Source: Squalus acanthias
Lineage: Eukaryota
Assembly: GCA_030390025.1 (NCBI GenBank)
Contig: CM059432.1
Location: 52,268,001-52,332,000 of the forward strand
Length of the DNA stretch: 64,000 nucleotides
Direction: 5' to 3'
How positions within the stretch are numbered: the first letter of the stretch is position 1; the number at the start of each line of letters is the position of its first letter. The notes beneath the pieces are model-generated. The model did not search any database, was not told where the DNA came from, and saw nothing but the letters and a program-made list of their open reading frames with translations. Of the stretch, positions 1 to 64,000 are shown one piece after another. The position numbers and the translations under genes are program-made.

Positions 1-2586
1 AATACAAACAAAATCAACATAAATGCTACATGGATGAATATCAGAAAGCAGATCATTCTAAATATAGCAAGTCCAGCCACTTCCTTGTAAACAGAATAAA
101 CACACTAAAAAGTTAATTCTGCAATTCCCCACTCGCAACGAGTATGAGTCAGAGAATTGGGTCATGTGTTGCAACCCTATTTCCGACCCTCATTCATTTA
201 GAGCACAGCTTCCCCCACCCACCCCAGGAGTGCGCAATTAATCTTTAACCCATTAAGAAAACATACAGCTAAAATACAATTGAAATCAAATTCAGCCACC
301 CAGCTGATGCCACATTTATAATGTAGCACTGCTGTTGAAACCAGTCCCACCCCACCTATGGCAATAGTTCTACAAGATAAACAAGATCATAGAGATACCT
401 GGAAAACAGATGCTGTTTCTACCCCCTGCCCCACTCTGCCAGTGCCAAACAACTGCCACTGGATACCATGGGCCAAACTAAACTCTCAGCCTAATGATAC
501 AGACCAGAAGTAGTGATTTCACATTACTTGCTTGTACAAAACCCTTGACATCAGGGGGATTCACAGCCAGAAACCTGAGGACACAGCTGCAATTTTAAAC
601 AAGTGCACATATGAACTGGGTGGAGCAATTGCCTTTCACCTCTGCGACCTGACCAGCGGAATGACGGTTTCCTCATCTCTAATAGTTACAACTATATGAA
701 TTGAATTTGGATGGGAGGTGTGGGAAATAGAAAAATGCCACATTTATGTAGCAGGGACTACTAAGACACATTGTTGATGCAGGGTAGATGGAGCTTTAGT
801 CTGTAACTGAATGTGCTATACTTGACCCAGGAGTGCTTGATGTTGACAAGGCATCTGAAATAGGAAGAGTTCCATTCCCCAGTACTAAAACCCTTCAAAA
901 AAATTTTTTTTTTTAAAGTTTCAATAGTAATTTTCAATGGGGAATTGGATATTTACTTGAAATGGGAAAGAAAATGCAGGGGTGTGAAGAAAGAGCGGGA
1001 CAATTGGATAGCTCTTTCAAAGAGCCGGCACAGGCATGATGGGCCGAATAGCCTCTTTCTGTGTTGCTAGATTCTGTAACCCAACCACACATTTTAGCAA
1101 CCAGTTTTAAAATTTTAGAATTTTAAAAAATCCCCAGCTGCACATTGCATCACTCTGCTTGTGTAAGCTTTGTCTTTTGATGTTTTTTTAAAATAATGAT
1201 TTAAAAAAAGATAAAAGATCTACATTTAGCATTTTCACTGTAATGAAAGGTGATTTCATTCTCCCCTGCTGAAAACAATTGCTTGCTCTCATCTGTACCA
1301 TTCAGATACATTCTGAAGAGTTTAGATACACGCAGGATGCTTTATGAGAATGCTTGGAATGAGGTCACTCTGTACTCATCACTCAAACAGTTTGATATAA
1401 AACATGTGAAGCTGGTCTTGATCTAAAGTGTACTATAATACTCTACTGTACATTGGGAGGTCCAAATTGCCCAGAATCTGACCTCCACATGCAACATAAT
1501 CCATCTGAATTACAGACCCTACATCACTGTACTGTCAACCAGACTCACCTTAGGGAATGGTTTCATGCAGACATCAATTCAAACAGCTATTAAAAACGCT
1601 CAGTTCACTGGAAGTTTCAATAATCCATATTCAGCACTTAACAACACGCGGTTTCAGTATAACAGAAGTACAGAAAACATTTATTTTTGCAGTCTTTGAT
1701 GGTTTCAGCTATTAAAAATCACACTCCTTTTCCTTGGGCTCCTCTCATTAGGCACTTTTACACTGGCACTTGGGGTGCTCAGTAACAGCAGTGCTCAAGC
1801 AGAGACATGTGACCTTCAAGGGTCAACTTCCCCTCTTTACTGAATTAGTATGCTTGGCCCCATTAGAAGACCAAAAGAAAGAGGCTTTTGTTTTCCACAC
1901 CCTATTCTTAGGACTCTGGAAAAGTAGGAGGCGTGAATTTATTTATTTATTTATAGTATGGTCTACAGTCAGTAACTGCAGTACAGTAGCACTGCTGCCA
2001 CACCGAGAGCACAGTATTGATGTAGAAGTGCCTATAGATAATGCAGACTGCCCTATACACTTCAGTCAGTTGAATATCAACACTGCATTTCATGCATCAC
2101 AAGTAAACCTGATTGAACCCTCACAATGCTATAGGGCGTCTGCAAAATTCTCAATCCAGCCGTACTGCTGCAGCATTTTGTTTCACCACCAAGCAGTTCA
2201 AATGCCTTTCTGTCCAGGGCTTGAGGGACATGATTATAACACAACGTGGAGCCATGACCTTCTAATGCTTCCTCTGGCTGTGTGGCATTGAAGCTAGCAT
2301 TTCCAGCAAAATATTCAACCAACTTTACTTTTATGTAACACAGATGAAAAATAATTTATTTCATGTATCATGAGTGTTTTTTTTCACCTTCACGTGTATA
2401 TACCTCAAAATATATCATGGATATTCTAAATATATCATGGATATTCTATAAGCATGTACACTTGGGAGAAGCTTCCCTGTTGACTCAGTGGGTCAAAGTA
2501 TTATCCACTGCAGAACTGATCACTACAGACCAGGATTCTCCAAGGTTTCAATCATTGTCTGTGCAGAGGACACTAATAGGCACCTA

Positions 2587-2588
2587 TA

Positions 2589-2631
<43 letters not shown>
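2587..2631. repeat. (TA)n microsatellite
   Basis: Direct observation. Confidence 0.95.
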
Positions 2632-2637
<6 letters not shown>

Positions 2638-3221
2638 AGATATTTAATTTAATAAGAAACTGACTTCTGTACAACAATGAAACTAGGAAATTGTTCTGTA
2701 ACTTTTTTTTTTAAAGTCATTTTCAGTTATTTAAAAACAGGTTTCTCACAGGTGAGACACTGATTAAAAATGCTTATTTTTGGTGATAAACCCATTTTCA
2801 GCTGTATTAATAAGACTGCACCAGGTTACCACTCTTAAATACATCAAGGAATATTTTTTTAATGCAAGAATAAAAAGCAAATAAGTTCTAAAATGCTGCC
2901 CCGCTTGTGCTGGTTCACGAAAGATTTTACGTTTGGTGATGTGCAAACTTGTGCAAAAATTTCAATTCAGAAAACTAGCGCAATTTGCGCTCGGATTGCA
3001 GATTGCGCCCAAAGCAGAAACTGTACCCCATGATGTTTAAGACTTATCACGTGATACATGAAAGAACCTACAGTACAGTACTGACAGCACGTAATCCAGG
3101 TCAACATTTTGGTGTAGGACTGAAGTGCGAAACATAGTCTTCATCAGTCCATTTAGGTGGATTTAAAAGATTCCTTGGCACTATTCAAAGATGAACAGAG
3201 TTCTGTGTCCTGGCCGCCACC

Positions 3222-3650
3222 GACAACAACATGTATTTATATAGCGCCTTTAACGCAGTAAAACATCCCAAGGCGCTTCACGGGAGCGTTATCAAACAAA
3301 ATTTGACACTGAGCCACATAAGGAGATATTAGGGAAGATGACCAAAAGCTTGGTCAAAAAGGTAGGTTTTAAGGAGCGTCTTAAAGGAGGAAAGAGATGT
3401 GGAGGGTTTAGGGAGGGAATTCTACAGCTTAGGGCCTTGGCAACTGAAGGCACGGCCGCCAATGGTGGAGCGATTGAAATCAGGAATGCTCAAGAGGGCA
3501 GAATTAGAGGAGCACAGAGGGTTGTGGGGCTGGAGGAGATTACAAAGATAGGGAGTGGCGAGGCCATGGAGGGATTTTAAAACAAGGGTGAGAATTTTTA
3601 AATCGAGACGTTGCTTAACCGGGAGCCAATGTAGGTCAGCGAGCACAACA
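3222..3650 (-). mobile_element. L2-type LINE 3' fragment
   Basis: Minus ORF LADLHWLPVKQRLDLKIL...GGRAFS...PKLW typical of the L2 ORF2 C-terminus, ending in a (gtt)n tail. The same family recurs at 52.3, 57.4, 59.0, 60.3 and 62.4 kb. Confidence 0.8.
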
Positions 3651-4069
3651 ACGCCTTCAAACACCACCAGTGAAAGTGATCAATTATCTCATTTACCAGT
3701 TGTGGAACCTTGCTGCATGCTAATTAGCTCCCTTAATTTCCTACATCACAATAACTATATTTAAAGGTAATTCATTATATAGGAAGCATTTGGGATGTGA
3801 TAAGGCACTATATAAATGATAAATGAATCCCGAAGATATTTTATGGTGCATTGACAACTGGGAAGCGATTTCATGGTAGTCAGCATACATATCGTGTTTA
3901 TATACAGAACCAACTTCCTGCATACCATGTGCCTACTGCTTTACAACTTCTGCCAAGTTTGTTAAAAACAATTTACTTACTTTCCTTCTCTGCACACTGG
4001 TTTCAGATGAGTAAATAAACTCAAATATTGCACCTTTTACAAATAGGCTTTACACCCAACACATCGATT

Positions 4070-4410
4070 AACAATGCACTGCAGCAACTTGCCAAGGCTT
4101 CTTCGACAGCACCTCCCAAACCCGCGACCTCTACCACCTAGAAGGACAAGGGCAGCAGGCGCATGGGAACACCACCACCTCCAAGTCTCACACCATCCCG
4201 ACTTGGAAATATATTGCCGTTCCTTCATCGTCGCTGGGTCAAAATCCTGGAACTCCCTCCCTAACAGCACTGTAGGAGTACCTTCACTACACGGACTGCA
4301 GCAGTTCAAGGCGACTCACCACCACCTTCTCAAGGGCAATTAGGGATGGGCAATAAATGCTGGCCTTGCCAGAAACACCCACATCCCATGTACGAACAAA
4401 AAAAAAAAAT
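4070..4410 (+). mobile_element. Non-LTR retrotransposon 3' fragment (CR1-clade-like) with poly-A tail
   Basis: FIVAGSKSWNSLP motif, aataaa followed by an A-run; homologous to 5450-5760. Confidence 0.65.
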
Positions 4411-4779
4411 GGCCTTTACCAGATCATTTTTAATTTCAACATCTCTTAACAAGTGTTTATTCGAAGACATGCTGCAATTCTACAGAGTTAACAAAAGAAA
4501 CTGATTTCATTGTTACAAGACTTTTCCCCTTTACTATCACAAAGTAGCTTTATTATAGTATATAAAGAGAATACTTCACAACAAACTACCATTATACAAG
4601 CAAAATTGATGAAAAACACACAAATAAAAGTTGAAAGTCTGCATGATGTCCAACTGGTTGATGAGCTGTTTGAACACTGTATCACACCATTAGACAGAAT
4701 ACTCCCTTTACATACAATTAAAATTCATCAATTTCACTGCATAATTTTTGGTAATTATTTTAGTGTGGTATTCCCAGCA

Positions 4780-5765
4780 GAGACAAGAGCAAATGGTCAT
4801 GGTTGTTGGAGACCAATCATCACAGCCCCAGGACATCGCTGCTGAAGTTCCTCACGGCCGTACCCTTGGCTCAACCACCTTCAGCTGCATCATCAAGGAC
4901 CTGCCCTCTTGTCATAGGGTCAGGAGTGGGCCTGTTCACTGAGGGCTCTGCAGTGTTCAGCTCCATTCACAACTCCTCTGACAATGCAGCAGCCCATGCC
5001 AACCTACACTAGGGCCTGGACAACCTCTAGACTTTGGCTGGCAATAGGTCAGGCAACATTTATGTTACATATATCCCAAGGAACAACCAAGGTGAACATA
5101 CCACCCCCCACCCCACGATCTTCAGCAACACCACCATTGCTGATTTCCCTCATCATTAACATCTACGGGGCATGGGAAAGAGGTCACCATTGACCAGAAT
5201 TTTAACTGAATGAGTCAGATCAACATTGTGGCCACTCTTGGTGTCTCACCTTCTGACCACCCAATGCCTCTCCAACATCTACAAGGCTCAAGTCAGGAGT
5301 GTGATAGAATGATACAATACTCACCACTCACCTGGATGCAATTACAACACTCAAGAAGCTCAACACCATCCAGGAAAAAACAAGTCTGCTTAATTGGCAC
5401 TGGATTCAGCAACCACTTGTTCCATCATTGATGCACTATGGCTGCTGCAACTCACAATCCTTACTTTAACTGAACCTCTCAGTCCAGCCTCCTCTATCAC
5501 CAAGAAGCACAAGAGCAGCAACATCATAGGATCATGATCTGCAAGTTTCCCTTCAAGTCACTAACCAAGCTGACTTGGACATATACCACCACTGCTCATC
5601 ATCATCACTGGGTTGAAATCCTGGAATTTCTTACCTAACTCCATTGTGATAGCACAATCACCATAAGGGCTCAGTGGTTCAAGGAGAAGGCACACCACCA
5701 CCTTTTCAGGGCAACTAGGATGGGCAATAAATGTGACCTTGCCCGCAGTGGCTACATCATGATGT
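4780..5765 (+). mobile_element. Decayed LINE RT 3' half (same family as 4070-4410)
   Basis: Degenerate VPQGSxLGP...INDLP...FADD motifs (EVPHGRTLGSTTFSCIIKDLP, GLFTEGS); 3' end matches 4070-4410. Confidence 0.65.
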
Positions 5766-6427
5766 CCAATTTGTTAAAAAAGCAACTGGCACAATCAATT
5801 AATTCCCCTCCCCCGCCACTTAGTTGTGGGGCTCCTATTTGTCTGTTAAGTGAGACCCCAAGCATATCTATATTTTGGCAATTTATAAAAAGTTTCAAAC
5901 CCTCCCTAGACCAGTGTGTGGTGTGATTAGCTGAGCAGTCAAGTGTGAGACAATAGCTAACTATTCTCAGCATCAGCAGACAATTAAGTGACATTGCAGA
6001 ACACAAGATCATCTAAAATGCTCAAATACATTTAAAGTCCAAGAGAATAACAAAACAAAGACTGATTGCAAGGTTTCAGAGAGAACAGTAAATGTGTGAT
6101 TTGATCTGTATCACTGAATTCGAGAAGTGGTGACTGCCCCTCAGCCTCCTGTCTGGGTTTTAACTGCTGCAATTCCACAGTCTACTACTATCAGCTGACA
6201 TCAACAATTCATAGAATAGCAGCTCCAGCATTGGGTGGACATAAAAATTGGATTTTGTAGCCAACTGTTCATTGTCAATAGCTGTGATGGGCATAAAACA
6301 TTACCTTCATATATAACGTATATATTACGGGTAAATCTATATTGCCAAGTCTTGGTTGAAGCTTTTGTGGTCGTACAACCACCAGCGACTTTCTACAGCT
6401 TGTCCGGAAGTGCTTTGACTCACTCAC

Positions 6428-6645
6428 CTGCAGCACAGATAGCTGTGCCTGCCTCGACAGTTGGGTTTTCTCCTGTTCAGACGGATATGCCTTATAGCGA
6501 TGCTCGTACAGCCAGTCCCGCAGGATCCGCACAGACTCCTTGGGCAGGTTCCCCCGTCTCCGCCGCTTCCCTGAATGAGAGAGGTCGAGAGGTACCTCCA
6601 GACTCTCGTCCTCGTCAGTCTCGCTGCCGCACACCGGCCCCATCG
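6428..6645 (-). CDS. TGIF1: TGIF1-like homeobox gene, second coding exon (CtBP-binding PLDLS motif + N-terminal part of TALE homeodomain)
   Basis: Acceptor ctcttactcaatcgcag|CG and donor CAG|gtgagt. Translation [67 protein letters not shown]. 16+218 nt = 78 codons, ending in phase 0 before the expected VCNWFINARRR exon, which I did not find in the window. Exact paralog identity is uncertain. Confidence 0.9.
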
Positions 6646-8776
6646 CTGCGATTGAGTAAGAGGTGTTAAAATGACACGCTGGTATGAATGGAGAAACCAG
6701 ATCAATAGGGACCGGCCTTGCAGCACTGCCCCGGCACGTATACCCTTAACACATTCATTGCCTCGCTGTCAGCTTCGTGTCTACACTTGCATGGTCTCTA
6801 GCTGCAGCAGTTTTAATCCTGGATGTTACACGGCTCATTTTCACATATATTAAATATTTAAATAAAAAAAATGTTTGTCCCATTTGAAGAGATTTTATCC
6901 CAGTGAATTTTCTCTAGAAAATTATTTTGATTTAGCTCCACTTGGCCTCCTACCCGGGACCCTACTTAGCGAGGGGAGGGATCTGATCACAGATCTAGTG
7001 GGGTTGCTCAGTGCTTATGATTTGGGAAAATCCAAGTTTTGTAAACAAGAACAAATTATACAATTCAGAGTATTAAAAAAAAACTTCTAACAAGCTTGAA
7101 TTGTTCATGACCGAGAGGCGGTAATGTTTCAAGCATAGCCGTCCCTCGCTGTCCTCAAACTACCTCATTAACCTCACAGACTTTTCAATCAACCAGCCCA
7201 TTCTCAGACAAATCCGCTACAACTCGGCCCCTGTTCAGGGAAACCTCTGGTTGGCTGAGTTTGAATTTATGAACCCGATCGGACTGTCAGTTTGTAAAGT
7301 GATACCTGCTCTTTTCCAGCACTTACAGCAGCCATTATCTGCTTGACCCAGAACAAAAGAACAGAAATCACCCAAAATAACTCAAGTGCTTCTCAACTCC
7401 GTTTAAGCACCGAGTCCCAAAAGAAACGGGACCCAATTGTAAAGCGAGATTGGTTCTGTAGTATCTCACATTCTGCCTGGTTTGTTTTGAAAATCAAATA
7501 TTTTGTCCTCGCCAAACACGTGCTGCTAACTTCTTGAGTCCCATTAAATGGAAACATGGATTCAAATTATTTAAGCAACAGCCATCCTGACTTGGGAGGC
7601 TGTCCTCGTTAAGAATCTCAGTCTGCGGTAGTGGTAAACGATTAAAAGTGAGTTAAAAGACTTCAAAAGTTACTTGAGTTTGATTCCTTCAACACAGATA
7701 AAAAGGAGCAAAGGATCCTTGCTATAATCTGTATCAACAGGATCTGAAAGCGCCTCACGTTACCCAGCACCTTGTAAATGACAATTTCGCTAATATATAA
7801 AAACACTAAATGACTAATGAAACAGACAGCAAAGATAGTGCGCACTGGGACCTGTCACAAACATTCTTCTACTTGGCTTTAGTTCAAGGGAAGGAGGGGG
7901 AAGGGAGTGAAAAACTTTACATTCCAGCATATCCCAACACAGGGAAATCATCCTCCAGAAACCAAGCCACAAAACTAACTCGATGGACCCGATCCGACAG
8001 GATTCGGAACACACTCTACAAAATGGTAACTCTATACTTGTCGGTGTCGAGTCCTTTGAAATTCCATGTCCGGCGACTTTAATTGAGCAAATGGACGGGA
8101 AAACACAAAAGTACGTTCTGCACGGCTGGGTGTTTAATAAGTGGCGGTTTTGCGGACCAACAGAAAATAACCGTCCCTGTAAATCATTCCACACATTCCG
8201 CCCACATATCATGGGGAGTTTTTAAGTTTATTTTTTTTAAATCATCGGGTCATTCGAAAAAATACATCAATGAGTATGTCTGAGCTCACTCTGCCTTTCA
8301 AATCAATAGGAAACCCCCCAAACAGCTCGAAGCGCCTGAGATCCATTGTATCCAAGTCACTTTTCAGAAACTTTTTAAACAAGGAAAACCAGCTGCAGAC
8401 GGGAAAGCACAATTAAACTTTTCAATTTAAACCCCGTCGTGAGAAACTTCAAACCGATCTTAAACGTTTTGTACAAAGAAACGCGAGCTTTGTCACAGGA
8501 AAACTTTTTTCCACGAGGTGAGAGCCCAAACAAAGCCTTTAAACTCTCAGCACCCACCTCTTTCCAAAAGGCACTTTTCCTATTTCCCCTCAGCAGTCCA
8601 TCGATCGTCCCCCAGCCCCTCTCCAAATCCATTGACAAAACAAAATGGATTAAAAATAAAATGCTAAATTAAACAAAAAAAAAACCCAGACAGAAGACGC
8701 AGAGTTCAAGAAGGCCACTGAACACGATTTGACAACGTGCCAGCAGCATGGAGGGAGCAACATTGCTTTCACCTAC

Positions 8777-8792
8777 CTTTCTTCGCTTTCAT
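8777..8792 (-). CDS. TGIF1: TGIF1-like homeobox gene, first coding exon (MKAKK + 1 nt)
   Basis: Minus strand reads ATG AAA GCG AAG AAA G|gtaggt. This matches the short MKGKKG first exon of vertebrate TGIF1. The phase-1 donor joins in frame to the exon at 6645. Confidence 0.8.
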
Positions 8793-9400
8793 CCTGCTCC
8801 AGAAATGTGTCTCCAGGCACTCCAGCGAGATCCAGAGGGGTGGGGAGGAGAGGAGGAAACGACCAACAAATCAAAACGAGCTTTTCGAATCTGTTTTCAG
8901 ATTTATTTTTTAAAAACCGAAGAAGCAAGTCGGGAAGAGGAAAGCTTTTTTATATATATATAAATGCCAACTTCTTGTGACTGCGCGGCCGCAGTGTTGT
9001 GTGTTGTGAGCGGACGGTGAGTGCTCTCCGCTCGCTCTGCCCCAACGTGTTGCTCGCTGGAGGATTCAAACAAAAGGTAAACACATCACTGCTACCTGGC
9101 GCTCGGAACTAGTCGGGTGGGATCGGATCGCCTCACTCACTGCCTCCTCAGGAGCTGACAGCTCTCTCTGACAGCTGCTGCCTCAGTCCTGGATCCGCCC
9201 CTCAAACCACCGGGGGGGGGGGGGGGGGAAGAGAGAAAAAATCCCCTCTCTGACATCAGCATAAACCCATTCAAAAAAAGTTTACTATTTGCATACAGCA
9301 AGGGAATCCAATCCAGACTTCTGTTAGTACTTAAAAAAAAGTTTTTTATATATATACAAAATAAATTTGACACTAAGTGTTTCGTCGTTTCTGGAGCTCG
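8793..9400 (-). promoter_or_regulatory. TGIF-like promoter/5' UTR region with two TATA-like tracts and a candidate non-coding alternative first exon
   Basis: CpG-enriched, repeat-free sequence upstream of the ATG. Minus-strand TATATAAAAA tracts at ~8946-8962 and ~9342-9356; a gtgagt donor after 9141. Confidence 0.55.
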
Positions 9401-11455
9401 TTACAAGTAAATCAAATGAAACTGTTTATAATTGAAGTGGTTGTTGTTTCTTTGTGCTCTGCTGGTTAATATCCGGTGAAAGCAATGTGGCGAGACGCTT
9501 TGATGACGGTTGGTAGACCTCCCCCATGGAGCAGTGAAAAGAGATCAGTTTTTTTTAAACTGTTTTATTTTAAACTGCTGGGTTAAACATTAAACGTTGC
9601 AGCACCGCCAACGCTCCATGATAGAGCAGATCTTATTGTTTTAATTTAAAACAAATAATTGTTTTTTTTTAAAGTTTACAGCATATATTTTTGCTTCACT
9701 TCCGCACTCGGCTGCTCTTTTGTTTCCACATGTTGGACTGCTTGTACTTTGTGGTCCGCTGATCCACAAGTTAATCCAAATAGTTTCCAAACTTTTTTTT
9801 TAACTTCCACACACAGGATGCCTTTGACCGATCATTAAAGTAAAAACCGCGGATGTCGCTTGACAAACGTTGCCTTAATTTTCGGCGTAAAAGGATTTTT
9901 AAAACGTGCCAATTAACCAATAACACGACTGTGTATAGAATCATGGCAGGATCACCCCACCACATGGAGAGTGAGGGAGTGAATCCATCTGTTTGGCAAT
10001 AAAATGTCCTAGAGTCTACACATTCAGCAATGGGCTCTGCTGGGTTTTTTTTTAAAAGCATTAGTGGGGCAATCCTCAAGAAGTCATTTATCGTTTCAAC
10101 AACTTCTTAAAAACGTTAACCAAGACAGGACAACATTTTGGGTTTTAACCAGATCTCCCTATTACTTTTCGAGGACGCATTATGATTTTTTTAAAAACTT
10201 AATCCAACCAACCTGCATTTTTTTCTGACCAACTAATTAAAGAGAAATCAGTTCAAATCAGGGGTGGAGAGAAAGAGAGGTTAGTTTGTAAAAGGCAAGA
10301 TACACCTTTAACCATAACTGGTTTGTAAAACGGCTTGATGACAATAAAACCGGTTTGCATTAACCAATTCATGTAATTTGTGACTGAATGGCTCCTGGAT
10401 GGGAGCCTTGTTATCTTGCCCCATACAAGCGATTGTAAGAGTTGAGAATGCCCATAGAGAAGGAGCCGGCAGTGAGGTGCTTGATCCTATTGTTCTGTGA
10501 AAATTAGGTTGTTTGCAACAATTGTCACACCTTCAGCAGTAGCTCTCAAGCAGAATGAGAGCTGTTAACACATTACTGTTACATCAATTGTACTGACAAA
10601 GTGTCGCTTATTTAAACATTCTCTGACAAACGGTTCAAAGTTACAAACATTCAAAAGAGACGGGCAAAATGCATTGATTGGCATGACGCTAAATCATACA
10701 GGCCAGAAAATCTCAGGTTTAAATGACATGCTTTTGGCTGGGAGGTTTATAATTAGTTTGAGTGTCTTCCGGCACGGACACGATGGGCCGAATGGCCTCC
10801 TTCTGTGTCGTAAATTTCTAAAATGCGAATAAAAAAATCTACTATAGTTCCTGCTCCTAATCCCTGGGTTGTGATACAAATAAAGGATGGCTATTTGGGC
10901 AAAGTGCTGGAAAACTGCCAGTATCCCTGGAACTGTATCAAAACAAGAATGTTTTCAGGAGAGGAGGGAAAAATGGGAAGAAAATTGTGAAAAAGCTAGT
11001 AGAGTACAACAAAAACAGATTAATCTTTAAATTTTTAGAGACAAATCCTAAAACATACCCATCTTTGAAAATGTAACATTACTATAGCTCCTTTGGAAAA
11101 AAACTTTTAGGAATACAATTTTTGTAATATTTCAAAGGACACACATTTTTCCTTTAATTCTACTTAGTTAAAAGTTTTAAATTTTATTGCATTATCATTT
11201 ATTTTAAAGTTTTGGGGTATCTTTTAAGACCTGATTAGCACCTTTACGGTTCTGTGGAGCACAATTACTAAAAGCATCAACAGTGTATATACACTGAAGA
11301 AAAAAACCTTCCTCAAAAGTTTGAACAAGTTCATTGATAACTTGTGAGCTTTTCTAGATCGTGGCAGAGCCATGTAGACCAGGCAGGTTGTAGGTTCAAT
11401 ACATGGCTGTGCTGAGTTAGCTGATCGGTAGGAGCACTACAATTAATCTCAGCAG

Positions 11456-11665
11456 TAGGATTGCCAACTCTGGTTGGATGTATTCTTGGAGGTTTCATCA
11501 CATGACCTCCCACCTCCAACTGTGTTGCTTAAGAACTTATTGCATGCTGGATCTGCACGGGCTCTCCACTGGGAGCACCGACCCTTGTGTGACTTCCTGG
11601 AGACCCACTGGTTGGATGAGCAAGTGGGGATGGTCGCCGACTTGGGGAGACTGGGAAGCCCCTGA
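11456..11665. mobile_element. Possible old hAT-type MITE
   Basis: Starts taggattgccaac, resembling TAGGGTTGCCAAC terminal repeats; the opposite end is degenerate. Confidence 0.3.
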
Positions 11666-12019
11666 GAATGGTGTGGGAGAGAACCTGTTTGACAAACTCA
11701 CTCTGGGAGAGAGCGATTAAAGTGACTACTGGGATCAAGCTTATTGTGGTTAGTACTCATGTTTATATAATTGTGTGTGAGACCCCTGCCTAGTAGGGAA
11801 TGATGGCTTGTGACTTTGTACCAAGAGCCGAGACCTGGGCTCTGTAATGTCATTAACTGTAAATAAATTGTTCAATTTTAAATTAAAAAAAAGAACTTAT
11901 TACAGACTGCTGTTAGTATTTTACACTCACTGATGAGGGCTATGTTCAGCACTGTGGAACCCTCCTTTTGTGAGGTGGCTTATTTGGAGGTAATGGATGA
12001 GAAACAATGCATTTAAAAT

Positions 12020-13627
12020 AAAAAGAGGAGATATATTAAATAAACTAATCAAACTCAAAGAGGGAAAAAAAACCCTGGTCCGGATGGATCACATCTGTGC
12101 ATTTTAAAAGAATCTAGGGAAGAGATAGCAGAGGCATTACTACACACATTTAATAATTCGTTAGAAAAGGTGTAGTACCAGGGGACTGGCGGATAGCTAA
12201 TGTAATATCTATATTTAAGAAGGGAGGTAGAACATGTCCAGGGAACTATAGACCAGTCAGCTTAACATCGGTGGTAGGAAAAATAATGGAATCCCTACTA
12301 AAGGAGAAAATAGAAGAACATCTAGAAGCCAAAAAATATAAAAATGAATAGTCAGCCTGGATTTCAAAAGGGAGAGTCTTGCTTGACCAACCTCATTGAA
12401 TTTTTTGAAGAGGTAACAGAGAGAGTAGACATGAGTAATGTAGTAGATGTAATTTACCTAGATTTTCAAAAGGTCTTCGATAAGGTACCACATAATAGAC
12501 TAATGAATAAGGTCAGAGAGTGTGGAGTCAGGGGACAAGTAGCAGATTGGATAGCTAACTGGCTTCAAGACAGAAAGCAGAGAGTAAGGTTAAAGGGTAG
12601 CTATTCACAGTGGCAGAAGGCGGGTAGTGGTGACCACTGTTGTTCACAATTTATATTAACGATTTAGACTTTGGAATCCAAAACACAATTTCTAAATTTG
12701 CGGATGACACCAAATTGGGGGGGGGGGGAGATAGTCAATGCTGAGGAGGAATGCAACAAATTACAGGAGGACATTAATAAACTTGCAGAATGGGCATATA
12801 ATTGGCAAATGAATTTCAACACAGATAAATGTGAGGTATTACATTTTGGTAGGAAGAATAGGGAGGTCACTTATTACTTGGAGGGTGTGAATCCGGGTGG
12901 GGTAGAGGAGTACAGGGATCTCAAGAGTACAAATACACAAATCACTAAAAGTAGTGATGCAGGTTAACAAGGCCATAAAAAAACAAACAAAGCACTAGGG
13001 TTTATTTCTAGAGGGATAGAATTGAAAAGTAGTGAAGTTATGCTAAACTTGTATCGAACCTTGGTTAGACCATACTTGGAGTACTGTGTACAATTCTGGT
13101 CACCATATTATATAAAGGACATAGAGGCACTGGAGAGGGTGCAGAGAAGATTTACAAGGATGATACCAGAAATGCAAGGGTATACCTGTCAGGAAAGGAT
13201 GAACAGGCTGGGTCTCTTTTCGCTTGACAAAAGAAGGCTGAGGGGTGACCTAATGGAGGTCTTTAAAATTATGAAAGGTTTTGAATGAGTAGATACAGAG
13301 AGAATGTTTCTACTTGTGGGGAAGAGCAAAACTAGAGGCCATCAATATAAGATAGTTACCAACAAATCAAATAGGGAATTCAGAAGAAACTTCTTTACCC
13401 AGAGAGTGGTGAGAATGTGGAACTCGCTACCACAGGGAGTGGTTGAGGCAAATAGTATAGATGCATTTAAGAGGAGGCTAGACAAGCATATGAGGGAGAT
13501 GGGAATAGAGGGTTATGCTGATAGAGTTAGATGAGGAAAGACGGGAGTAGGTTCGAGTGGAGCATAAACGCTGGCATGGACTGGTTGGGCCGCATGGCCT
13601 GATTCTGTGCCGTATATCCTATGTAAT
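12020..13627 (+). mobile_element. CR1 LINE, 5'-truncated, frameshifted RT
   Basis: PGPDG, YRPVSLTSVVGK, LDFQKVFDKVPH, KFADDT, LYRTLVRPYLEYCVQFWSP motifs; short tandem 3' tail. Confidence 0.92.
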
Positions 13628-14504
13628 CACAAGGCCCCTTGATAGCTGCTGAAGAAAACACCGGGCTTCTCCTGAGCCACTAACTGTTTCCCCACCCTAG
13701 AATAGGGACCCTCTTTCTCTCTGATCATGCACCTGCTCCATGCCACCTGGGGAAAAAAGAGAAGCTTCATAGTCTATCCAGGAACATCCTTCTATTTTCA
13801 CACCACAATTCTTCATACCCACACTTGTTTTTCCTGTTCCTCCACTTACTGCCTGACACAATTGTGCCACCCTCTTACCAGGTCCTTCAATGCAGACTGA
13901 AGCAGGGCCCAGATTCCTGCTTGGGTACAGCTGCCTTCCTAGCTATGGCACAGCACAAACTTATTCACAGGGGATGGAACCTTTAAATAAATGTGAAGAC
14001 CATCGACATGCAAATCGCAGCTTCTAGTGGTCAAAAATTACATTCAAAACTTACCATCGTTCATCAGAAGTTTCCACTATAAAAAGTCTGCACCATTACT
14101 TTTAAAAGTTGAAGATCCTCTGATTCTGAGTCTTTCATGGGGCTTCCATTTGACCTGCTCCTTTAATGTTGCTGCTGCCTTTATGGTCCAGGTAGTTCCA
14201 GGACTTCCTCTCACTTTCCTTAGTACACCCAATAGAGTTAGTGTCTCCACCAGTGCCCCAATGTCTGCCCTCTCCTAGCTAATGAGGACTTACTGGAAAA
14301 TCAAGCTCTGGCTCAGCCACAGTGTGGTGTGCCCCTATTGCTCCCAGACAACACTTGCCCATGAAAATTGACCATATTATTTTATTACTGAACAAATTTG
14401 TGGTGATTAAATTGGAGTCATTAATCCTGCTGCGTGAACGGCATCATGCATTAACTGCATTGTCATTGGTGTCCTACACCCACTGCAGGAAAAAAAGACC
14501 CTAA

Positions 14505-15232
14505 AGCCAACATGGATTTGTTAAAGGCAAATTGTGTTTAACTAACTTGATCGAGTTTTTTGATGAGGTAACAGAGAGGGTTGATGAGGGCAATGTGGTT
14601 GACATGGTGTATATGGACTTCCAAAAGGCGTTTGATAAAGCAAGGAAGTTATGAAGAACTTTTATAAAACACTGGTTCAGCCTCAACTGGAGTATTGTGT
14701 CCAATTCTGGGCACCACACTTTAGGAAGGATGTGAAGGCCTTAGAGAGGGTGCAGAAAAGATTTACAAGAATGATTCCAGGGATGAGGGACTTCAGTTAC
14801 GTGGATAGACTAGAGAAGCTGGGGTTGTTCTCCTTAGAGCAGAGAAGGTTGAGAGGAGGTTTGATAGAGGTGTTCAAAATCATGAGGGGTTAGACAGAGT
14901 AGAGAGAGAAACTGTTCCCATTGGTGGAAGGATCAAGAACCAGAGGGCACAGATTTAAGGTGATTGGCAAAAGAACCAAAGGCGACATGAGGAAAAACTT
15001 TTTTACGCAGCGAGTGGTTAAGATCTGGAATGCACTGCCTGAAAGGGTGGTGGAGGCAGACTCAATCGTGGCTTTCAAGAGGGAATTGGATAAGTACCTG
15101 AAGGAAAAACATTTGCAGTGCCACAGGGAAAGGGCAGGTGAGTAGGACTAGCTGAAGTGCTCATGCAGAGAGCTGACATGGGCTCGATGGGCTGAATGGC
15201 TTCCTTCTGTGCTGTAACCATTCTATGATTCT
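14505..15232 (+). mobile_element. CR1 LINE fragment with internal deletion
   Basis: QHGF...MDFQKAFDK joined directly at ~14641 to YKTLVQPQLEYCVQFWAP; ttctatgattct tail. Confidence 0.88.
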
Positions 15233-17123
15233 AAAACAAAACAGAACCACCCTACAAATTTCGCAGAATACATTATCTTAAAAATGACCCCTGGCTTGTG
15301 CTGAGTTTGTCAATCTCAGGCACGTGGTGATTGGAACACTACATGCAGTTTCAGTGCTGCTTCATTGGGAAGAGGAAAACTCAGCCAGGGTTCCTGAATG
15401 CTATCCAGTTATACTTGCTGGAGGTACAAGTGTTTGTGCATGAGATAATAATGGAGTTGGGTTCAACTCTGTTGGTCCTTGATGAGGTACCACAGAGCAA
15501 GTGGCATATGTGGGAGTATACTCGAGCATGTGTCCCCACCTTCAGGAAATACATAGAAGTTACCACACGGAAACAGGCCATTTGGCCTAACCAATTCATG
15601 CCAGCATCCACCATCCATGCAAATAAATAGTTTTCATCGCATTTACCCGCCCTGTTCCCATATCCCTTCAACCCCTTTTTCTTCATCCAACTATTCGCAG
15701 AGCTGGAAAGTGAATAGTTCTTTTTCGGCCGGCACAGACATGATGGGCTGAATGACCTCCTTTTGTGCCGTAAACTTCTATGATTCTATCTAATTTGATT
15801 TTGACATAAGAGTAGAAGGGTAGGGGAAATATTTGTTGGGAAAACTGGAGGACATGAAAAACAATATGGGATTAATGTTGCATTATGTGTCATATTATTA
15901 ACAGATTCATTAAACATACGATAATTGATAGCAGTGAATATCAACACCGCAGATTGATAGGATGATGTGTATAGCTCCTCATATAGCAAATTCTTTAGCT
16001 TGGGCTCAGCACTAGAGTAAGAAACCAAAGTTCTTTTATATTGCATTAAAACTTATGCTAGTGATGCCAGCTCCTGACAGGCAGGTCTTGAGCGGTTCTC
16101 TGCAACCCAAATCTAAACTTGCCAGGTCTTGCTAAGGCTGGTAACTGGGAAGACCAATTTTACTGGATCTTCCCAGCAACTGGCCTAAGCGAATCCAAGC
16201 AAGTTTACTTTCAGTTTGCAGCCAACAGTATGAAGCCCATGACTCAGGAACCAGCACTGCTTGCACAGGTCTAACACAACATTAAAATGGCTCAAGTCAC
16301 GTTCCTTTTTGTACATTGGTGGCTAACTAGCAGTCTGAGAGCATGGCGTGTGGTTTGTTAGTGAAATAATTGAATGGAGGCAATATTGAATATGAATAAA
16401 AATGTTTGATTGTGATAAAGTAGATAAGATCAGAAAAGGGATGCTTCCTAGCAACAAAAATTGATATTGTGCTGTAAGGTAATGATTTACAGGGATCAGT
16501 TTATCCAGTTATACAAGGTTACAATACAAGTATCATCCTATACTTAGTCTGATATGGGTTTAACACCAGAGTGAATAACAACAACTTGTTATTTATATTT
16601 ATATGAACCCTGCCATTAAAATAGTACATAATCATCCCAGTATAAGAGATGCCTTAGTTTGGTATGAGTTTGGCAATGCTGGAAGTAAGAAACTGGATCT
16701 GAATCTGGACATTGTTGAAGGGGTAGTGTATGAAATTGTTCGTCCTCTTTCTCTGATAGCTGTTAAAGGACAGTGTGAAAAGTATGAAACATCTCATTTG
16801 TGATCTTCAGCCATCATGTCCTGATACTCTGGGAGTTTCTTCCTAAAACCCTCTGCCTTGCTGCATCTCTCCCCACATTCAAAAGCTTCCTCAAAACCTA
16901 CCTCTTCAGCCATGCTTTCAGTCATCTCCCCTAATTCCTCTCCTAGGGAGAACAACAACTTACATTATTACAACACCTTTCATGCCCTCAAGACCTCCCA
17001 AAGCGCTTCACAGTTGATTAATTAATTTTAAATTATAGTCAATGTTGTAATGTAGGCAGATGTGGCAGCCACTTGGCACATAGCAAGATCCCACAAACAG
17101 CACAGAGATAAATGACTAGATAA

Positions 17124-18510
17124 CAACAGAAAACGCTGGAAAAACTCAGCAGGCCAGGCAGCATCCATGGAGAGAGAAACAGAGTTAATGTTTCAGGTTG
17201 AAGACCCTTCGTCAGAACTGGAAAAAAGCAGGAAATGAAATAGATTTAAAGCAAGTATAATGCTGGAAAAAGGGGGAGGGGATGAAAGAACAAAAGGGAA
17301 GGTCAGTGGTAGTATAGAAGGCAGGAGAGATTAAGAGACATTGAGAGACATTAAGAGATATTCAAGACAAGAGGAGGTGGTAATGTGACAGGTTGAGGCT
17401 AGATGAAGTGTGAAATGCGCTGGCAGAATGAAGGACAGCTGCCAGCTTCAGGGAGGGAAGAAAAAAAGGGGCCAAACAAAAGGGTGGATGAAAAAATAAA
17501 ATATGTGTGTATATCTATATCTAGATGTGTCTATATCTATATCTCTATATCTATATCTATATCCATATCTATATCTATATCTATATCTGATAGGGGCCGT
17601 GGTTATGATCTGAAATTGTTGAATTCTATGTTGAGTCCAGAGGGCTGTAGCGTGCCTAAACGAAAGATGAGGTGCTGTTCCTCGAGCTTACGCTGAGCTT
17701 CCGTGGAACAATGCAAGAGGCCGAGGACGGTGAGGTCAGAGTGGGAGTGGAGCAGAGAATTAAAGTGACAGGCCACCGGGAGCTCGGGGTTCCCCTTACG
17801 GACTGAACGGAGGTGTTCCGCAAAGCGGTCACCCAATCTGTGTTTGGTCTCCTCAATGTAGAGGAGACCACATCGTGAGCAGCGAATACAGTATACTAAA
17901 TTGCAGGAAGTACATGTAAATCGCTGTTTCACCTGGAAGGGGTGTTTGGGGCCCTGGACAGTGGGAAGGGAGGAGGTAAAAGGGCATGTGTAGCATCTCC
18001 TGCGCTTGCACGGGAAGGTGCCGGATGAAGGGGAAGGGGTACTGGGGGTAGTAGAGGAGTGGACTAGGGTGTCGCGGAGGAAGCGGTCCCTGCGGAATGC
18101 TGAAAGGGGAGGTGAGGGGAAGATGCGTTTGGTGGTGGGATCACGCTGGAGGTGGCGGAAATGGCAGAGGATGATCCGTTGAATGTGGAGGCTGGTGGGG
18201 TGAAAGGTGAGGACAAGGGGAACTCTATCGTGGTTCCGGGAGGGAGGGGCAGGGGTGAGGGCAGAAGTGCAGGAGATAGAACGGACACGGTCGAGGGCCG
18301 TGTCAACCACAGTAGAGGGGAATCCTCGGTTGAGAAAAAAGGAAGACATGTCGGAAGCACTGGTATGGAAGGTGGCATCGTCAGAGCAGATGCGGCGGAG
18401 ACGGAGAAACTGGGAGAATGGAATAGAGTCCTTACAGGAAGTGGGGTGGGAGGAAGTGTAGTCCAGGTAGCTGTGGGAGTCAGTGGGCTTGTAGTGAATG
18501 TTAGTCAATA
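17124..18510 (-). mobile_element. Penelope-like element 3' part (RT C-terminus + GIY-YIG endonuclease + hammerhead tail), 16-bp TSD
   Basis: ORF 17603-18508: YKPTDSHSYL, IPFSQFLRLRRIC, NLVYCIRCSRCGLLYIEETKHRLGDRFAEH, LGTLQPSGLN. Flanked by ataaatgactagataa at 17108-17123 and 18511-18526. Confidence 0.9.
17183..17219 (-). ncRNA. Minimal hammerhead ribozyme variant (duplicate at 25412-25448)
   Basis: agtt-ctgacga-agggtcttcaacct-gaaa-cattaact. Confidence 0.6.
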
Positions 18511-19502
18511 ATAAATGACTAGATAATCTGCTTCAGTGATGTTGGCTGAGAGATACATTTTTGACAGGGCACCAGGAGAACTCCCCTGTTCTTCTTCAAA
18601 TAATGGCATAGGATCTCATACATCTTACTGAGAGGGCAGACAGAGCCTCAATTTAATATCTCATCTGAAAGCTGGGCTTCTGACATTGCAGCACTCCTTC
18701 AGTACGGCACTGAAGTGTCAGCCTAGAATAAGTGGGACCTTCTAACTCAGAGGGGAAAGTACCAACTCTGAGCAAGGCTTGACACACCCTTCCTGCTTGG
18801 TGTCCATTCCTACCCCAGCCCACACATGAAGCACTTTGGGACATTTTGCTACGTTAAAGGTACTATATAAGTAGTATTTACTGTTATAATGTATCTGAAA
18901 GTAACATGTAACCTGAAATGTAGCATTTATTCAATTTCCTGCAAAAGGAGAATATATCTTCTCAAGGTAATTAAGGAACTAGATCCATATTGCCTGCAGA
19001 TTATTGTGAACTGAACATATACTGAAAGCTTCTCCCCCACAAAATTGCATTCGGTCAGAGGCAACCTAACATCCCTTCCACTGGATTGCTGCAGATAATT
19101 TGCTCACTGTAAGCAAACTAGGACAGGGTACTGGGTTATGTGAAAGAGTAACGTTAATGTAGGAGATGGGGTGTATAGGAGGATGAAGCAGCAGTACAGA
19201 ATAGGGTAGCAAGGATGCAGGAGAAAGGAATCTGTATGGGAGAGGCAGAGAGGGAAGTAGTAAAAGAAAGAAAGAAAGACTTGCATTTATATAGCGCCTT
19301 TCACGACCACTGGACGTCCCAAAGCGCTTTACAGCCAATGAAGTACTTTTGTAGTGTAGTCACTGTTGTAATGTAGGAAAATATGAGAAGAAAGTATGAG
19401 AAGAAGGGAGTGTGATTTGGCAATGACAATTATAATAGTGGGGATTCGTAGCAGAAAACAGAGGATCGGAGAAGGAAGCAGCAGAGGAAGGAAGCAGTGT
19501 GT

Positions 19503-20002
19503 NNNNNNNNNNNNNNNNNNNNNNNNNNNNNNNNNNNNNNNNNNNNNNNNNNNNNNNNNNNNNNNNNNNNNNNNNNNNNNNNNNNNNNNNNNNNNNNNNN
19601 NNNNNNNNNNNNNNNNNNNNNNNNNNNNNNNNNNNNNNNNNNNNNNNNNNNNNNNNNNNNNNNNNNNNNNNNNNNNNNNNNNNNNNNNNNNNNNNNNNNN
19701 NNNNNNNNNNNNNNNNNNNNNNNNNNNNNNNNNNNNNNNNNNNNNNNNNNNNNNNNNNNNNNNNNNNNNNNNNNNNNNNNNNNNNNNNNNNNNNNNNNNN
19801 NNNNNNNNNNNNNNNNNNNNNNNNNNNNNNNNNNNNNNNNNNNNNNNNNNNNNNNNNNNNNNNNNNNNNNNNNNNNNNNNNNNNNNNNNNNNNNNNNNNN
19901 NNNNNNNNNNNNNNNNNNNNNNNNNNNNNNNNNNNNNNNNNNNNNNNNNNNNNNNNNNNNNNNNNNNNNNNNNNNNNNNNNNNNNNNNNNNNNNNNNNNN
20001 NN
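19503..20002. other. Assembly gap (500 N)
   Basis: Direct observation. Confidence 1.
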
Positions 20003-20259
20003 TAATATAATTGTGTGTGAGACCCCTGCCTAGTAGGGAATGATGGCTTGTGACTTTGTACCAAGAGCTGAGACCTGGGCTCTGTAATGTCATTAACTGT
20101 AAATAAATTGTTCAATTTTAAATTAAAAAAAAGAACTTATTACAGACTGCTGTTAGTATTTTACACTCACTGATGAGGGCTATGTTCAGCACTGTGGAAC
20201 CCTCCTTTTGTGAGGTGGCTTATTTGGAGGTAATGGATGAGAAACAATGCATTTAAAAT

Positions 20260-21856
20260 AAAAAGAGGAGATATATTAAATAAACTAATCAAACTCAAAG
20301 AGGGAAAAAAAACCACGGATCACATCTGTGCATTTTAAAAGAATCTAGGGAAGAGATAGCAGAGGCATTACTACACATATTTAATAATTCGTTAGAAAAG
20401 GTGTAGTACCAGGGGACTGGCGGATAGCTAATGTAATATCTATATTTAAGAAGGGAGGTAGAACATGTCCAGGGAACTATAGACCAGTCAGCTTAACATC
20501 GGTGGTAGGAAAAATAATGGAATCCCTACTAAAGGAGAAAATAGAAGAACATCTAGAAGCCAAAAAATATAAAAATGAATAGTCAGCCTAGATTTCAAAA
20601 GGGAGAGTCTTGCTTGACCAACCTCATTGAATTTTTTGAAGAGGTAACAGAGAGAGTAGACATGAGTAATGTAGTAGATGTAATTTACCTAGATTTTCAA
20701 AGGTCTTCGATACGGTACCACATAATAGACTAATGAATAAGGTCAGAGAGTGTGGAGTCAGGGGACAAGTAGCAGATTGGATAGCTAACTGGCTTCAAGA
20801 CAGAAAGCAGAGAGTAAGGTTAAAGGTAGCTATTCACAGTGGCAGAAGGCGGGTAGTGGTGACCACTGTTGTTCACAATTTATATTAACGATTTAGACTT
20901 TGGAATCCAAAACACAATTTCTAAATTTGCGGATGACACCAAATTGGGGGGGGGGGGGAGATAGTCAATGCTGAGGAGGAATGCAACAAATTACAGGAGG
21001 ACATTAATAAACTTGCAGAATGGCATATAATTGGCAAATGAATTTCAACACAGATAAATGTGAGGTATTACATTTTGGTAGGAAGAATAGGGAGGTCACT
21101 TATTACTTGGAGGGTGTGAATCCGGGTGGGGTAGAGGAGTACAGGGATCTCAAGAGTACAAATACACAAATCACTAAAAGTAGTGATGCAGGTTAACAAG
21201 GCCATAAAAAAACAAACAAAGCACTAGGGTTTATTTCTAGAGGGATAGAATTGAAAAGTAGTGAAGTTATGCTAAACTTGTATCGAACCTTGGTTAGACC
21301 ATACTTGGAGTACTGTGTACAATTCTGGTCGCCATATTATATAAAGGACATAGAGGCACTGGAGATGGTGCAGAGAAGATTTACAAGGATGATACCAGAA
21401 ATGCAAGGGTATACCTGTCGGGAAAGGATGAACAGGCTGGGTCTCTTTTCGCTTGACAAAAAAAGGCTGAGGGGTGACCTAATGGAGGTCTTTAAAATTA
21501 TGAAAGGTTTTGAATGAGTAGATACAGAGAGAATGTTTCTACTTGTGGGGAAGAGCAAAACTAGAGGCCATCAATATAAGATACGTCACCAACAAATCAA
21601 ATAGGGAACTCAGAAGAAACTTCTTTACCCAGAGAGTGGTGAGAATGTGAAACTCACTACCACAGGGAGTAGTTGAGGCAAATAGTATAGATGCATTTAA
21701 GAGGAGGCTAGATAAGCACATGAGGGAGAAGGGAATAGAGGGTTATGCTGATAGAGTTAGATGAGGAAAGACGGGAGTAGGTTCGAGTGGAGCATAAATG
21801 CCAGCATGGACTGGTTGGGCCGCATGGCCTGATTCTGTGCCGTATATCCTATGTAA
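20260..21856 (+). mobile_element. CR1 LINE (duplicate of 12020-13627)
   Basis: Same sequence in duplication copy 2. Confidence 0.9.
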
Positions 21857-22734
21857 TCACAAGGCCCCTTGATAGCTGCTGAAGAAAACACCGGGCTTCT
21901 CCTGAGCCACTAACTGTTTCCCCACCCTAGAATAGGGACCCTCTTTCTCTCTGATCATGCACCTGCTCCATGCCACCTGGGGAAAAAAGAGAAGCTTCAT
22001 AGTCTATCCAGGAACATCCTTCTATTTTCACACCACAATTCTTCATACCCACACTTGTTTTTCCTGTTCCTCCACTTACTGCCTGACACAATTGTGCCAC
22101 CCTCTTACCAGGTCCTTCAATGCAGACTGAAGCAGGGCCCAGATTCCTGCTTGGGTACAGCTGCCTTCCTAGCTATGGCACAGCACAAACTTATTCACAG
22201 GGGATGGAACCTTTAAATAAATGTGAAGACCATCGACATGCAAATCGCAGCTTCTAGTGGTCAAAAATTACATTCAAAACTTACCATCGTTCATCAGAAG
22301 TTTCCACTATAAAAAGTCTGCACCATTACTTTTAAAAGTTGAAGATCCTCTGATTCTGAGTCTTTCATGGGGCTTCCATTTGACCTGCTCCTTTAATGTT
22401 GCTGCTGCCTTTATGGTCCAGGTAGTTCCAGGACTTCCTCTCACTTTCTTAGTGCACCCAATAGAGTTAGTGTCTCCACCAGTGCCCCAATGTCTGCCCT
22501 CTCCTAGCTAATGAGGACTTACTGGAAAATCAAGCTCTGGCTCAGCCACAGTGTGGTGTGCCCCTATTGCTCCCAGACAACACTTGCCCATGAAAATTGA
22601 CCATATTATTTTATTACTGAACAAATTTGTGGTGATTAAATTGGAGTCATTAATCCTGCTGCGTGAACGGCATCATGCATTAACTGCATTGTCATTGGTG
22701 TCCTACACCCACTGCAGGAAAAAAAGACCCTAAA

Positions 22735-23462
22735 GCCAACATGGATTTGTTAAAGGCAAATTGTGTTTAACTAACTTGATCGAGTTTTTTGATGAGGTAA
22801 CAGAGAGGGTTGATGAGGGCAATGTGGTTGACATGGTGTATATGGACTTCCAAAAGGCGTTTGATAAAGCAAGGAAGTTATGAAGAACTTTTATAAAACA
22901 CTGGTTCAGCCTCAACTGGAGTATTGTCTCCAATTCTGGGCACCACACTTTAGGAAGGATGTGAAGGCCTTAGAGAGGGTGCAGAAAAGATTTACAAGAA
23001 TGATTCCAGGGATGAGGGACTTCAGTTACGTGGATAGACTAGAGAAGCTGGGGTTGTTCTCCTTAGAGCAGAGAAGGTTGAGAGGAGGTTTGATAGAGGT
23101 GTTCAAAATCATGAGGGGTTAGACAGAGTAGAGAGAGAAACTGTTCCCATTGGTGGAAGGATCAAGAACCAGAGGGCACAGATTTAAGGTGATTGGCAAA
23201 AGAACCAAAGGCGACATGAGGAAAAACTTTTTTACGCAGCGAGTGGTTAAGATCTGGAATGCACTGCCTGAAAGGGTGGTGGAGGCAGACTCAATCGTGG
23301 CTTTCAAGAGGGAATTGGATAAGTACCTGAAGGAAAAACATTTGCAGTGCCACAGGGAAAGGGCAGGTGAGTAGGACTAGCTGAAGTGCTCATGCAGAGA
23401 GCTGACATGGGCTCGATGGGCTGAATGGTTTCCTTCTGTGCTGTAACCATTCTATGATTCTA
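22735..23462 (+). mobile_element. CR1 LINE fragment (duplicate of 14505-15232)
   Basis: Same sequence in duplication copy 2. Confidence 0.87.
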
Positions 23463-25352
23463 AAACAAAACAGAACCACCCTACAAATTTCGCAGAATAC
23501 ATTATCTTAAAAATGACCCCTGGTTGTGCTGAGTTTGTCAATCTCAGGCACGTGGTGATTGGAACACTACATGCAGTTTCAGTGCTGCTTCATTGGGAAG
23601 AGGAAAACTCAGCCAGGGTTCCTGAATGCTATCCAGTTATACTTGCTGGAGGTACAAGTGTTTGTGCATGAGATAATAATGGAGTTGGGTTCAACTCTGT
23701 TGGTCCTTGATGAGGTACCACAGAGCAAGTGGCATATGTGGGAGTATACTCGAGCATGTGTCCCCACCTTCAGGAAATACATAGAAGTTACCACACGGAA
23801 ACAGGCCATTTGGCCTAACCAATTCATGCCAGCATCCACCATCCATGCAAATAAATAGTTTTCATCGCATTTACCCGCCCTGTTCCCATATCCCTTCAAC
23901 CCCTTTTTCTTCATCCAACTATTCGCAGAGCTGGAAAGTGAATAGTTCTTTTTCGGGCCGGCACAGACATGATGGGCTGAATGACCTCCTTTTGTGCCGT
24001 AAACTTCTATGATTCTATCTAATTTGATTTTGACATAAGAGTAGAAGGGTAGGGGAAATATTTGTTGGGAAAACTGGAGGACATGAAAAACAATATGGGA
24101 TTAATGTTGCATTATGTGTCATATTATTAACAGATTCATTAAACATACGATAATTGATAGCAGTGAATATCAACACCGCAGATTGATAGGATGATGTGTA
24201 TAGCTCCTCATATAGCAAATTCTTTAGCTTGGGCTCAGCACTAGAGTAAGAAACCAAAGTTCTTTTATATTGCATTAAAACTTATGCTAGTGATGCCAGC
24301 TCCTGACAGGCAGGTCTTGAGCGGTTCTCTGCAACCCAAATCTAAACTTGCCAGGTCTTGCTAAGGCTGGTAACTGGGAAGACCAATTTTACTGGATCTT
24401 CCCAGCAACTGGCCTAAGCGAATCCAAGCAAGTTTACTTTCAGTTTGCAGCCAACAGTATGAAGCCCATGACTCAGGAACCAGCACTGCTTGCACAGGTC
24501 TAACACAACATTAAAATGGCTCAAGTCACGTTCCTTTTTGTACATTGGTGGCTAACTAGCAGTCTGAGAGCATGGCGTGTGGTTTGTTAGTGAAATAATT
24601 GAATGGAGGCAATATTGAATATGAATAAAAATGTTTGATTGTGATAAAGTAGATAAGATCAGAAAAGGGATGCTTCCTAGCAACAAAAATTGATATTGTG
24701 CTGTAAGGTAATGATTTACAGGGATCAGTTTATCCAGTTATACAAGGTTACAATACAAGTATCATCCTATACTTAGTCTGATATGGGTTTAACACCAGAG
24801 TGAATAACAACAACTTGTTATTTATATTTATATGAACCCTGCAATTAAAATAGTACATAATCATCCCAGTATAAGAGATGCCTTAGTTTGGTATGAGTTT
24901 GGCAATGCTGGAAGTAAGAAACTGGATCTGAATCTGGACATTGTTGAAGGGGTAGTGTATGAAATTGTTCGTCCTCTTTCTCTGATAGCTGTTAAAGGAC
25001 AGTGTGAAAAGTATGAAACATCTCATTTGTGATCTTCAGCCATCATGTCCTGATACTCTGGGAGTTTCTTCCTAAAACCCTCTGCCTTGCTGCATCTCTC
25101 CCCACATTCAAAAGCTTCCTCAAAACCTACCTCTTCAGCCATGCTTTCAGTCATCTCCCCTAACTCCTCTCCTAGGGAGAACAACAACTTACATTATTAC
25201 AACACCTTTCATGCCCTCAAGACCTCCCAAAGCGCTTCACAGTTGATTAATTAATTTTAAATTATAGTCAATGTTGTAATGTAGGCAGATGTGGCAGCCA
25301 CTTGGCACATAGCAAGATCCCACAAACAGCACAGAGATAAATGACTAGATAA

Positions 25353-26739
25353 CAACAGAAAACGCTGGAAAAACTCAGCAGGCCAGGCAGCATCCATGGA
25401 GAGAGAAACAGAGTTAATGTTTCAGGTTGAAGACCCTTCGTCAGAACTGGAAAAAAGCAGGAAATGAAATAGATTTAAAGCAAGTATAATGCTGGAAAAA
25501 GGGGGAGGGGATGAAAGAACAAAAGGGAAGGTCAGTGGTAGTATAGAAGGCAGGAGAGATTAAGAGACATTGAGAGACATTAAGAGATATTCAAGACAAG
25601 AGGAGGTGGTAATGTGACAGGTTGAGGCTAGATGAAGTGTGAAATGCGCTGGCAGAATGAAGGACAGCTGCCAGCTTCAGGGAGGGAAGAAAAAAAGGGG
25701 CCAAACAAAAGGGTGGATGAAAAAATAAAATATGTGTGTATATCTATATCTAGATGTGTCTATATCTATATCTCTATATCTATATCTATATCCATATCTA
25801 TATCTATATCTATATCTGATAGGGGCCGTGGTTATGATCTGAAATTGTTGAATTCTATGTTGAGTCCAGAGGGCTGTAGCGTGCCTAAACGAAAGATGAG
25901 GTGCTGTTCCTCGAGCTTACGCTGAGCTTCCGTGGAACAATGCAAGAGGCCGAGGACGGTGAGGTCAGAGTGGGAGTGGAGCAGAGAATTAAAGTGACAG
26001 GCCACCGGGAGCTCGGGGTTCCCCTTACGGACTGAACGGAGGTGTTCCGCAAAGCGGTCACCCAATCTGTGTTTGGTCTCCTCAATGTAGAGGAGACCAC
26101 ATCGTGAGCAGCGAATACAGTATACTAAATTGCAGGAAGTACATGTAAATCGCTGTTTCACCTGGAAGGGGTGTTTGGGGCCCTGGACAGTGGGAAGGGA
26201 GGAGGTAAAAGGGCATGTGTAGCATCTCCTGCGCTTGCACGGGAAGGTGCCGGATGAAGGGGAAGGGGTACTGGGGGTAGTAGAGGAGTGGACTAGGGTG
26301 TCGCGGAGGAAGCGGTCCCTGCGGAATGCTGAAAGGGGAGGTGAGGGGAAGATGCGTTTGGTGGTGGGATCACGCTGGAGGTGGCGGAAATGGCAGAGGA
26401 TGATCCGTTGAATGTGGAGGCTGGTGGGGTGAAAGGTGAGGACAAGGGGAACTCTATCGTGGTTCCGGGAGGGAGGGGCAGGGGTGAGGGCAGAAGTGCA
26501 GGAGATAGAACGGACACGGTCGAGGGCCGTGTCAACCACAGTAGAGGGGAATCCTCGGTTGAGAAAAAAGGAAGACATGTCGGAAGCACTGGTATGGAAG
26601 GTGGCATCGTCAGAGCAGATGCGGCGGAGACGGAGAAACTGGGAGAATGGAATAGAGTCCTTACAGGAGGTGGGGTGGGAGGAAGTGTAGTCCAGGTAGC
26701 TGTGGGAGTCAGTGGGCTTGTAGTGAATGTTAGTCAATA
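25353..26739 (-). mobile_element. Penelope-like element (duplicate of 17124-18510)
   Basis: Identical 301-aa ORF 25832-26737. Confidence 0.9.
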
Positions 26740-27873
26740 ATAAATGACTAGATAATCTGCTTCAGTGATGTTGGCTGAGAGATACATTTTTGACAGGGCA
26801 CCAGGAGAACTCCCCTGTTCTTCTTCAAATAATGGCATAGGATCTCATACATCTTACTGAGAGGGCAGACAGAGCCTCAATTTAATATCTCATCTGAAAG
26901 CTGGGCTTCTGACATTGCAGCACTCCTTCAGTACGGCACTGAAGTGTCAGCCTAGAATAAGTGGGACCTTCTAACTCAGAGGGGAAAGTACCAACTCTGA
27001 GCAAGGCTTGACACACCCTTCCTGCTTGGTGTCCATTCCTACCCCAGCCCACACATGAAGCACTTTGGGACATTTTGCTACGTTAAAGGTACTATATAAG
27101 TAGTATTTACTGTTATAATGTATCTGAAAGTAACATGTAACCTGAAATGTAGCATTTATTCAATTTCCTGCAAAAGGAGAATATATCTTCTCAAGGTAAT
27201 TAAGGAACTAGATCCATATTGCCTGCAGATTATTGTGAACTGAACATATACTGAAAGCTTCTCCCCCACAAATTGCATTCGGTCAGAGGCAACCTAACAT
27301 CCCTTCCACTGGATTGCTGCAGATAATTTGCTCACTGTAAGCAAACTAGGACAGGGTACTGGGTTATGTGAAAGAGTAACGTTAATGTAGGAGATGGGGT
27401 GTATAGGAGGATGAAGCAGCAGTACAGAATAGGGTAGCAAGGATGCAGGAGAAAGGAATCTGTATGGGAGAGGCAGAGAGGGAAGTAGTAAAAGAAAGAA
27501 AGAAAGACTTGCATTTATATAGCGCCTTTCACGACCACTGGACGTCCCAAAGCGCTTTACAGCCAATGAAGTACTTTTGTAGTGTAGTCACTGTTGTAAT
27601 GTAGGAAAATATGAGAAGAAAGTATGAGAAGAAGGGAGTGTGATTTGGCAATGACAATTATAATAGTGGGGATTCGTAGCAGAAAACAGAGGATCGGAGA
27701 AGGAAGCAGCAGAGGAAGGAAGCAGTGTGTCTGTGCAGGATGAAGGGGAAAGCAATATGGGAAGGAAACTACAATGGGGAGAACAGCAGCAATACAGGAG
27801 AGGAGGAACTCTACAAGAGAGGGGTGTGTGAATATAGTAGGAAGGAGTTGGTGATATGAGGGTGGGGATAGTG

Positions 27874-29571
27874 TGTAGAATTCGCAATATATCGCGATTT
27901 TGTTAATAAGGAGAAAACACAGAGTTTCGTTCAAACAGCTTTTATTTCAGCAGAATGCTGGCAGGTTTAAAGTGGACACAAGCAGCCTGTAAAATGGCCG
28001 CCGCACCTCGTGACAGAACATTCTAGACTTTTCAACAGGCAGACAAGATGGCGTTCCAATAAACATTTGTGCAAGATCGATTAAGATTCAGCACAGTGAA
28101 GATAATACACGAGACATTATGGGTTTGCAGTATACACATAGATACTGAAATCGGTCTCCCAGGTACAAAGGAAAGCCATTGTACCGAGTAATCAAGGGCC
28201 CATCCAAAAGACATTAATATGTAAAATCCCGACGACTCTACGATGAGAGAGCCGTTAGCAGGTAGTTATACAGGACACTTGGAAGCCCCAAACCCCTCCA
28301 GGGAGAACACCGACCGATTTAACAATGGGAGAAATATTAACAGGTACTCAGACATTTACGAGTAGCCCCGAAACCCATTAAGAACGGAGATCACCCATAC
28401 AAGACATTTGGGCGCCAAACCCTAAACAAAAGAATGGACATTATAGTTGGGCGGGAAACGGAAGATTTTGCACTATAATTGCAGGCTCCAAACCGTCCAT
28501 TCGCTCTCTTGCTCCTGTGCTTTTATCCGGTCGATTCGTAACCTCGTGGCTGCTCCTGTGTACTCGTAGTTGGGCTCGCTCCTGCTTGCCTGTTGCCTCT
28601 TCTGAAAAGACTGTTGAACTTTCTGATCCGATTCGGATCTACCTCGTGTCGCGTAACGAAGACCTATGTTGGTAACTGGCAGCGGAACCGAAGGCCCGAG
28701 ATGAGATGAGATGAGATGAGATGAGAAGAGAGGAAGACCATATCCATCGCCACGGTCAGTAAATCCCGACCGCGCCTGTAGGTCGATTAGCCAAGTTTTC
28801 CTCGCCAGGAAGACTTCTTCGAACTTATAACGAAACATATTGCATCGACGATAACTGGACTGTGCCCAAAGTAACTGGAACGTGAAAACATATCGTATCG
28901 ACGATATTGACAACTGTGCTCGAAGAGTACCTGTTAAGCCAACCAACACAGGTCTTCATCACAGCAGACGGTCCAGCCTGCTAGCCGGAGCAGCAGAAGC
29001 AAGTAAACAAGTGGGACCAGGAGATCTCCTGACCGACACGTGGGTGCTGCGGTGAAAAGCATCCGATCAGCTATTCGGAATTTCTCCGAGTTATCACGAG
29101 TGGTGAGCATGAGTCTCGAGATCCTACGAATCTAGTTTAGGATAGATATTGATAGGGGAGGGTTTAAGGATTAAGGATATTTGTAATGTGTGCCCCTATT
29201 TACTTTGTGCCGTTCGTTCCTCGTTTCCCTAAGATCGACTATATAACTGTTTGTAAGATTGTACTGTCATTAATCTGTGCTTATGACATGTATTTCATAA
29301 TCTTAAGTATCATGCAATAAAGATTTTCCATTTCGTACCATTCAAACCAAGTCTACATGAGTTTTATCTCCATTACTGCTCTCGCATCTAAGTCCAGTGT
29401 CTAGAACCGTAAGGGAGAGTGATTCGAACCACTCACAGGTGTGTCTAGTGTTCCCAGACTGGCTGGAGACCAGAACAGGCAACAAGGCCTAGACCCGCAC
29501 TGACATACAGGCTGCACAGAGCCGCGTGAATCTCACAGGCTGCGAGACACGCAGGGTCAGAATCCCTTACA
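27874..29571 (+). repeat. 5' LTR (1698 bp)
   Basis: Starts tgtagaattcg, ends cccttaca. GC box 28449, TATA-like 28474, (gagat)n at ~28698-28726, aataaa 29316-29321. Confidence 0.97.
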
Positions 29572-29575
29572 GAAA

Positions 29576-31387
29576 ATGGCGACCGCGGCAGGACACTGGC
29601 AGCGAGAGGGTAGTGTGTTAGATTTTGGAATGACTGTACGAAATGTTATGCAGGAAAAGATAGCGGATTATGTGTTTGGAAAGGTTAATCTAACTAAGAA
29701 ATGGATAAGTGAATTGTTAGCGGATAAGAGCCCACTAGAGGCAGCTGAAAGGTGGACAGATAGTAAAGAACATAGAAAGACACTTGAGAAAGCAGTCTGG
29801 CTTATGTGTTACAAAAGGCAGGTTCAGATTTCAAACCAGACCATTACAGCGCTAGTAGCTCGAATCAGTCATTTAGAGGGAGAAATGGAGGAGAAGGTTT
29901 CTGGAGGGGAGGTGCTCATTAAGAATTTAAATGAGTTACACCAAGAAAGCCAGGAAGTCTCCAGTCACCTTAAAACAAGGATAGATTATCTCGAGTGCCA
30001 GGTCACTGAGGCAAAATTGAATGAGAGCAGGTTAAAGGAAAGATGTAACCGCCAAGCTGCCCAGATAAGAACTCAAGAAGAAAGCTTGATGGGGGTTAGG
30101 GCGGCATATAAGTTGGCCCTTGAGGATAAGTTTCAGGGAGCCGATCATAGCGCCTGCCAAAGGGAGATAGAGCACCTCAAAAAGGCCGTGAACAATGCGA
30201 ACGGCATGGTGTGCCTTATCAATCCGTCGGCGCACCAGCCGCTAGTAAATGAGAGATTTAGAAAATCCCCACCAAGTAAAGCAGAAGAAGTAGTAGCCAC
30301 TGCGCCCTCCGCGCCACCCAGCTATTCAGAAACCTGGGTTAGGGAGGAAGCAATGGAAGAAACAAAAGAGCCCATTGAAAAGGAAGTAGAAAAGGGATCG
30401 TTGTATCCAGTAACGGGTATTAAAAGGGGCCCAAGCAGAAACGGTGGGGAAGAACCGGGGGATCTCCTCGGACAGCTGGTGTTGCCTCACAGTTCACATC
30501 AGCTGAGAGCTATGATAAATCACGTACGGAAGCTGACCGAGGTAGACGACCCTTCCGTACATTTCAGAGAAGTTGAGCAAGCCGCAGCCATTAACGGCTG
30601 CGATGATGGGGAAACAGCAAAAATGCTGCTGTTCTCATTAGACAGCTCGGTCCTTCAGTGTCTCTCAGGCGAGAGCAAGAGGGGAACCAAGAGTTATGAG
30701 GAATTAAAGAACGAGGTCCTGGAAGTGTTGGGGGCGAACGACGAAGGTCCGTTTGCTAGAGTGGGACAGACAGTGCAGATGGAGGGAGAACCCCCGAAGG
30801 TTTTTGCCGACAGGCTGTGGCCAGTATATGAGCGCAGCTGTCTAGGTGCGCCCGAGCGCGAAGATGTGGAAGGTTTAGCTTTAACTCATTGGCTTAGGTG
30901 CATAATAGCCAACAGTTTACCAGCCGTTAGAGAGCAGGCAAAAGCATGGTTTGATCCCAATGACCCCAACATTACGGAAGAGTCGGTCTTGAATCGACTC
31001 ACGTTAGGTTATCGCAATATAAGGGGTATGGCAACACGTCCCCTTAAGGGAAGAGTACATGAGGTACGACCCGCAGCCCCGTATCAAAGAGAGTGGCATC
31101 AGGAGGGTAATCGCGCCCCACAGGCAAGTAATGCTTGTTACGGGTGTGGGAAGACAGGGCACTGGCGCAAGCATTGCAGGAACCCTTGGAAGGATTCCAA
31201 GGATAAAAATCCCGCGGTCCGAGCCCAGGCGCCTGTCCCGGCTAAGGAAGCCAAGGCACCCACCCCTCCCGACGACCTCGAAGCAGTGTTAGGAGCCATG
31301 CGCAAGCTGGTCTTGAATGCGCGTGGACAGGTGGCGGTCGCAACCGGCCCCGTAGGTGTCGCAGGACCGTCTAATAGTACCCAATGA
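29576..31387 (+). CDS. gag: Gag polyprotein (603 aa): coiled coil, late domains, capsid-like region, CCHC zinc knuckle
   Basis: Uninterrupted ORF directly after the LTR; CYGCGKTGHWRKHC at 31136-31177; PSAPPSY at 30305-30325. Confidence 0.92.
   Translation: MATAAGHWQREGSVLDFGMTVRNVMQEKIADYVFGKVNLTKKWISELLADKSPLEAAERWTDSKEHRKTLEKAVWLMCYKRQVQISNQTITALVARISHLEGEMEEKVSGGEVLIKNLNELHQESQEVSSHLKTRIDYLECQVTEAKLNESRLKERCNRQAAQIRTQEESLMGVRAAYKLALEDKFQGADHSACQREIEHLKKAVNNANGMVCLINPSAHQPLVNERFRKSPPSKAEEVVATAPSAPPSYSETWVREEAMEETKEPIEKEVEKGSLYPVTGIKRGPSRNGGEEPGDLLGQLVLPHSSHQLRAMINHVRKLTEVDDPSVHFREVEQAAAINGCDDGETAKMLLFSLDSSVLQCLSGESKRGTKSYEELKNEVLEVLGANDEGPFARVGQTVQMEGEPPKVFADRLWPVYERSCLGAPEREDVEGLALTHWLRCIIANSLPAVREQAKAWFDPNDPNITEESVLNRLTLGYRNIRGMATRPLKGRVHEVRPAAPYQREWHQEGNRAPQASNACYGCGKTGHWRKHCRNPWKDSKDKNPAVRAQAPVPAKEAKAPTPPDDLEAVLGAMRKLVLNARGQVAVATGPVGVAGPSNSTQ
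29577..29594 (+). promoter_or_regulatory. Primer binding site, tRNA-Arg(TCG)
   Basis: TGGCGACCGCGGCAGGAC, 5 nt after the LTR. It is complementary to the 3' 18 nt (GTCCTGCCGCGGTCG-CCA) of vertebrate tRNA-Arg-TCG as I recall that sequence. Confidence 0.85.
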
Positions 31388-32497
31388 CTAGAGCCCACGC
31401 AGCCTGCCTACCTGTGTCCTTTTAAAAGACACGCACAGGAGGGGGTCTGCGGTGAGGAGGCCAGGTTAAAAGAGCAGGCCTTGCGGGAGGAGAACGCCCG
31501 CTTAATAGGGAAAATAGATGGGCTGGAAGGGCAGCTTAGAGAGCAGGCCCTGCGGGAGGAGAACGCCCGATCAATGGGAAAGTTAGACGTGCTCAGGCTA
31601 GAAGCGCAGCTTAGAGAGATAAAAGCAGCCTACAGGGTAGCCAAAAGCCGGGAGTATGAGGATGTAAACCAATGCAAACTGTACCAGCCAGGTGCGCAGG
31701 GGAAAACTACAGGGGTAAATCCCGCCAATGGGAAAGCACAGCCCCAGGTAGGACCACAAGGCACACAGGCAGGCATAGCAGCTTGCATCAGGGGAAGGGA
31801 CATCCCGGACGATCATGCAGCGTTTTTCTGGAATTGGGGGTTAGATGAGGAAGAACTCAGGGTACCCTGGTCAGATGAGGATAGTGCAGATGAGCATAGT
31901 GATGATGACGGGTGGTTCCTGAGGAACGGTCTGGAGGGAATGGGGGCTGTAGGTAGAGATCCACACAGGGTGGACACACAAGCTGCAGGTCCCGAGGACA
32001 GGAGGGAGGAGCTAGAGGAGGCAGGGCCAGCCGCTATAGGAGCACAGAGAGTACCGGTGTGGCTCCCAGAGATGTGGCCGCCCGCTTTGAACGTCCAGTC
32101 CTCAGGGGAGGCAGAGATCACGAGTGAAGGGCCGCCTGCTGGGCCGAGCAGGGCGGAGCCACGAACTGCCAGCCCCGAGGTTAGGGAGGCGGAGTCAGCG
32201 GAGGTGGAGCCGGCGACTGTGATGGAACCCCAGGTCATCCCGATGGAGGTCTCGGAACCCGGTCCGTCCGTCACGGAACCCCCGCCCATAGCAACTCCCC
32301 GTAGGTCAAGTAGAGAACCCCAGCCCAGGAGGATGTGGTCATGTCCCCAGACTGCCCCAAGGCGAAAATTTAAGGTTAAGATAACCCAGGTACAGACCGG
32401 CCACATCGCAGCAGTAACAGGCTGCGGCAGATCAGAGGGAAGGGTCAGTGCCCTCCCACCGTCGGGAAGAGCTCGCAGCAGCCTTCTCAGAATTTAA
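31388..32497 (+). CDS. ORF2, in frame with gag after TGA-CTAG; coiled-coil + acidic/Pro-rich protein of unknown function in the pol position
   Basis: No stop from 31388 to 32494 in the gag frame; no protease, RT, RNase H or integrase motifs seen. Confidence 0.7.
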   Translation, partial: LEPTQPAYLCPFKRHAQEGVCGEEARLKEQALREENARLIGKIDGLEGQLREQALREENARSMGKLDVLRLEAQLREIKAAYRVAKSREYEDVNQCKLYQPGAQGKTTGVNPANGKAQPQVGPQGTQAGIAACIRGRDIPDDHAAFFWNWGLDEEELRVPWSDEDSADEHSDDDGWFLRNGLEGMGAVGRDPHRVDTQAAGPEDRREELEEAGPAAIGAQRVPVWLPEMWPPALNVQSSGEAEITSEGPPAGPSRAEPRTASPEVREAESAEVEPATVMEPQVIPMEVSEPGPSVTEPPPIATPRRSSREPQPRRMWSCPQTAPRRKFKVKITQVQTGHIAAVTGCGRSEGRVSALPPSGRARSSLLRI

Positions 32498-32803
32498 AGG
32501 GGCCGCCCTGAGAACGGGCGGCACTGTAAAGTTATAGTAATAAGTTTTCAGTTTATAGTTCAAGGTTAAGTGTTAATATTTCAAGGTTAAGTTTATAGCT
32601 TTAATAAGGTTAAGTTTGTAGTGTTTTTAACAGAAAACGATAAAATGATGGGAGCTTTAAAGATAGGTTTAGTTGAAGTTTATTCAGCGAACGTTGAAGT
32701 TTACGTGAGGCGAGGTCAGGGGACCCGCTCACCCTTCACAAAAGCCAGAGACTCTTGCGAGGCTGGCTACCTCATTCTATCTGATCACAGGAACCAAGGA
32801 AGG

Positions 32804-35155
32804 ATGGAACGAATTCTAGTATTGCTCGTGGCAATCGGATGTGGATTGGCCTATCGAGGCCGCACCAAGGATGTCGTGGTGTTTGGATGTTCCGGGGACA
32901 CGGCCCCCATCGCGGTGGATGGGACCGGAAGACGGGAGGCAGAGGAGACCAGCACCTATTTCCACAAGGGAAGGTGGCCAGGATGGCTGGGAACGAACTC
33001 AACGGAGTATTCCAGCACGTCGGGGTTTGCCTACCAAGAGACTTCTTTACTGTGCCCCAAAGTAAGGATCATCGCACCCAGGATCAGCGTCACCGTCGGC
33101 AAACGGATTTGTTTGACTTGTAGTGGGAAGGTCCCATTGAGCCGATGGTGGTGGCTGCGAAAGCTGAGCAAAACTATGAGAAACTCTTCGGTCGAGTGGG
33201 AACGACTGGGTAATAATACCCATCGGACAATTACGGGGACAGACGGACAAGTGAAAGTCTGTTGGGACAAATGGTGGGAACCGGATGAGGGAATTTATGT
33301 ATGTATGTGGGGGTCAAAGTACGTTTGCCCCAAAGGCATCTCCATATTTTTTATTAATCAATGGCAGGATAACGGACAGGGGATGAGGTGGGATGCGAGC
33401 ACCAGGGGGTGCGGAGCCCCATTCTCCCCGATCCCAGTAAATGCCACTGAGCTCATTACGCGCCCACGCAAAGCCCCGCCCACGATTCCGGTGGTTCTAG
33501 CTGAGGAAGAAGGGTGCCCTAAAACTAGTAAGGGACCCGGGAATGGTTTGGTACTGGTCCCCACAGACCAGATACTATTTCAGGGGGTACATTACGCGGT
33601 GGCCTCGGTGATTTTAAATCTCACTGAGGTGCGGTTACCAGAGTGGTGCCCCAAAAAGACGGAACAGTTGTACCAGGTCCTGTTGACCAAGATGTTCAGA
33701 CAATTTTACGAATTCGATTTCGCGGAAATTGATAAAACAAGTTTGTACACCGCGCCACAGGAAGTTTTGGATCAAGTAGGGAGGCAAAGAAGGGGTTTGG
33801 TGAACGATGCGTTCACTGCTTTTAACACAGGTACATCTGTGGTCAACGCTCTAGACAGTGTGGAGCTGCAGACCCAGATTAATGGTTTAAAGACACAATT
33901 AAAAGACATTCTAACAGATGAGAATAAAGTGGTAGGGTCAGGTCTACACGAGGACCAAGCCATGACCCTCCATTTAAAGGAAATTATAGCAGAGTTGGAG
34001 AAACATGCAAAGACGGTAAATGCCCTGATTAGGGAAGATCGGAATGCATCCGATCAAGCTGCGCAGAACGAGGTGTGCGTGCTTTACGGGGCGTGGTTAC
34101 TGGGCGAGGGCCACAGTAATTTGGAGGATTTAAAACAAGGTTTGGTTCCGTCCTGGATAAGTAACAAACACCTACGGGCGCTCCACCCTTTTCAGAATGC
34201 ATTAAGCCCGTGCCAGCTCAGGCTAGCTTCAGAAGCATACCCAGTCCCCGTGGACTGCGGACGATCAAACCATACCATTATGGGTATAGTTTTACGCATG
34301 CCGGTTTTGGGCGACACAGCAAAGCCCGCCCCGGTATATCGGGTAGAGAACATCGGTGTCATTCAGGGGGGAGCCCACATTCGTTATGCAGCGGTTCCAC
34401 CTTACGTCATCCGCTGGGAGCAAACGATGACAGGTACAGATCTCTCTGGTTGTCGTGGCAGGGGAGCACACATAATACTGTGCCCCCAGCACTTGAATGC
34501 CTTTTTAACACCACAGTGCGGGTTCAGAACGGCTGGCGCCAAGTCCATGAATTGCACCATGGAGGCAATGGCACAAGATCATGTGCCTCCGCAGGTAGCA
34601 TACATCGGGGGTGGAACATATTGTGTTACCACTGCAGCGCAACACTACCAGCATGGAAACCGTAGCCGGTGTCCGGTGAGTGACAGCAGTTTCTGTTTTA
34701 AACCCAGGGCGGAAGTTCAAGTAGCACAACAGCGAATTATCCCAATCCCTGAACCATCCACTGTTCATCTCACGGTAAAAGAGAATTTCACCGACTTGCA
34801 GCGATTCGTCGCGCATTTTGGATACCTCATTCCCCCTCTCCCTGAACACCTCACCAAGCTTTTAAAAGCCGTCGCGGTGTCACAGAAACACTTTTACACA
34901 TTAGAGCAGAAAACTGTCGAAATAGGAACAGACATTCTGGATATAGTAGTTCCACCGTGGTGGAATCTGTTCACTAATATTGAAGTACCTTCATGGATCA
35001 GAATAGCCTCCCACATTTTAGTCGTATGCCAAGTTTTCATTGTAGTGTACCTATTGGTCGTACATTGTAAAAGAGACAAACGCCTCACCAAGCATGAAAA
35101 CACGGGAGAGTGGCGAGAACGTTACGTGCGCGTGCACGATGAAAGCACCGTGTAA
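32804..35155 (+). CDS. env: Envelope glycoprotein (783 aa): signal peptide, Ig-like domain, furin site, F-type fusion subunit, TM anchor
   Basis: MERILVLLVAIGCGLA signal; RQRR|GLVN at 33782-33793; heptad repeat; Cys-rich region; TM at ~35003-35068; about ten N-glycosylation sequons; splice acceptor at 32790. Confidence 0.9.
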   Translation: MERILVLLVAIGCGLAYRGRTKDVVVFGCSGDTAPIAVDGTGRREAEETSTYFHKGRWPGWLGTNSTEYSSTSGFAYQETSLLCPKVRIIAPRISVTVGKRICLTCSGKVPLSRWWWLRKLSKTMRNSSVEWERLGNNTHRTITGTDGQVKVCWDKWWEPDEGIYVCMWGSKYVCPKGISIFFINQWQDNGQGMRWDASTRGCGAPFSPIPVNATELITRPRKAPPTIPVVLAEEEGCPKTSKGPGNGLVLVPTDQILFQGVHYAVASVILNLTEVRLPEWCPKKTEQLYQVLLTKMFRQFYEFDFAEIDKTSLYTAPQEVLDQVGRQRRGLVNDAFTAFNTGTSVVNALDSVELQTQINGLKTQLKDILTDENKVVGSGLHEDQAMTLHLKEIIAELEKHAKTVNALIREDRNASDQAAQNEVCVLYGAWLLGEGHSNLEDLKQGLVPSWISNKHLRALHPFQNALSPCQLRLASEAYPVPVDCGRSNHTIMGIVLRMPVLGDTAKPAPVYRVENIGVIQGGAHIRYAAVPPYVIRWEQTMTGTDLSGCRGRGAHIILCPQHLNAFLTPQCGFRTAGAKSMNCTMEAMAQDHVPPQVAYIGGGTYCVTTAAQHYQHGNRSRCPVSDSSFCFKPRAEVQVAQQRIIPIPEPSTVHLTVKENFTDLQRFVAHFGYLIPPLPEHLTKLLKAVAVSQKHFYTLEQKTVEIGTDILDIVVPPWWNLFTNIEVPSWIRIASHILVVCQVFIVVYLLVVHCKRDKRLTKHENTGEWRERYVRVHDESTV

Positions 35156-35595
35156 TCGGAAAATGGCGTCACTCCCGCTCGCCGCGTGCGCCGCGGAAGT
35201 TTGTACTCATATAAGATTTTCAGAGATTGTAAATACGTTGGGAACTCGACATGTTTTAAGAGTTGGTGTTGATTTATTTTGGTGATGGTGTTACAGTTAA
35301 AAATGATTGTTTGGTTTTGGGTTTTTGTTTTTCCTTTCCCTGAATAAAAGATGAATATGCAGGTGATACGAGAGGCATCGGCCTGGTTACGCCGGGAAGG
35401 AAAACAAGTGGTGTAAGTTTAAGGGCAAATAATGCCTACGGTGATATAAAATGTAATCTTCTTGGGAAATGAGGACGACACAGAGACCCTAGCTAAGTTA
35501 AAATTATGGGATTAATTTACTGGATTCGGAGAGAAATCGAGATAACATTGCTCACCACTATGATTTTTGATACGATAAGCGGAGTTATTCGCATC

Positions 35596-35607
35596 AACAG
35601 GAGGGAC
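35596..35607 (+). promoter_or_regulatory. Polypurine tract
   Basis: aacaggagggac immediately before the 3' LTR. Confidence 0.8.
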
Positions 35608-37313
35608 TGTAGAATTCGCAATATATCGCGATTTTGTTAATAAGGAGAAAACACAGAGTTTCGTTCAAACAGCTTTTATTTCAGCAGAATGCTGGCAGGT
35701 TTAAAGTGGACACAAGCAGCCTGTAAAATGGCCGCCGCACCTCGTGACAGAACATTCTAGACTTTTCAACAGGCAGACAAGATGGCGTTCCAATAAACAT
35801 TTGTGCAAGATCGATTAAGATTCAGCACAGTGAAGATAATACACGAGACATTATGGGTTTGCAGTATACACATAGATACTGAAATCGGTCTCCCAGGTAC
35901 AAAGGAAAGCCATTGTACCGAGTAATCAAGGGCCCATCCAAAAGACATTAATATGTAAAATCCCGACGACTCTACGATGAGAGAGCCGTTAGCAGGTAGT
36001 TATACAGGACACTTGGAAGCCCCAAACCCCTCCAGGGAGAACACCGACCGATTTAACAATGGGAGAAATATTAACAGGTACTCAGACATTTACGAGTAGC
36101 CCCGAAACCCATTAAGAACGGAGATCACCCATACAAGACATTTGGGCGCCAAACCCTAAACAAAAGAATGGACATTATAGTTGGGCGGGAAACGGAAGAT
36201 TTTGCACTATAATTGCAGGCTCCAAACCGTCCATTCGCTCTCTTGCTCTCTTGCTCCTGTGCTTTTATCCGGTCGATTCGTAACCTCGTGGCTGCTCCTG
36301 TGTACTCGTAGTTGGGCTCGCTCCTGCTTGCCTGTTGCCTCTTCTGAAAAGACTGTTGAACTTTCTGATCCGATTCGGATCTACCTCGTGTCGCGTAACG
36401 AAGACCTATGTTGGTAACTGGCAGCGGAACCGAAGGCCCGAGATGAGATGAGATGAGATGAGATGAGAAGAGAGGAAGACCATATCCATCGCCACGGTCA
36501 GTAAATCCCGACCGCGCCTGTAGGTCGATTAGCCAAGTTTTCCTCGCCAGGAAGACTTCTTCGAACTTATAACGAAACATATTGCATCGACGATAACTGG
36601 ACTGTGCCCAAAGTAACTGGAACGTGAAAACATATCGTATCGACGATATTGACAACTGTGCTCGAAGAGTACCTGTTAAGCCAACCAACACAGGTCTTCA
36701 TCACAGCAGACGGTCCAGCCTGCTAGCCGGAGCAGCAGAAGCAAGTAAACAAGTGGGACCAGGAGATCTCCTGACCGACACGTGGGTGCTGCGGTGAAAA
36801 GCATCCGATCAGCTATTCGGAATTTCTCCGAGTTATCACGAGTGGTGAGCATGAGTCTCGAGATCCTACGAATCTAGTTTAGGATAGATATTGATAGGGG
36901 AGGGTTTAAGGATTAAGGATATTTGTAATGTGTGCCCCTATTTACTTTGTGCCGTTCGTTCCTCGTTTCCCTAAGATCGACTATATAACTGTTTGTAAGA
37001 TTGTACTGTCATTAATCTGTGCTTATGACATGTATTTCATAATCTTAAGTATCATGCAATAAAGATTTTCCATTTCGTACCATTCAAACCAAGTCTACAT
37101 GAGTTTTATCTCCATTACTGCTCTCGCATCTAAGTCCAGTGTCTAGAACCGTAAGGGAGAGTGATTCGAACCACTCACAGGTGTGTCTAGTGTTCCCAGA
37201 CTGGCTGGAGACCAGAACAGGCAACAAGGCCTAGACCCGCACTGACATACAGGCTGCACAGAGCCGCGTGAATCTCACAGGCTGCGAGACACGCAGGGTC
37301 AGAATCCCTTACA
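35608..37313 (+). repeat. 3' LTR (1706 bp)
   Basis: Matches the 5' LTR apart from an 8-bp tandem duplication (tcttgctc) near 36241-36256; aataaa at 37058-37063. Confidence 0.97.
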
Positions 37314-38019
37314 AGTGGTAGGTGATAATGCGCTTTGGATCTTGAGTCCACCCACTGGTTTCTGCATGTATCTGAATTGGATGTCAGTGGTCCGAATGTC
37401 AATTCAGCTAGTTTTAGTGGGAGGAGACAGGTCTCAGGTCTGGGTTTATCATTTCTACAGTTGCCAACCCACGATTTTCTGTCTATTTACTTTAATGGGC
37501 AGAAAATCATGGGCTGGCGAGGGCCGACGCACAAAGCCACTGCCTGTCTTTCAGAATTAATCAGGCCTCCTTTCACCAATATTAATGGGCCTAAAGTGCA
37601 GACTGAATTAATTCCCACTATTAATTGCATAGATTGTGATCTGAAATGCTGGAATTTTAGAACAAATGCATACTTTCAACTGTAGTGTTAGCAGTGCCTT
37701 TCAGAAAGATCAGTAAGAGTATACGGTGACTCCCTATGTCCTTCAACCAGTCTACTTTTCTTGTGATACAACAAACCTCTCCACACACTTTCCCATGTGT
37801 AGGAGTATGGATGTTATCAGCCAAGCAAAGCTTTAGGTATGCAAACTATGTAATGACATCACACATGCTCTACAGTTCAGGCACAATAGAGCTCCTTGAA
37901 CTCAAAGACAAACATTGAAGTTCAAAATTAAAATAGATAACATACCAAAAATATAACTTTAGTCATATGTTTTTCTTTCAAGATCTTTTGATTTTTTTAC
38001 ATTTTATAATTAGATTTTC

Positions 38020-40530
38020 TGTTCATTGTGCCACACATCATTTCCAGCTCAGAGGACAGGCAGACAGATAACCCCCCGAACTGGAAAATTTCATCAACTT
38101 TGCTTCAAAATTCCACCCCTCCCTCGCCTTCACATGGTCCATATTCGACTCTTCCCTTCCTCGACTTCACTATCTCCATTTCTGGGGATAGGCTATCGAC
38201 CAATATCCACTATAAGCCCACTGACTCCCACAGCAACCTTGATTACACTTCCTCCCACCCCGCTTTCTGTAAGGACTCTATTCCATTCTCCCAGTTTCTC
38301 TGTCTCTGTCGCATTTGTTCTGATGATGCCACATTCCACACCATATGTCTTCCTTTTTCCTCAACTGAGGATGCCCCACCACTGTGGTTGACATGGCCCT
38401 CAACCGTGTCTGTCCCATTTCCCACACTTCTGCCTTCACCCCTTCCCCTCCCTCCCAGAAGCATGAGAGGCCCCCCCTTGTCCTCGCCTTCCACCCCACC
38501 AGACTCCACAATCAACGGATCATCCTCCGCCATTTCCGCCACCTCTAGTTTGATGCCACCACCAAACACATCTTCCCCTCCCCTTTCAGCATTCCGAAGG
38601 GACCATTCCCTCTCCGTTACCTTGGTCCACTCTTCCTCACTCCAAACACCCGCTCCCCTTCCCATGGCACCTTCCTGTGCAAGCACAGGAGATGCAACAC
38701 CTACCCTTTCACCTCCTCTCTTTCCACCGTCCAGGGCCTCAAACTCTCCTTCCAGGTGAAACAGCAATTTACTTGTACTTCTTTCAATTTAGAATACTGT
38801 ATTCGCTGCTCACGATGTGGTGTCCTCTGCATTGGGGATGACCAAATTGGGTGATCGCTTTGCTGAACATCTCCATTCAATCACAAGCATGACCCTAAGC
38901 TTCCGATCATTTGCCATTCTAATTCTCCGTCCCACTCCCACTCTGACCTCGACCTCCTGCACTGTTCCAATGAAGCTCAACAGAAGCTCGAGGAACAGCT
39001 CCTCATTTTTCAATTAAGCATTTTACAACCATCCGGACTCAACATTGAGTTCAATAACTTCAGATCATAACCACTGCTCCCATTTTTTTGGACAGCAGGT
39101 GCTGATAGTGTAAACAGTAAATTCTAGAGATACTCATCAGGTCAGACAGCATCTGTGGAGAGAGAAACAGAGTTAACATTTCAGGTCAATGGCCTCAGAT
39201 GAAAAGTCATCGACCTGAAACAATGGCCCAGAAATTCGGGTCCCCACGGGTGAGTACGTGCTGTGTACTCACCTGTAGGGCCACCGGAAGAGCCAGTTTC
39301 GCGCATGCATGGGAAACCGGAACTTCCGGTCTCTTGAAGGAAGGGGTTCGCGGGTCAACCGCGTGCGTGGGAGAGGCAGCGCGTACGCATCAAACTTCCA
39401 CTTTTTTTACAGGTTTCTCAGTGCGGCTAAGTCCCTAGCAGCTGCGCGTGGAAAAAGCAGGCGCAAGGCCTGCTTTTAACAAGGTAAGAGGTGAATTAAG
39501 TAAAATTGAAACATTTTTTCCACAGGTTTATCATTTTTAAATACTTTAAAGAAAGGTAAGTTTATTTTTAGCCCCGTTAAAAACTTTAATAAATTTTTTC
39601 AAAAATTTAAATTTTTGTTTAAAATAGTTAATTTATGTAATTTATAGTTATTTAAAAAATGTGATTTTTAAAAAAATTATTTGAAGTTTTACTTAGGTTT
39701 TGGGGCCGATCTCTATTCATAGATTTGACAGGTCTTCCTGTCAAATCTATGAATGGAGATTCCCTGCTCTGATTGGCTCCCCATGGACCACGTGATCCCA
39801 GGGGACGGTGCAAACTAGTTGCGCCGCTGGGATACGCGAGGACTGCACACCGGCAGCTGGAGGAGGCCCAGGATCGGAATCCCACGCGGGCCCACAGCAC
39901 AACGGCAGGTGCGCTATGTAAGTGCACCCGCTATGCTTGCACCCGAGGGAAGCCTCCGACCCGAATTTCTGGGCCAATATTAACTCTGTTTCTCTCTCCA
40001 CAGATGCCTGATCTGCTGAGTATTTCCAGCATTTTCTGTTTGTATTTCAGATGTTCAGCATCTGCAATATTTTGCTTTTGTTTTAGATGCTACTAATGGT
40101 TCTGCTGTTGCCATTTACAGCTCCTCTAGACCCATCGTTTGTTTCTTTACTTGTCCCATTACCCACCCCCTATTGCCTTGCACCATCATCCCTTTTGTCA
40201 TTTAATCACTCCTGCCCTCCACCCTATCACAGATCTTCATAAGAACAAAAGAACATAGGAATTCGGAGCAGGAGTAGGCCACACGGTCCCTTGAGTCTGC
40301 TCCGCCATTCAATAAAATCATGGCTGAGTTACTTCAACTCCACTTTCACCTTTGTTCTTTCCTCCCCTCCCTCCCCCCTTTTCCCTGACTCTGCACTTGC
40401 TTATAAACTGTTAAATCTCTAATTTTTCTCAGTTCTGATGAAAGGTCATCGAACTGAAACATTAACACTGTTTCTCTATCCATAGATGCTGCCTGACCTG
40501 CTGGGTATTTCCAGCTTTTTCTGTTTCTAT
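38020..40530 (+). mobile_element. Decayed Penelope-like element with nested insertions in its 3' UTR
   Basis: LPFLD, YKPTDSHSNL, IPFSQFL, LGDRFAEH motifs across frameshifts (38020-39070); tail with hammerhead at 40431-40467. Confidence 0.85.
39225..39975. mobile_element. PIF/Harbinger-type MITE
   Basis: TIR ggcccagaaattcgg...ccgaatttctgggcc with 3-bp AAT TSD; related to 42931-43684. Confidence 0.85.
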
Positions 40531-40984
40531 TATAGACAGCTCTTAGGTCCATGCACGTTTCCTGGCTCAGAGGATGACCTACCACCAGTTCTACAAACCA
40601 TTCCCTGGTTCAGGTGATCAGGCTCGACTTCATAGGAACAGGAGTGAGTCATTCCATCCATTGAGCCTGCTTTGCCATTTTGTTAATCATGGAAGGTCTT
40701 CATCTTTTTTAATCCCAATTCCAAGTCTTTTTTCCATATCCTTACTTCTATATACTCTTATTTCCCATGTGAGTATCTATGTCTGTTTTAAACATCTCAA
40801 TTGATTCTGTGTCATTAGTCTTCTGTGGCAGTGCACTCCACATTGTCCCAACCCTCTGTGTGAAGAATTTTTTCCCAGATTTGCTTAGTTCACATTTTAG
40901 GATTATATCTCTTGTTTTAGATTCCCCTACTAGAAGGCAGACTCATTTCTTATCTAAAAACATTTTATTCAGAGATGGGAAATC

Positions 40985-41412
40985 ATAGTTATGAGGCGAG
41001 ATTTGAGATACTGGGGCTATTTCCACTGGAGCGGAGGAAATTTAATGGAAGTTTTAAAAATTACGATGGGTTTTGATAGGATAAATAGGGAAAAACCTTT
41101 TCCTCTGATTGGGAATCTGACAAAGGCTCATCAATTTAGAATTGTCATTAAGAGGAGAGAAATCAGGAGAAATGTCTTTGTGCAGGGTTTATGTTGTAGG
41201 AACATGGAATGTTTTGCCACAGGGAATGTTTGAGGCAGAAACCATTGTATCTTTTAAGGGAAAAGTAGATAAATATATGAGGCAGAGGAAGACACAGGGC
41301 AATGGGGAGAGAGCAGAGCAGTGGGATTAGTCTTGGATTGCTCTAGCAAAAAGTCGGCAGACACGTTGGGCGAAATGAACATCTTCTGTGCTGTAAATTT
41401 CTATGGTTCTAT
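40985..41412 (+). mobile_element. Old CR1 3' fragment
   Basis: GNLMEVLKITMGFDRINREK...WNVLPQGMFEA; ttctatggttct tail. Confidence 0.75.
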
Positions 41413-42930
41413 TCCAAATCTAACTTGACAATTCCCGTCTTTATTTTAAATACCTCAATCAGTTCACCCCTTAACCTCTTCATGCCTAGGACATATAATC
41501 CAAGTTTATCTAGTGTCTCATTATAGCTAAGTCCCTTCATCCTGATAAATTGTCAGTGGGCTTTCTCCAAGGACAGTTTTTCCTTCCTACAGGGCAGGGG
41601 GTGCCCAGAACTGAACTCACCAACCAGCGGAAATAGTTTTTCCCTATTTACCTGATCAAAACTTTTCACAATTTTAAACAGCTCTATCAGATCTCCTGTT
41701 AACCTTCTCTGCTCCAATGACAAGTGCCCTAGTTTCTCTAGTCTCTCTTTTTATAACTAAAGCCCCTCATCCCTGGTATCACCTGAAAAAATCCCTTCTG
41801 TACCCTCTCCAGAGCTTTCCTAGATTAGGGCACCCAAAACTGACCACAATATTTTACCTGCTGCCAAACCAATGATTTATGCTAAATTTACTTTGCAATT
41901 AGCTTTTTATTTCATGAAACCTATGACCCCATATGTCTGTTTTTAAACAGCTTTATCGATTTGTCCTCCCATTTTTAACATTTGTGTATCTCACTGATTT
42001 CCTACTTCTTTCAAAGTTTTAATGTTTACTGTAAATTTCCTCTCATTCTTCTGGGCCTGGAGACATGTCTGACTTCAATCCTAGTACAAATTTTCTATTT
42101 TTACTAATCTCTGTAAATTTCTTCCCTGCACTGATCTCTAGTCTTCCCATTACCTCTGGTGTCATATCCTCATTCTCCTTTGTGAAGCAAAATATGTTCG
42201 CCCAGCTCAGAAAGTGGCCAGGTGACCTGATCCAACTGTGTTCCCTAGCACAGGTGGTGGATTGGCAGCTTAATCCTAGCTTCATGTGCGATTGTTCATT
42301 TGAATGGAGAGTCATGTGGCCTGCTCATGACTGCACCCACCACGTCTCAACAGGAAAGGCAGGCTACTTTCCAGATCCCACACTGTTACTTACCAGTTAC
42401 TTACCACTCCCTGATTTTTTTCTTATTCATCCTTGTAAAGAGTTGCCTGGCCTCTAGTCAATGCCTCATCCTAACAGTGCAGCCATGGCCAGAAGCTTAT
42501 AATATGGAAAATTGCAGATGTAGAATTATTTTAATTTTTTTATCCAATATAAATATTTATTCAACATGCCTGTGTTTACAAATTCGGGTAACACCAATGC
42601 TCCCAGTCATGAAGCCAGGATCAATGTCACATTGATTTGTGAAAAGATGACTCAGTTATTCTTAAGTACAGGTGCACACAAGAAATACTAATCTCCAATA
42701 GAAAAACACATGCCTTGCATTGCTGCTTATAAATAAGCTGCAAATGAAAGTGCCTTGACTCATGTAAACAGATTCATATTAAATCCTGATTGGTTCTCCC
42801 TCCTTCTCCTTCTGTGTTGGGACTGAAATTGGACACCATAGGATATGTGTTTAACTTTGGCTCCAAGGTGACACTGATGAAAGATGAAGTCCAGTTTATG
42901 TCAACAGAATCAAACTAGATTCGATCTATT

Positions 42931-43684
42931 GGCCCAGATATTCCGATCCCTACGGGTGGGTACGCACTGTGTACCCACCCGTAGTGACATCGGAAATGCC
43001 GGTTTCAGGCATGCACAGCATATGCGCTGAAAACCGGCATTTCCGATCTGTCAAGAATGGTCTTGACAGATCCTCCGGCTGCCCTGGAGAAGGACCTCTG
43101 CGGGCGGATAGTTCCGCTTTTTGGAGACCCTCCGCCCGCAGAAAACCCTAACAATTCTTACGCCTGGTAAGGTGTAAGCGCTGCTTTTACCAGGATAAGA
43201 GTTGGAAAAAGTTAAAAATAAAAAACGTTTTCACTGATTTATCATTTAAAAATACTTTAAAAAGGGTAAGTTTATTTTTAGCCCCGTAAAAAACTTCAAT
43301 TATTTTTTTCAAAAAATTAAATTTTTGTTTAAAATACTTAATTTATTGTAATTTAAAGTCATTTTAAAAATGTGATTTAAAAAAAATATTATTTAAAGTT
43401 TTACTATGTTTTTTCATTGATCTCCATTCATATATTTGACAGGTCTTCCTGTCAAGTGTATGAAGGGAGATTCCCTTCTTTGATTGGCTCCCCATGGCCC
43501 ACGTGATCCCATGGACGCTGCGAACTACATGCGTCTCTGGGATATGTGGGCCCTGCACACTTGGAGTTTGGAGAGGCCCAGGATCAGAAGCGTGTGCGTC
43601 CTGGGAGCCCTCAGGTAAGGGCGTAGATTTTTCCAGATCGCAGGCCTCCGCCCGTGGGAGGCCTGCGATAGGAAAATAGGGGCC
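42931..43684. mobile_element. PIF/Harbinger-type MITE (same family as 39225-39975)
   Basis: ggcccagatattcc...ggaaaataggggcc ends; shared AT-rich core and tgattggctcc...ccacgtgatccc block. Confidence 0.8.
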
Positions 43685-44064
43685 AATGTGTAAATAGGCT
43701 AGACTATTTGCTGCAATAGCAAACAACAACAACAACTTGCATTTACATAGTGCCTTTAACATAGCAAAATGTCCCAAAGAAAGAACTTACAGGAACATAG
43801 GAACATAAGAATGTATAGGACCAGTAAAGACCATTGCGATCCATCTGGATGGTCCCAGTATTCAGCAAATATCACATCTCATGATGCCTTTTGTACCTCT
43901 CTAACAATTTTTTTTGCCAGGTACTTATCCAACTCTCAAATTTGCTGATACAATCAGTCGCAATCACTACCTTGTCTTTACTCTTTAAGATCTTTTGTAA
44001 GATTACCCCTGAGCATGCTCTTCTGTATTCTGCAACCTCTTTTCAACTTGTATAAACATAGCAC

Positions 44065-44365
44065 CCTTTCACATTCTCAGGACATCCTAAATTGCTTCAT
44101 AGCCAATGAATTACTTTTAAAGTGCAATCACTGTTGTTATGTAAGCAAATACAACAGCCAGTTTGTGCACAGCAGGGTCACACAAACAGCAAATGAGTTG
44201 AATGACAAGTTGGCCTGGTTTGGTGGTATCAATTCAGGGACAAATGTTCATCAGGACACTGGGAAAACTCCCTGCCCTTCGTTGTATAGTGCCATAGGAT
44301 CTTTTAAGCCCATCTGAACCACCAGAACAGGCAGACAGAGCCTCAATTTAACACTTCCATGAAAA
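44065..44365 (-). mobile_element. SINE fragment (Deu/SacSINE-like)
   Basis: Similar to the two halves of the 16950-18790 SINE (gcagacagagcctcaatttaa). Confidence 0.55.
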
Positions 44366-44454
44366 GACAAACAACCCTTTACCAAGTTCACTTAAAAAAA
44401 ATTATATTGTGTTCCTTCTCCACTTTCTGATTTTCTTCCTTTCCAGAAGATGGT

Positions 44455-44632
44455 GGGGTAAAATTCAACTTCGCTGGGGTGAAAAACTGGGGGTAGAGAA
44501 TCAGCCACTGATTATACACCCATCCCGATTTTCCAGTGTCTTCAATGGAAAGGGAAGTTTGGCAGGGTGTATAACCAGTGGTCGATCTGCTACCGCCAGC
44601 TTTGCACTCTTGCCGAAGTTGAATTTTACCTC
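44455..44632. mobile_element. Short palindromic MITE
   Basis: TIR ggggtaaaattcaacttcg / cgaagttgaattttacctc; internal ttatacacc / ggtgtataa arms. Confidence 0.75.
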
Positions 44633-45629
44633 CGTTAACTCATGCTGGGGTTACCTAAGTGACCACTGTTTAAGTGTGAGTACATGGGGGTATCACAGCT
44701 GAGCCAGGGATGCCAGAAGTAAAATGACATTAGTAAGGGAGACGTTACTAAAACAGGAATTTTGGCTCACCTATGTTCCTGCCGCATAATGTGGCTACTA
44801 CTATTGTCCCAGGAACCCATAGACAGAAGTGTGGGCACATCTTCAAAACCACAAAACCTATTGTGAGCCCAATCTTGTCCTCGCCTGAGATCTACACACA
44901 CACACCTGCAACAGGGGTCAATGGATAGCAATCAAGAGCAGCAGCTTGACTGCTTTTTCACTTTTCCAGCCCAGGGACACAATTTAAGCACTTATATTTC
45001 CACCCTGGCTAAAATCAGCTAACTCAAAACAGATCAGAGATCAAACGTGAGATCGTCATGGCCTTATATGACTTAGTTCCTTACTGAGCCCTTTCATATA
45101 CCAACTAAGCCATCGGCTGAGCATAGATATTAAATTGTATTTTCTTCCAGTTTTCTCTTCTCCTTTTCTGACTCATACTGCAGTATACGAGCCACGCTCT
45201 GAAAATTAGGGTAACAAGTGGCATACATCAAAATAAGTCATAATTTTAAAGCAAAGTGACTGTCACTCCTAATGAGTGATACTTGGAAGGTCTGCTTTAT
45301 GGTAAACAATAATTTCTTGTGGGATTTCCATTATCTGTCTACTTTCATTCCAATTCTCTTCCATTCCCTAATGTATTAGAAGCTGTCCTACTCCTTACAT
45401 TATTATTTCACTTTCCGTGGCCCATTGCAGAGCTGCTAACGTCAGGAGATATTAGGAGTTACTTAAGACCAACAAGAATGACGCAGGTTACAAAACTATT
45501 TAATCATATGTAGAAAGAAATGAATGTATGTATATATGTAGCACCTTATCATGTCTCTAAGAAACAATTCAAACTGCTTCATACACAATGAACAATCCTG
45601 AAGTGTAGAGACTGTTGCTGTGTAGCTGT

Positions 45630-45880
45630 AATAAAAACAGAAAATGCTGGAAATACTCAGCAGGTCAGGCAGCATCTGTGGAGAGAGAAACAGAGTTAAC
45701 GTTTCAGGTCGATGACCCTTCGTCAGAACTGGAAAAAGCTGGAGATGGAACAGGTTTTTAAGCAAGTGCAGGGGCAGGGAAAGGGGGGAGGGGAGGAAAG
45801 AACAAAAGGGAAGGTCTGTGATAGGATGAAAGGCAGGAGAGATTAAGAGAGATTAAGAGATGGTGCAAGGCAAAAGGAGA
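45630..45880 (-). mobile_element. Penelope-like 3' tail with hammerhead
   Basis: Reverse complement of ~55085-55293. Confidence 0.8.
45694..45730 (-). ncRNA. Minimal hammerhead ribozyme
   Basis: Exact reverse complement of 55193-55229. Confidence 0.75.
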
Positions 45881-47884
45881 TGGTCGAGGGCGTCCTGCAA
45901 GGCCATCTGAAGTCTCCCGCACGGACACTCAGCAGCCTTCCACCAGCCGTGCTGCAGCCACTGGGCCAACACTTCGTAGGAGCACTAGAGTAGGCAAAGG
46001 CACAGTAATGAGAGGCACTAAGAGATTGCACAAGGGTGAATAGGTAATATTTTTGGTGTAAATATGTGTTCACTGATTTTTGATAAATTTATTAATTCAG
46101 TTTGAATTCTTTTGTGATGTGTCTCATTTCAGCTTTGCGCTGTGATATGGCCTGCGACAGGGATGGAATGATGGGGATTTGGTGAGCAATGGGGATCTGG
46201 GGTTTAATTCATTGGAACCGCAGTCTGATGAGGCGATCTCAGACCGCCCTTCCGGAAGGCCGATTGAGTGGCTGCCTCCTCCCTCGCTCCTGTTACTCCT
46301 CTTCCTCCTCCTCCTCCTCGTCCTCCTCATCTTCCTCTTCTTCCTTGTTGTACTCCTCCCCCTCCTCTCCCTCTTCCTCCTCTGAGGTGGTCCCGCAATC
46401 CCTGGTGGCAAAGGCTGGGCCCTCATGATAACCAAGTTGTGGAGCATGCAGCAGACCACCCACGAAATGGGACACCCACTAAGCTGAGTACTGGAGGGTT
46501 CCTCTCGAGCGGTCAAGGCAGCGGAACCGTTGCTTCAGCAGGCCGATGGTCTGCTCGATGATGTTCCTGGTGGCAGCATGGCTCTCATTATATGAGTGCT
46601 GGGCAGACGTATTGGGGTTGCAGAGGGGAGTTATGAGCCAGGTGAAGAACGGATAGCCCTGGTTTCCGGGAAGCCAGCCGCAAGCTTGACGTGGTGGCTG
46701 GAAGAGTGCTGGCACACCGGTCTTGCGCAGGATGAAGGCTTTGTGGCTGCTGCCAGGATAGCAGGTATTGACATTGAGGATTCGCTGTCTGTGGTCGCTC
46801 ACCAACTGCACAGTAAATGAATGGTAGCCTTTGCGGTTACGGAAGATCTCAGGATTGTTATGCGGTGCCCGCAAAGCCATGTGGGTGCAGTCGGTGGCGC
46901 TCTGCACCATGGGGAATCCCGCTGTCCTGGCAAAGCCACATGCATGCTCGTCCTGCTTCTCTCTGGTGATGGGGAAGGAAATGTACTCCCTTCTCCTACT
47001 GTAGAGAGCCTCTATGACCTCCCGGATGCAGCAATGGACGGCGAACTTCGAGATGTTAGCTATATCTCCTGTTGCAGACTGGAAAGATCCTCTGGTGAAG
47101 AAATTGAGGGTGACGGTGACCTTGACTGCCACTGTGAGAGCTGTGGTTGCCCTGGTCTGAGGCTGGAGGTCTGGTTGCAGGAGATGGCAGAGTTTTTAGA
47201 CCACCTCCTTGGTGAAGCAGAGCCTTCTAATGCCCTGCTCCTCACTTAATTGGAGGTAGGAGAAGTGCTCTTGGAATACCCCCGGAGGGTAAGGCCTTCT
47301 GTTGGGAGCCCTGATGGCCCTCCTCCTCCCTCTGGGCACATGTTCCAGTCTTTCTCGCTGCCTCCGCTCCCTCCACAGTAGATCCTGGAGGGCGAGGTCC
47401 ACTGCCAGTACAACCCCCATTAATGTTACCAAGTGTAGCAGTTTGATTCTTTGAAGAATAAATGTAGCTACTTTTTAGTTGCCACAACACTCCTGATACA
47501 AAAGAACCTTGAAATTACTGAATTAATCTGTTGGAGTATGTGAAACTGACAAGAAACCACTGAAACTGTACTAACCTGACAGCTGCGAGTCATTACTGAT
47601 GCTTCACACCAGCTCTCCCTGTCGGTGTTTACTCCAGATGTTAAGGTAGGTGGCGACAAGCAATTTAGTAGATCGGGCAGTCAGTGAGCATTGCACACTC
47701 ACTGACATCACAATCCACCTGGCGTTGACGTTCCCTGTGATAACTCTTACCGCCGTCGCTCTGGGGGAGCGGGATTTGGTGTGTGGCGCTGGATTTGCCT
47801 CGCCCCAGCGATACTGCTCTCGTGCCCAGTTAGCGCATCTGCTGGCGCTAACGGGAGACGCTAAGGGGACGAATGTTTCCCCCA
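45880..47884 (-). mobile_element. Partial PIF/Harbinger transposon (transposase + one end)
   Basis: CpG-rich subterminal region ending gaatgtttccccc at ~47884; left side truncated. Confidence 0.6.
46200..47420 (-). pseudogene. Harbinger (HARBI1-like) DDE transposase, disrupted
   Basis: RRPYPP..F, AVKVTVTLNFF, AGFPMVQSATDCTH, NRKGYHS, YPGSSH, RNIIEQTIGLLKQRFRCLD, CCMLHNL, acidic tail. In-frame stop at ~47196, frameshift near 46480, altered catalytic motif (GNQGY for GDxGY). Confidence 0.88.
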
Positions 47885-48019
47885 CTGATTCAATACATTT
47901 TACAGCCCTTCCTGTCTTTTTACAAATATTCAATATTTAAAAGAAGTTCTAAATGTGATTATTCAGCTCTTAAAGCTGAATTACCTTCCTAAACTGAACA
48001 AATGGGAAAACTGCCTCAG

Positions 48020-49390
48020 CACTAATACAAATGGCTCAGCAAGCCAGGGGAGGGGCACCCAGGGTCTCGCACACAGCACTCCAGCTTTGTGCAGGGGGTC
48101 AACACTGCCAGACTGGCCCTCTACCCACAAGGACCAGGAGGCCCTCCAGAAAGAACAATGTGGGAGTACATCACTAAGGCCATCACTGCCAGTAGTGTTG
48201 CCCCCTCCACCTGGCTCCAGTGCCCAAAGAAGCTGCTTCATCTCAGACCACTGGTCAAGGTCAGTGAATGCATCTTCAAAAGCCGTCACCTACCAACTGA
48301 ACCATTAGCCTCACACGCTGCTCAATGCAGGACCCCCAATCACTCACCTACCAACAATCTGCACCAATGACGAGGCACATCTACCATTCCTAGCATCACC
48401 TCACCCCCTTGGAGGAGATGGTGCAGGCCATTCTTGGCAGGGGCATTGGCTGAGCCCTTGGCCAGCGGCGGGGCTGAAAGGATACAAGATGCGGGTATCC
48501 TCATACATTATCCTCCTTCTGGCATGCCCCTCTAGGTTTCCTGCCCTCCTGTCAGCACAACTCCACCCTTGTGTCTTCCTCATTTTACACCCCCAAGAAA
48601 TGCAGCCTGCCCAGCCAATGGGTCAACAAGAAGAGGCAGCCTGCCCAGCCAATGGGACCGCAGGCGGATGATTCCATCCCAGATATCCCGGCCACAAATA
48701 GGCTGTCTGGTATGCATCCTTCCGTCTGATTCCTCTTCTTCGGCTTCCTCCTCTGCGTTTTGCTCTTCTGCATCTTCCTCTTCCCTCTGCAAATGGATCC
48801 TGTAAATGTGAAATGACAGCATAAGATGCTGCAAATACTCAGTTGGTCAGGCAGCATGTCGACCTGAGACGTGAACTTAACGGATGTAGCGTGACCTGCT
48901 GAGTATTCGCAGCATGTTCTGTCTTCTCAAAGGCGTTCACTTACCATCCGAGCCCTTGCAAGCATCCAGCAGGACTCCCAAAACACTTTAAAAAAAAAAA
49001 CTTTGAACATATATTGCAGCAAGCCACCACTTCAATAAAATCCAAAACCCAAGGCCACACCCTTCCATTCAAACTTACCTGTTTGATGTGTGTGTCCCTT
49101 TAACAGCTGCAGCTATCGCCCCTGTCAGCGTCTGTCAGCCTACTTGCACGCCAGGTTAACCTGAATTGAGCGCTAGGGTCGAAGTTCGCGTAGGTGATGT
49201 TAAGTCAGTATTGCACACCGACTGACGTCACCATGCCGCCATTTTTTTTTACAGTGCGCCGGCAGCGCAAAGGGGCCCACAAATAAGGTGGTGACCGCGG
49301 GGACCACCTCCAGCTGGCGCAAGAGCGGCGGCCGCTATTTTTTCGAGAATCGCTTGCGCTAACAGGTGGCAGTAAGTATATGAATTTCTC
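48020..49390. mobile_element. Second Harbinger remnant with Myb/SANT-like fragment
   Basis: Plus-strand WEYITKAITASSVAPSTWLQCPKKL resembles the W...W.QC.KK trihelix motif of Harbinger accessory proteins; CpG-rich end near 49390. Confidence 0.55.
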
Positions 49391-51699
49391 GACGTCTATC
49401 TCTGTGCTATGCAAACCAGGAGGGTCCCAGGTTTAATGCCTGGACTGTGCTGAGTTAGTTGATCTCAGCCGGAATAGCAGTATTGTTGCTCCAATTGGCT
49501 ACAGTGATCCTGCTTAGAGAAGGGTTAATCAGCCATGGGTCCTGCCCCGATCACTGTATAACAGCCCTTAGTGGAAGTGGTTGTGTCTGGGTGTCAGGTA
49601 GGGATAGGAACAGGCTTGTTTATAATGGCATACGCAGTTGGGTAGCTTACAGGCACGCAAGGCTCACGTATGAATAATAGTCACAACAGGAGGGCAAATG
49701 TCTCCTGGCACCTAATTTGACAAAATGTCTTATCATCTGCACTGACGAATAGCGTGGTGGTGAAGAGTGCCCTTCGAGTTAGATCATTCATCCACAGCCA
49801 AGAACTCTCCAGCACAGCATGGCATGCTGTCCTTGAAATGGATGGCTGCTGTGGAGAAGAGATTGTTTACAAGCCTTAAGGAATGTATGTTTTGGACAGA
49901 AATTCTGAAGAAAATGTAATTGGCTGCTACTGAAGTATATCCCTAACAACTCTATAACAGAGGATTCTGTGCTTTATGGCTTGTTTCCTTGAACATACAC
50001 TTGAGATTGTGACTGGTAAATCATCAATTTAGGCCAAAGACTCCTTACCGTGTACTTGAATTTTGCTGCTTTTCGAACACAACAGAATATCAGACTGCCT
50101 GCTACAGTCATGATCTGGGGCTACATGCTATGACTTGACTCAACCACTGCAAGGACGGAATAGGCTGGACCCTGTATGTGCAATAACAGAATATGTCCAT
50201 ATAAATACCTTTCTGATTAAAATAACTTACATTTTGAGGTAAATATCAAACAGCAAACAAGTTATGTTGCCCACGTCCTATAAATGACTATAAAATGTTT
50301 TTAAACCATAGGAACATCTTGTTCTACTGTATCACACACAATTTTTATTTATGACCTTCTGGTTGAAAATCATCAAATAACAAAACACTACGTCTTAACT
50401 GGCGCAAGGTGAAGGACTGACTGTAAGACTAAGATGTTTTAAATAATGGCCCCTTGAATGCAGTGCCAGATTAAGACATAGGTAATTTAGGAAGGAGGGA
50501 CACCAAAATTCAACTCGTGTAAGTTTCAATTTAATGGTATTAGACAGGTTGCCTTAATCAAGCTTTGCATTTATGGGGCTGTTATTCAAAACATCAAACA
50601 TTCCTTCTGTTTGTTCCAGTTAAGATGCAGAGGCCAAAAATTCACAATCCAACTCCGCCACGGGGAAAATCACACCTATGAGCCTCACCCTACCAGATTA
50701 CTGGGTCAGGCAATCTGCATAATCCCGCAGGCGCCCATGCCATGCCATCCTGAGCACCTGTTAAGTGGGGCTGGGGGGTGGAAGCAGTGGGAATTCCAGT
50801 TGATGACACCATCCCACCAGATCCATGTCCTTTTTGATACATCAGGCTGCAAAGGGGGCAATTTCAACTGCCACTCACCCCTATCCCCAGAGGAAACCCC
50901 AGTGGAAGTATCTTTGGGGAGGAGACCTAACATCACTGTGTTCCATCCCATTTCCTGCCTCCACCTGTCCATTAACTTGATTACGCTTCAAGTCCATTCC
51001 AGCTCTCAAGGAAATTCTGTTTCCTATATTATTATTTGGCCAATTCTTTTCTATTTTCAGGCCTAGCAGACACTGTGCTTTGCTAGCATTTTCTGTTTTC
51101 ATTTAAGACTTCCTACACTTACAATTTTTTTTTCTTTTTCCAATTTCCAATATTTTCTCATATTATTGTTTGCGTGAACCATCACCATGTCATTGAACCC
51201 TTTCAGTTATTTATACGTTCTTTAGTTCTATTAATGTCTTTCCATTGCCCTACTGAGATGACCTTCTATCTCATCCTACAGTTCACTGTTAAGCAGTTTG
51301 GAGGTCATTCAACCCATTAGCTCTCTCTCTATTATTGGAGTATTTGTTTCTCGCCCTCCTGTTTTCTTTACTTTTTCCAATTTGCTTCAGTTAAGATTTT
51401 CAACATTTGCAGTTGTTTTCTTTTTTAATTTCTTGGAGCAAACTTATTTATTCACTAATGCCCAGCACCGGAAGACCAATTTAAATGGAAAGTGGATAAT
51501 TATTTGAAAAGGAAGAATATAAAAAGATACTGGGACATTGGATTAGAGTAGATAGCTCCAGTTGAAGAGTTAGCAGTGGCACAGGCATGATGGGTTGAAT
51601 GGTCTCTTTTGCTGTAATTTCTATTACTTTTATAGAAGAGCGGATATAAGTGGCAAAATAAATTCAATGTAAACAAGTCCAAAATGATGAGACTGGGGA

Positions 51700-52260
51700 A
51701 GGAGAACAAACACTGGAACTATAAACGAAATGGTGTTGGAAAAAGGATTTTTGGGTATTGGTGGATTGTGTGTAGCAATGGTATATCAGGCAAATAGGAT
51801 CTTGGAATAGAACATAAACCACAGGATGTGATACTGAGCCTATACAGTACATTGGTTCACCCCCTTCTGAAATATTATGTACAGTTGTGGTTATATATTA
51901 TGGCACTGGAAAAAAGTGCAGTAAAGAGCTACCCATCTGATACCCGGCATCAGACACCTGAACTACATGGAGAAACTATAGAAGCTGAGCTTGTTTACAC
52001 TACAGAAGAGAAAACTGAGAGGAATTCTTATTGAGGTATCCAAGATCTTTAAGGGTATCGACATGTTGAACCCTGAGAAACTATTGATCATGACCATGAG
52101 AATGAAGCTTAAAAGAGGGAAAATAAAGAGACTACTTCACACAGAGGGTAATGAATATTTGGAATGGAATTGATCGAGGCTGATATAATTAGAAATTTTA
52201 ACAGGAAGTTGGATGGGCAATTGGTGAGAAAATGAATTGAGCGATATAGGTAGTGAACTG
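51700..52260 (+). mobile_element. Ancient CR1 remnant
   Basis: LYSTLVHPLLKYYVQLW and KRKLRGILIEVSKIFKG motifs. Confidence 0.7.
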
Positions 52261-52292
52261 TGTGTTCCGTATTTGAACTTTGGAGCCAGCCC

Positions 52293-53075
52293 AATAACAA
52301 CGACAACAACTTGTATTTATATACAGTAGTTCCTTTAATGTAGTAAAACATCCCAAGGCACTTCACAGGAGCATTATAAAACAAATAAGGATATATTAAG
52401 GCAGATGACCAAAAGCTTGGTCAAAGAGGTAGGTTTTAAGGAGCATCTTAAAGGAGGGAAGAGAGATAGAGAGTGAAGAGGTTTAGGGAGGGAATTCCAG
52501 AGCTTAGGGCCTTGGCAGCTGAAGGCACGGCCGCCAATGATTGAACGATTCAAATCAGGGATGCTCAAGAGGTCAGAATTGGAGGAGCACCGATGTCTCG
52601 GAGGGTTTTGGGGCTGGAGGAGATTACAGAGATAGGGAGGGGCGAGGCCATGGAGGGATTTGAAAACAAAGATGAGAATTTTAAAATCCAGGCGTTGCTT
52701 AACCGGGAGCCAATGTAGGTCAGCGAGCACAGGGGTGATGGGTGAACGGGACTTGATGCGAGTTAGGACACGGGCAGCAGAGTTTTGGATGACCTCAAGT
52801 TTACGTAGGGTAGAACGTGGGAGGCCGGCCAGGAATGCATTGGAATAGTCAAGTTTAGAGGTAACAAAGGCATGGATGAGGGTTTCAGCAGCAGATGAAC
52901 TGAGGCAAGGGCGGAGTCGGGTGACGTCCGGAGGTGGAAATAGGCGGTCTTAGTGATGGCATGGATATGTGATCGGAAGCTGATCTCGGGGACAAGTATG
53001 ACACCATGTTTGAGAACAGTCTGGTTCAGCCTTGGACAGTTGCCAGGGAGAAGGATGGAGTCGGTGGCTAGAGAT
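52293..53075 (-). mobile_element. L2-type LINE 3' fragment
   Basis: LADLHWLPVKQRLDFKILIFVFKSLHGLAPPYL; (gtt)n tail. Confidence 0.85.
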
Positions 53076-53719
53076 CAAAATAGTCTTTTGTGGTATCTTC
53101 CTATGTTCCTTTGTTCCTATGCTAGGGTCCAGTTCCATAGCAGCTGGCTGCTTCTGGTACCTCAGCCAAGTGTTCATTTATAAGGCATGAATTTAGACAG
53201 TGATTGTTGACAAACCATTTGACCCAGGAGTCAAATAGCATCTCGTCTTCAACTGATATCTACACATGTATGCTTTACAGGAGGGGCCACTGGATTGTGA
53301 TCAGGAGGCCAGGCACATTAAGGCTAATTATTCTTCCCCCACTGCCACTCCAATTGAGAAAAGTAACTCAGCACAACTGAGGGTGGAATCTGGGACCTTG
53401 CTGGTCCTTTTGGCTGAGAAACATAGGCGGGCACTGATATTGTGAAGATCAATATTGCAGTTTTTATTTTTTGTGCTAATTTTCTCACTTCTCATTTCCT
53501 GAAAGTATTTGGCATGCTGCTGGCATGTGCATCCAATGTCACTGGACACCCCTCAGTGTTTGCCAAAGTGGTCATTATTGATGCAAGTTAGTACTGGTTA
53601 TTTGAACAGTGAAAGCATCACAGCCATATCTGATTCTGCCCTCACCCAATGTCCATGCAAGTGTATTTCCAGCAGTGGTTGCTGAATAGCACTGAGGTTG
53701 GGAGTGCCGTTAGGGCTGT

Positions 53720-54810
53720 GCAACTGGTGCAAAAAAAAAAGGAAAAAATAGAACAGATCCTGGCGAATGGGAAAGATACAAAGAACAGCAAAGGGTCACA
53801 AAACAGATAGTAAGAGCTACATAAAGGGAACATGAAACGAAACTTGCAAGGGATAGCAAATCAATATGAAGAATTTTTACAATTATATTAGGAAAAGGAG
53901 GGTAGTCAGGAGCAATGGTGGCCCCTTAAAAACTGAAAGCGGTGATATTGTCAATGATAATGAGGAAATGGCGGACATGTTGAATAATCACTTTGTGTCA
54001 GTATTTACAGTAGAGTAAGAGGATAGCATGCCAGAAATCCCAAGGAAACTAATATTGAATCAGGGACAGGGACTCAATAAAATTAACGTAAGTAAAATAA
54101 CAATAATGAAGAAAATAATGGCACTAAAGAGTGACAAATCCCCAGGGCCAGATGGCTTCCATCCCAGGGTTTTAAAGGAAGTAGGTGAGCACATGGTAGA
54201 TGCCCTAATTATAATCTTCCAAAGTTCTCTAGATTCAGGAACCGTCCCTTTAGATTGGAAAATTGCGCATGTCACTCTGCTATTTAAGAATGGCGAGAGA
54301 GGAAAACCAGGGAATTATAGACCAGTTAGCCTAACATCTGTTGTCGGGATATTGCTAGAGTCTATAATTAAGGATGGGGCGGCTGAACACCCAAAAGTTT
54401 TCAGTTGATCAGAGGGAGCCAGCATGGATTTGTGAAAGGTAGGTCATGCCTGACAAACCTGATTGAATTTTTTGAAGAGATGACTAAAGTAGTGGACAGG
54501 GGAATGTCTATGGATGTTATTTATATGGACTTCCAGAAGGCATTTGATAAAGTTTCACATAAGAGACTGTTAACTAAGGTAGAAGCCCACGGAATTGAGG
54601 GCAAATTATTGACCTGGTTAGGAAATTGGCTGAGCGGCAGGAGACAAAGAGTAGGGATAATGTACTCTAATTGCTAGGAAGTGACTAGTGGTGTCCCGCA
54701 GGGATCTGTGTTGGGTCTCAACTATTCACTGTATTTATTAATGACTTAGATGATGGCATAGAAAGTCATATATCCAATTTGCCGATGACACAAAGATAGG
54801 CGGTATTGTA
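53720..54810 (+). mobile_element. CR1 LINE internal RT fragment
   Basis: [66 protein letters not shown]. Confidence 0.9.
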
Positions 54811-55327
54811 GGCCTTATGAAGCTCAACGTAAGCTCGAGGAACAGCACCTCATCTTTCGATTAGGCACTTTACAGCCTTCCGGACTCAACACTGAGTACA
54901 ACAGTTTCAAATCATAACCACTGCTCTCATTGTTTCTGACAGCAAGTGCTGGTAATGTTTTAGATGCTATTAATGGTTCTGCTGTTGCTATTTACAGCTC
55001 TTCTAGACCCATCTTTTGTTTCTTAACTTGTCCCATTACCACCCCCTTTTGCCTTGCACCATCATCCCTTTTGTCATTTAATCTCTCCTGCCTTCCACCC
55101 TATCACAGGCCTTCCCTTTTGTTCTTTCCTCCCCTCCCCCCTTTCCCTGCCCCTGCACTTGCTTAAAACCTGTTCTATCTCCAGCTTTTTCCAGTTCTGA
55201 CGAAGGGTCATCGACCTGAAACGTTAACTCTGTTTCTCTCTCCACAGATGCTGCCTGACCTGCTGAGTATTTCCAGCATTTTCTGTTTTTATTTCAGATT
55301 TCCAGCATCCGCAGTATTTTGCTTTTG
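54811..55327 (+). mobile_element. Penelope-like 3' end with intact hammerhead
   Basis: AQRKLEEQHLIFRLGTLQPSGLN C-terminus followed by the 3' tail. Confidence 0.85.
55193..55229 (+). ncRNA. Minimal type I hammerhead ribozyme (Penelope-associated)
   Basis: AGTT-CTGACGA-AGGGTC atc GACCT-GAAA-C-GTT-AACT: conserved CUGANGA and GAAA boxes, helix I agtt/aact, helix II ggtc/gacc, palindromic helix III AACGTT. Confidence 0.75.
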
Positions 55328-55372
55328 AGAAGTGTCTTACTGAGTTCCAGTGAATGTTGAGACATAACATCC

Positions 55373-55373
<1 letters not shown>

Positions 55374-55402
<29 letters not shown>
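55374..55402. repeat. Poly-C tract
   Basis: Direct observation. Confidence 0.9.
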
Positions 55403-55403
<1 letters not shown>

Positions 55404-57099
55404 CACACCCTGCTATAGTGATGAGTGTGCATGGAATGGCTTGGACATTAAAGGGATGCTTTACGGTGTTGGTGTGGGGTGGTGTCAACCTGGCGCATCA
55501 TGTGGCAGCCAGGGTTTACAGCGTCAAGTGAAGTAAATCTGGCCATGGTGATGCCATTGCTGGCCTCCTGGGCAGCAATGTTGTCAGGGGCTGATGCCCT
55601 GTGTCCTGTGTAGCATCAGGTGATGGCGGAGAGGGTTGGTGTTGTTGTTGGTGCTGCTGGTGTGCCTGGTGATGTTGGTGTCGGGGCTGAGCGTGGAAGG
55701 AATCAGAGGAGCAAGGTGAGATAGTTTCAAGGCCAATCGGATTCGGACTGATGGTCTACAGGCCCCCGAGAGCTGTGTGTCTGACATGGTAATTGCTGGA
55801 CTGCCTGACACAATATGTTGAGAGTGCGTATGGCTAGCTGTGAGCTGGTGAATTAGCAGCCCTAAATGGTCGGAAGCTTGACTATTCAGATATTATACAA
55901 GAGTTTGCTGCAGCTAAAGCACAAGAAGCTAGTTTCTGAGTTATCATGCCATTTAGAGCACGGCTGCTTCTAATCGCTATCTAGTGACTCTTCCTGGAAG
56001 GTAAACATGTGTAGATTTCAAGTAAGAACAGAATTAGCTTTCGCTGTGATACCCTCTGTGGTCGAATATTCAGCCACCACAAACATGAAGAATGGCTCCT
56101 TAAGGTAGGTACATAGGAACATAGAAACAGGAGTAGGCTATTCAAGCCCTTAAGCCTGTTTCCATTCAGTTAGATCATGGCGGTCTGTATCTCAACTCCA
56201 TTTACCTGCCTTTGTTTCATATCCCTTGATACCCTTACCTAATAAAAATCTATCAATCTCAGTCTTGAAAATTTCAATTGACCCAGCATCCACAGTTATC
56301 TGGGGGAGCGAGTTACGAATTTGGCTTACACTGGTACTTGGTGCCTGTGGAAGTGAAAGCCAGTGCGAGCCAATGCCTTCATTAGAGAGGAGGGGAGAAA
56401 GTTGGCAAAAAGAACCACAAGATAAGCTGCTGGGAGAGCATTATGAAAAACACAAGTGAAAATGCTGGATGAGCACCATGGGCTCAGGGGAGAACACAAA
56501 GAGAGGCAGACAAGCAGCAGATGGGGCTTGACCAGCTCAAGTTCCAGTCTCTACAGAAGTCAAGAGAAAAGCAGGTAGAGAAGGGGAGTGGTTGCAAACA
56601 GGGACTCTGGCAAGATAATACAGATGCAGTGCAGGAACTGAAAAGGCATTTAACTGTTGCAGTTGTTCTGGGATCATGTTTTAGGAGAGTGACCTTTTAC
56701 TCCGTGTGTTAGGAGCTGCAGTCTGTAGGCACTCTGGTCTCTGCAGTGCAATGTCTGGGACTGGCGCCCTGTGTATATTCCACTGGAACCAGCAGCCTTC
56801 ACCCAACAATACATTCATAGATCAACATCTTTTTGTGGATGCATGTTGTAATCAGTTCTCTAAATCTCAGCTCATTTATACAATCCGCTGAAAGAAAGAA
56901 AACTGCAACTCTGCCTTTGGCTGCAGTGCTATAGCGTAAAACTACCTAAAAGAAATCAGAATCAGGATACCAGATGCAGCAGCAGGCCTAATAATCACCT
57001 TTATAAAAGACTGCATTACCCTTTCTCCTTAACTTCCCTCCGATTATTCCTTCTGTCTGAAATTGGTGACTCAGTAGATAGAACTGTTTCCAGTCAGTG

Positions 57100-57380
57100 A
57101 GGCAACATAGATATAAGATTAAATGTAAGAGATTTAAGACAGAAAGCAGGAGAAACTTTTTTTTTACACAGGTCATGAGGCTGTAGAATGCACAACTGGA
57201 GTTTGTAATTGAAGCAGAGACCGTGTCAACCTTTAAGAATAGATTAGATAGGTGGTTAAAGGAAAAGAAGATAAAAGGATCTGGGCACATAGGATTAGGA
57301 CTACTGCTGATATGGAGGATAAACAGCAACACAGACTTGTTAGGCTGAACTTCCTGTTTCCGTGTTGAAATTTCTATGTA
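57100..57380 (+). mobile_element. Old CR1 3' fragment
   Basis: aggagaaactttttttttacacag block resembling the CR1 RRNFFTQRV region; ttctatgta tail. Confidence 0.6.
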
Positions 57381-57391
57381 ATTCAAGAAAA

Positions 57392-58440
57392 ACAACTTGC
57401 ATATATATAGCGCCTTTAACGTAGTAAAACGTCCCAAGGTGATTCACAGGAATGTAATCAGACTAAAATTTATACCGAGCCAAAGAAGGAGTCATTAGGA
57501 CAGGTGACCAAACTCTTGGTCAAAGAGGTAGGTCTTAAGCAGCGTCTTAAAGGTGGAGAGGCGAAGAGGATTGGGGATGGAATTCCAGAGCTCAGGGCCT
57601 AGACAGGTGAAGGCATGGTTGCCAATTGGGGTGGGGGGTTGCTGCAAAGGAAGCAGGGGTTCAAGAGACCAGAGTTAGAGGAATGCAGTGTTCACGGAGG
57701 GTTGTGGGGCTGGAGGTTACAGAGATAGGGAGGGGTGAGGCCATGAAGGAATTTGAAGATGAGGATAAGAATTTTTAAATTGATGCGTTGGTGACTGGAA
57801 ACCAATGTAGGTCAGCGAGCACAAGGGTGATCGGTGAATGGAACTTGGTGCGAATTAGGATACTGGCAGCAGAGTTTTGGATGAGCTGAAGTTTATGGAG
57901 GATGGAAGATGAGAGGCCAGCCAGGGGAGCAGTGGAATAATTGAGTCTGGACGTAACAAAAGCATAGATGAGGATTTTAGCAGCAGATAAGCTGAGGGAG
58001 GGGTGATACCAGGCGATATTACGGAGGTGGAAGTAAGCGATCTTTGTGATGTAGAGGATATGGGGTCAGAAGCTCAGCTCCGGTTCAAATAGGACGCTAA
58101 GGTTGCGAATCGTCTGGTTCAGCCTGACACAGTAGCCAGGGAGGGGGAAGGAATCGGTGGCTAGGGAACAGAGCTTGTGGCGGGGGCCGAAGACAATGGC
58201 TTCGGTCTTCCTAATGTTTAATCGGAGAAAATTTCGCCTCAACCAAGACTAGATGTCGGACAAGCAGCCTGACAACACAAAGACAGTGGAGGGGTTGAGA
58301 GAGGTGGTGGCGAAGTAGAGCTCAGTATCGTCAACTTACATGTAGAACCTGATGTTATGACTTCGGATGATGTTGCCGAGAGGCAGCAAGTAGATGAGAA
58401 ATAGGCGCGGGCCAAGTCATACTGGGATATGGTTCCACAG
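57392..58440 (-). mobile_element. L2-type LINE fragment
   Basis: Colinear with 52293-53075 and 58982-59835, extending further into RT. Confidence 0.8.
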
Positions 58441-58981
58441 GAGTTGCAGATCTCCAGAACCTCACCAGAGTGTGCAACCTTCCTGTGTGAGCCTGGACAG
58501 TGAGTGTACAAGGCACGATCATCACCCCGTAGCTGCAAGGGTGGGTGTGTGTCTGTTTGGACAATGGGTGAGGGCAGGATCTGGCTTAGGTCTGATGCCC
58601 TGTGATTGAACAGTCTGCATCATTCACCCATGAATAATGGTTACTTGGTGTAGTATCAAAGTGTTACTACCTTTTGTAGGCCCATATGCCATCAATGTTC
58701 TCCCTTCTTGGCCTCTCATGAAGCCACCAACTTCTTGCTGCTGTACCATTCCACAGGCATCTTCTAGTGTTTCACCCAAGGACCAATTATTCATTAGTCT
58801 GATTTGACAGTGAATAGTGACAGCTGAACCCAATCCAGTCCTCACCTATTCATACAGATGCACGTCCAGCTTGGGATAGCAGTCAGCAGCAGAAATCCAG
58901 GCTGAATTTCTTCTCCCTACTGCAGGGACGCCAAAGTCAATTGTATTGCCTGTACTGCCACCCCTGTTGAGATCAGCTAAT

Positions 58982-59835
58982 ACAACAACAACAACTTATA
59001 TTTATATAGTGCCTTTAACGTAGTAAAACGTCCCAAGGCGCTTCATAGGATAAAAAAAATTTGACACCGAGCTACATAAGGAGAAATTAGGGCAGATGAC
59101 CAAAAGTTTGGTCAAAGAGGTAGGTTTTAAGGAGCATCTTAAAGGAGGAAAGAGAGTTAGAGAGGCAGAGAGGTTTAGGGAGGGGATTCCAGAACTTAAG
59201 GCCCAGGCAACAGAAGGCATGGCCACCAATGGTTGAGCAATTATAATCAGGGATGCTCAAGAGGGCAGAATTAGAGGAGTGTAGTTATCTCGGAGGGTTG
59301 TGGGGCTGGAGGAGATTACAGAGATAGGGAGGGGCGAGGCCATGGAGGGATTTGAAAACAAGAATGAGAATTTTGAAATCGAGGCGTTGCTTAACTGGGA
59401 ACCAATGTAGGTCAGCGAGCACAGGAGTGATGAGTGAACGGGGCTTGGTGCGAGTTAGGACACGGGCAGGCGAGTTTTGGATGACCTCAAGTTTACGTAG
59501 GGTAGAATGTGGGAGGCCAGCCAGGAGTGCATTGGAATAGTCAAGTCTAGAGGTAACAAAGGCATGGATGAGGGTTTCAGCAGCGGATGAGCTGAGGCAA
59601 GGGCGGAGACGGGCGATGTTACGAAGGTGGAAATAGGCGGTCTTAGTTATGCCACGGATATGTGGTCAGAAGCTCATTTCAGGGTCAAATATGACACCAA
59701 GGTTGCGAACAGTGTGGTTCAGCCTCACAAATGTTAGGGAGAGGGGATGGAGTCAGTGGCTAGGGAACGGAGTTTGTGGCAGGGACTGAAAACAATGGCT
59801 TCGGTCTTCCAAATATTTAATTGGAGAAAATTTCT
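58982..59835 (-). mobile_element. L2-type LINE 3' fragment
   Basis: High similarity to 52293-53075; (gtt)n tail. Confidence 0.85.
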
Positions 59836-60289
59836 AATAGCACAGATGGGATCATACCTAAGACCTACTTCATCTGCAGACAAACATTCTATCATTATGA
59901 CAATGCCCATTTAATTGTTCTATAACTTGTGTGCATTAATGACTGTTTATGACTTGTAACCACAGCACAACTGGAGTCAGTGTTGTTAGCAATAAGGTAA
60001 ATTGAAACCTGAGTCTCAGATCTGTATGTGTATTGTAAAAGAGATTGTCCCCAAGTTGCCAATCAGGGCATACACTCATAACTAGTATTAATTGAATTGA
60101 AGTTTGATCTATTACTGATCCTTTTTAATTTAAAACTGCTCTGTTATCAATGTTCCTGCAAACAAGAAAATTAGAGAATCCCTTCCTCACTGCATACTGC
60201 TTCAGTCAATAAAACAGAACCAATCTCTTATCTTGTATTCTTAGACACAAATCTACTCACCGAATATTTAAAATAAATCAAACAAACTC

Positions 60290-60770
60290 TGCTACCCATA
60301 TCCTATCCCCCATTAAGTCCTGCTCAGCCATCACCCTTGTCCTTGCTGACCTACATTGGCTCCTGGTCTCCCAACACCTCCAATTTGAAGTTCTCATCTA
60401 TGTAAATAAATCCCTTCTTGGCCTTCGTCCTTCCTATCTATGTAACCTCCTCCAGCCCTATATTACTCCCAGAACACTCCATTGCTCTGGCCCCTTGTGC
60501 ATCCTCCCTCCCTTTGCCCCACCGTTGGTGGCTGTGCCTTCAGCTGTCTTGGCCCCACACTCTGTTATTCCCTCCCTAAACCCTTCTCCCTCGCCACCTC
60601 CCTCTCCTCCTTTAAGACTTTCCGTAAACCCATCTCTTTGACCGAGCTGTTGGTCACCCCTCCTGATATCTTCTTCTTTGGCTCGACATCCATTTTTTCT
60701 GATTATGTCTCTGTGAAGCACCTTGGGATATTTTTATATGCTAAAGGTACTACATAAATGCAAGTTGTGA
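60290..60770 (+). mobile_element. L2-type LINE 3' fragment
   Basis: ITLVLADLHWL, TVGGCAFSCLGP motifs; tail aaatgcaagttg. Confidence 0.75.
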
Positions 60771-61196
60771 TTGAATTAATATTTTAACAAGGATTTCTTT
60801 CAATATGCCAACATGAACTGCTGTCAGTGATGTTATATAAATGCTCAACGCGCTCATAACAAATTCCTCTCTCTGCTAGTTCCCATTAAAGTAACACGGA
60901 GGAATTTGATATGACTGCAATAGATGTTCATACAGTAACATCACCAACAGTAGTTTTTACCTTCATATGTTAATCCAGAACACGGCTGTTAACTCCGACC
61001 CCTCCCCTCAGAAATGCAACACTTAGAAAGTGAAAGTGCCTGTCTTTAACAGGACACAATTTAATTTATCCCTATTAATAGCTGTATCTCATGTTTTTCT
61101 CATTGTATCATGGCCCGATTCTGTGATATCCCCTTATATATAAGCCCAGATGTCAGCTTGGCTCAGTAGTTGTTCAAGCCCTATTATGGACACATA

Positions 61197-62270
61197 GGGC
61201 CAGGATTTGCGGTGGGTATGATGGCGTACTCTCAGAATATGTCATCATACCACCTTTGAAATGGTTCGCAAGTTCGGGATTTCCGCACACGCTTGCGCAT
61301 GTGCTAAATTCCGAACTTGCGATCTGTCAAATTATGACTTAACAGATAAAAAAAAAGAAAGACTTGCATTTATATAACACCTTTCATGACCACTGGATGT
61401 CTGAAAGTGCTTTACAGCCAATGAAGCCAATGATCCACACTGATGTGGAAATCCTCATTGCTGACACAGAGTTGGGCTAATTGCCCATCAGCTGCCCAGC
61501 AATTACATATGAAGATTTTTACAGCTGATGGAAACAGAAACAGGGCCTGCTTGTATCAGCGTAAGGGATCCAAAAGATCCAAAGCATCGTTCGGCATGTT
61601 TTAACACCATTTTCATCTTGGATCGTTTGGTTATCTAGGAGAGAAATTCTATGTCAGTCGTTTGCAGCAGTGCTATTGTATTTTTCCCCCATTGCATTCC
61701 ATAAAATGTCCGAGATTTTGTACGGAAGTCTGTGGCTAATGCAAAGGGACCATTATTAAATAAGAAGCAGTCAGGGCCATCAGTGAGACCACAGGCCATC
61801 AGAACAGCGGTCCGCTTTTGATGCAGTTCTTTGTTGAGGCACTTCTCCCAATATATTCTCAGCAGTTGGACTGTTTAAGTTTCTGCGATCCGAGTGTACT
61901 GTTTGAGGTGTTTGAATTGATTCATAGATCGCCATCCCCATTAATAACTCAACTTCGTTAATTAAACATACACAAAGGACATGTTACAAAAATGTATTGT
62001 ATAGATGTTTATGCACATTTAAATCCCGGAAGGCACTAGTAATGAGGGTTTAAATGAATGAGACACCTGTTTCCTGCTTAGAGCACCAGACCCATGTGAT
62101 CCCAGGTACGCTTCCGCACATGCTGCGACCCTGGGACATTAAACTGCCCTCCAGCACGCAGCATCAAACAGCAAGTTTGCGAAGGAGGGACCCCATCAGG
62201 TAAGTTCACGTTTTATTCAGATACTGGTGGCGTACTGCGTAGGTACGCTTCCGACCGCAAAATTCAGGTC
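61197..62270. mobile_element. Probable Harbinger-type non-autonomous element with nested SINE tail
   Basis: Ends gggccaggatttgcgg...ccgcaaaattcaggtc; cccatgtgatccc block shared with the 39.2 and 42.9 kb MITEs. Confidence 0.5.
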
Positions 62271-62399
62271 ATAATCTACTTCAGTATTGAATGAATGCTA
62301 CATTGTTTTAGGTGCCATCTTTCAAATGAAATGTTAAACTGAGGCCTTCTCTACCTGTTCAGGTGGATATAAAAGATCTCATAACATTATTTGAAGAAC

Positions 62400-63930
62400 A
62401 ATTTACAATTTGCATTTACACAGTGCCTTTACCGTGGACAAATGTCCCATGGCACTTCACAGAAACATAAACAGGCAAAAATCGATGCTGAGAAAAAAAA
62501 AGAAAATATTAAGAGTGGTGACTAAAAGTTTGGTCAGAGGTGGGTTTTAAGAAGGAGAGCAAGTTGGAGAGGCTGACAAGTTTGAAGAGGGAATTCCAAA
62601 GTTTAGAGCCTAGATGGCTGAAGGCATGGCTGCCAGTGATGGGGTGAAAGGAGTGATTGATACACAAGAGGACCAAGTTGGAGAGTTGTAGGGCTGGAGG
62701 AGACTACAGAGATGAAGAAGGGGCTAGGCCATGAAGGGATTTAAACAAGAGGATGAGAATTTTAAATTGGAGTCATTGGGGGACTGGGAGCTAATGTAGG
62801 TCAGTGGTGATGGGTGAGTGGGACTTGGTGCAGGATAGGATATGGGCAGAAGAAGTTTGGATGAGCTGAAGTTTGTGGAAGGTGGAGGATGGGAAGCTGG
62901 CAAGGAGAGATTTAGAATAGTTGAGTCTAGAGGTGACAACAGCATGGATATGGATTTTGGCAGAAGATGGGCTGAAGCGGGGCGGAGACTGGTGATATTG
63001 CAGAGGTGGAAGTAGGCAGTCTTTCTGATGGAGAGGATGTGGGGTCAGAAACTCAACTTGTGATCAAATAGGACACTGAGTGTGTGAATGGTCAGGTTTA
63101 ACCTGAGACTATGGCTGGGCAGGAAGATGGAATTGGTGGCGAGGGTATGGAGATTGTGGCAGGGGTCCAAGACTATGGCTTTGGTCTTCAGTTTAACTGC
63201 AGGAAATTGCAATTTATCCAGGACTGGATGTCGGACAAGCAGTCTGACTTCACAGATGCAGTGGAGGGGCCGAGAGAGATGGTGGAGAGGTAGAGCTAGG
63301 TTTCATCAGCTAGGTGTCATCAGAGTATATGTCTTCAGATGATGTCGCCAAAGGACAGATCTTTGAGGGGACTCCAGAGGTAGCAGTGTGGGGACAGGAA
63401 GAGAAGCCATTGCTGGAGATGCTCTGGCTACAATTGGATAAGAGTGGACCAGGCAAGGGCAGTCCCACTGAGCTGGATAATAGAGAGGTGTTGAAGGAGG
63501 ATTGTGTGGTCAAACATGTCAAAGGCTGCAGAGATGAGGAGGAATAGTCCACCATGATCACAGTCACAGAGGAAGTAATTGGTGACCTTGATTAGGGCTG
63601 TTTCAGTGCTGTGGCAGGGCAAAAGCTTGATTAGAGAGATCCAAACTTGGAGTTGCAAGAAAGACGGGCCTGGATTTGGGAGGCAACAACACACTCAAGG
63701 ACTTTGTAGAGGAGAGGTTGGAGATGGGGCGGTAGTTTAAAAGGAGCGGGGTCGAGGGTGCTTTTTGTTGAGGAGGGTGATATTGCCAGTTGTTTTGAAA
63801 GCGAGGGGGACAGTAGCTGAGGAGAGGGAACCATTTACAATGTTAGCTAGCATAGGGGTCAGGAAGAGAAATTGGCTGGTTAGCAGTTTAATAGCAATAG
63901 GGACAAGGAAGCAGGAGGTTTATGTCTCGT
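62400..63930 (-). mobile_element. Decayed L2-type LINE (RT region + 3' end)
   Basis: HSTETALIKVTN, ISAAFDMFDHTILLQHL, TSGVP motifs on the minus strand. Confidence 0.85.
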
Positions 63931-64000
63931 AGACAAGATAAGAACTATTGGGTCCTGTTCTCGTCTGCCAAAACTGCTCACTATTCCAGGATCATCCAGG

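Follow-up and report, generated by a model that had tools for sequence, protein, structure and literature searches.

The window, a stretch of 64,000 nucleotides from Squalus acanthias, a cartilaginous fish, contains a complete provirus at 27874-37313. We consider it very probable that this element is one insertion of a trans-mobilised morph that has lost pol and belongs to a very young family of endogenous retroviruses (ERVs) with a predicted F-type envelope. Our analysis revealed enzyme loss, a common lesion, independent insertions, partner copies with an open pol, sequence exchange between the two forms, and coding constraint on gag and env. The enzymes of the pol-less morph were presumably supplied by its full-length siblings.

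Provirus architecture and structural genes

The provirus, whose features all lie on the + strand, is flanked by a 4-bp target-site duplication, AGTG (left copy, 27870-27873; right copy, 37314-37317). The 5' LTR (27874-29571, 1698 bp) and the 3' LTR (35608-37313, 1706 bp) both have the form TG...CA, and the 5' LTR contains TATATAA at 29240 and AATAAA at 29316. No substitution was found between the two LTRs, and their sole difference was one 8-bp indel (GCTCTCTT). If the mammalian rate of 2.2e-9 given in PMC7947760 applied, this copy would be roughly 0.13 million years old or younger, and older if the host evolves more slowly. The primer binding site (29577-29594) is located 5 nt past the 5' LTR, and 18/18 nt are complementary to the 3' end of tRNA-Arg(TCG), including CCA; the tRNA gene used for this match was found by ARAGORN in the same genome. 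Exact copies of this site were found at 16 of the 17 pol-less loci, at each of the six extra loci, and in L028, a full-length sibling. The polypurine tract (35599-35606) is short (8 nt, AGGAGGGA) and lies two bases 5' of the 3' LTR. Paired LTRs with TG...CA ends, a short target duplication and a host-tRNA primer site are the class features of an endogenous retrovirus provirus, and the architecture proposed in an earlier sequence-only reading was thus borne out.

The three open frames of the interior share one phase. In the gag frame (29576-31387, 603 codons, TGA stop), a coiled coil at the N terminus is followed by a middle part that is all-helical, and a single CCHC knuckle occupies residues 520-535 (about 31133-31180). 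The CCHC matches were weak (Pfam, E 0.29; PDB nucleocapsid, E 0.06-0.13), and the fold model of Gag (pLDDT 40) was too poor for a structure search. The Atlas look-alikes of Gag were Retrotrans_gag / zf-CCHC clusters (score 0.92). The identity of gag is supported by the full-length sibling, in which the corresponding frame precedes pol. Since the gag ATG overlaps the primer binding site, the true start may be further downstream.

The env frame (32645-35155, 836 codons) has an N-terminal hydrophobic segment, the cleavage motif RQRR (residues 380-383), and a membrane anchor (residues 787-805). The predicted fold of residues 298-705 resembled paramyxovirus F (Foldseek, E 4.4e-11; VIA against 1g5g_A, Z 12.5, rmsd 5.7 over 318 residues), in a model with a mean pLDDT of only 58, and no match to Pfam PF00523 was found at E ≤ 1. 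Judged by this predicted fold, Env is a class I fusion glycoprotein of the paramyxovirus F-like kind, which would extend the retroviruses with F-type Env to cartilaginous fishes.

Replacement of pol and the full-length siblings

We scanned the 6036-bp interior in six frames, taking stop-to-stop segments of at least 30 aa as units. None of the 108 segments matched RVP, RVT_1, RNase_H or rve at E ≤ 0.01, which agrees with the earlier claim that motifs of protease, RT, RNase H and integrase are absent. The sole Pfam match in the interior was Rab11-FIP3, and it was sub-threshold.

The place of the enzymes is taken by three joined pieces. A stub of the pro-pol start (31388-31419, 32 nt) follows the gag TGA in frame and is identical to the full-length sibling at 25/32 bases. 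Next to it, an insert of 245 bp (31420-31664) replaces 3620 bp of pro-pol; it is in frame, codes for a coiled-coil-like sequence, contains a 69-bp tandem duplication (31471-31524 / 31540-31593), and is absent from the full-length sibling. The third piece is a remnant of the Pol C-terminal tail (31665-32497), the part of Pol downstream of integrase, and is in frame with both the insert and gag. The sequence-only reading had counted three uninterrupted ORFs. The frames are indeed open and gag and env stand, whereas ORF2 (31574-32497, 307 aa from the ATG; 369 codons stop to stop from 31388) was rejected as an independent gene, being the last 91 nt of the insert (31574-31664) fused in frame to the Pol tail. 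The pN/pS of the Pol-tail frame was 0.55, versus 1.16-1.27 in shifted frames.

Full-length siblings of about 12.8 kb have the order gag-TGA-pol-env, and share the LTR, primer site, gag and env with the pol-less form at about 98%. The earlier reading had suggested a search for a pol-encoding relative with the same LTR ends and Arg primer site; such relatives are present, and they have gag and env in common with the pol-less form as well. Among the 27 matches scored of 6676 first-look candidates, nine pol-bearing copies matched only from 31665 onward. The match broke at one identical base in all nine, and upstream of the break an open RNase H-integrase frame ran into ORF2. One full-length sibling was read over most of its length (about 11.7 of 12.8 kb, starting at the 5' LTR and ending some 1.5 kb inside the 3' LTR). 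Its gag frame of 631 codons is followed by a pol frame of 1217 codons in the same phase, open to the end of the locus, with the domains RVT_1 (3.6e-36), RT_RNaseH_2, RNase_H, Integrase_H2C2 and rve; env is also open. Full-length siblings with an open pol are candidate helper partners.

The nearest named relatives of the sibling Pol were 'NYNRIN-like' ERV proteins of frogs and coelacanth (43-46%), and the best integrase match in the PDB was PFV integrase. Foamy viruses have a Gag without a Cys-His knuckle and a Pol that is not a Gag-Pol fusion. The CCHC knuckle, and a pol that continues in the same phase past the gag TGA in the sibling, speak against identity as a Spumaretrovirus (foamy virus), and this assignment was rejected.

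Spread, constraint and competing explanations

The entire interior was found at 98-100% in 17 copies of the same genome (again among the 27 scored of 6676 candidates), and six further pol-less copies were selected by the insert alone. Thus, at least 23 examined copies carry the identical lesion, in which 3.6 kb of pro-pol gave way to the same 245-bp insert. The examined copies were those most similar to the query or with a perfect insert, so they are biased towards young and intact ones. A probe from the insert gave 1343 first-look candidates and a pol probe of equal length gave 788, with 40/40 scored at about 100% identity in each case; these candidate counts are not copy numbers. In addition, the insert junctions were bridged by contigs of public runs carrying three organism labels, A to C.

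Nine of the 11 pol-less copies checked had their own 4-bp duplications (AGTG, ACGG, TCGG, GAGA, CACT, CACC, CTAT, GGTA and CTCT, all distinct) and unrelated flanks, and two pol-less copies were nested within LTRs of the same ERV family. The LTR pairs of the 17 copies diverged by 0-0.46% and the interiors differed from that of the copy at 27874-37313 by 0.27-1.74%; most differences are therefore older than the insertions. These results support two expectations of the sequence-only reading, namely that the same gag-ORF2-env layout would be found elsewhere with differing duplications, and that the element was recently mobile in its pol-less form.

In the pol-less copies gag was open in 21/23 and env in 19/23. 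Among the pol-less copies, the pN/pS of gag was 0.21 in frame versus 1.25-1.74 in shifted frames, and that of env was 0.09 versus 2.4-3.3. No stop-making substitution was observed among 95 in env, where about 4.4 were expected. At 97 of 155 biallelic sites both alleles were present in both pol-less and pol-bearing forms, which indicates that the two forms recombine, and the copies of the two forms were intermixed in the tree. DNA-level gene conversion could mimic this signal of RNA recombination. Next to the junction, seven of the first eight variants were confined to pol-less copies.

These observations are best explained by a single ancestral event in which a 3.6-kb part of pro-pol, coding for protease, RT, RNase H and integrase, would have been exchanged for 245 bp of unrelated in-frame sequence. 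The LTRs, the tRNA-Arg primer site and the polypurine tract would have been kept, together with the whole of gag, env and the C-terminal tail of Pol. The pol-less RNA would then be packaged in particles containing Gag-Pol from full-length siblings in the same cell, and the enzymes of the siblings would reverse-transcribe and integrate it, giving the 4-bp duplications. Recombination with sibling RNA would occur during such packaging and copying.

Full-length siblings exist, and pol could in principle have been deleted at the window locus after a full-length virus had inserted there. However, the breakpoints and the 245-bp insert were common to 23/23 pol-less copies and 40/40 scored probe matches; this refutes local decay, and with it the possibility, raised in the earlier reading, of a lone pol-less copy produced by post-insertion deletion. 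It is very improbable that one deleted provirus was multiplied by segmental or tandem duplication without reverse transcription. Tandem LTR-interior-LTR-interior arrays do occur, with two interior pairs 7.7 kb apart on C16 and C11 and, at L008, a 3' LTR that runs straight into another primer binding site; therefore, part of the amplification took place at the DNA level. Such duplication would not account for the separate 4-bp duplications and unrelated flanks of 9/11 copies on different contigs, or for the two copies nested in family LTRs. Another explanation is that a fragment of a host gene was captured as the insert, and that the Gag-insert-tail read-through product would supply the morph with its own function, in the manner of the gag-onc fusions known from acute defective retroviruses. 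The post-gag frame was open in 18/23 pol-less copies, and the sibling lacks the insert, which lies in frame past the gag TGA, is coiled-coil-like and had the same length in 17/17. However, a protein search found no relative of its translation, a search of its own genome was saturated by copies of the same ERV family, and the only Pfam match was the sub-threshold one. The variants of insert and stub (4 synonymous, 9 non-synonymous) were too few to show constraint, and the divergence of the 32-nt stub hints at an origin from a related element of greater age, similar to what PMC10924933 describes for cattle, mouse and koala. We regard this explanation as improbable.

A more serious question is whether the structural genes matter to the pol-less morph. 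Its RNA may be only a template moved within the cell by sibling proteins, with gag and env appearing constrained owing to youth and imported sequence; because the forms recombine, the constraint could come from the full-length viruses rather than act on the morph. The pervasive exchange, the intermixed tree and the defective ERV morphs without working genes described in PMC10924933 fit such a passive passenger, which we hold to be a possible but not the leading explanation. Against it, the env variants found only in pol-less copies (in at least two of these and in none of the nine pol-bearing copies, the only ones available for comparison) still comprised 24 synonymous and 7 non-synonymous changes, and no further deletion of gag or env was seen in 23 copies that differed by up to about 5%. 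On these sequence data we lean slightly towards the view that the morph produces Gag and Env of its own and that these promote its spread, by forming particles and allowing reinfection, instead of being passive cargo. A stronger version seems rather doubtful: a self-sustaining 'satellite' lineage, with its own capsid and F-type envelope under selection on the morph, would need only helper Gag-Pol, would have become more numerous than its helper in the germline, and might pass between individuals or closely related hosts, acting as a defective-interfering partner to the full-length virus.

A current view is that defective morphs dependent on competent relatives contribute to the extinction of ERV families. 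The known morphs of this sort are described as having no working genes (PMC10924933). A morph that has shed only its enzymes, retains whole and constrained gag and env, and has inserted at many independent sites with first-look candidates reaching hundreds, raises the question of whether structural proteins prefer the RNA that encodes them. A second question is whether the family spreads via env-mediated reinfection and not only by intracellular copying. Because the frames are open in both partners, helper-parasite dynamics could be studied in population data.

Comparison with known systems

The sequence-only reading had proposed a helper-dependent, satellite-type retrovirus. The borrowing of Pol in trans is supported; however, the element derives from a full-length virus by deletion and substitution and does not represent a lineage of independent origin, and helper dependence of this kind is already known in other ERV families. 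With a partner in the genome, repeated insertion of its own and sequence exchange, the element has, as far as sequence can tell, the marks of a non-autonomous, trans-complemented ERV morph.

The predicted F-like fold of Env invites comparison with the lokiretroviruses, which likewise have gag-pol-env with a dual RNase H and an F-like Env (paramyxovirus/pneumovirus) with a basic cleavage site; some members have a coiled-coil (smc) coding sequence, and the hosts are lower vertebrates (PMC7947760, PMC9040795). Unlike in those viruses, Env is F-like here by predicted fold only and not by Pfam PF00523, and a relationship of the element to this group is possible. The words cartilaginous and shark are absent from the main text of both papers, and chondrichthy- from that of PMC9040795.

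The closest parallel is bovine ERVK[2-1-LTR], in which a defective D-type is paired with a competent C-type (PMC10924933). There, too, two morphs of a young family have common LTRs and flanking gag and env, with a central segment swapped for unrelated sequence, and copies of the defective morph equal or exceed those of the competent one in number. Evidence of recombination was also found between the bovine morphs, with tighter linkage beside the breakpoints, which resembles the pol-less-only variants next to our junction. The bovine D-type is described as having no intact reading frames, whereas the 603-aa gag and the 836-aa env are whole and constrained here. The two systems also differ in host, which is a cartilaginous fish in the present case, and in virus, since ours is not a betaretrovirus and carries a predicted F-type Env. 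ETn/MusD and IAP I-delta-1 of the mouse and recKoRV/KoRV-A of the koala are similarly non-autonomous elements trans-mobilised by autonomous relatives, with the centre replaced and the ends kept (PMC10924933). Unlike the present morph, ETn/MusD, IAP I-delta-1 and recKoRV keep at most parts of gag, pol and env, and none of them is described there as having both full structural genes minus pol only. Chicken EAV-HP lacks the entire pol gene, as here, but also parts of gag and env (PMC3554524), both of which are whole in our element. Thus, a trans-mobilised, pol-deleted morph is of a known kind (ETn/MusD, recKoRV, bovine ERVK D-type), and what is unusual in this one is that both structural genes are intact and constrained.

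Structure and coding content of the provirus

Comparison of the LTRs placed the provirus at window 27874-37313. Both the 5' LTR (27874-29571, plus strand) and the 3' LTR (35608-37313, plus strand) begin with TG and finish with CA, and they differ by a single 8-bp indel and no substitution over 1698 aligned bases. The target duplication AGTG borders the provirus at either end, and each LTR carries TATATAA with AATAAA 76 bp downstream. The primer binding site (29577-29594, plus strand; 18 nt) starts five bases past the 5' LTR and is the exact complement of the 3' end plus CCA of a tRNA-Arg(TCG) gene from the same genome. A short purine run, AGGAGGGA, stops two bases short of the 3' LTR. The complete proviral architecture (target duplication, two LTRs, primer binding site and polypurine tract) described in an earlier, sequence-only reading was thereby located. 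The tRNA-Arg(TCG) 3' end occurs 426 times in the genome, and many of them belong to long tandem arrays that repeat every ~1623 bp (contig C26, ~39.0-42.2 Mb; L049:1449-1523).

The interior of 6036 bp holds three open frames in a common phase, of 603 (ORF1), 369 (ORF2, stop to stop) and 836 codons (ORF3). We scanned all stop-to-stop segments of at least 30 aa in the six frames against Pfam at a cut-off of E <= 0.01, and none of the 108 segments matched a protease, reverse transcriptase, RNase H or integrase model. The absence of Pol enzymes from the interior, as first read from the sequence, is therefore correct.

ORF1 stands where the full-length relative has gag, and its product combines a long coiled coil (predicted) with a wholly helical middle region and a single CCHC knuckle. 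Its sequence matches in Pfam and PDB were weak, and its language-model look-alikes were clusters of retrotransposon Gag and zinc-knuckle proteins (score 0.92). The single-sequence AlphaFold model of Gag (pLDDT 40) was too poor for a structure search.

ORF3 is the envelope gene; residues 380-383 of its product form an RQRR motif, and a membrane anchor lies at the C-terminal end. Searching Pfam and PDB with the Env sequence gave no match. An AlphaFold model was built from 31 sequences (mean pLDDT 58; 70-95 across most of 290-360 and 440-700), and in this predicted fold residues 298-705 resemble the F proteins of paramyxoviruses and pneumoviruses (1ztm, Foldseek E 4.4e-11; by VIA, 1ztm_B, Z 13.2, and 1g5g_A, Z 12.5, rmsd 5.7 over 318 residues). 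Foamy-virus Env was absent from the 36 Foldseek and 50 VIA matches listed, which leaves a resemblance to it conceivable. Among 1.84 billion representatives, 49 relatives of Env were detectable, none of them in a named family, and the nearest named ones came from skate and sawshark. None of the 15 relatives scanned belonged to a known Env family; one had a sub-threshold Baculo_F match (0.0011). Residues 1-297 (window 32645-33535), ahead of the F-like body, were modelled mostly at low confidence, and residues 141-220 gave a weak Ig_3 match (E 0.51).

The window also holds other repeats. A 7.7-kb direct duplication (11765-19502 and 20005-27730; 99.4% identity, copies ~500 bp apart) finishes 144 bp upstream of it. 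Each copy contains a 309-codon minus-strand open frame (17603-18532 and 25832-26761) with no Pfam match, and an inverted piece, 81% identical, lies at 38194-39081. A 238-codon open frame at 46482-47195 (minus strand) has a DDE_Tnp_4 transposase domain (E 2.2e-25) and probably derives from a Harbinger/PIF-type DNA transposon. Another dispersed repeat occurs in three copies (3218-3647, 52293-53071 and 58979-59763; 84-86% identity).

Full-length siblings and the lesion

The 3.7-Gb genome of the window was searched with the 6036-bp interior, and 27 matches were scored. Seventeen of them, counting the window copy, span all 6036 bases at 98-100%, one spans bases 1095-6036, and nine span only 2094-6036. 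In all nine partial copies, the similarity starts exactly at window 31665. At one of these, locus L019, the sequence upstream of the junction is an open frame that encodes the last part of RNase H and the whole of integrase, and it continues stop-free into the ORF2 sequence. A further 8 kb upstream contains a 5' LTR, the identical primer binding site and gag; the pol-encoding relative with shared LTR and Arg primer binding site that the sequence-only reading had proposed to look for was thus found.

The gag of this sibling is 98.5% identical to that of the window element as far as window 31419. Past the equivalent position, the sibling has 3620 bp that are missing from the window element, in which 245 bp (31420-31664) stand in their place. 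The sibling gag frame has 631 codons from stop to stop and ends in TGA, and the pol frame follows in identical phase. The pol frame is open for 1217 codons up to the end of the locus as read here (about 1494 codons overall) and contains RVT_1 (3.6e-36), RT_RNaseH_2, RNase_H, Integrase_H2C2, rve and a weak RVP domain. The env frame is likewise open, and the full-length form measures ~12.8 kb.

Because the 245-bp replacement is in frame and the RNase H-integrase frame of the sibling runs into ORF2, ORF2 consists of the insert fused to the C-terminal Pol tail. Accordingly, the three uninterrupted frames first reported are all open, but the middle one is no separate gene. Judging from the frames, read-through of the gag TGA would yield an enzyme-free Gag-insert-tail protein. 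Antisense to the Pol-tail remnant there is a 226-codon open frame (31813-32493, minus strand) with no Pfam match, probably a by-product of G+C-rich, low-complexity sequence.

The insert has coiled-coil-like coding and contains a 69-bp tandem duplication. The 32 bases from the gag stop to the insert are identical to the sibling at 25 positions, versus 98% elsewhere. No counterpart of the insert occurs in the full-length sibling or in the rest of the window; BLASTP against gag gave nothing significant, no relatives were found among longer proteins, and the 40 matches scored in a search of the same genome were all copies of this ERV family. Two pol-less copies, L007 and L014 (flanks L035/L036 and L043/L044), are nested in LTRs of their own family. 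With an identity of only ~90%, one of the two host LTRs indicates that the genome also has an older, related family, from which the insert might have come.

Repeated insertion, coding constraint and exchange between the two forms

The pol-less form is a family. All 17 full-interior copies have an insert of 245 bp, with 0-8 differences. Probing the genome with the insert gave 1343 candidates (40 of the 40 scored were ~100% identical), and an RT probe of equal length gave 788 (again 40 of 40 scored); these are first-look candidates and not copy numbers, and both forms are clearly abundant. We also examined the LTR ends of the window copy and ten more pol-less copies. Nine of the 11 had unrelated flanks and a 4-bp duplication of their own (AGTG, ACGG, TCGG, GAGA, CACT, CACC, CTAT, GGTA and CTCT); of the remaining two, L008 runs on into a tandem array, and the 5' LTR of L004 is irregular. 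The form has therefore integrated repeatedly, with duplications of the integrase type, though it encodes neither integrase nor reverse transcriptase, and further copies with different target duplications, for which the sequence-only reading had proposed to search, do exist. A lone copy produced by deletion after insertion is excluded by the identical lesion in all pol-less copies examined.

Tandem interior-LTR-interior arrays with a spacing of ~7.74 kb were observed among the pol-less copies (C16:35641363-35655143, C11:50287215-50301003, C352:56744-69397 and L008), a layout that unequal LTR-LTR recombination would produce. Both insert junctions are spanned by contigs from public runs, and one run also has the full-length junction, as a loose contig end at 31665. 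Many contigs at least 99% identical to window 29200-35700 were seen in runs X1, X3, X9 and X10 under four coded organism labels; junction-bridging contigs occurred under three labels (A to C), which are not necessarily different species. No leader-to-env splice joint was seen in the contigs of these runs, none of which is recorded as RNA.

We compared 23 pol-less and nine pol-bearing copies, a sample that leans to young, intact copies. The LTR pairs of 17 pol-less copies differ by 0-6 substitutions over 1143-1345 aligned bases (0-0.46%), which marks the family as young. The interiors of these copies differ from the window copy by 16-105 substitutions over ~6030 bases (0.27-1.74%). Most differences between copies therefore predate insertion and arose in replicating lineages. 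These differences respect the reading frames. In frame, pN/pS among pol-less copies was 0.21 for gag, 0.55 for the post-gag frame and 0.09 for env, whereas shifted frames of the identical regions gave 1.2-3.3. Stop codons were created by none of 95 env substitutions (~4.4 expected) and by one of 82 gag substitutions (~4.0 expected). Gag and env were each open in 15 of the 17 copies. In six further copies, chosen solely for a perfect insert and up to 5% diverged, gag and the post-gag frame were open in all six and env in four.

Exchange was explored in the region common to both forms (31665-35607) using 24 pol-less and nine pol-bearing copies. Both alleles were present in both forms at 97 of 155 biallelic sites (minor allele count at least 2), and the tree of this region intermixed the two forms. 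All copies have one and the same lesion, which therefore arose once; together with the shared alleles, this means that the forms recombine. Seven of the eight variants nearest the junction were confined to pol-less copies, which would follow if exchange were impeded close to the breakpoint. A similar pattern between competent and defective morphs of cattle ERVK[2-1-LTR] is read as co-packaging in passages of PMC10924933. Since the forms recombine, the env constraint in pol-less copies could be imported from full-length viruses. However, among env variants that occur in two or more pol-less copies and are absent from all nine pol-bearing copies, 24 were synonymous and seven non-synonymous, which counts against such import, although nine pol-bearing copies are few.

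These results suggest that pol-less RNA may be packaged with Gag-Pol from siblings in the same cell; it would then be reverse-transcribed off the tRNA-Arg primer and integrated. The chances seem evenly balanced that the Gag and Env of the pol-less form itself are produced and aid its spread.

Comparison with known systems

The sibling Pol is about equally near the Ty3, MLV and foamy-virus enzymes in PDB, and is 43-46% identical to frog and coelacanth ERV proteins. That gag and pol lie in one phase, and that a CCHC knuckle is present, argues against a classical foamy virus. With its F-like Env and dual RNase H, the family is reminiscent of the lokiretroviruses, as these are described in parts of PMC7947760 and PMC9040795. 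The words "cartilaginous" and "shark" are absent from the main text of both papers, and "chondrichthy-" from that of PMC9040795. We found no description of this ERV family among the papers listed on lokiretroviruses, pol-lacking or non-autonomous ERVs and ERVs of cartilaginous fish.

Defective ERV morphs complemented by relatives are a known kind. ETn/MusD, IAP I-delta-1, recKoRV and bovine D-type elements are such cases in passages of PMC10924933, according to which the central segment is often exchanged for a piece of an old retroelement. EAV-HP is described, in part of PMC3554524, as being without pol. The present form differs from all of these in lacking the enzymes alone, in having a complete and constrained gag as well as env, and in its cartilaginous-fish host.

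What the first reader, a model, noticed from the sequence alone, without database searches (positions are those of the whole stretch)
31385..32497. Pol replaced by an unknown ORF reached through a UGA-CUAG stop-codon readthrough
Seen: gag ends CAA TGA CTA G and the same frame stays open for another 369 codons (LEPTQPAYLCPFKRH...). The result would be a 973-aa Gag-ORF2 fusion. ORF2 has a coiled coil, a strongly acidic block (DEEELRVPWSDEDSADEHSDDDG), a Pro/Glu-rich region and a basic end. Known: UGA-CUAG is a leaky-stop context, and gamma/epsilon-type retroviruses express Gag-Pol by readthrough. Inference: the element kept the gag-pol recoding signal but uses it to put a non-enzymatic protein into particles at low stoichiometry, perhaps for helper recruitment or host antagonism.
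Basis: partly seen in the sequence, partly recalled or inferred. Interest (0 to 1): 0.85.

Follow-up and report, generated by a model that had tools for sequence, protein, structure and literature searches.

The report
Pol-deleted retrovirus keeps readthrough frame
The "unknown ORF" behind the leaky gag stop codon is not a foreign gene but what is left of the virus's own pol gene after its enzymes were deleted, in a very young, high-copy defective endogenous retrovirus that lives beside its intact relative.

Summary
Gag (29576-31387) ends CAA TGA CTA G, and the frame stays open for 369 codons to TAA at 32495-32497.

The genome also holds an autonomous relative, about 99% identical in LTR, gag and env, that reads gag-TGA-CTAG-pol in one frame, with a 1507-aa Pol. 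Against it, ORF2 is a pol remnant made of three parts:
- the first ~25 pol codons, which carry the recoding signal;
- a ~70-codon coiled coil whose nearest match is the Gag coiled coil of a second, older retrovirus lineage (E 4e-10);
- the last 276 codons of Pol, a disordered tail after integrase. This tail holds the acidic block, the Pro/Glu-rich region and the basic end.

No host gene is involved.

TGA CTAG is present in 43 of 43 copies examined. ORF2 is open in 32 of 38 defective copies. Its amino-acid sequence is barely constrained (pN/pS 0.66, against 0.26 for gag and 0.22 for env).

Readthrough is likely, because it is the helper's own Pol expression signal. A selected function for the Gag-ΔPol product is not shown.

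UGA-CUAG is not among the retroviral readthrough contexts listed in a 2026 review. I rate this a new variant of a known kind, of moderate interest.

The parts
27870..27873 (+). Target-site duplication AGTG, left copy
   Evidence: Read. The same 4 bases follow the 3' LTR at 37314-37317.
27874..29571 (+). 5' LTR (1.7 kb, TG...CA)
   Evidence: blastn: 27874-29571 matches 35608-37313 at 99.53% over 1706 columns with 8 gap columns. By my arithmetic (0.47% of 1706 is about 8) the gaps account for all the differences.
29577..29594 (+). Primer-binding-site-like 18-mer starting TGG, 5 nt after the LTR. It overlaps the first ATG of the gag frame.
   Evidence: Sequence read. The primer tRNA was not identified; ARAGORN found no tRNA gene in the window.
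29576..31387 (+). gag ORF (603 aa from the first ATG): N-terminal coiled coil, one CCHC knuckle
   Evidence: pN/pS is 0.26 among 18 siblings chosen on ORF2 DNA.
31385..31391 (+). Recoding site: UGA followed by CUAG
   Evidence: Kept in 38 of 38 defective and 5 of 5 autonomous places. Also kept in the older-lineage copy L054 and in 4 of 8 further short stretches of that lineage; the other 4 have TGA CCAG. The motif is as in Loughran 2014 (PMC4132726, passages read).
31394..31457 (+). Predicted extended hairpin that starts 6 nt after the stop codon. An alternative distal 3' arm lies at 31467-31493.
   Evidence: RNAfold: all three lineages pair from nt 10 after the U of UGA. z-scores are only -1.2 to -1.8. 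A covariance model built from the older lineage hits only this site in the window (32.1 bits, E 2.3e-7) and the matching site in the autonomous copy (38.2 bits, E 2.9e-9).
31388..31460 (+). ORF2 part 1: remnant of the start of pol (pre-protease peptide LEPTQPAYLCP...)
   Evidence: Alignments. Identity to the autonomous copy is near-identical in gag, then visibly lower right after the stop codon.
31455..31664 (+). ORF2 part 2: Gag-type coiled coil not present in the autonomous provirus, with an internal duplication of ~69 nt (31471-31500 matches 31540-31569)
   Evidence: blastn/tblastx. BLASTP to the Gag of the older lineage gives E 4e-10, 49% identity over 53 aa. AlphaFold2 predicts a helix at residues 21-93. 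The left boundary is approximate.
31665..32497 (+). ORF2 part 3: C-terminal tail of Pol (after the integrase SH3-like domain) plus the pol stop codon TAA
   Evidence: blastn: window 31665-37313 matches the autonomous copy at 98.4%. Pol frame. Pfam places the SH3 domain at Pol 1182-1224, and NQCKLYQP starts at Pol residue 1219. Integrase end and tail lie in one frame in all 9 autonomous copies read; in 2 of them the frame runs off the fetched stretch. pLDDT is under 50.
32645..35155 (+). env-like ORF (836 aa)
   Evidence: pN/pS is 0.22 among 19 siblings. No Pfam or PDB sequence match.
35596..35607 (+). Purine-rich tract (AACAGGAGGGAC) directly before the 3' LTR
   Evidence: Sequence read. Its role as a polypurine tract is inferred.
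35608..37313 (+). 3' LTR
37314..37317 (+). Target-site duplication AGTG, right copy

Best explanation
The window holds a very young provirus (27874-37313) that is a pol-deleted, helper-dependent derivative of an autonomous endogenous retrovirus present in the same genome. Each form gave roughly a thousand first-look matches.

In the autonomous virus, gag and pol lie in one frame, separated by a single UGA followed by CUAG and a predicted hairpin. Pol can therefore only be made by stop-codon readthrough.

The defective element kept the following:
- the LTRs, gag, the stop codon, the CUAG and the 5' half of the hairpin;
- the last 276 codons of pol, which encode a disordered tail after integrase;
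- env.

It lost protease, reverse transcriptase, RNase H and integrase. In their place sits a ~70-codon Gag-type coiled coil, taken from a different lineage of the same virus group and partly duplicated. All pieces are in frame. The same readthrough that gives Gag-Pol in the helper should therefore give a 973-aa Gag-ΔPol protein at a low ratio to Gag.

Shown here: the anatomy, the origin of each segment, the conservation of the signal, and strong purifying selection on gag and env.

Inferred:
- that readthrough happens on this RNA;
- that the fusion enters particles through its Gag part;
- that the product is mostly a tolerated by-product, because its amino-acid sequence is almost unconstrained.

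The element most likely spreads by supplying its own Gag and Env and borrowing the enzymes of the autonomous virus.
For: Autonomous relatives. Five of 30 loci found with the gag C-half read STP*LEPAQPVYLCPLSY...DTGAS...YVDD in frame. One 12.8-kb provirus was read across pol: it has a 1507-aa pol frame with RVP, RVT_1, RNase_H, Integrase_H2C2, rve and SH3 domains.

Segment origins.
- Window 27874-31419 matches the autonomous copy at 99.1%, and 31665-37313 matches at 98.4%.
- ORF2 from residue 94 equals Pol from residue 1219 (NQCKLYQP...) in the same frame.
- The remaining insert matches the Gag coiled coil of an older lineage at E 4e-10 (tblastx E 2.7e-8; ORF listed).

No host origin. An exhaustive phmmer search of 1.84 billion representatives gave 1 hit, which is the integrase end plus tail of a related virus.

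Signal.
- TGA CTAG is present in 43 of 43 places.
- The stop plus about 50 nt downstream are far better conserved in the older lineage than the gag end is.
- A covariance model finds only the junction, in both forms.
- The basal helix shows changes on both sides between lineages: position 11 is C-G versus G-C, position 12 is A-U versus C-G, position 15 is G-C versus A-U (read).

Selection.
- pN/pS is 0.26 for gag and 0.22 for env. For ORF2 it is 0.66, against 0.89 and 0.83 in the two off-frames of the same stretch.
- The tail among autonomous copies gives 0.90.

Mobility. There are 38 distinct defective places at 97-100% identity, a 4-bp target duplication and near-identical LTRs.

Structure. 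ORF2 is predicted as one long helix plus disorder.
Against: Several observations point to some selection on the reading frame.
- ORF2 is open in 32 of 38 defective copies.
- Only 1 stop-creating change was seen among 117 variant sites, against 4.5-5.2 expected (P 0.03-0.06).
- All length variants found in more than one place (12, 33 and 39 nt, plus the founding ~69-nt duplication) are multiples of three.
- In-frame pN/pS (0.66, P 0.027) is a little below the off-frame values.

These could mean the fusion protein matters.

On the other side, nothing here shows translation.
- The hairpin's folding z-scores are weak (-1.2 to -1.8).
- Its 3' arm in this element differs from the helper's, and two alternative arms are predicted.

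Sampling limits.
- The 20 loci were chosen by similarity to the window's intact ORF2, which biases towards open copies.
- Only about 40 of an estimated 1300 copies were read.
Confidence: 0.6

Rival explanations
1. The Gag-ΔPol fusion is an adaptive product. Readthrough places an extra Gag-type coiled coil and the Pol tail into assembling particles. There it would help the defective RNA compete for the helper's enzymes or particles, as the novel gag-pol fusion of mouse IAP IΔ1 elements acts in cis to favour its own retrotransposition.
For: All three segments are in frame; two random junctions would both be in frame about 1 time in 9 (my own reasoning). The recoding site and a hairpin are retained. 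Length variants found in several places are all in frame. Stop-creating changes are depleted (1 seen against about 5 expected). pN/pS is 0.66 in frame against 0.83-0.89 off frame. The defective form is at least as abundant as the autonomous one (1343 against 1175 first-look candidates for form-specific 245-nt probes). The IAP IΔ1 precedent is described in PMC6466679 (passages read).
Against: Amino-acid constraint is weak and only marginally significant (P 0.027). It is far weaker than in gag or env (Fisher P 0.015 and 0.004). The tail is equally unconstrained in the autonomous virus (0.90). It shares only 30% identity with a relative whose enzymes are 84% identical. The tail is predicted to be disordered. 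Part of the frame-keeping is automatic, because the repeat units are 39 and about 69-75 nt long and recombination with the helper's pol preserves the frame.
Confidence: 0.25
2. ORF2 is not translated to any useful extent. The pol remnants are kept only as RNA or DNA signals, for example for packaging or dimerisation near the gag end, or for env splicing or export in the 3' pol region. On this view the open frame simply reflects the youth of the family.
For: Copies are 97-100% identical, so open frames are expected without selection. ORF2 pN/pS is close to the off-frame baseline. The 3' arm of the hairpin differs from the helper's. A candidate splice acceptor (TTTTCAG at about 32544-32550) lies just after ORF2 (read, not tested).
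Against: The stop context and the 5' arm are exactly those the helper needs for Pol. They are conserved across three lineages, so ribosomes on this RNA should behave the same way. UGA-CUAG alone gave 3.5-31% readthrough in mammalian reporters (PMC4132726, passages read). The junctions are in frame, and stop-creating changes are depleted.
Confidence: 0.12
3. This is the first reader's reading: ORF2 is an unknown non-retroviral or host-derived protein that replaced Pol, in the way a transduced gene does in acutely transforming retroviruses.
For: No Pfam family passes its cutoff on ORF2. Most of it is unlike anything in the large protein libraries.
Against: Every segment maps to retroviral sequence of this virus group. 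These are the pol start, the Gag coiled coil and the Pol tail, which lies in frame in 9 of 9 autonomous copies read. The only library hit is the integrase end plus tail of a related virus.
Confidence: 0.02

Closest known systems
Mouse IAP IΔ1 elements (PMC6466679, passages read)
   Same: [quoted passage not shown] Both are non-autonomous and depend on full-length relatives. Both are at least as successful as the full-length form.
   Different: As I recall (not from any call), IAP is a class II element that uses frameshifting. IAP has no env. Its 1.9-kb deletion removes part of gag and pol. Here all four enzyme domains are gone, a Gag-type coiled coil from another lineage is inserted, env is kept and under purifying selection, and the fusion depends on stop-codon readthrough.
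Gag-Pol readthrough of gamma- and epsilon-type retroviruses (review PMC13517186, section 4.1.2 read in full and other passages)
   Same: gag and pol lie in one frame separated by a single stop codon after the NC zinc knuckle and before the protease DTGA motif. A structured RNA is predicted a few nucleotides downstream.
   Different: The contexts listed in that review are UAGGGA (gamma), UAGGGC (SnRV), UGAAGA (SSSV), UGACGA (zebrafish ERV) and UGAAGU (frog ERV). UGA-CUAG is not listed for any retrovirus. Here a hairpin is predicted rather than the MLV H-type pseudoknot. No Rfam family matches.
UGA-CUAG readthrough of alphaviruses and of vertebrate OPRL1, OPRK1, AQP4 and MAPK10 (PMC4132726, passages read)
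   Same: The stop codon plus four following bases are identical. In OPRL1 this context gave about 31% readthrough, and in MDH1 about 3.5%.
   Different: Those are cellular genes or RNA-virus replicase genes. Here the motif sits at a retroviral gag-pol junction and is followed by a 64-nt predicted hairpin.
ETn/MusD pairs and helper-dependent defective retroviruses such as MoMSV (PMC6466679 and PMC13517186, passages read)
   Same: A defective element shares LTRs with an autonomous partner and is mobilised in trans.
   Different: ETn has no coding capacity. This element keeps selected gag and env genes. It carries no transduced cellular gene.

Membership tests
Retroviral gag-pol stop-codon readthrough | gag and pro-pol lie in the same frame, separated by one stop codon | tested here: met
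   Autonomous relatives: 5 of 5 loci and one provirus read through pol. The older lineage has the same arrangement. In the window the same frame continues into the pol remnant.
Retroviral gag-pol stop-codon readthrough | Leaky stop context | tested here: met
   UGA CUAG in 43 of 43 places. The motif was shown to be leaky in reporters by Loughran 2014. It was not measured for this sequence.
Retroviral gag-pol stop-codon readthrough | Stimulatory RNA structure a few nt downstream of the stop | tested here: inconclusive
   A hairpin starts 6 nt after the stop in all three lineages, with some changes on both sides of the basal helix. However, z-scores are only -1.2 to -1.8, two alternative 3' arms are predicted in the window, and no Rfam family matches.
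Retroviral gag-pol stop-codon readthrough | Measured readthrough product | not testable with these tools
   No RNA run is on record. Contigs cannot show translation.
Non-autonomous, internally deleted provirus (IAP IΔ1 / ETn-like) | Shares LTRs and flanking genes with an autonomous element of the same genome | tested here: met
   99.1% and 98.4% identity on either side of the deleted region.
Non-autonomous, internally deleted provirus (IAP IΔ1 / ETn-like) | Lacks protease, RT, RNase H and integrase | tested here: met
   No such Pfam domain in any ORF of the element. The region that carries these domains in the autonomous Pol (residues 17-1224) is absent.
Non-autonomous, internally deleted provirus (IAP IΔ1 / ETn-like) | Amplified as such, with many copies at different places carrying the same deletion | tested here: met
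   38 distinct places were read. A probe specific for the insert gave 1343 first-look candidates. A target-site duplication is present in the window.
Non-autonomous, internally deleted provirus (IAP IΔ1 / ETn-like) | Mobilised in trans by the autonomous partner | not testable with these tools
   Inferred from the missing enzymes and the co-occurrence of the two forms.
Transduced host gene (gag-onc type) | The insert is derived from a cellular gene | tested here: not met
   All segments are retroviral. An exhaustive protein search found only a retroviral relative.
Genus Gammaretrovirus / Epsilonretrovirus | Gag, Pol and Env of the genus type (Pfam Gag_p30, TLV_coat and the like; RT phylogeny) | tested here: inconclusive
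   No Gag_p30 or TLV_coat hit. RT is closest to XMRV/MLV RT (E about 1e-69), but foamy PR-RT is nearly as close (1e-63), and integrase is closest to PFV integrase (1.6e-33). Named relatives are 'NYNRIN-like' proteins of frogs and coelacanth at 40% identity. No RT tree was built.

The most novel reading that the evidence does not exclude
The defective element is not a passive deletion mutant but a parasite with its own tool. By readthrough it adds to a fraction of its Gag molecules a coiled coil borrowed from another retrovirus lineage, together with the fast-evolving Pol tail. This gives its RNA or particles an edge over the helper. The edge would be a cis-acting advantage as in IAP IΔ1, or a decoy for whatever host factor the Pol tail engages. 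That would explain why the defective form has reached at least the helper's copy number in a still ongoing genome invasion.
Probability: 0.2. Interest if true: 0.75.

Novelty: new variant of a known kind. Interest (0 to 1): 0.45.

Why it matters
It turns an apparent mystery gene into a clear case history. Two forms are caught in the same genome while both are still nearly identical between copies: a retrovirus, and its enzyme-less derivative with gag and env still under selection. Earlier notes of this scan call the genome cartilaginous-fish type; I did not test that.

It adds a retroviral example of the UGA-CUAG readthrough signal, otherwise known from alphaviruses and a few vertebrate genes. 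The example comes with three natural variants of the downstream structure that can be put straight into a reporter assay.

It also shows that this virus group carries a 276-289-aa disordered, fast-evolving tail on integrase, whose role is unknown.

The open question is whether in-frame gag-Δpol fusions of defective proviruses are functional, as reported for mouse IAP IΔ1, or mere by-products. It could be tested here on about a thousand natural copies.

Tried and rejected
**Host-gene or known-domain origin of ORF2.**
- Pfam gave only a sub-threshold coiled-coil match (Rab11-FIP3, 17 bits against a cutoff of 31.9).
- The ESM Atlas gave nothing usable.
- A word-indexed search of Pol-length proteins with the tail gave 0 hits among 3430 candidates.

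**ORF2 versus its own Gag.** Not significant (E 1.4). The coiled coil matches another lineage's Gag instead.

**Idea that the Pol tail is an old paralogue of the Gag linker.** hhalign probability was 0.1%. Rejected.

**Shared nonsense change as evidence that the ORF2 end is dispensable.** L019 and L030 share the change at 32162. They are not close relatives and the site is a CpG, so this is recurrent decay and not informative.

**Rfam.** No family at the junction. The only hits were chance-level ones in the LTRs.

**Expression.**
- No RNA holder is listed among the sequencing runs.
- Contigs of four runs showed no splice joints across the element and cannot show transcription or translation.
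- The only usable facts are that contigs of three runs, with three organism codes, bridge the stop/insert junction, and that the 39-nt repeat variant and the second junction subtype occur there too.

**Primer tRNA.** No tRNA gene is in the window, so it is unassigned. From memory the site resembles an arginine tRNA end; this was not tested.

**PDB sequence search.** Env gave no hit. Gag gave only weak zinc-knuckle hits.

**Covariation counting on a MAFFT alignment.** I did not use it, because the ungapped alignment misplaces the 3' arm of the autonomous form by one base. I used single folds and a covariance model instead.

**Other limits.**
Only short stretches were fetched afterwards, so the sample of copies stays small.
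- Earlier notes of this scan gave nothing by place near the finding or by sequence.
- No binding prediction was run.
Full report
**1.
- The gag frame (29576-31387, 603 aa from the first ATG, one CCHC knuckle) ends CAA TGA CTA G at 31382-31391.
- The same frame runs on for 369 codons to TAA at 32495-32497.
- An open run of that length has a chance of about 1e-6 in random sequence of this composition.

**2. What the element is.** It is a complete LTR provirus at 27874-37313.
- The two 1.7-kb LTRs match at 99.53% over 1706 columns with 8 gap columns. By my arithmetic the gaps account for all the differences.
- The LTRs begin TG and end CA.
- They are flanked by a 4-bp duplication, AGTG.
- A TGG-starting primer-binding-like site follows the 5' LTR, and a purine tract precedes the 3' LTR.
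- The order inside is gag, ORF2, then an 836-aa env-like ORF. No protease, RT, RNase H or integrase domain is present.

**3. The genome and the family.**
- The genome has 3.7 Gb. Earlier notes of this scan call it cartilaginous-fish type; I did not test that.
- ORF2 DNA gave 40 scored matches at 98-100% identity out of 2710 first-look candidates.
- The gag C-half gave 133 scored matches out of 7091 candidates.

**4. The autonomous relative.** Five of the 30 loci brought in by the gag search differ just after the stop. They read ...STP*LEPAQPVYLCPLSYDAWRRP..., then DTGAS (protease) and YVDD (RT), all in the gag frame.

One such provirus is 12.8 kb long.
- Its pol frame has 1507 aa with RVP, RVT_1, RT_RNaseH_2, RNase_H, Integrase_H2C2, rve and an SH3 domain at residues 1182-1224.
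- After the SH3 domain come 289 further residues with no Pfam match.
- Eight more autonomous copies also carry the integrase end and this tail in one frame. In two of them the frame runs off the fetched stretch.
- The window matches this provirus at 99.1% over 27874-31419 and at 98.4% over 31665-37313.

**5. Anatomy of ORF2.**

*Residues 94-369 (31665-32494)* are the Pol tail in its native frame: NQCKLYQPGAQG...SSLLRI. The acidic block, the Pro/Glu-rich region and the basic end all belong to it. They are therefore features of the intact virus's Pol, not of a replacement protein.

*Residues 1 to about 25* are the start of pol. Identity to the autonomous form is near-identical in gag and falls visibly right after the stop. 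A weaker similarity continues to about 31460-31478.

*The rest* (to 31664) is absent from the autonomous provirus.
- It contains an internal duplication of about 69 nt.
- It encodes a helix, residues 21-93, with pLDDT 82-95. Everything after it has pLDDT under 50.
- Its nearest match is the coiled-coil part of the Gag of a second, older lineage, which happens to lie next to the autonomous copy I fetched.
- BLASTP with composition adjustment gives E 4e-10 and 49% identity over 53 aa, including IK[TA]AYRVA[RK]SR.[FY]ED.
- The window's own Gag does not match significantly (E 1.4).

*A second junction subtype* of the defective element was found in 5 of 38 places. It carries a longer, different stretch between the coiled coil and the tail, and mosaics of the two subtypes exist. 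The family therefore has a history of repeated recombination, not of one clean deletion.

*No cellular origin.* The exhaustive protein search with ORF2 found a single hit. It is an unnamed 266-aa protein consisting of the integrase SH3 end plus a tail that is 30% identical from end to end.

**6. The recoding signal.**
- TGA CTAG is present in 38 of 38 defective and 5 of 5 autonomous places.
- It is also present in the copy of the older lineage that I read in full. Of eight further short junction stretches of that lineage, four keep TGA CTAG and four read TGA CCAG.
- In the older lineage, the stop and about 50 nt after it are much better conserved than the gag end before it. That is what a cis-acting signal predicts.
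- Folded alone, all three forms give an extended hairpin whose first pair is at nucleotide 10 counted from the U of UGA, a 6-nt spacer. The basal helix shows changes on both sides between lineages.
- The thermodynamic z-scores are weak, -1.2 to -1.8.
- A covariance model built from seven copies of the older lineage hits the window only at 31385-31493 (32.1 bits, E 2.3e-7). It hits the autonomous locus only at its junction (38.2 bits, E 2.9e-9).
- In the window the model uses a distal 3' arm (31467-31493), whereas RNAfold prefers a proximal one (31433-31457). The 5' half of the module is therefore conserved, and the 3' half in the defective element is uncertain.
- No Rfam family matches.

From the literature:
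- UGA-CUAG gave 3.5-31% readthrough in mammalian reporters, and it is the alphavirus-type context (PMC4132726, passages read).
- A 2026 review lists UAGGGA, UAGGGC, UGAAGA, UGACGA and UGAAGU as the retroviral contexts known (PMC13517186, section 4.1.2 read in full). UGA-CUAG is not among them.

**7. Is ORF2 kept?**
- Of 38 distinct defective places, 32 have ORF2 open to its normal end.
- Among the 25 chosen on gag alone, 22 are open.
- The broken ones are as follows:
  - two members of one tandem array share a 1-nt deletion;
  - two unrelated copies carry the same CpG nonsense change, which is recurrent and not inherited;
  - one copy has a frameshift;
  - one copy is rearranged.
- Open ORF2 lengths are 369, 373, 380, 382, 384, 393 and 407 aa, so every length variant is in frame. 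Part of this is automatic, because the repeat units are 39 nt (one to at least four copies) and about 69-75 nt.
- Stop-creating changes: 1 seen among 117 variant sites, against 4.5-5.2 expected (P 0.03-0.06).

| Region | Copies | pN/pS | Note |
|---|---|---|---|
| gag | 18, chosen on ORF2 DNA | 0.26 | |
| env | 19 | 0.22 | |
| ORF2, in frame | 37 | 0.66 | P 0.027 |
| ORF2, off-frames | same stretch | 0.89 and 0.83 | |

- ORF2 differs from env (Fisher P 0.004) and from gag (P 0.015).
- Among nine autonomous copies the tail gives 0.90.
- An earlier gag figure of 0.14 is biased, because those loci were chosen by Gag protein similarity.
- The relative found in the libraries has Pol enzymes 84% identical but a tail only 30% identical.

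Taken together, the frame is probably under some selection, while the sequence is hardly constrained at all.

**9. Abundance and spread.**
- Form-specific 245-nt probes gave 1343 first-look candidates for the defective insert and 1175 for RT. The two forms are therefore about equally numerous. These figures are rough.
- Strong purifying selection on gag and env of the defective form indicates that it spreads using its own structural proteins.
- Contigs of three public runs, under three organism codes, bridge the stop/insert junction with 1-2 differing letters. Whether those runs are RNA is only a guess, so nothing can be said about expression.

**10. Verdict.** The thing is real, and it is more ordinary than proposed. 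It is a helper-dependent, pol-deleted provirus whose 'ORF2' is a chimeric pol remnant still sitting behind the virus's own readthrough signal.
- Readthrough on this RNA is likely. I put it near 0.75, by inference from the helper's need for the same signal.
- A selected role for the Gag-ΔPol product is possible. The mouse IAP IΔ1 precedent supports the idea (PMC6466679, passages read), but it is not shown here.
- What is new in kind is modest:
  - a retroviral use of UGA-CUAG;
  - the in-frame Gag / coiled coil / Pol-tail fusion;
  - a long, fast-evolving disordered tail on integrase;
  - all of it in a family that looks active or very recently active.

Noticed in passing
G000 C16:35635439 / 35643179 / 35650927; C7:29045044 / 29052765; C11:50291452 / 50299191; C22:50761698 / 50772825; C6:53079045 / 53090170: Many copies sit in head-to-tail arrays. 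The spacing is one internal region plus one LTR: about 7.7 kb for the defective form and about 11.1 kb for the autonomous form. This points to LTR-sharing tandem proviruses. It could come from unequal recombination or from assembly collapse, and I did not resolve which.
   Followed up: no
L053:4309-5178 (autonomous Pol residues 1219-1507); window 31665-32494: Pol of this virus group carries a 276-289-aa tail after the integrase SH3 domain. The tail is predicted disordered and has no Pfam match. It contains an acidic-aromatic block and a 13-aa repeat unit present in 1 to at least 4 copies. It is open in 9 of 9 autonomous copies read, yet evolves almost neutrally. One distant homologue exists (P0002, 30% identity). 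Its function is unknown.
   Followed up: partly
L054 (G000 C9:91532500-91542499), minus strand: An older, decayed sister lineage lies next to the autonomous copy. Its Gag is 35% identical to the window's Gag, and its junction probe gave 667 first-look candidates. It keeps TGA CTAG and the downstream block. Four of eight further short stretches of this lineage (L058, L059, L060, L062) read TGA CCAG instead.
   Followed up: partly
window 18772-19502, 19503-20002 and 27001-27730: The 730 bases just left of the provirus are repeated at 99.9% identity directly before a 500-N assembly gap. A second copy of the locus, or a haplotype duplicate, may be hidden in the gap.
   Followed up: no
window 26033-26739 and 38194-38879: A pair of inverted repeats at 83% identity flanks the provirus. 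These are probably copies of another repeat family.
   Followed up: no
window 31419-31425 and 31466-31472: The apical loop of the predicted hairpin (CUUUUAA) is exactly complementary to UUAAAAG, which lies 9 nt after the hairpin's last paired base (31457). The covariance model also pairs these stretches. This could be a pseudoknot or an alternative fold. Note that the loop sequence is itself palindromic.
   Followed up: partly
window 29576-29594: The first ATG of the gag frame overlaps the primer-binding-like site, so the real start codon may be a later ATG (for example codon 18). The primer tRNA was not identified.
   Followed up: no
window 31813-32406, minus strand: A 197-aa ATG-started ORF lies antisense inside the Pol-tail region. 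A similar antisense frame is present in the autonomous copy. It is probably a by-product of the 59% G+C, stop-poor composition. I did not examine it further.
   Followed up: no
L050 (G000 C19:18431754-18435638): One defective copy carries two gag-end/ORF2-start junctions 424 nt apart. This is an internal rearrangement.
   Followed up: no
window 32205: The window copy has a private nonsynonymous base here. It reads T where all 37 siblings compared have C.
   Followed up: yes
runs X1-X14: Runs filed under six organism codes hold 37-72% of the sampled words of this stretch. Near-identical copies of the family therefore occur in more than one labelled organism. I did not look into what the labels stand for.
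   Followed up: no

Follow-up and report, generated by a model that had tools for sequence, protein, structure and literature searches.

A predicted immunoglobulin-like head on the probably F-type envelope protein of a young Squalus acanthias retroelement

The window analysed here is a stretch of 64,000 nucleotides from Squalus acanthias (contig CM059432.1, positions 52,268,001 to 52,332,000, forward strand). Near its middle lies a retrovirus-like element with gag, a second open reading frame (ORF2) and an intact env between two long terminal repeats (Table 1). The element is young and present in many copies. Its LTRs differ by one 8-nt indel and no mismatch. All 58 scored genome matches (a lower bound on copy number) are stop-free and 99–100% identical in protein. 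Nineteen other copies show 98.1–99.8% DNA identity, and the pol-less upstream region is common to 18 of them. There are also older families with the same head, at 52–66% identity. Several copies are paired about 7.7 kb apart, the unit length of the element (for example, G000:C7:29046468 and 29054190), which suggests tandem proviruses with a common LTR. Near-identical env DNA turns up in sequencing runs of six organisms, the element being common to several species or labels. No RNA run is listed among them. Of 15 runs, four were compared with the element: a single raw RNA run yielded no read, too little to bear on expression, and the other three are contigs of uncertain kind.

Table 1. Coordinates of the element and of the parts of its envelope protein, in window positions
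Feature	Position	Strand	Basis or content
Target-site duplication AGTG	27870–27873 and 37314–37317		flanks both LTRs
5' LTR (TGT...ACA)	27874–29571	+	LTR–LTR comparison
gag, 603 aa	29576–31387	+	coiled coil, capsid-like region, CCHC knuckle
ORF2, pol position	31388–32497	+	in frame behind gag stop (TGA CTA)
env ORF, intact	32645–35155	+	translation; 836 aa from first ATG
Signal-peptide-like stretch	32804–32851	+	hydrophobic run after M54, by eye; similar starts in relatives
N-terminal extension of head (residues 70–135, has C82)	32852–33049	+	53–55% conserved in three relatives; pLDDT mostly <55
Ig-like domain (residues 136–240)	33050–33364	+	motif, profile and structure-model comparisons
Post-Ig segment (C256) and Pro-rich linker	33365–33514	+	least constrained part; pN 0.28–0.31, pS 0.47–0.52
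F2-like part	33515–33793	+	from CP...GP-x-GL motif (common to all distant relatives) to furin-type site
Furin-type site RQRR (residues 380–383)	33782–33793	+	sequence
F1-like part	33794–35065	+	fusion-peptide-like stretch, heptad region, Cys-rich region, second heptad, TM
Transmembrane segment	about 35003–35065	+	sequence, by eye
3' LTR	35608–37313	+	purine tract upstream, AGTG downstream

The neighbourhood is crowded. An 8.2-kb near-identical tandem duplication (11765–19334 and 20005–27562, with a run of N between) is possibly an assembly artefact. An ORF with a TALE-homeodomain-like stretch (...WLYEHR; 6275–6643, minus strand) is, we assume, probably an exon of a TGIF-like host gene. By eye there are also GIY-YIG-like ORFs of Penelope-type elements (17603–18349 and 25832–26578, both minus strand, and 38243–39083), a Harbinger transposase-like piece (46479–46910, minus strand) and CR1-like reverse transcriptase pieces at 12344 and 54028.

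Neither the ORFs nor Pfam revealed pol between the LTRs of the window element. For the family, L042 (one copy of the older families) has gag, a broken pol and env; its pol comprises reverse transcriptase, two RNase H-like regions (RT_RNaseH/RT_RNaseH_2, then RNase_H) and integrase, and its best PDB match is an MLV-type RT–RH across both. Pol for the window element would be supplied by such a relative. The CCHC knuckle of Gag is matched by zf-CCHC at E 0.29 in the window and at E 0.0027 in a relative, L046. ORF2, with no Pfam match, reads as a pol start followed by a coiled coil like that of Gag and a tail that is acidic and rich in Pro; it matches the same slot of L046 at 40% and the gag of L045 at 47% over 45 aa, and might be related to the 'smc-like' gene described for lokiretroviruses. 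In both relatives the pol slot likewise continues in frame behind gag; the window's gag stop reads TGA CTA, a readthrough motif (31385–32497), readthrough being likely. Directly behind the 5' LTR, at 29572–29595, GAAAA precedes TGGCGACCGCGGCAGGAC, presumably a tRNA primer site of the Ser type; it overlaps the gag start codon.

For env, an earlier note, made from the letters alone, counted 844 aa, which is the length if the ORF begins at GTG 32621; the hydrophobic stretch after M54 suggests instead that M54 (32804), rather than the first ATG, is the probable true start. The motifs that the note had read are indeed in the translation of 32645–35155: ISVTVGKRICLTC, WWW and DEGIYVC, with C159 (33119) and C220 (33302) 61 residues apart and Trp168–170 lying 9–11 residues past C159. 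So is its Pro-rich linker ahead of the fusion protein, with 7 Pro in residues 257–290. What the note had not mentioned, besides the M54 start, are further Cys pairs around the domain (C156/C206 and C137/C228); the head region has eight Cys in all, at 82, 137, 156, 159, 206, 220, 228 and 256. Of 20,000 shuffles of the env ORF, 26 contained the pattern C-x(8,16)-W-x(30,65)-[DE]-x-[GA]-x-Y-x-C; in the window's six frames (127,996 codons) this loose pattern (C-W-[DE]xGxYxC) has a single occurrence, at the position of the head.

The note had set this domain against retroviral SU, a frame that does not fit. Pfam matched neither TLV_coat nor gp41 types in env at E ≤ 1, and no TLV_coat or gp41-type TM emerged in 33 members of the core family at E ≤ 0.1; one weak HERV-K chain (E 0.16) covered the C-terminal heptad only. 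By eye, the core has an RXKR-type cleavage site (RQRR, hence R-X-R-R and not literally RXKR), a fusion peptide, a coiled coil and a transmembrane segment, and homologues of the F1-like part are 19–76% identical. On this layout, and on the description of lokiretroviruses in the available part of PMC7947760, Env is probably F-type (lokiretrovirus-like) rather than SU/TM, albeit with no direct PF00523 match. Neither hmmscan nor profile searches gave PF00523 similarity for Env; PF00523 against the shark's own genome found nothing, its control being silent too, and PF12259 gave 11 matches below threshold, close to the profile's C-terminal end. Baculo_F matched a relative, P0039, at E 0.0011, the only F-type link found; P0039 aligns to the core profile at 99.7% probability. 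Searches of PDB sequences with profiles A2, A4, A5 and P0034 returned nothing useful.

How good is the case for an immunoglobulin fold? The spacing of the B- and F-strand Cys falls within the roughly 55–75 residues expected of V- and I-set domains, and the C-strand Trp and D-x-G-x-Y-x-C are in place. This Cys/Trp/D-x-G-x-Y-x-C pattern is kept at 46 of 46 loci (D is E in 26), loci that were chosen by similarity and include four duplicates and the window itself; single Cys are lost in some further copies and database proteins. The predicted model is a two-sheet beta-sandwich of Ig topology, as the note had foreseen, with strands B (155–160), C (168–174), D (194–199), E (202–207) and F (217–223) and a short helix at 212–214. 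The G strand does not resolve, and the E–F segment is rich in Trp. C159 and C220 stand in B–F register, and register suggests Cys pairings 159/220, 156/206 and 137/228. Glycosylation sequons lie at N180 and N190. The head model superposes on V/I-set Ig domains at an rmsd of about 2 Å over 80–90 residues; Ig chains occupy 50 of the 50 rows listed from the VIA library (clustered at 40% identity), and both an independent model and language-model features agree with the fold. The best PDB Ig match of the head profile is CRTAM, at E 0.019. Pfam's Ig_3 does match, but weakly, at 11.3–18.6 bits in the window and its relatives against a curated cut-off of 30, and BFVD gave nothing for the head at E ≤ 0.001. 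Several tests back the V/I-set assignment, each short of its formal threshold, and we regard residues 136–240 as a predicted V/I-set immunoglobulin domain. A single-sequence AlphaFold model of the domain was dropped (pLDDT 43.7, unspecific VIA matches). The top three feature matches of the head are unnamed clusters of 109–116 aa, two with mollusc records (score 0.94); these are a possible lead to the source of the domain.

Against three relatives the Ig segment has pN 0.21–0.22 and pS 0.77–0.82 (saturated), and the F1-like part has pN 0.11–0.12. Within the lineage the head is conserved at 62–64% where synonymous sites are saturated. On these comparisons, selection maintains the head, which varies more than the core does. 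The note had also proposed capture of a host Ig domain. That idea is plausible, but no host Ig protein that might have been the donor is among the 49 matches of env in 1.84 billion representatives or among the six matches of the head profile at E ≤ 10.

Named homologues come from a skate and a sawshark, and IMG/VR gave no relative. Among the 49 matches the head behaves as a variable slot. Relatives keep the fusion core and differ in the head: distant full-length matches align only from the CP...GP motif onward. Fifteen of the 49, all gene predictions, were inspected for heads. P0014 of a bamboo shark has an Ig-like head, already so named in UniRef (Atlas 0.85–0.87, a lead only), and P0034 has a V-set-like head (E 0.045) that lacks the Cys pair. 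The frog proteins P0019 and P0048 have heads with Cys...Trp...G-x-x-x-C, seen by eye and with no Pfam match. Two shark proteins (P0013, P0023) have a Cys-rich head, and two from the coelacanth (P0038, P0047) have none. Four database gene models (P0002, P0003, P0012, P0039) combine Env pieces with host sequences of Niban, zinc-finger, cadherin and F-box type, combinations that are probably annotation artefacts. The S. acanthias genome itself has at least six further Env lineages (L059–L090) with different heads, some very short.

In a tree of 18 fusion cores, six rows of which are less than half filled and three on long branches, the deepest split with support has Ig-like heads on either side, and P0034 groups with the headless P0038 as its sister (97/97). 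The slot seems to have been refilled or lost several times in this lineage. Profile comparison with hhalign linked three IgB subtypes to one another, two pairs at 94% probability and the third at 9%. It gave no link from these to the window's head, with a score of 18.6 against 18.4 for the best of 60 shuffles, and none for any other pair among ten head groups. Since the IgB subtypes join each other and not the window's head, one old capture followed by divergence and repeated captures would both fit.

What might the head do? We lean, with some reserve, towards a built-in attachment head, carried on a Pro-rich stalk by the probably F-type fusion protein and binding a host surface protein. Its position, purifying selection and the exchange of heads between lineages speak for attachment. 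The precursor would begin at M54 and shed its signal peptide, furin would cleave at RQRR, and the head, linker and F2-like part would remain on the membrane-anchored F1-like part. A trimer would display three Ig heads, each on a flexible stalk, to grip the host protein, most likely another Ig-superfamily adhesion molecule, and binding would bring or trigger the fusion core. Paramyxoviruses split attachment protein and F over two chains; here, one chain would do both.

An unlikely alternative is that the Ig domain is real and the core attaches, the head acting on immunity by engaging a receptor on shark leukocytes, of the inhibitory or the adhesion kind, or by screening the fusion core against antibodies. 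The two sequons within the domain, the existence of headless relatives and the pox- and herpesvirus Ig proteins among weak BFVD matches (E ≥ 0.16) would suit such a role; no close host immune receptor was matched, however, and a slot that also accommodates non-Ig, Cys-rich heads fits general attachment better. Less likely again is that the head has no ligand and is a structural cap or folding aid that steadies the prefusion trimer. In favour are the strong conservation of the head in its lineage, its many conserved Trp and its eight Cys able to clasp it shut; against it, the head hangs on a variable linker, and relatives swap in unrelated heads or do without. Least likely is another beta-sandwich of viral origin with an Ig-resembling Cys/Trp pattern: sub-threshold scores, a G strand that does not resolve and a PDB over-rich in Ig chains leave it some room, but the VIA result survives clustering, the independent model and language-model features concur, and the motif is rare by chance.

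Returning to attachment, a wider reading is tentative and, to our minds, somewhat doubtful. From sharks to frogs, F-type retroviral envelopes would have a cassette-like N-terminal slot that has taken in small domains time and again as receptor binders. Among these would be captured Ig-superfamily adhesion domains, of at least four Ig-like types that do not align with one another, and the product would be a single-chain attachment-plus-F protein. The same reading includes a chondrichthyan branch of lokiretroviruses, so far undescribed, that would still be spreading. The question served is how the F-type fusion protein of lokiretroviruses finds its cell without a separate attachment protein. A discrete, soluble head is a direct handle on the receptor, and a constant core whose heads are exchanged would document, in nature, how fusion machines gain targeting modules.

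Among known systems, the F proteins of paramyxo- and pneumoviruses (PF00523) have no Ig head and work with a separate attachment protein. The window's Env has their order of parts, including a short F2-like piece before the cleavage site, but no sequence match to them. V/I-set domains such as those of CRTAM, JAM-A, titin and neuroplastin share the B–F Cys spacing, C-strand Trp and D-x-G-x-Y-x-C, but are 7–17% identical in structural alignments, and the window's head has its extra Cys pairs and Trp-rich E–F segment.

Lokiretroviruses (lokiorterviruses), whose Env resembles paramyxo/pneumovirus F (Wang and Han, PMC7947760), come closer. As far as the available parts of PMC7947760 and PMC9040795 go, they likewise unite signal peptide, basic cleavage site, fusion peptide, coiled coil and transmembrane segment in one Env. 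Pol-bearing relatives here share reverse transcriptase, a first RNase H-like (tether) region, a second RNase H and integrase, and Xenopus tropicalis and Latimeria, both hosts in PMC7947760, have relatives of the Env. The window's Env differs in its roughly 105-aa Ig-like head inside a 220-aa extension, its copy in the absence of pol, and PF00523 similarity was not detected. The words 'immunoglobulin' and 'Ig-like' are absent from the text and part of the supplement of PMC7947760, and no Ig domain in such an Env is described in the literature searched (also PMC12440569, PMC13709493, PMC8672886 and two bioRxiv preprints, each to the extent available); mention in the supplements of PMC7947760 or the preprints, in subscription papers or in Repbase is possible. 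BHIKHARI of zebrafish, as far as the accessible part of bioRxiv 10.1101/2024.03.25.586437 describes it, comprises Bik-1, a single gag ORF, and Bik-2, without pol and env. These too are young lokiretrovirus relatives in many copies, without pol and with a coiled-coil Gag, but the window element has an extra ORF and has retained its env intact.

The nearest precedent, from the portion of Chong et al. available (PMC4299795), is nectin3 in the crocodilian CrocERV31, where a whole recent host mRNA replaces env; it encodes three Ig domains and has about 76% identity with the host gene. Both are Ig-superfamily modules at the env position of an ERV, under purifying selection and with a speculated binding role; here, in contrast, one highly diverged domain, for which no donor was found, is joined in frame to a fusion core that is itself intact, and known ERV gene captures replace or adjoin env. 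The element also extends retroelements with F-type Env to cartilaginous fishes, where the published screen, in the part of PMC7947760 available, scored none of six chondrichthyan genomes positive for lokiretroviruses.
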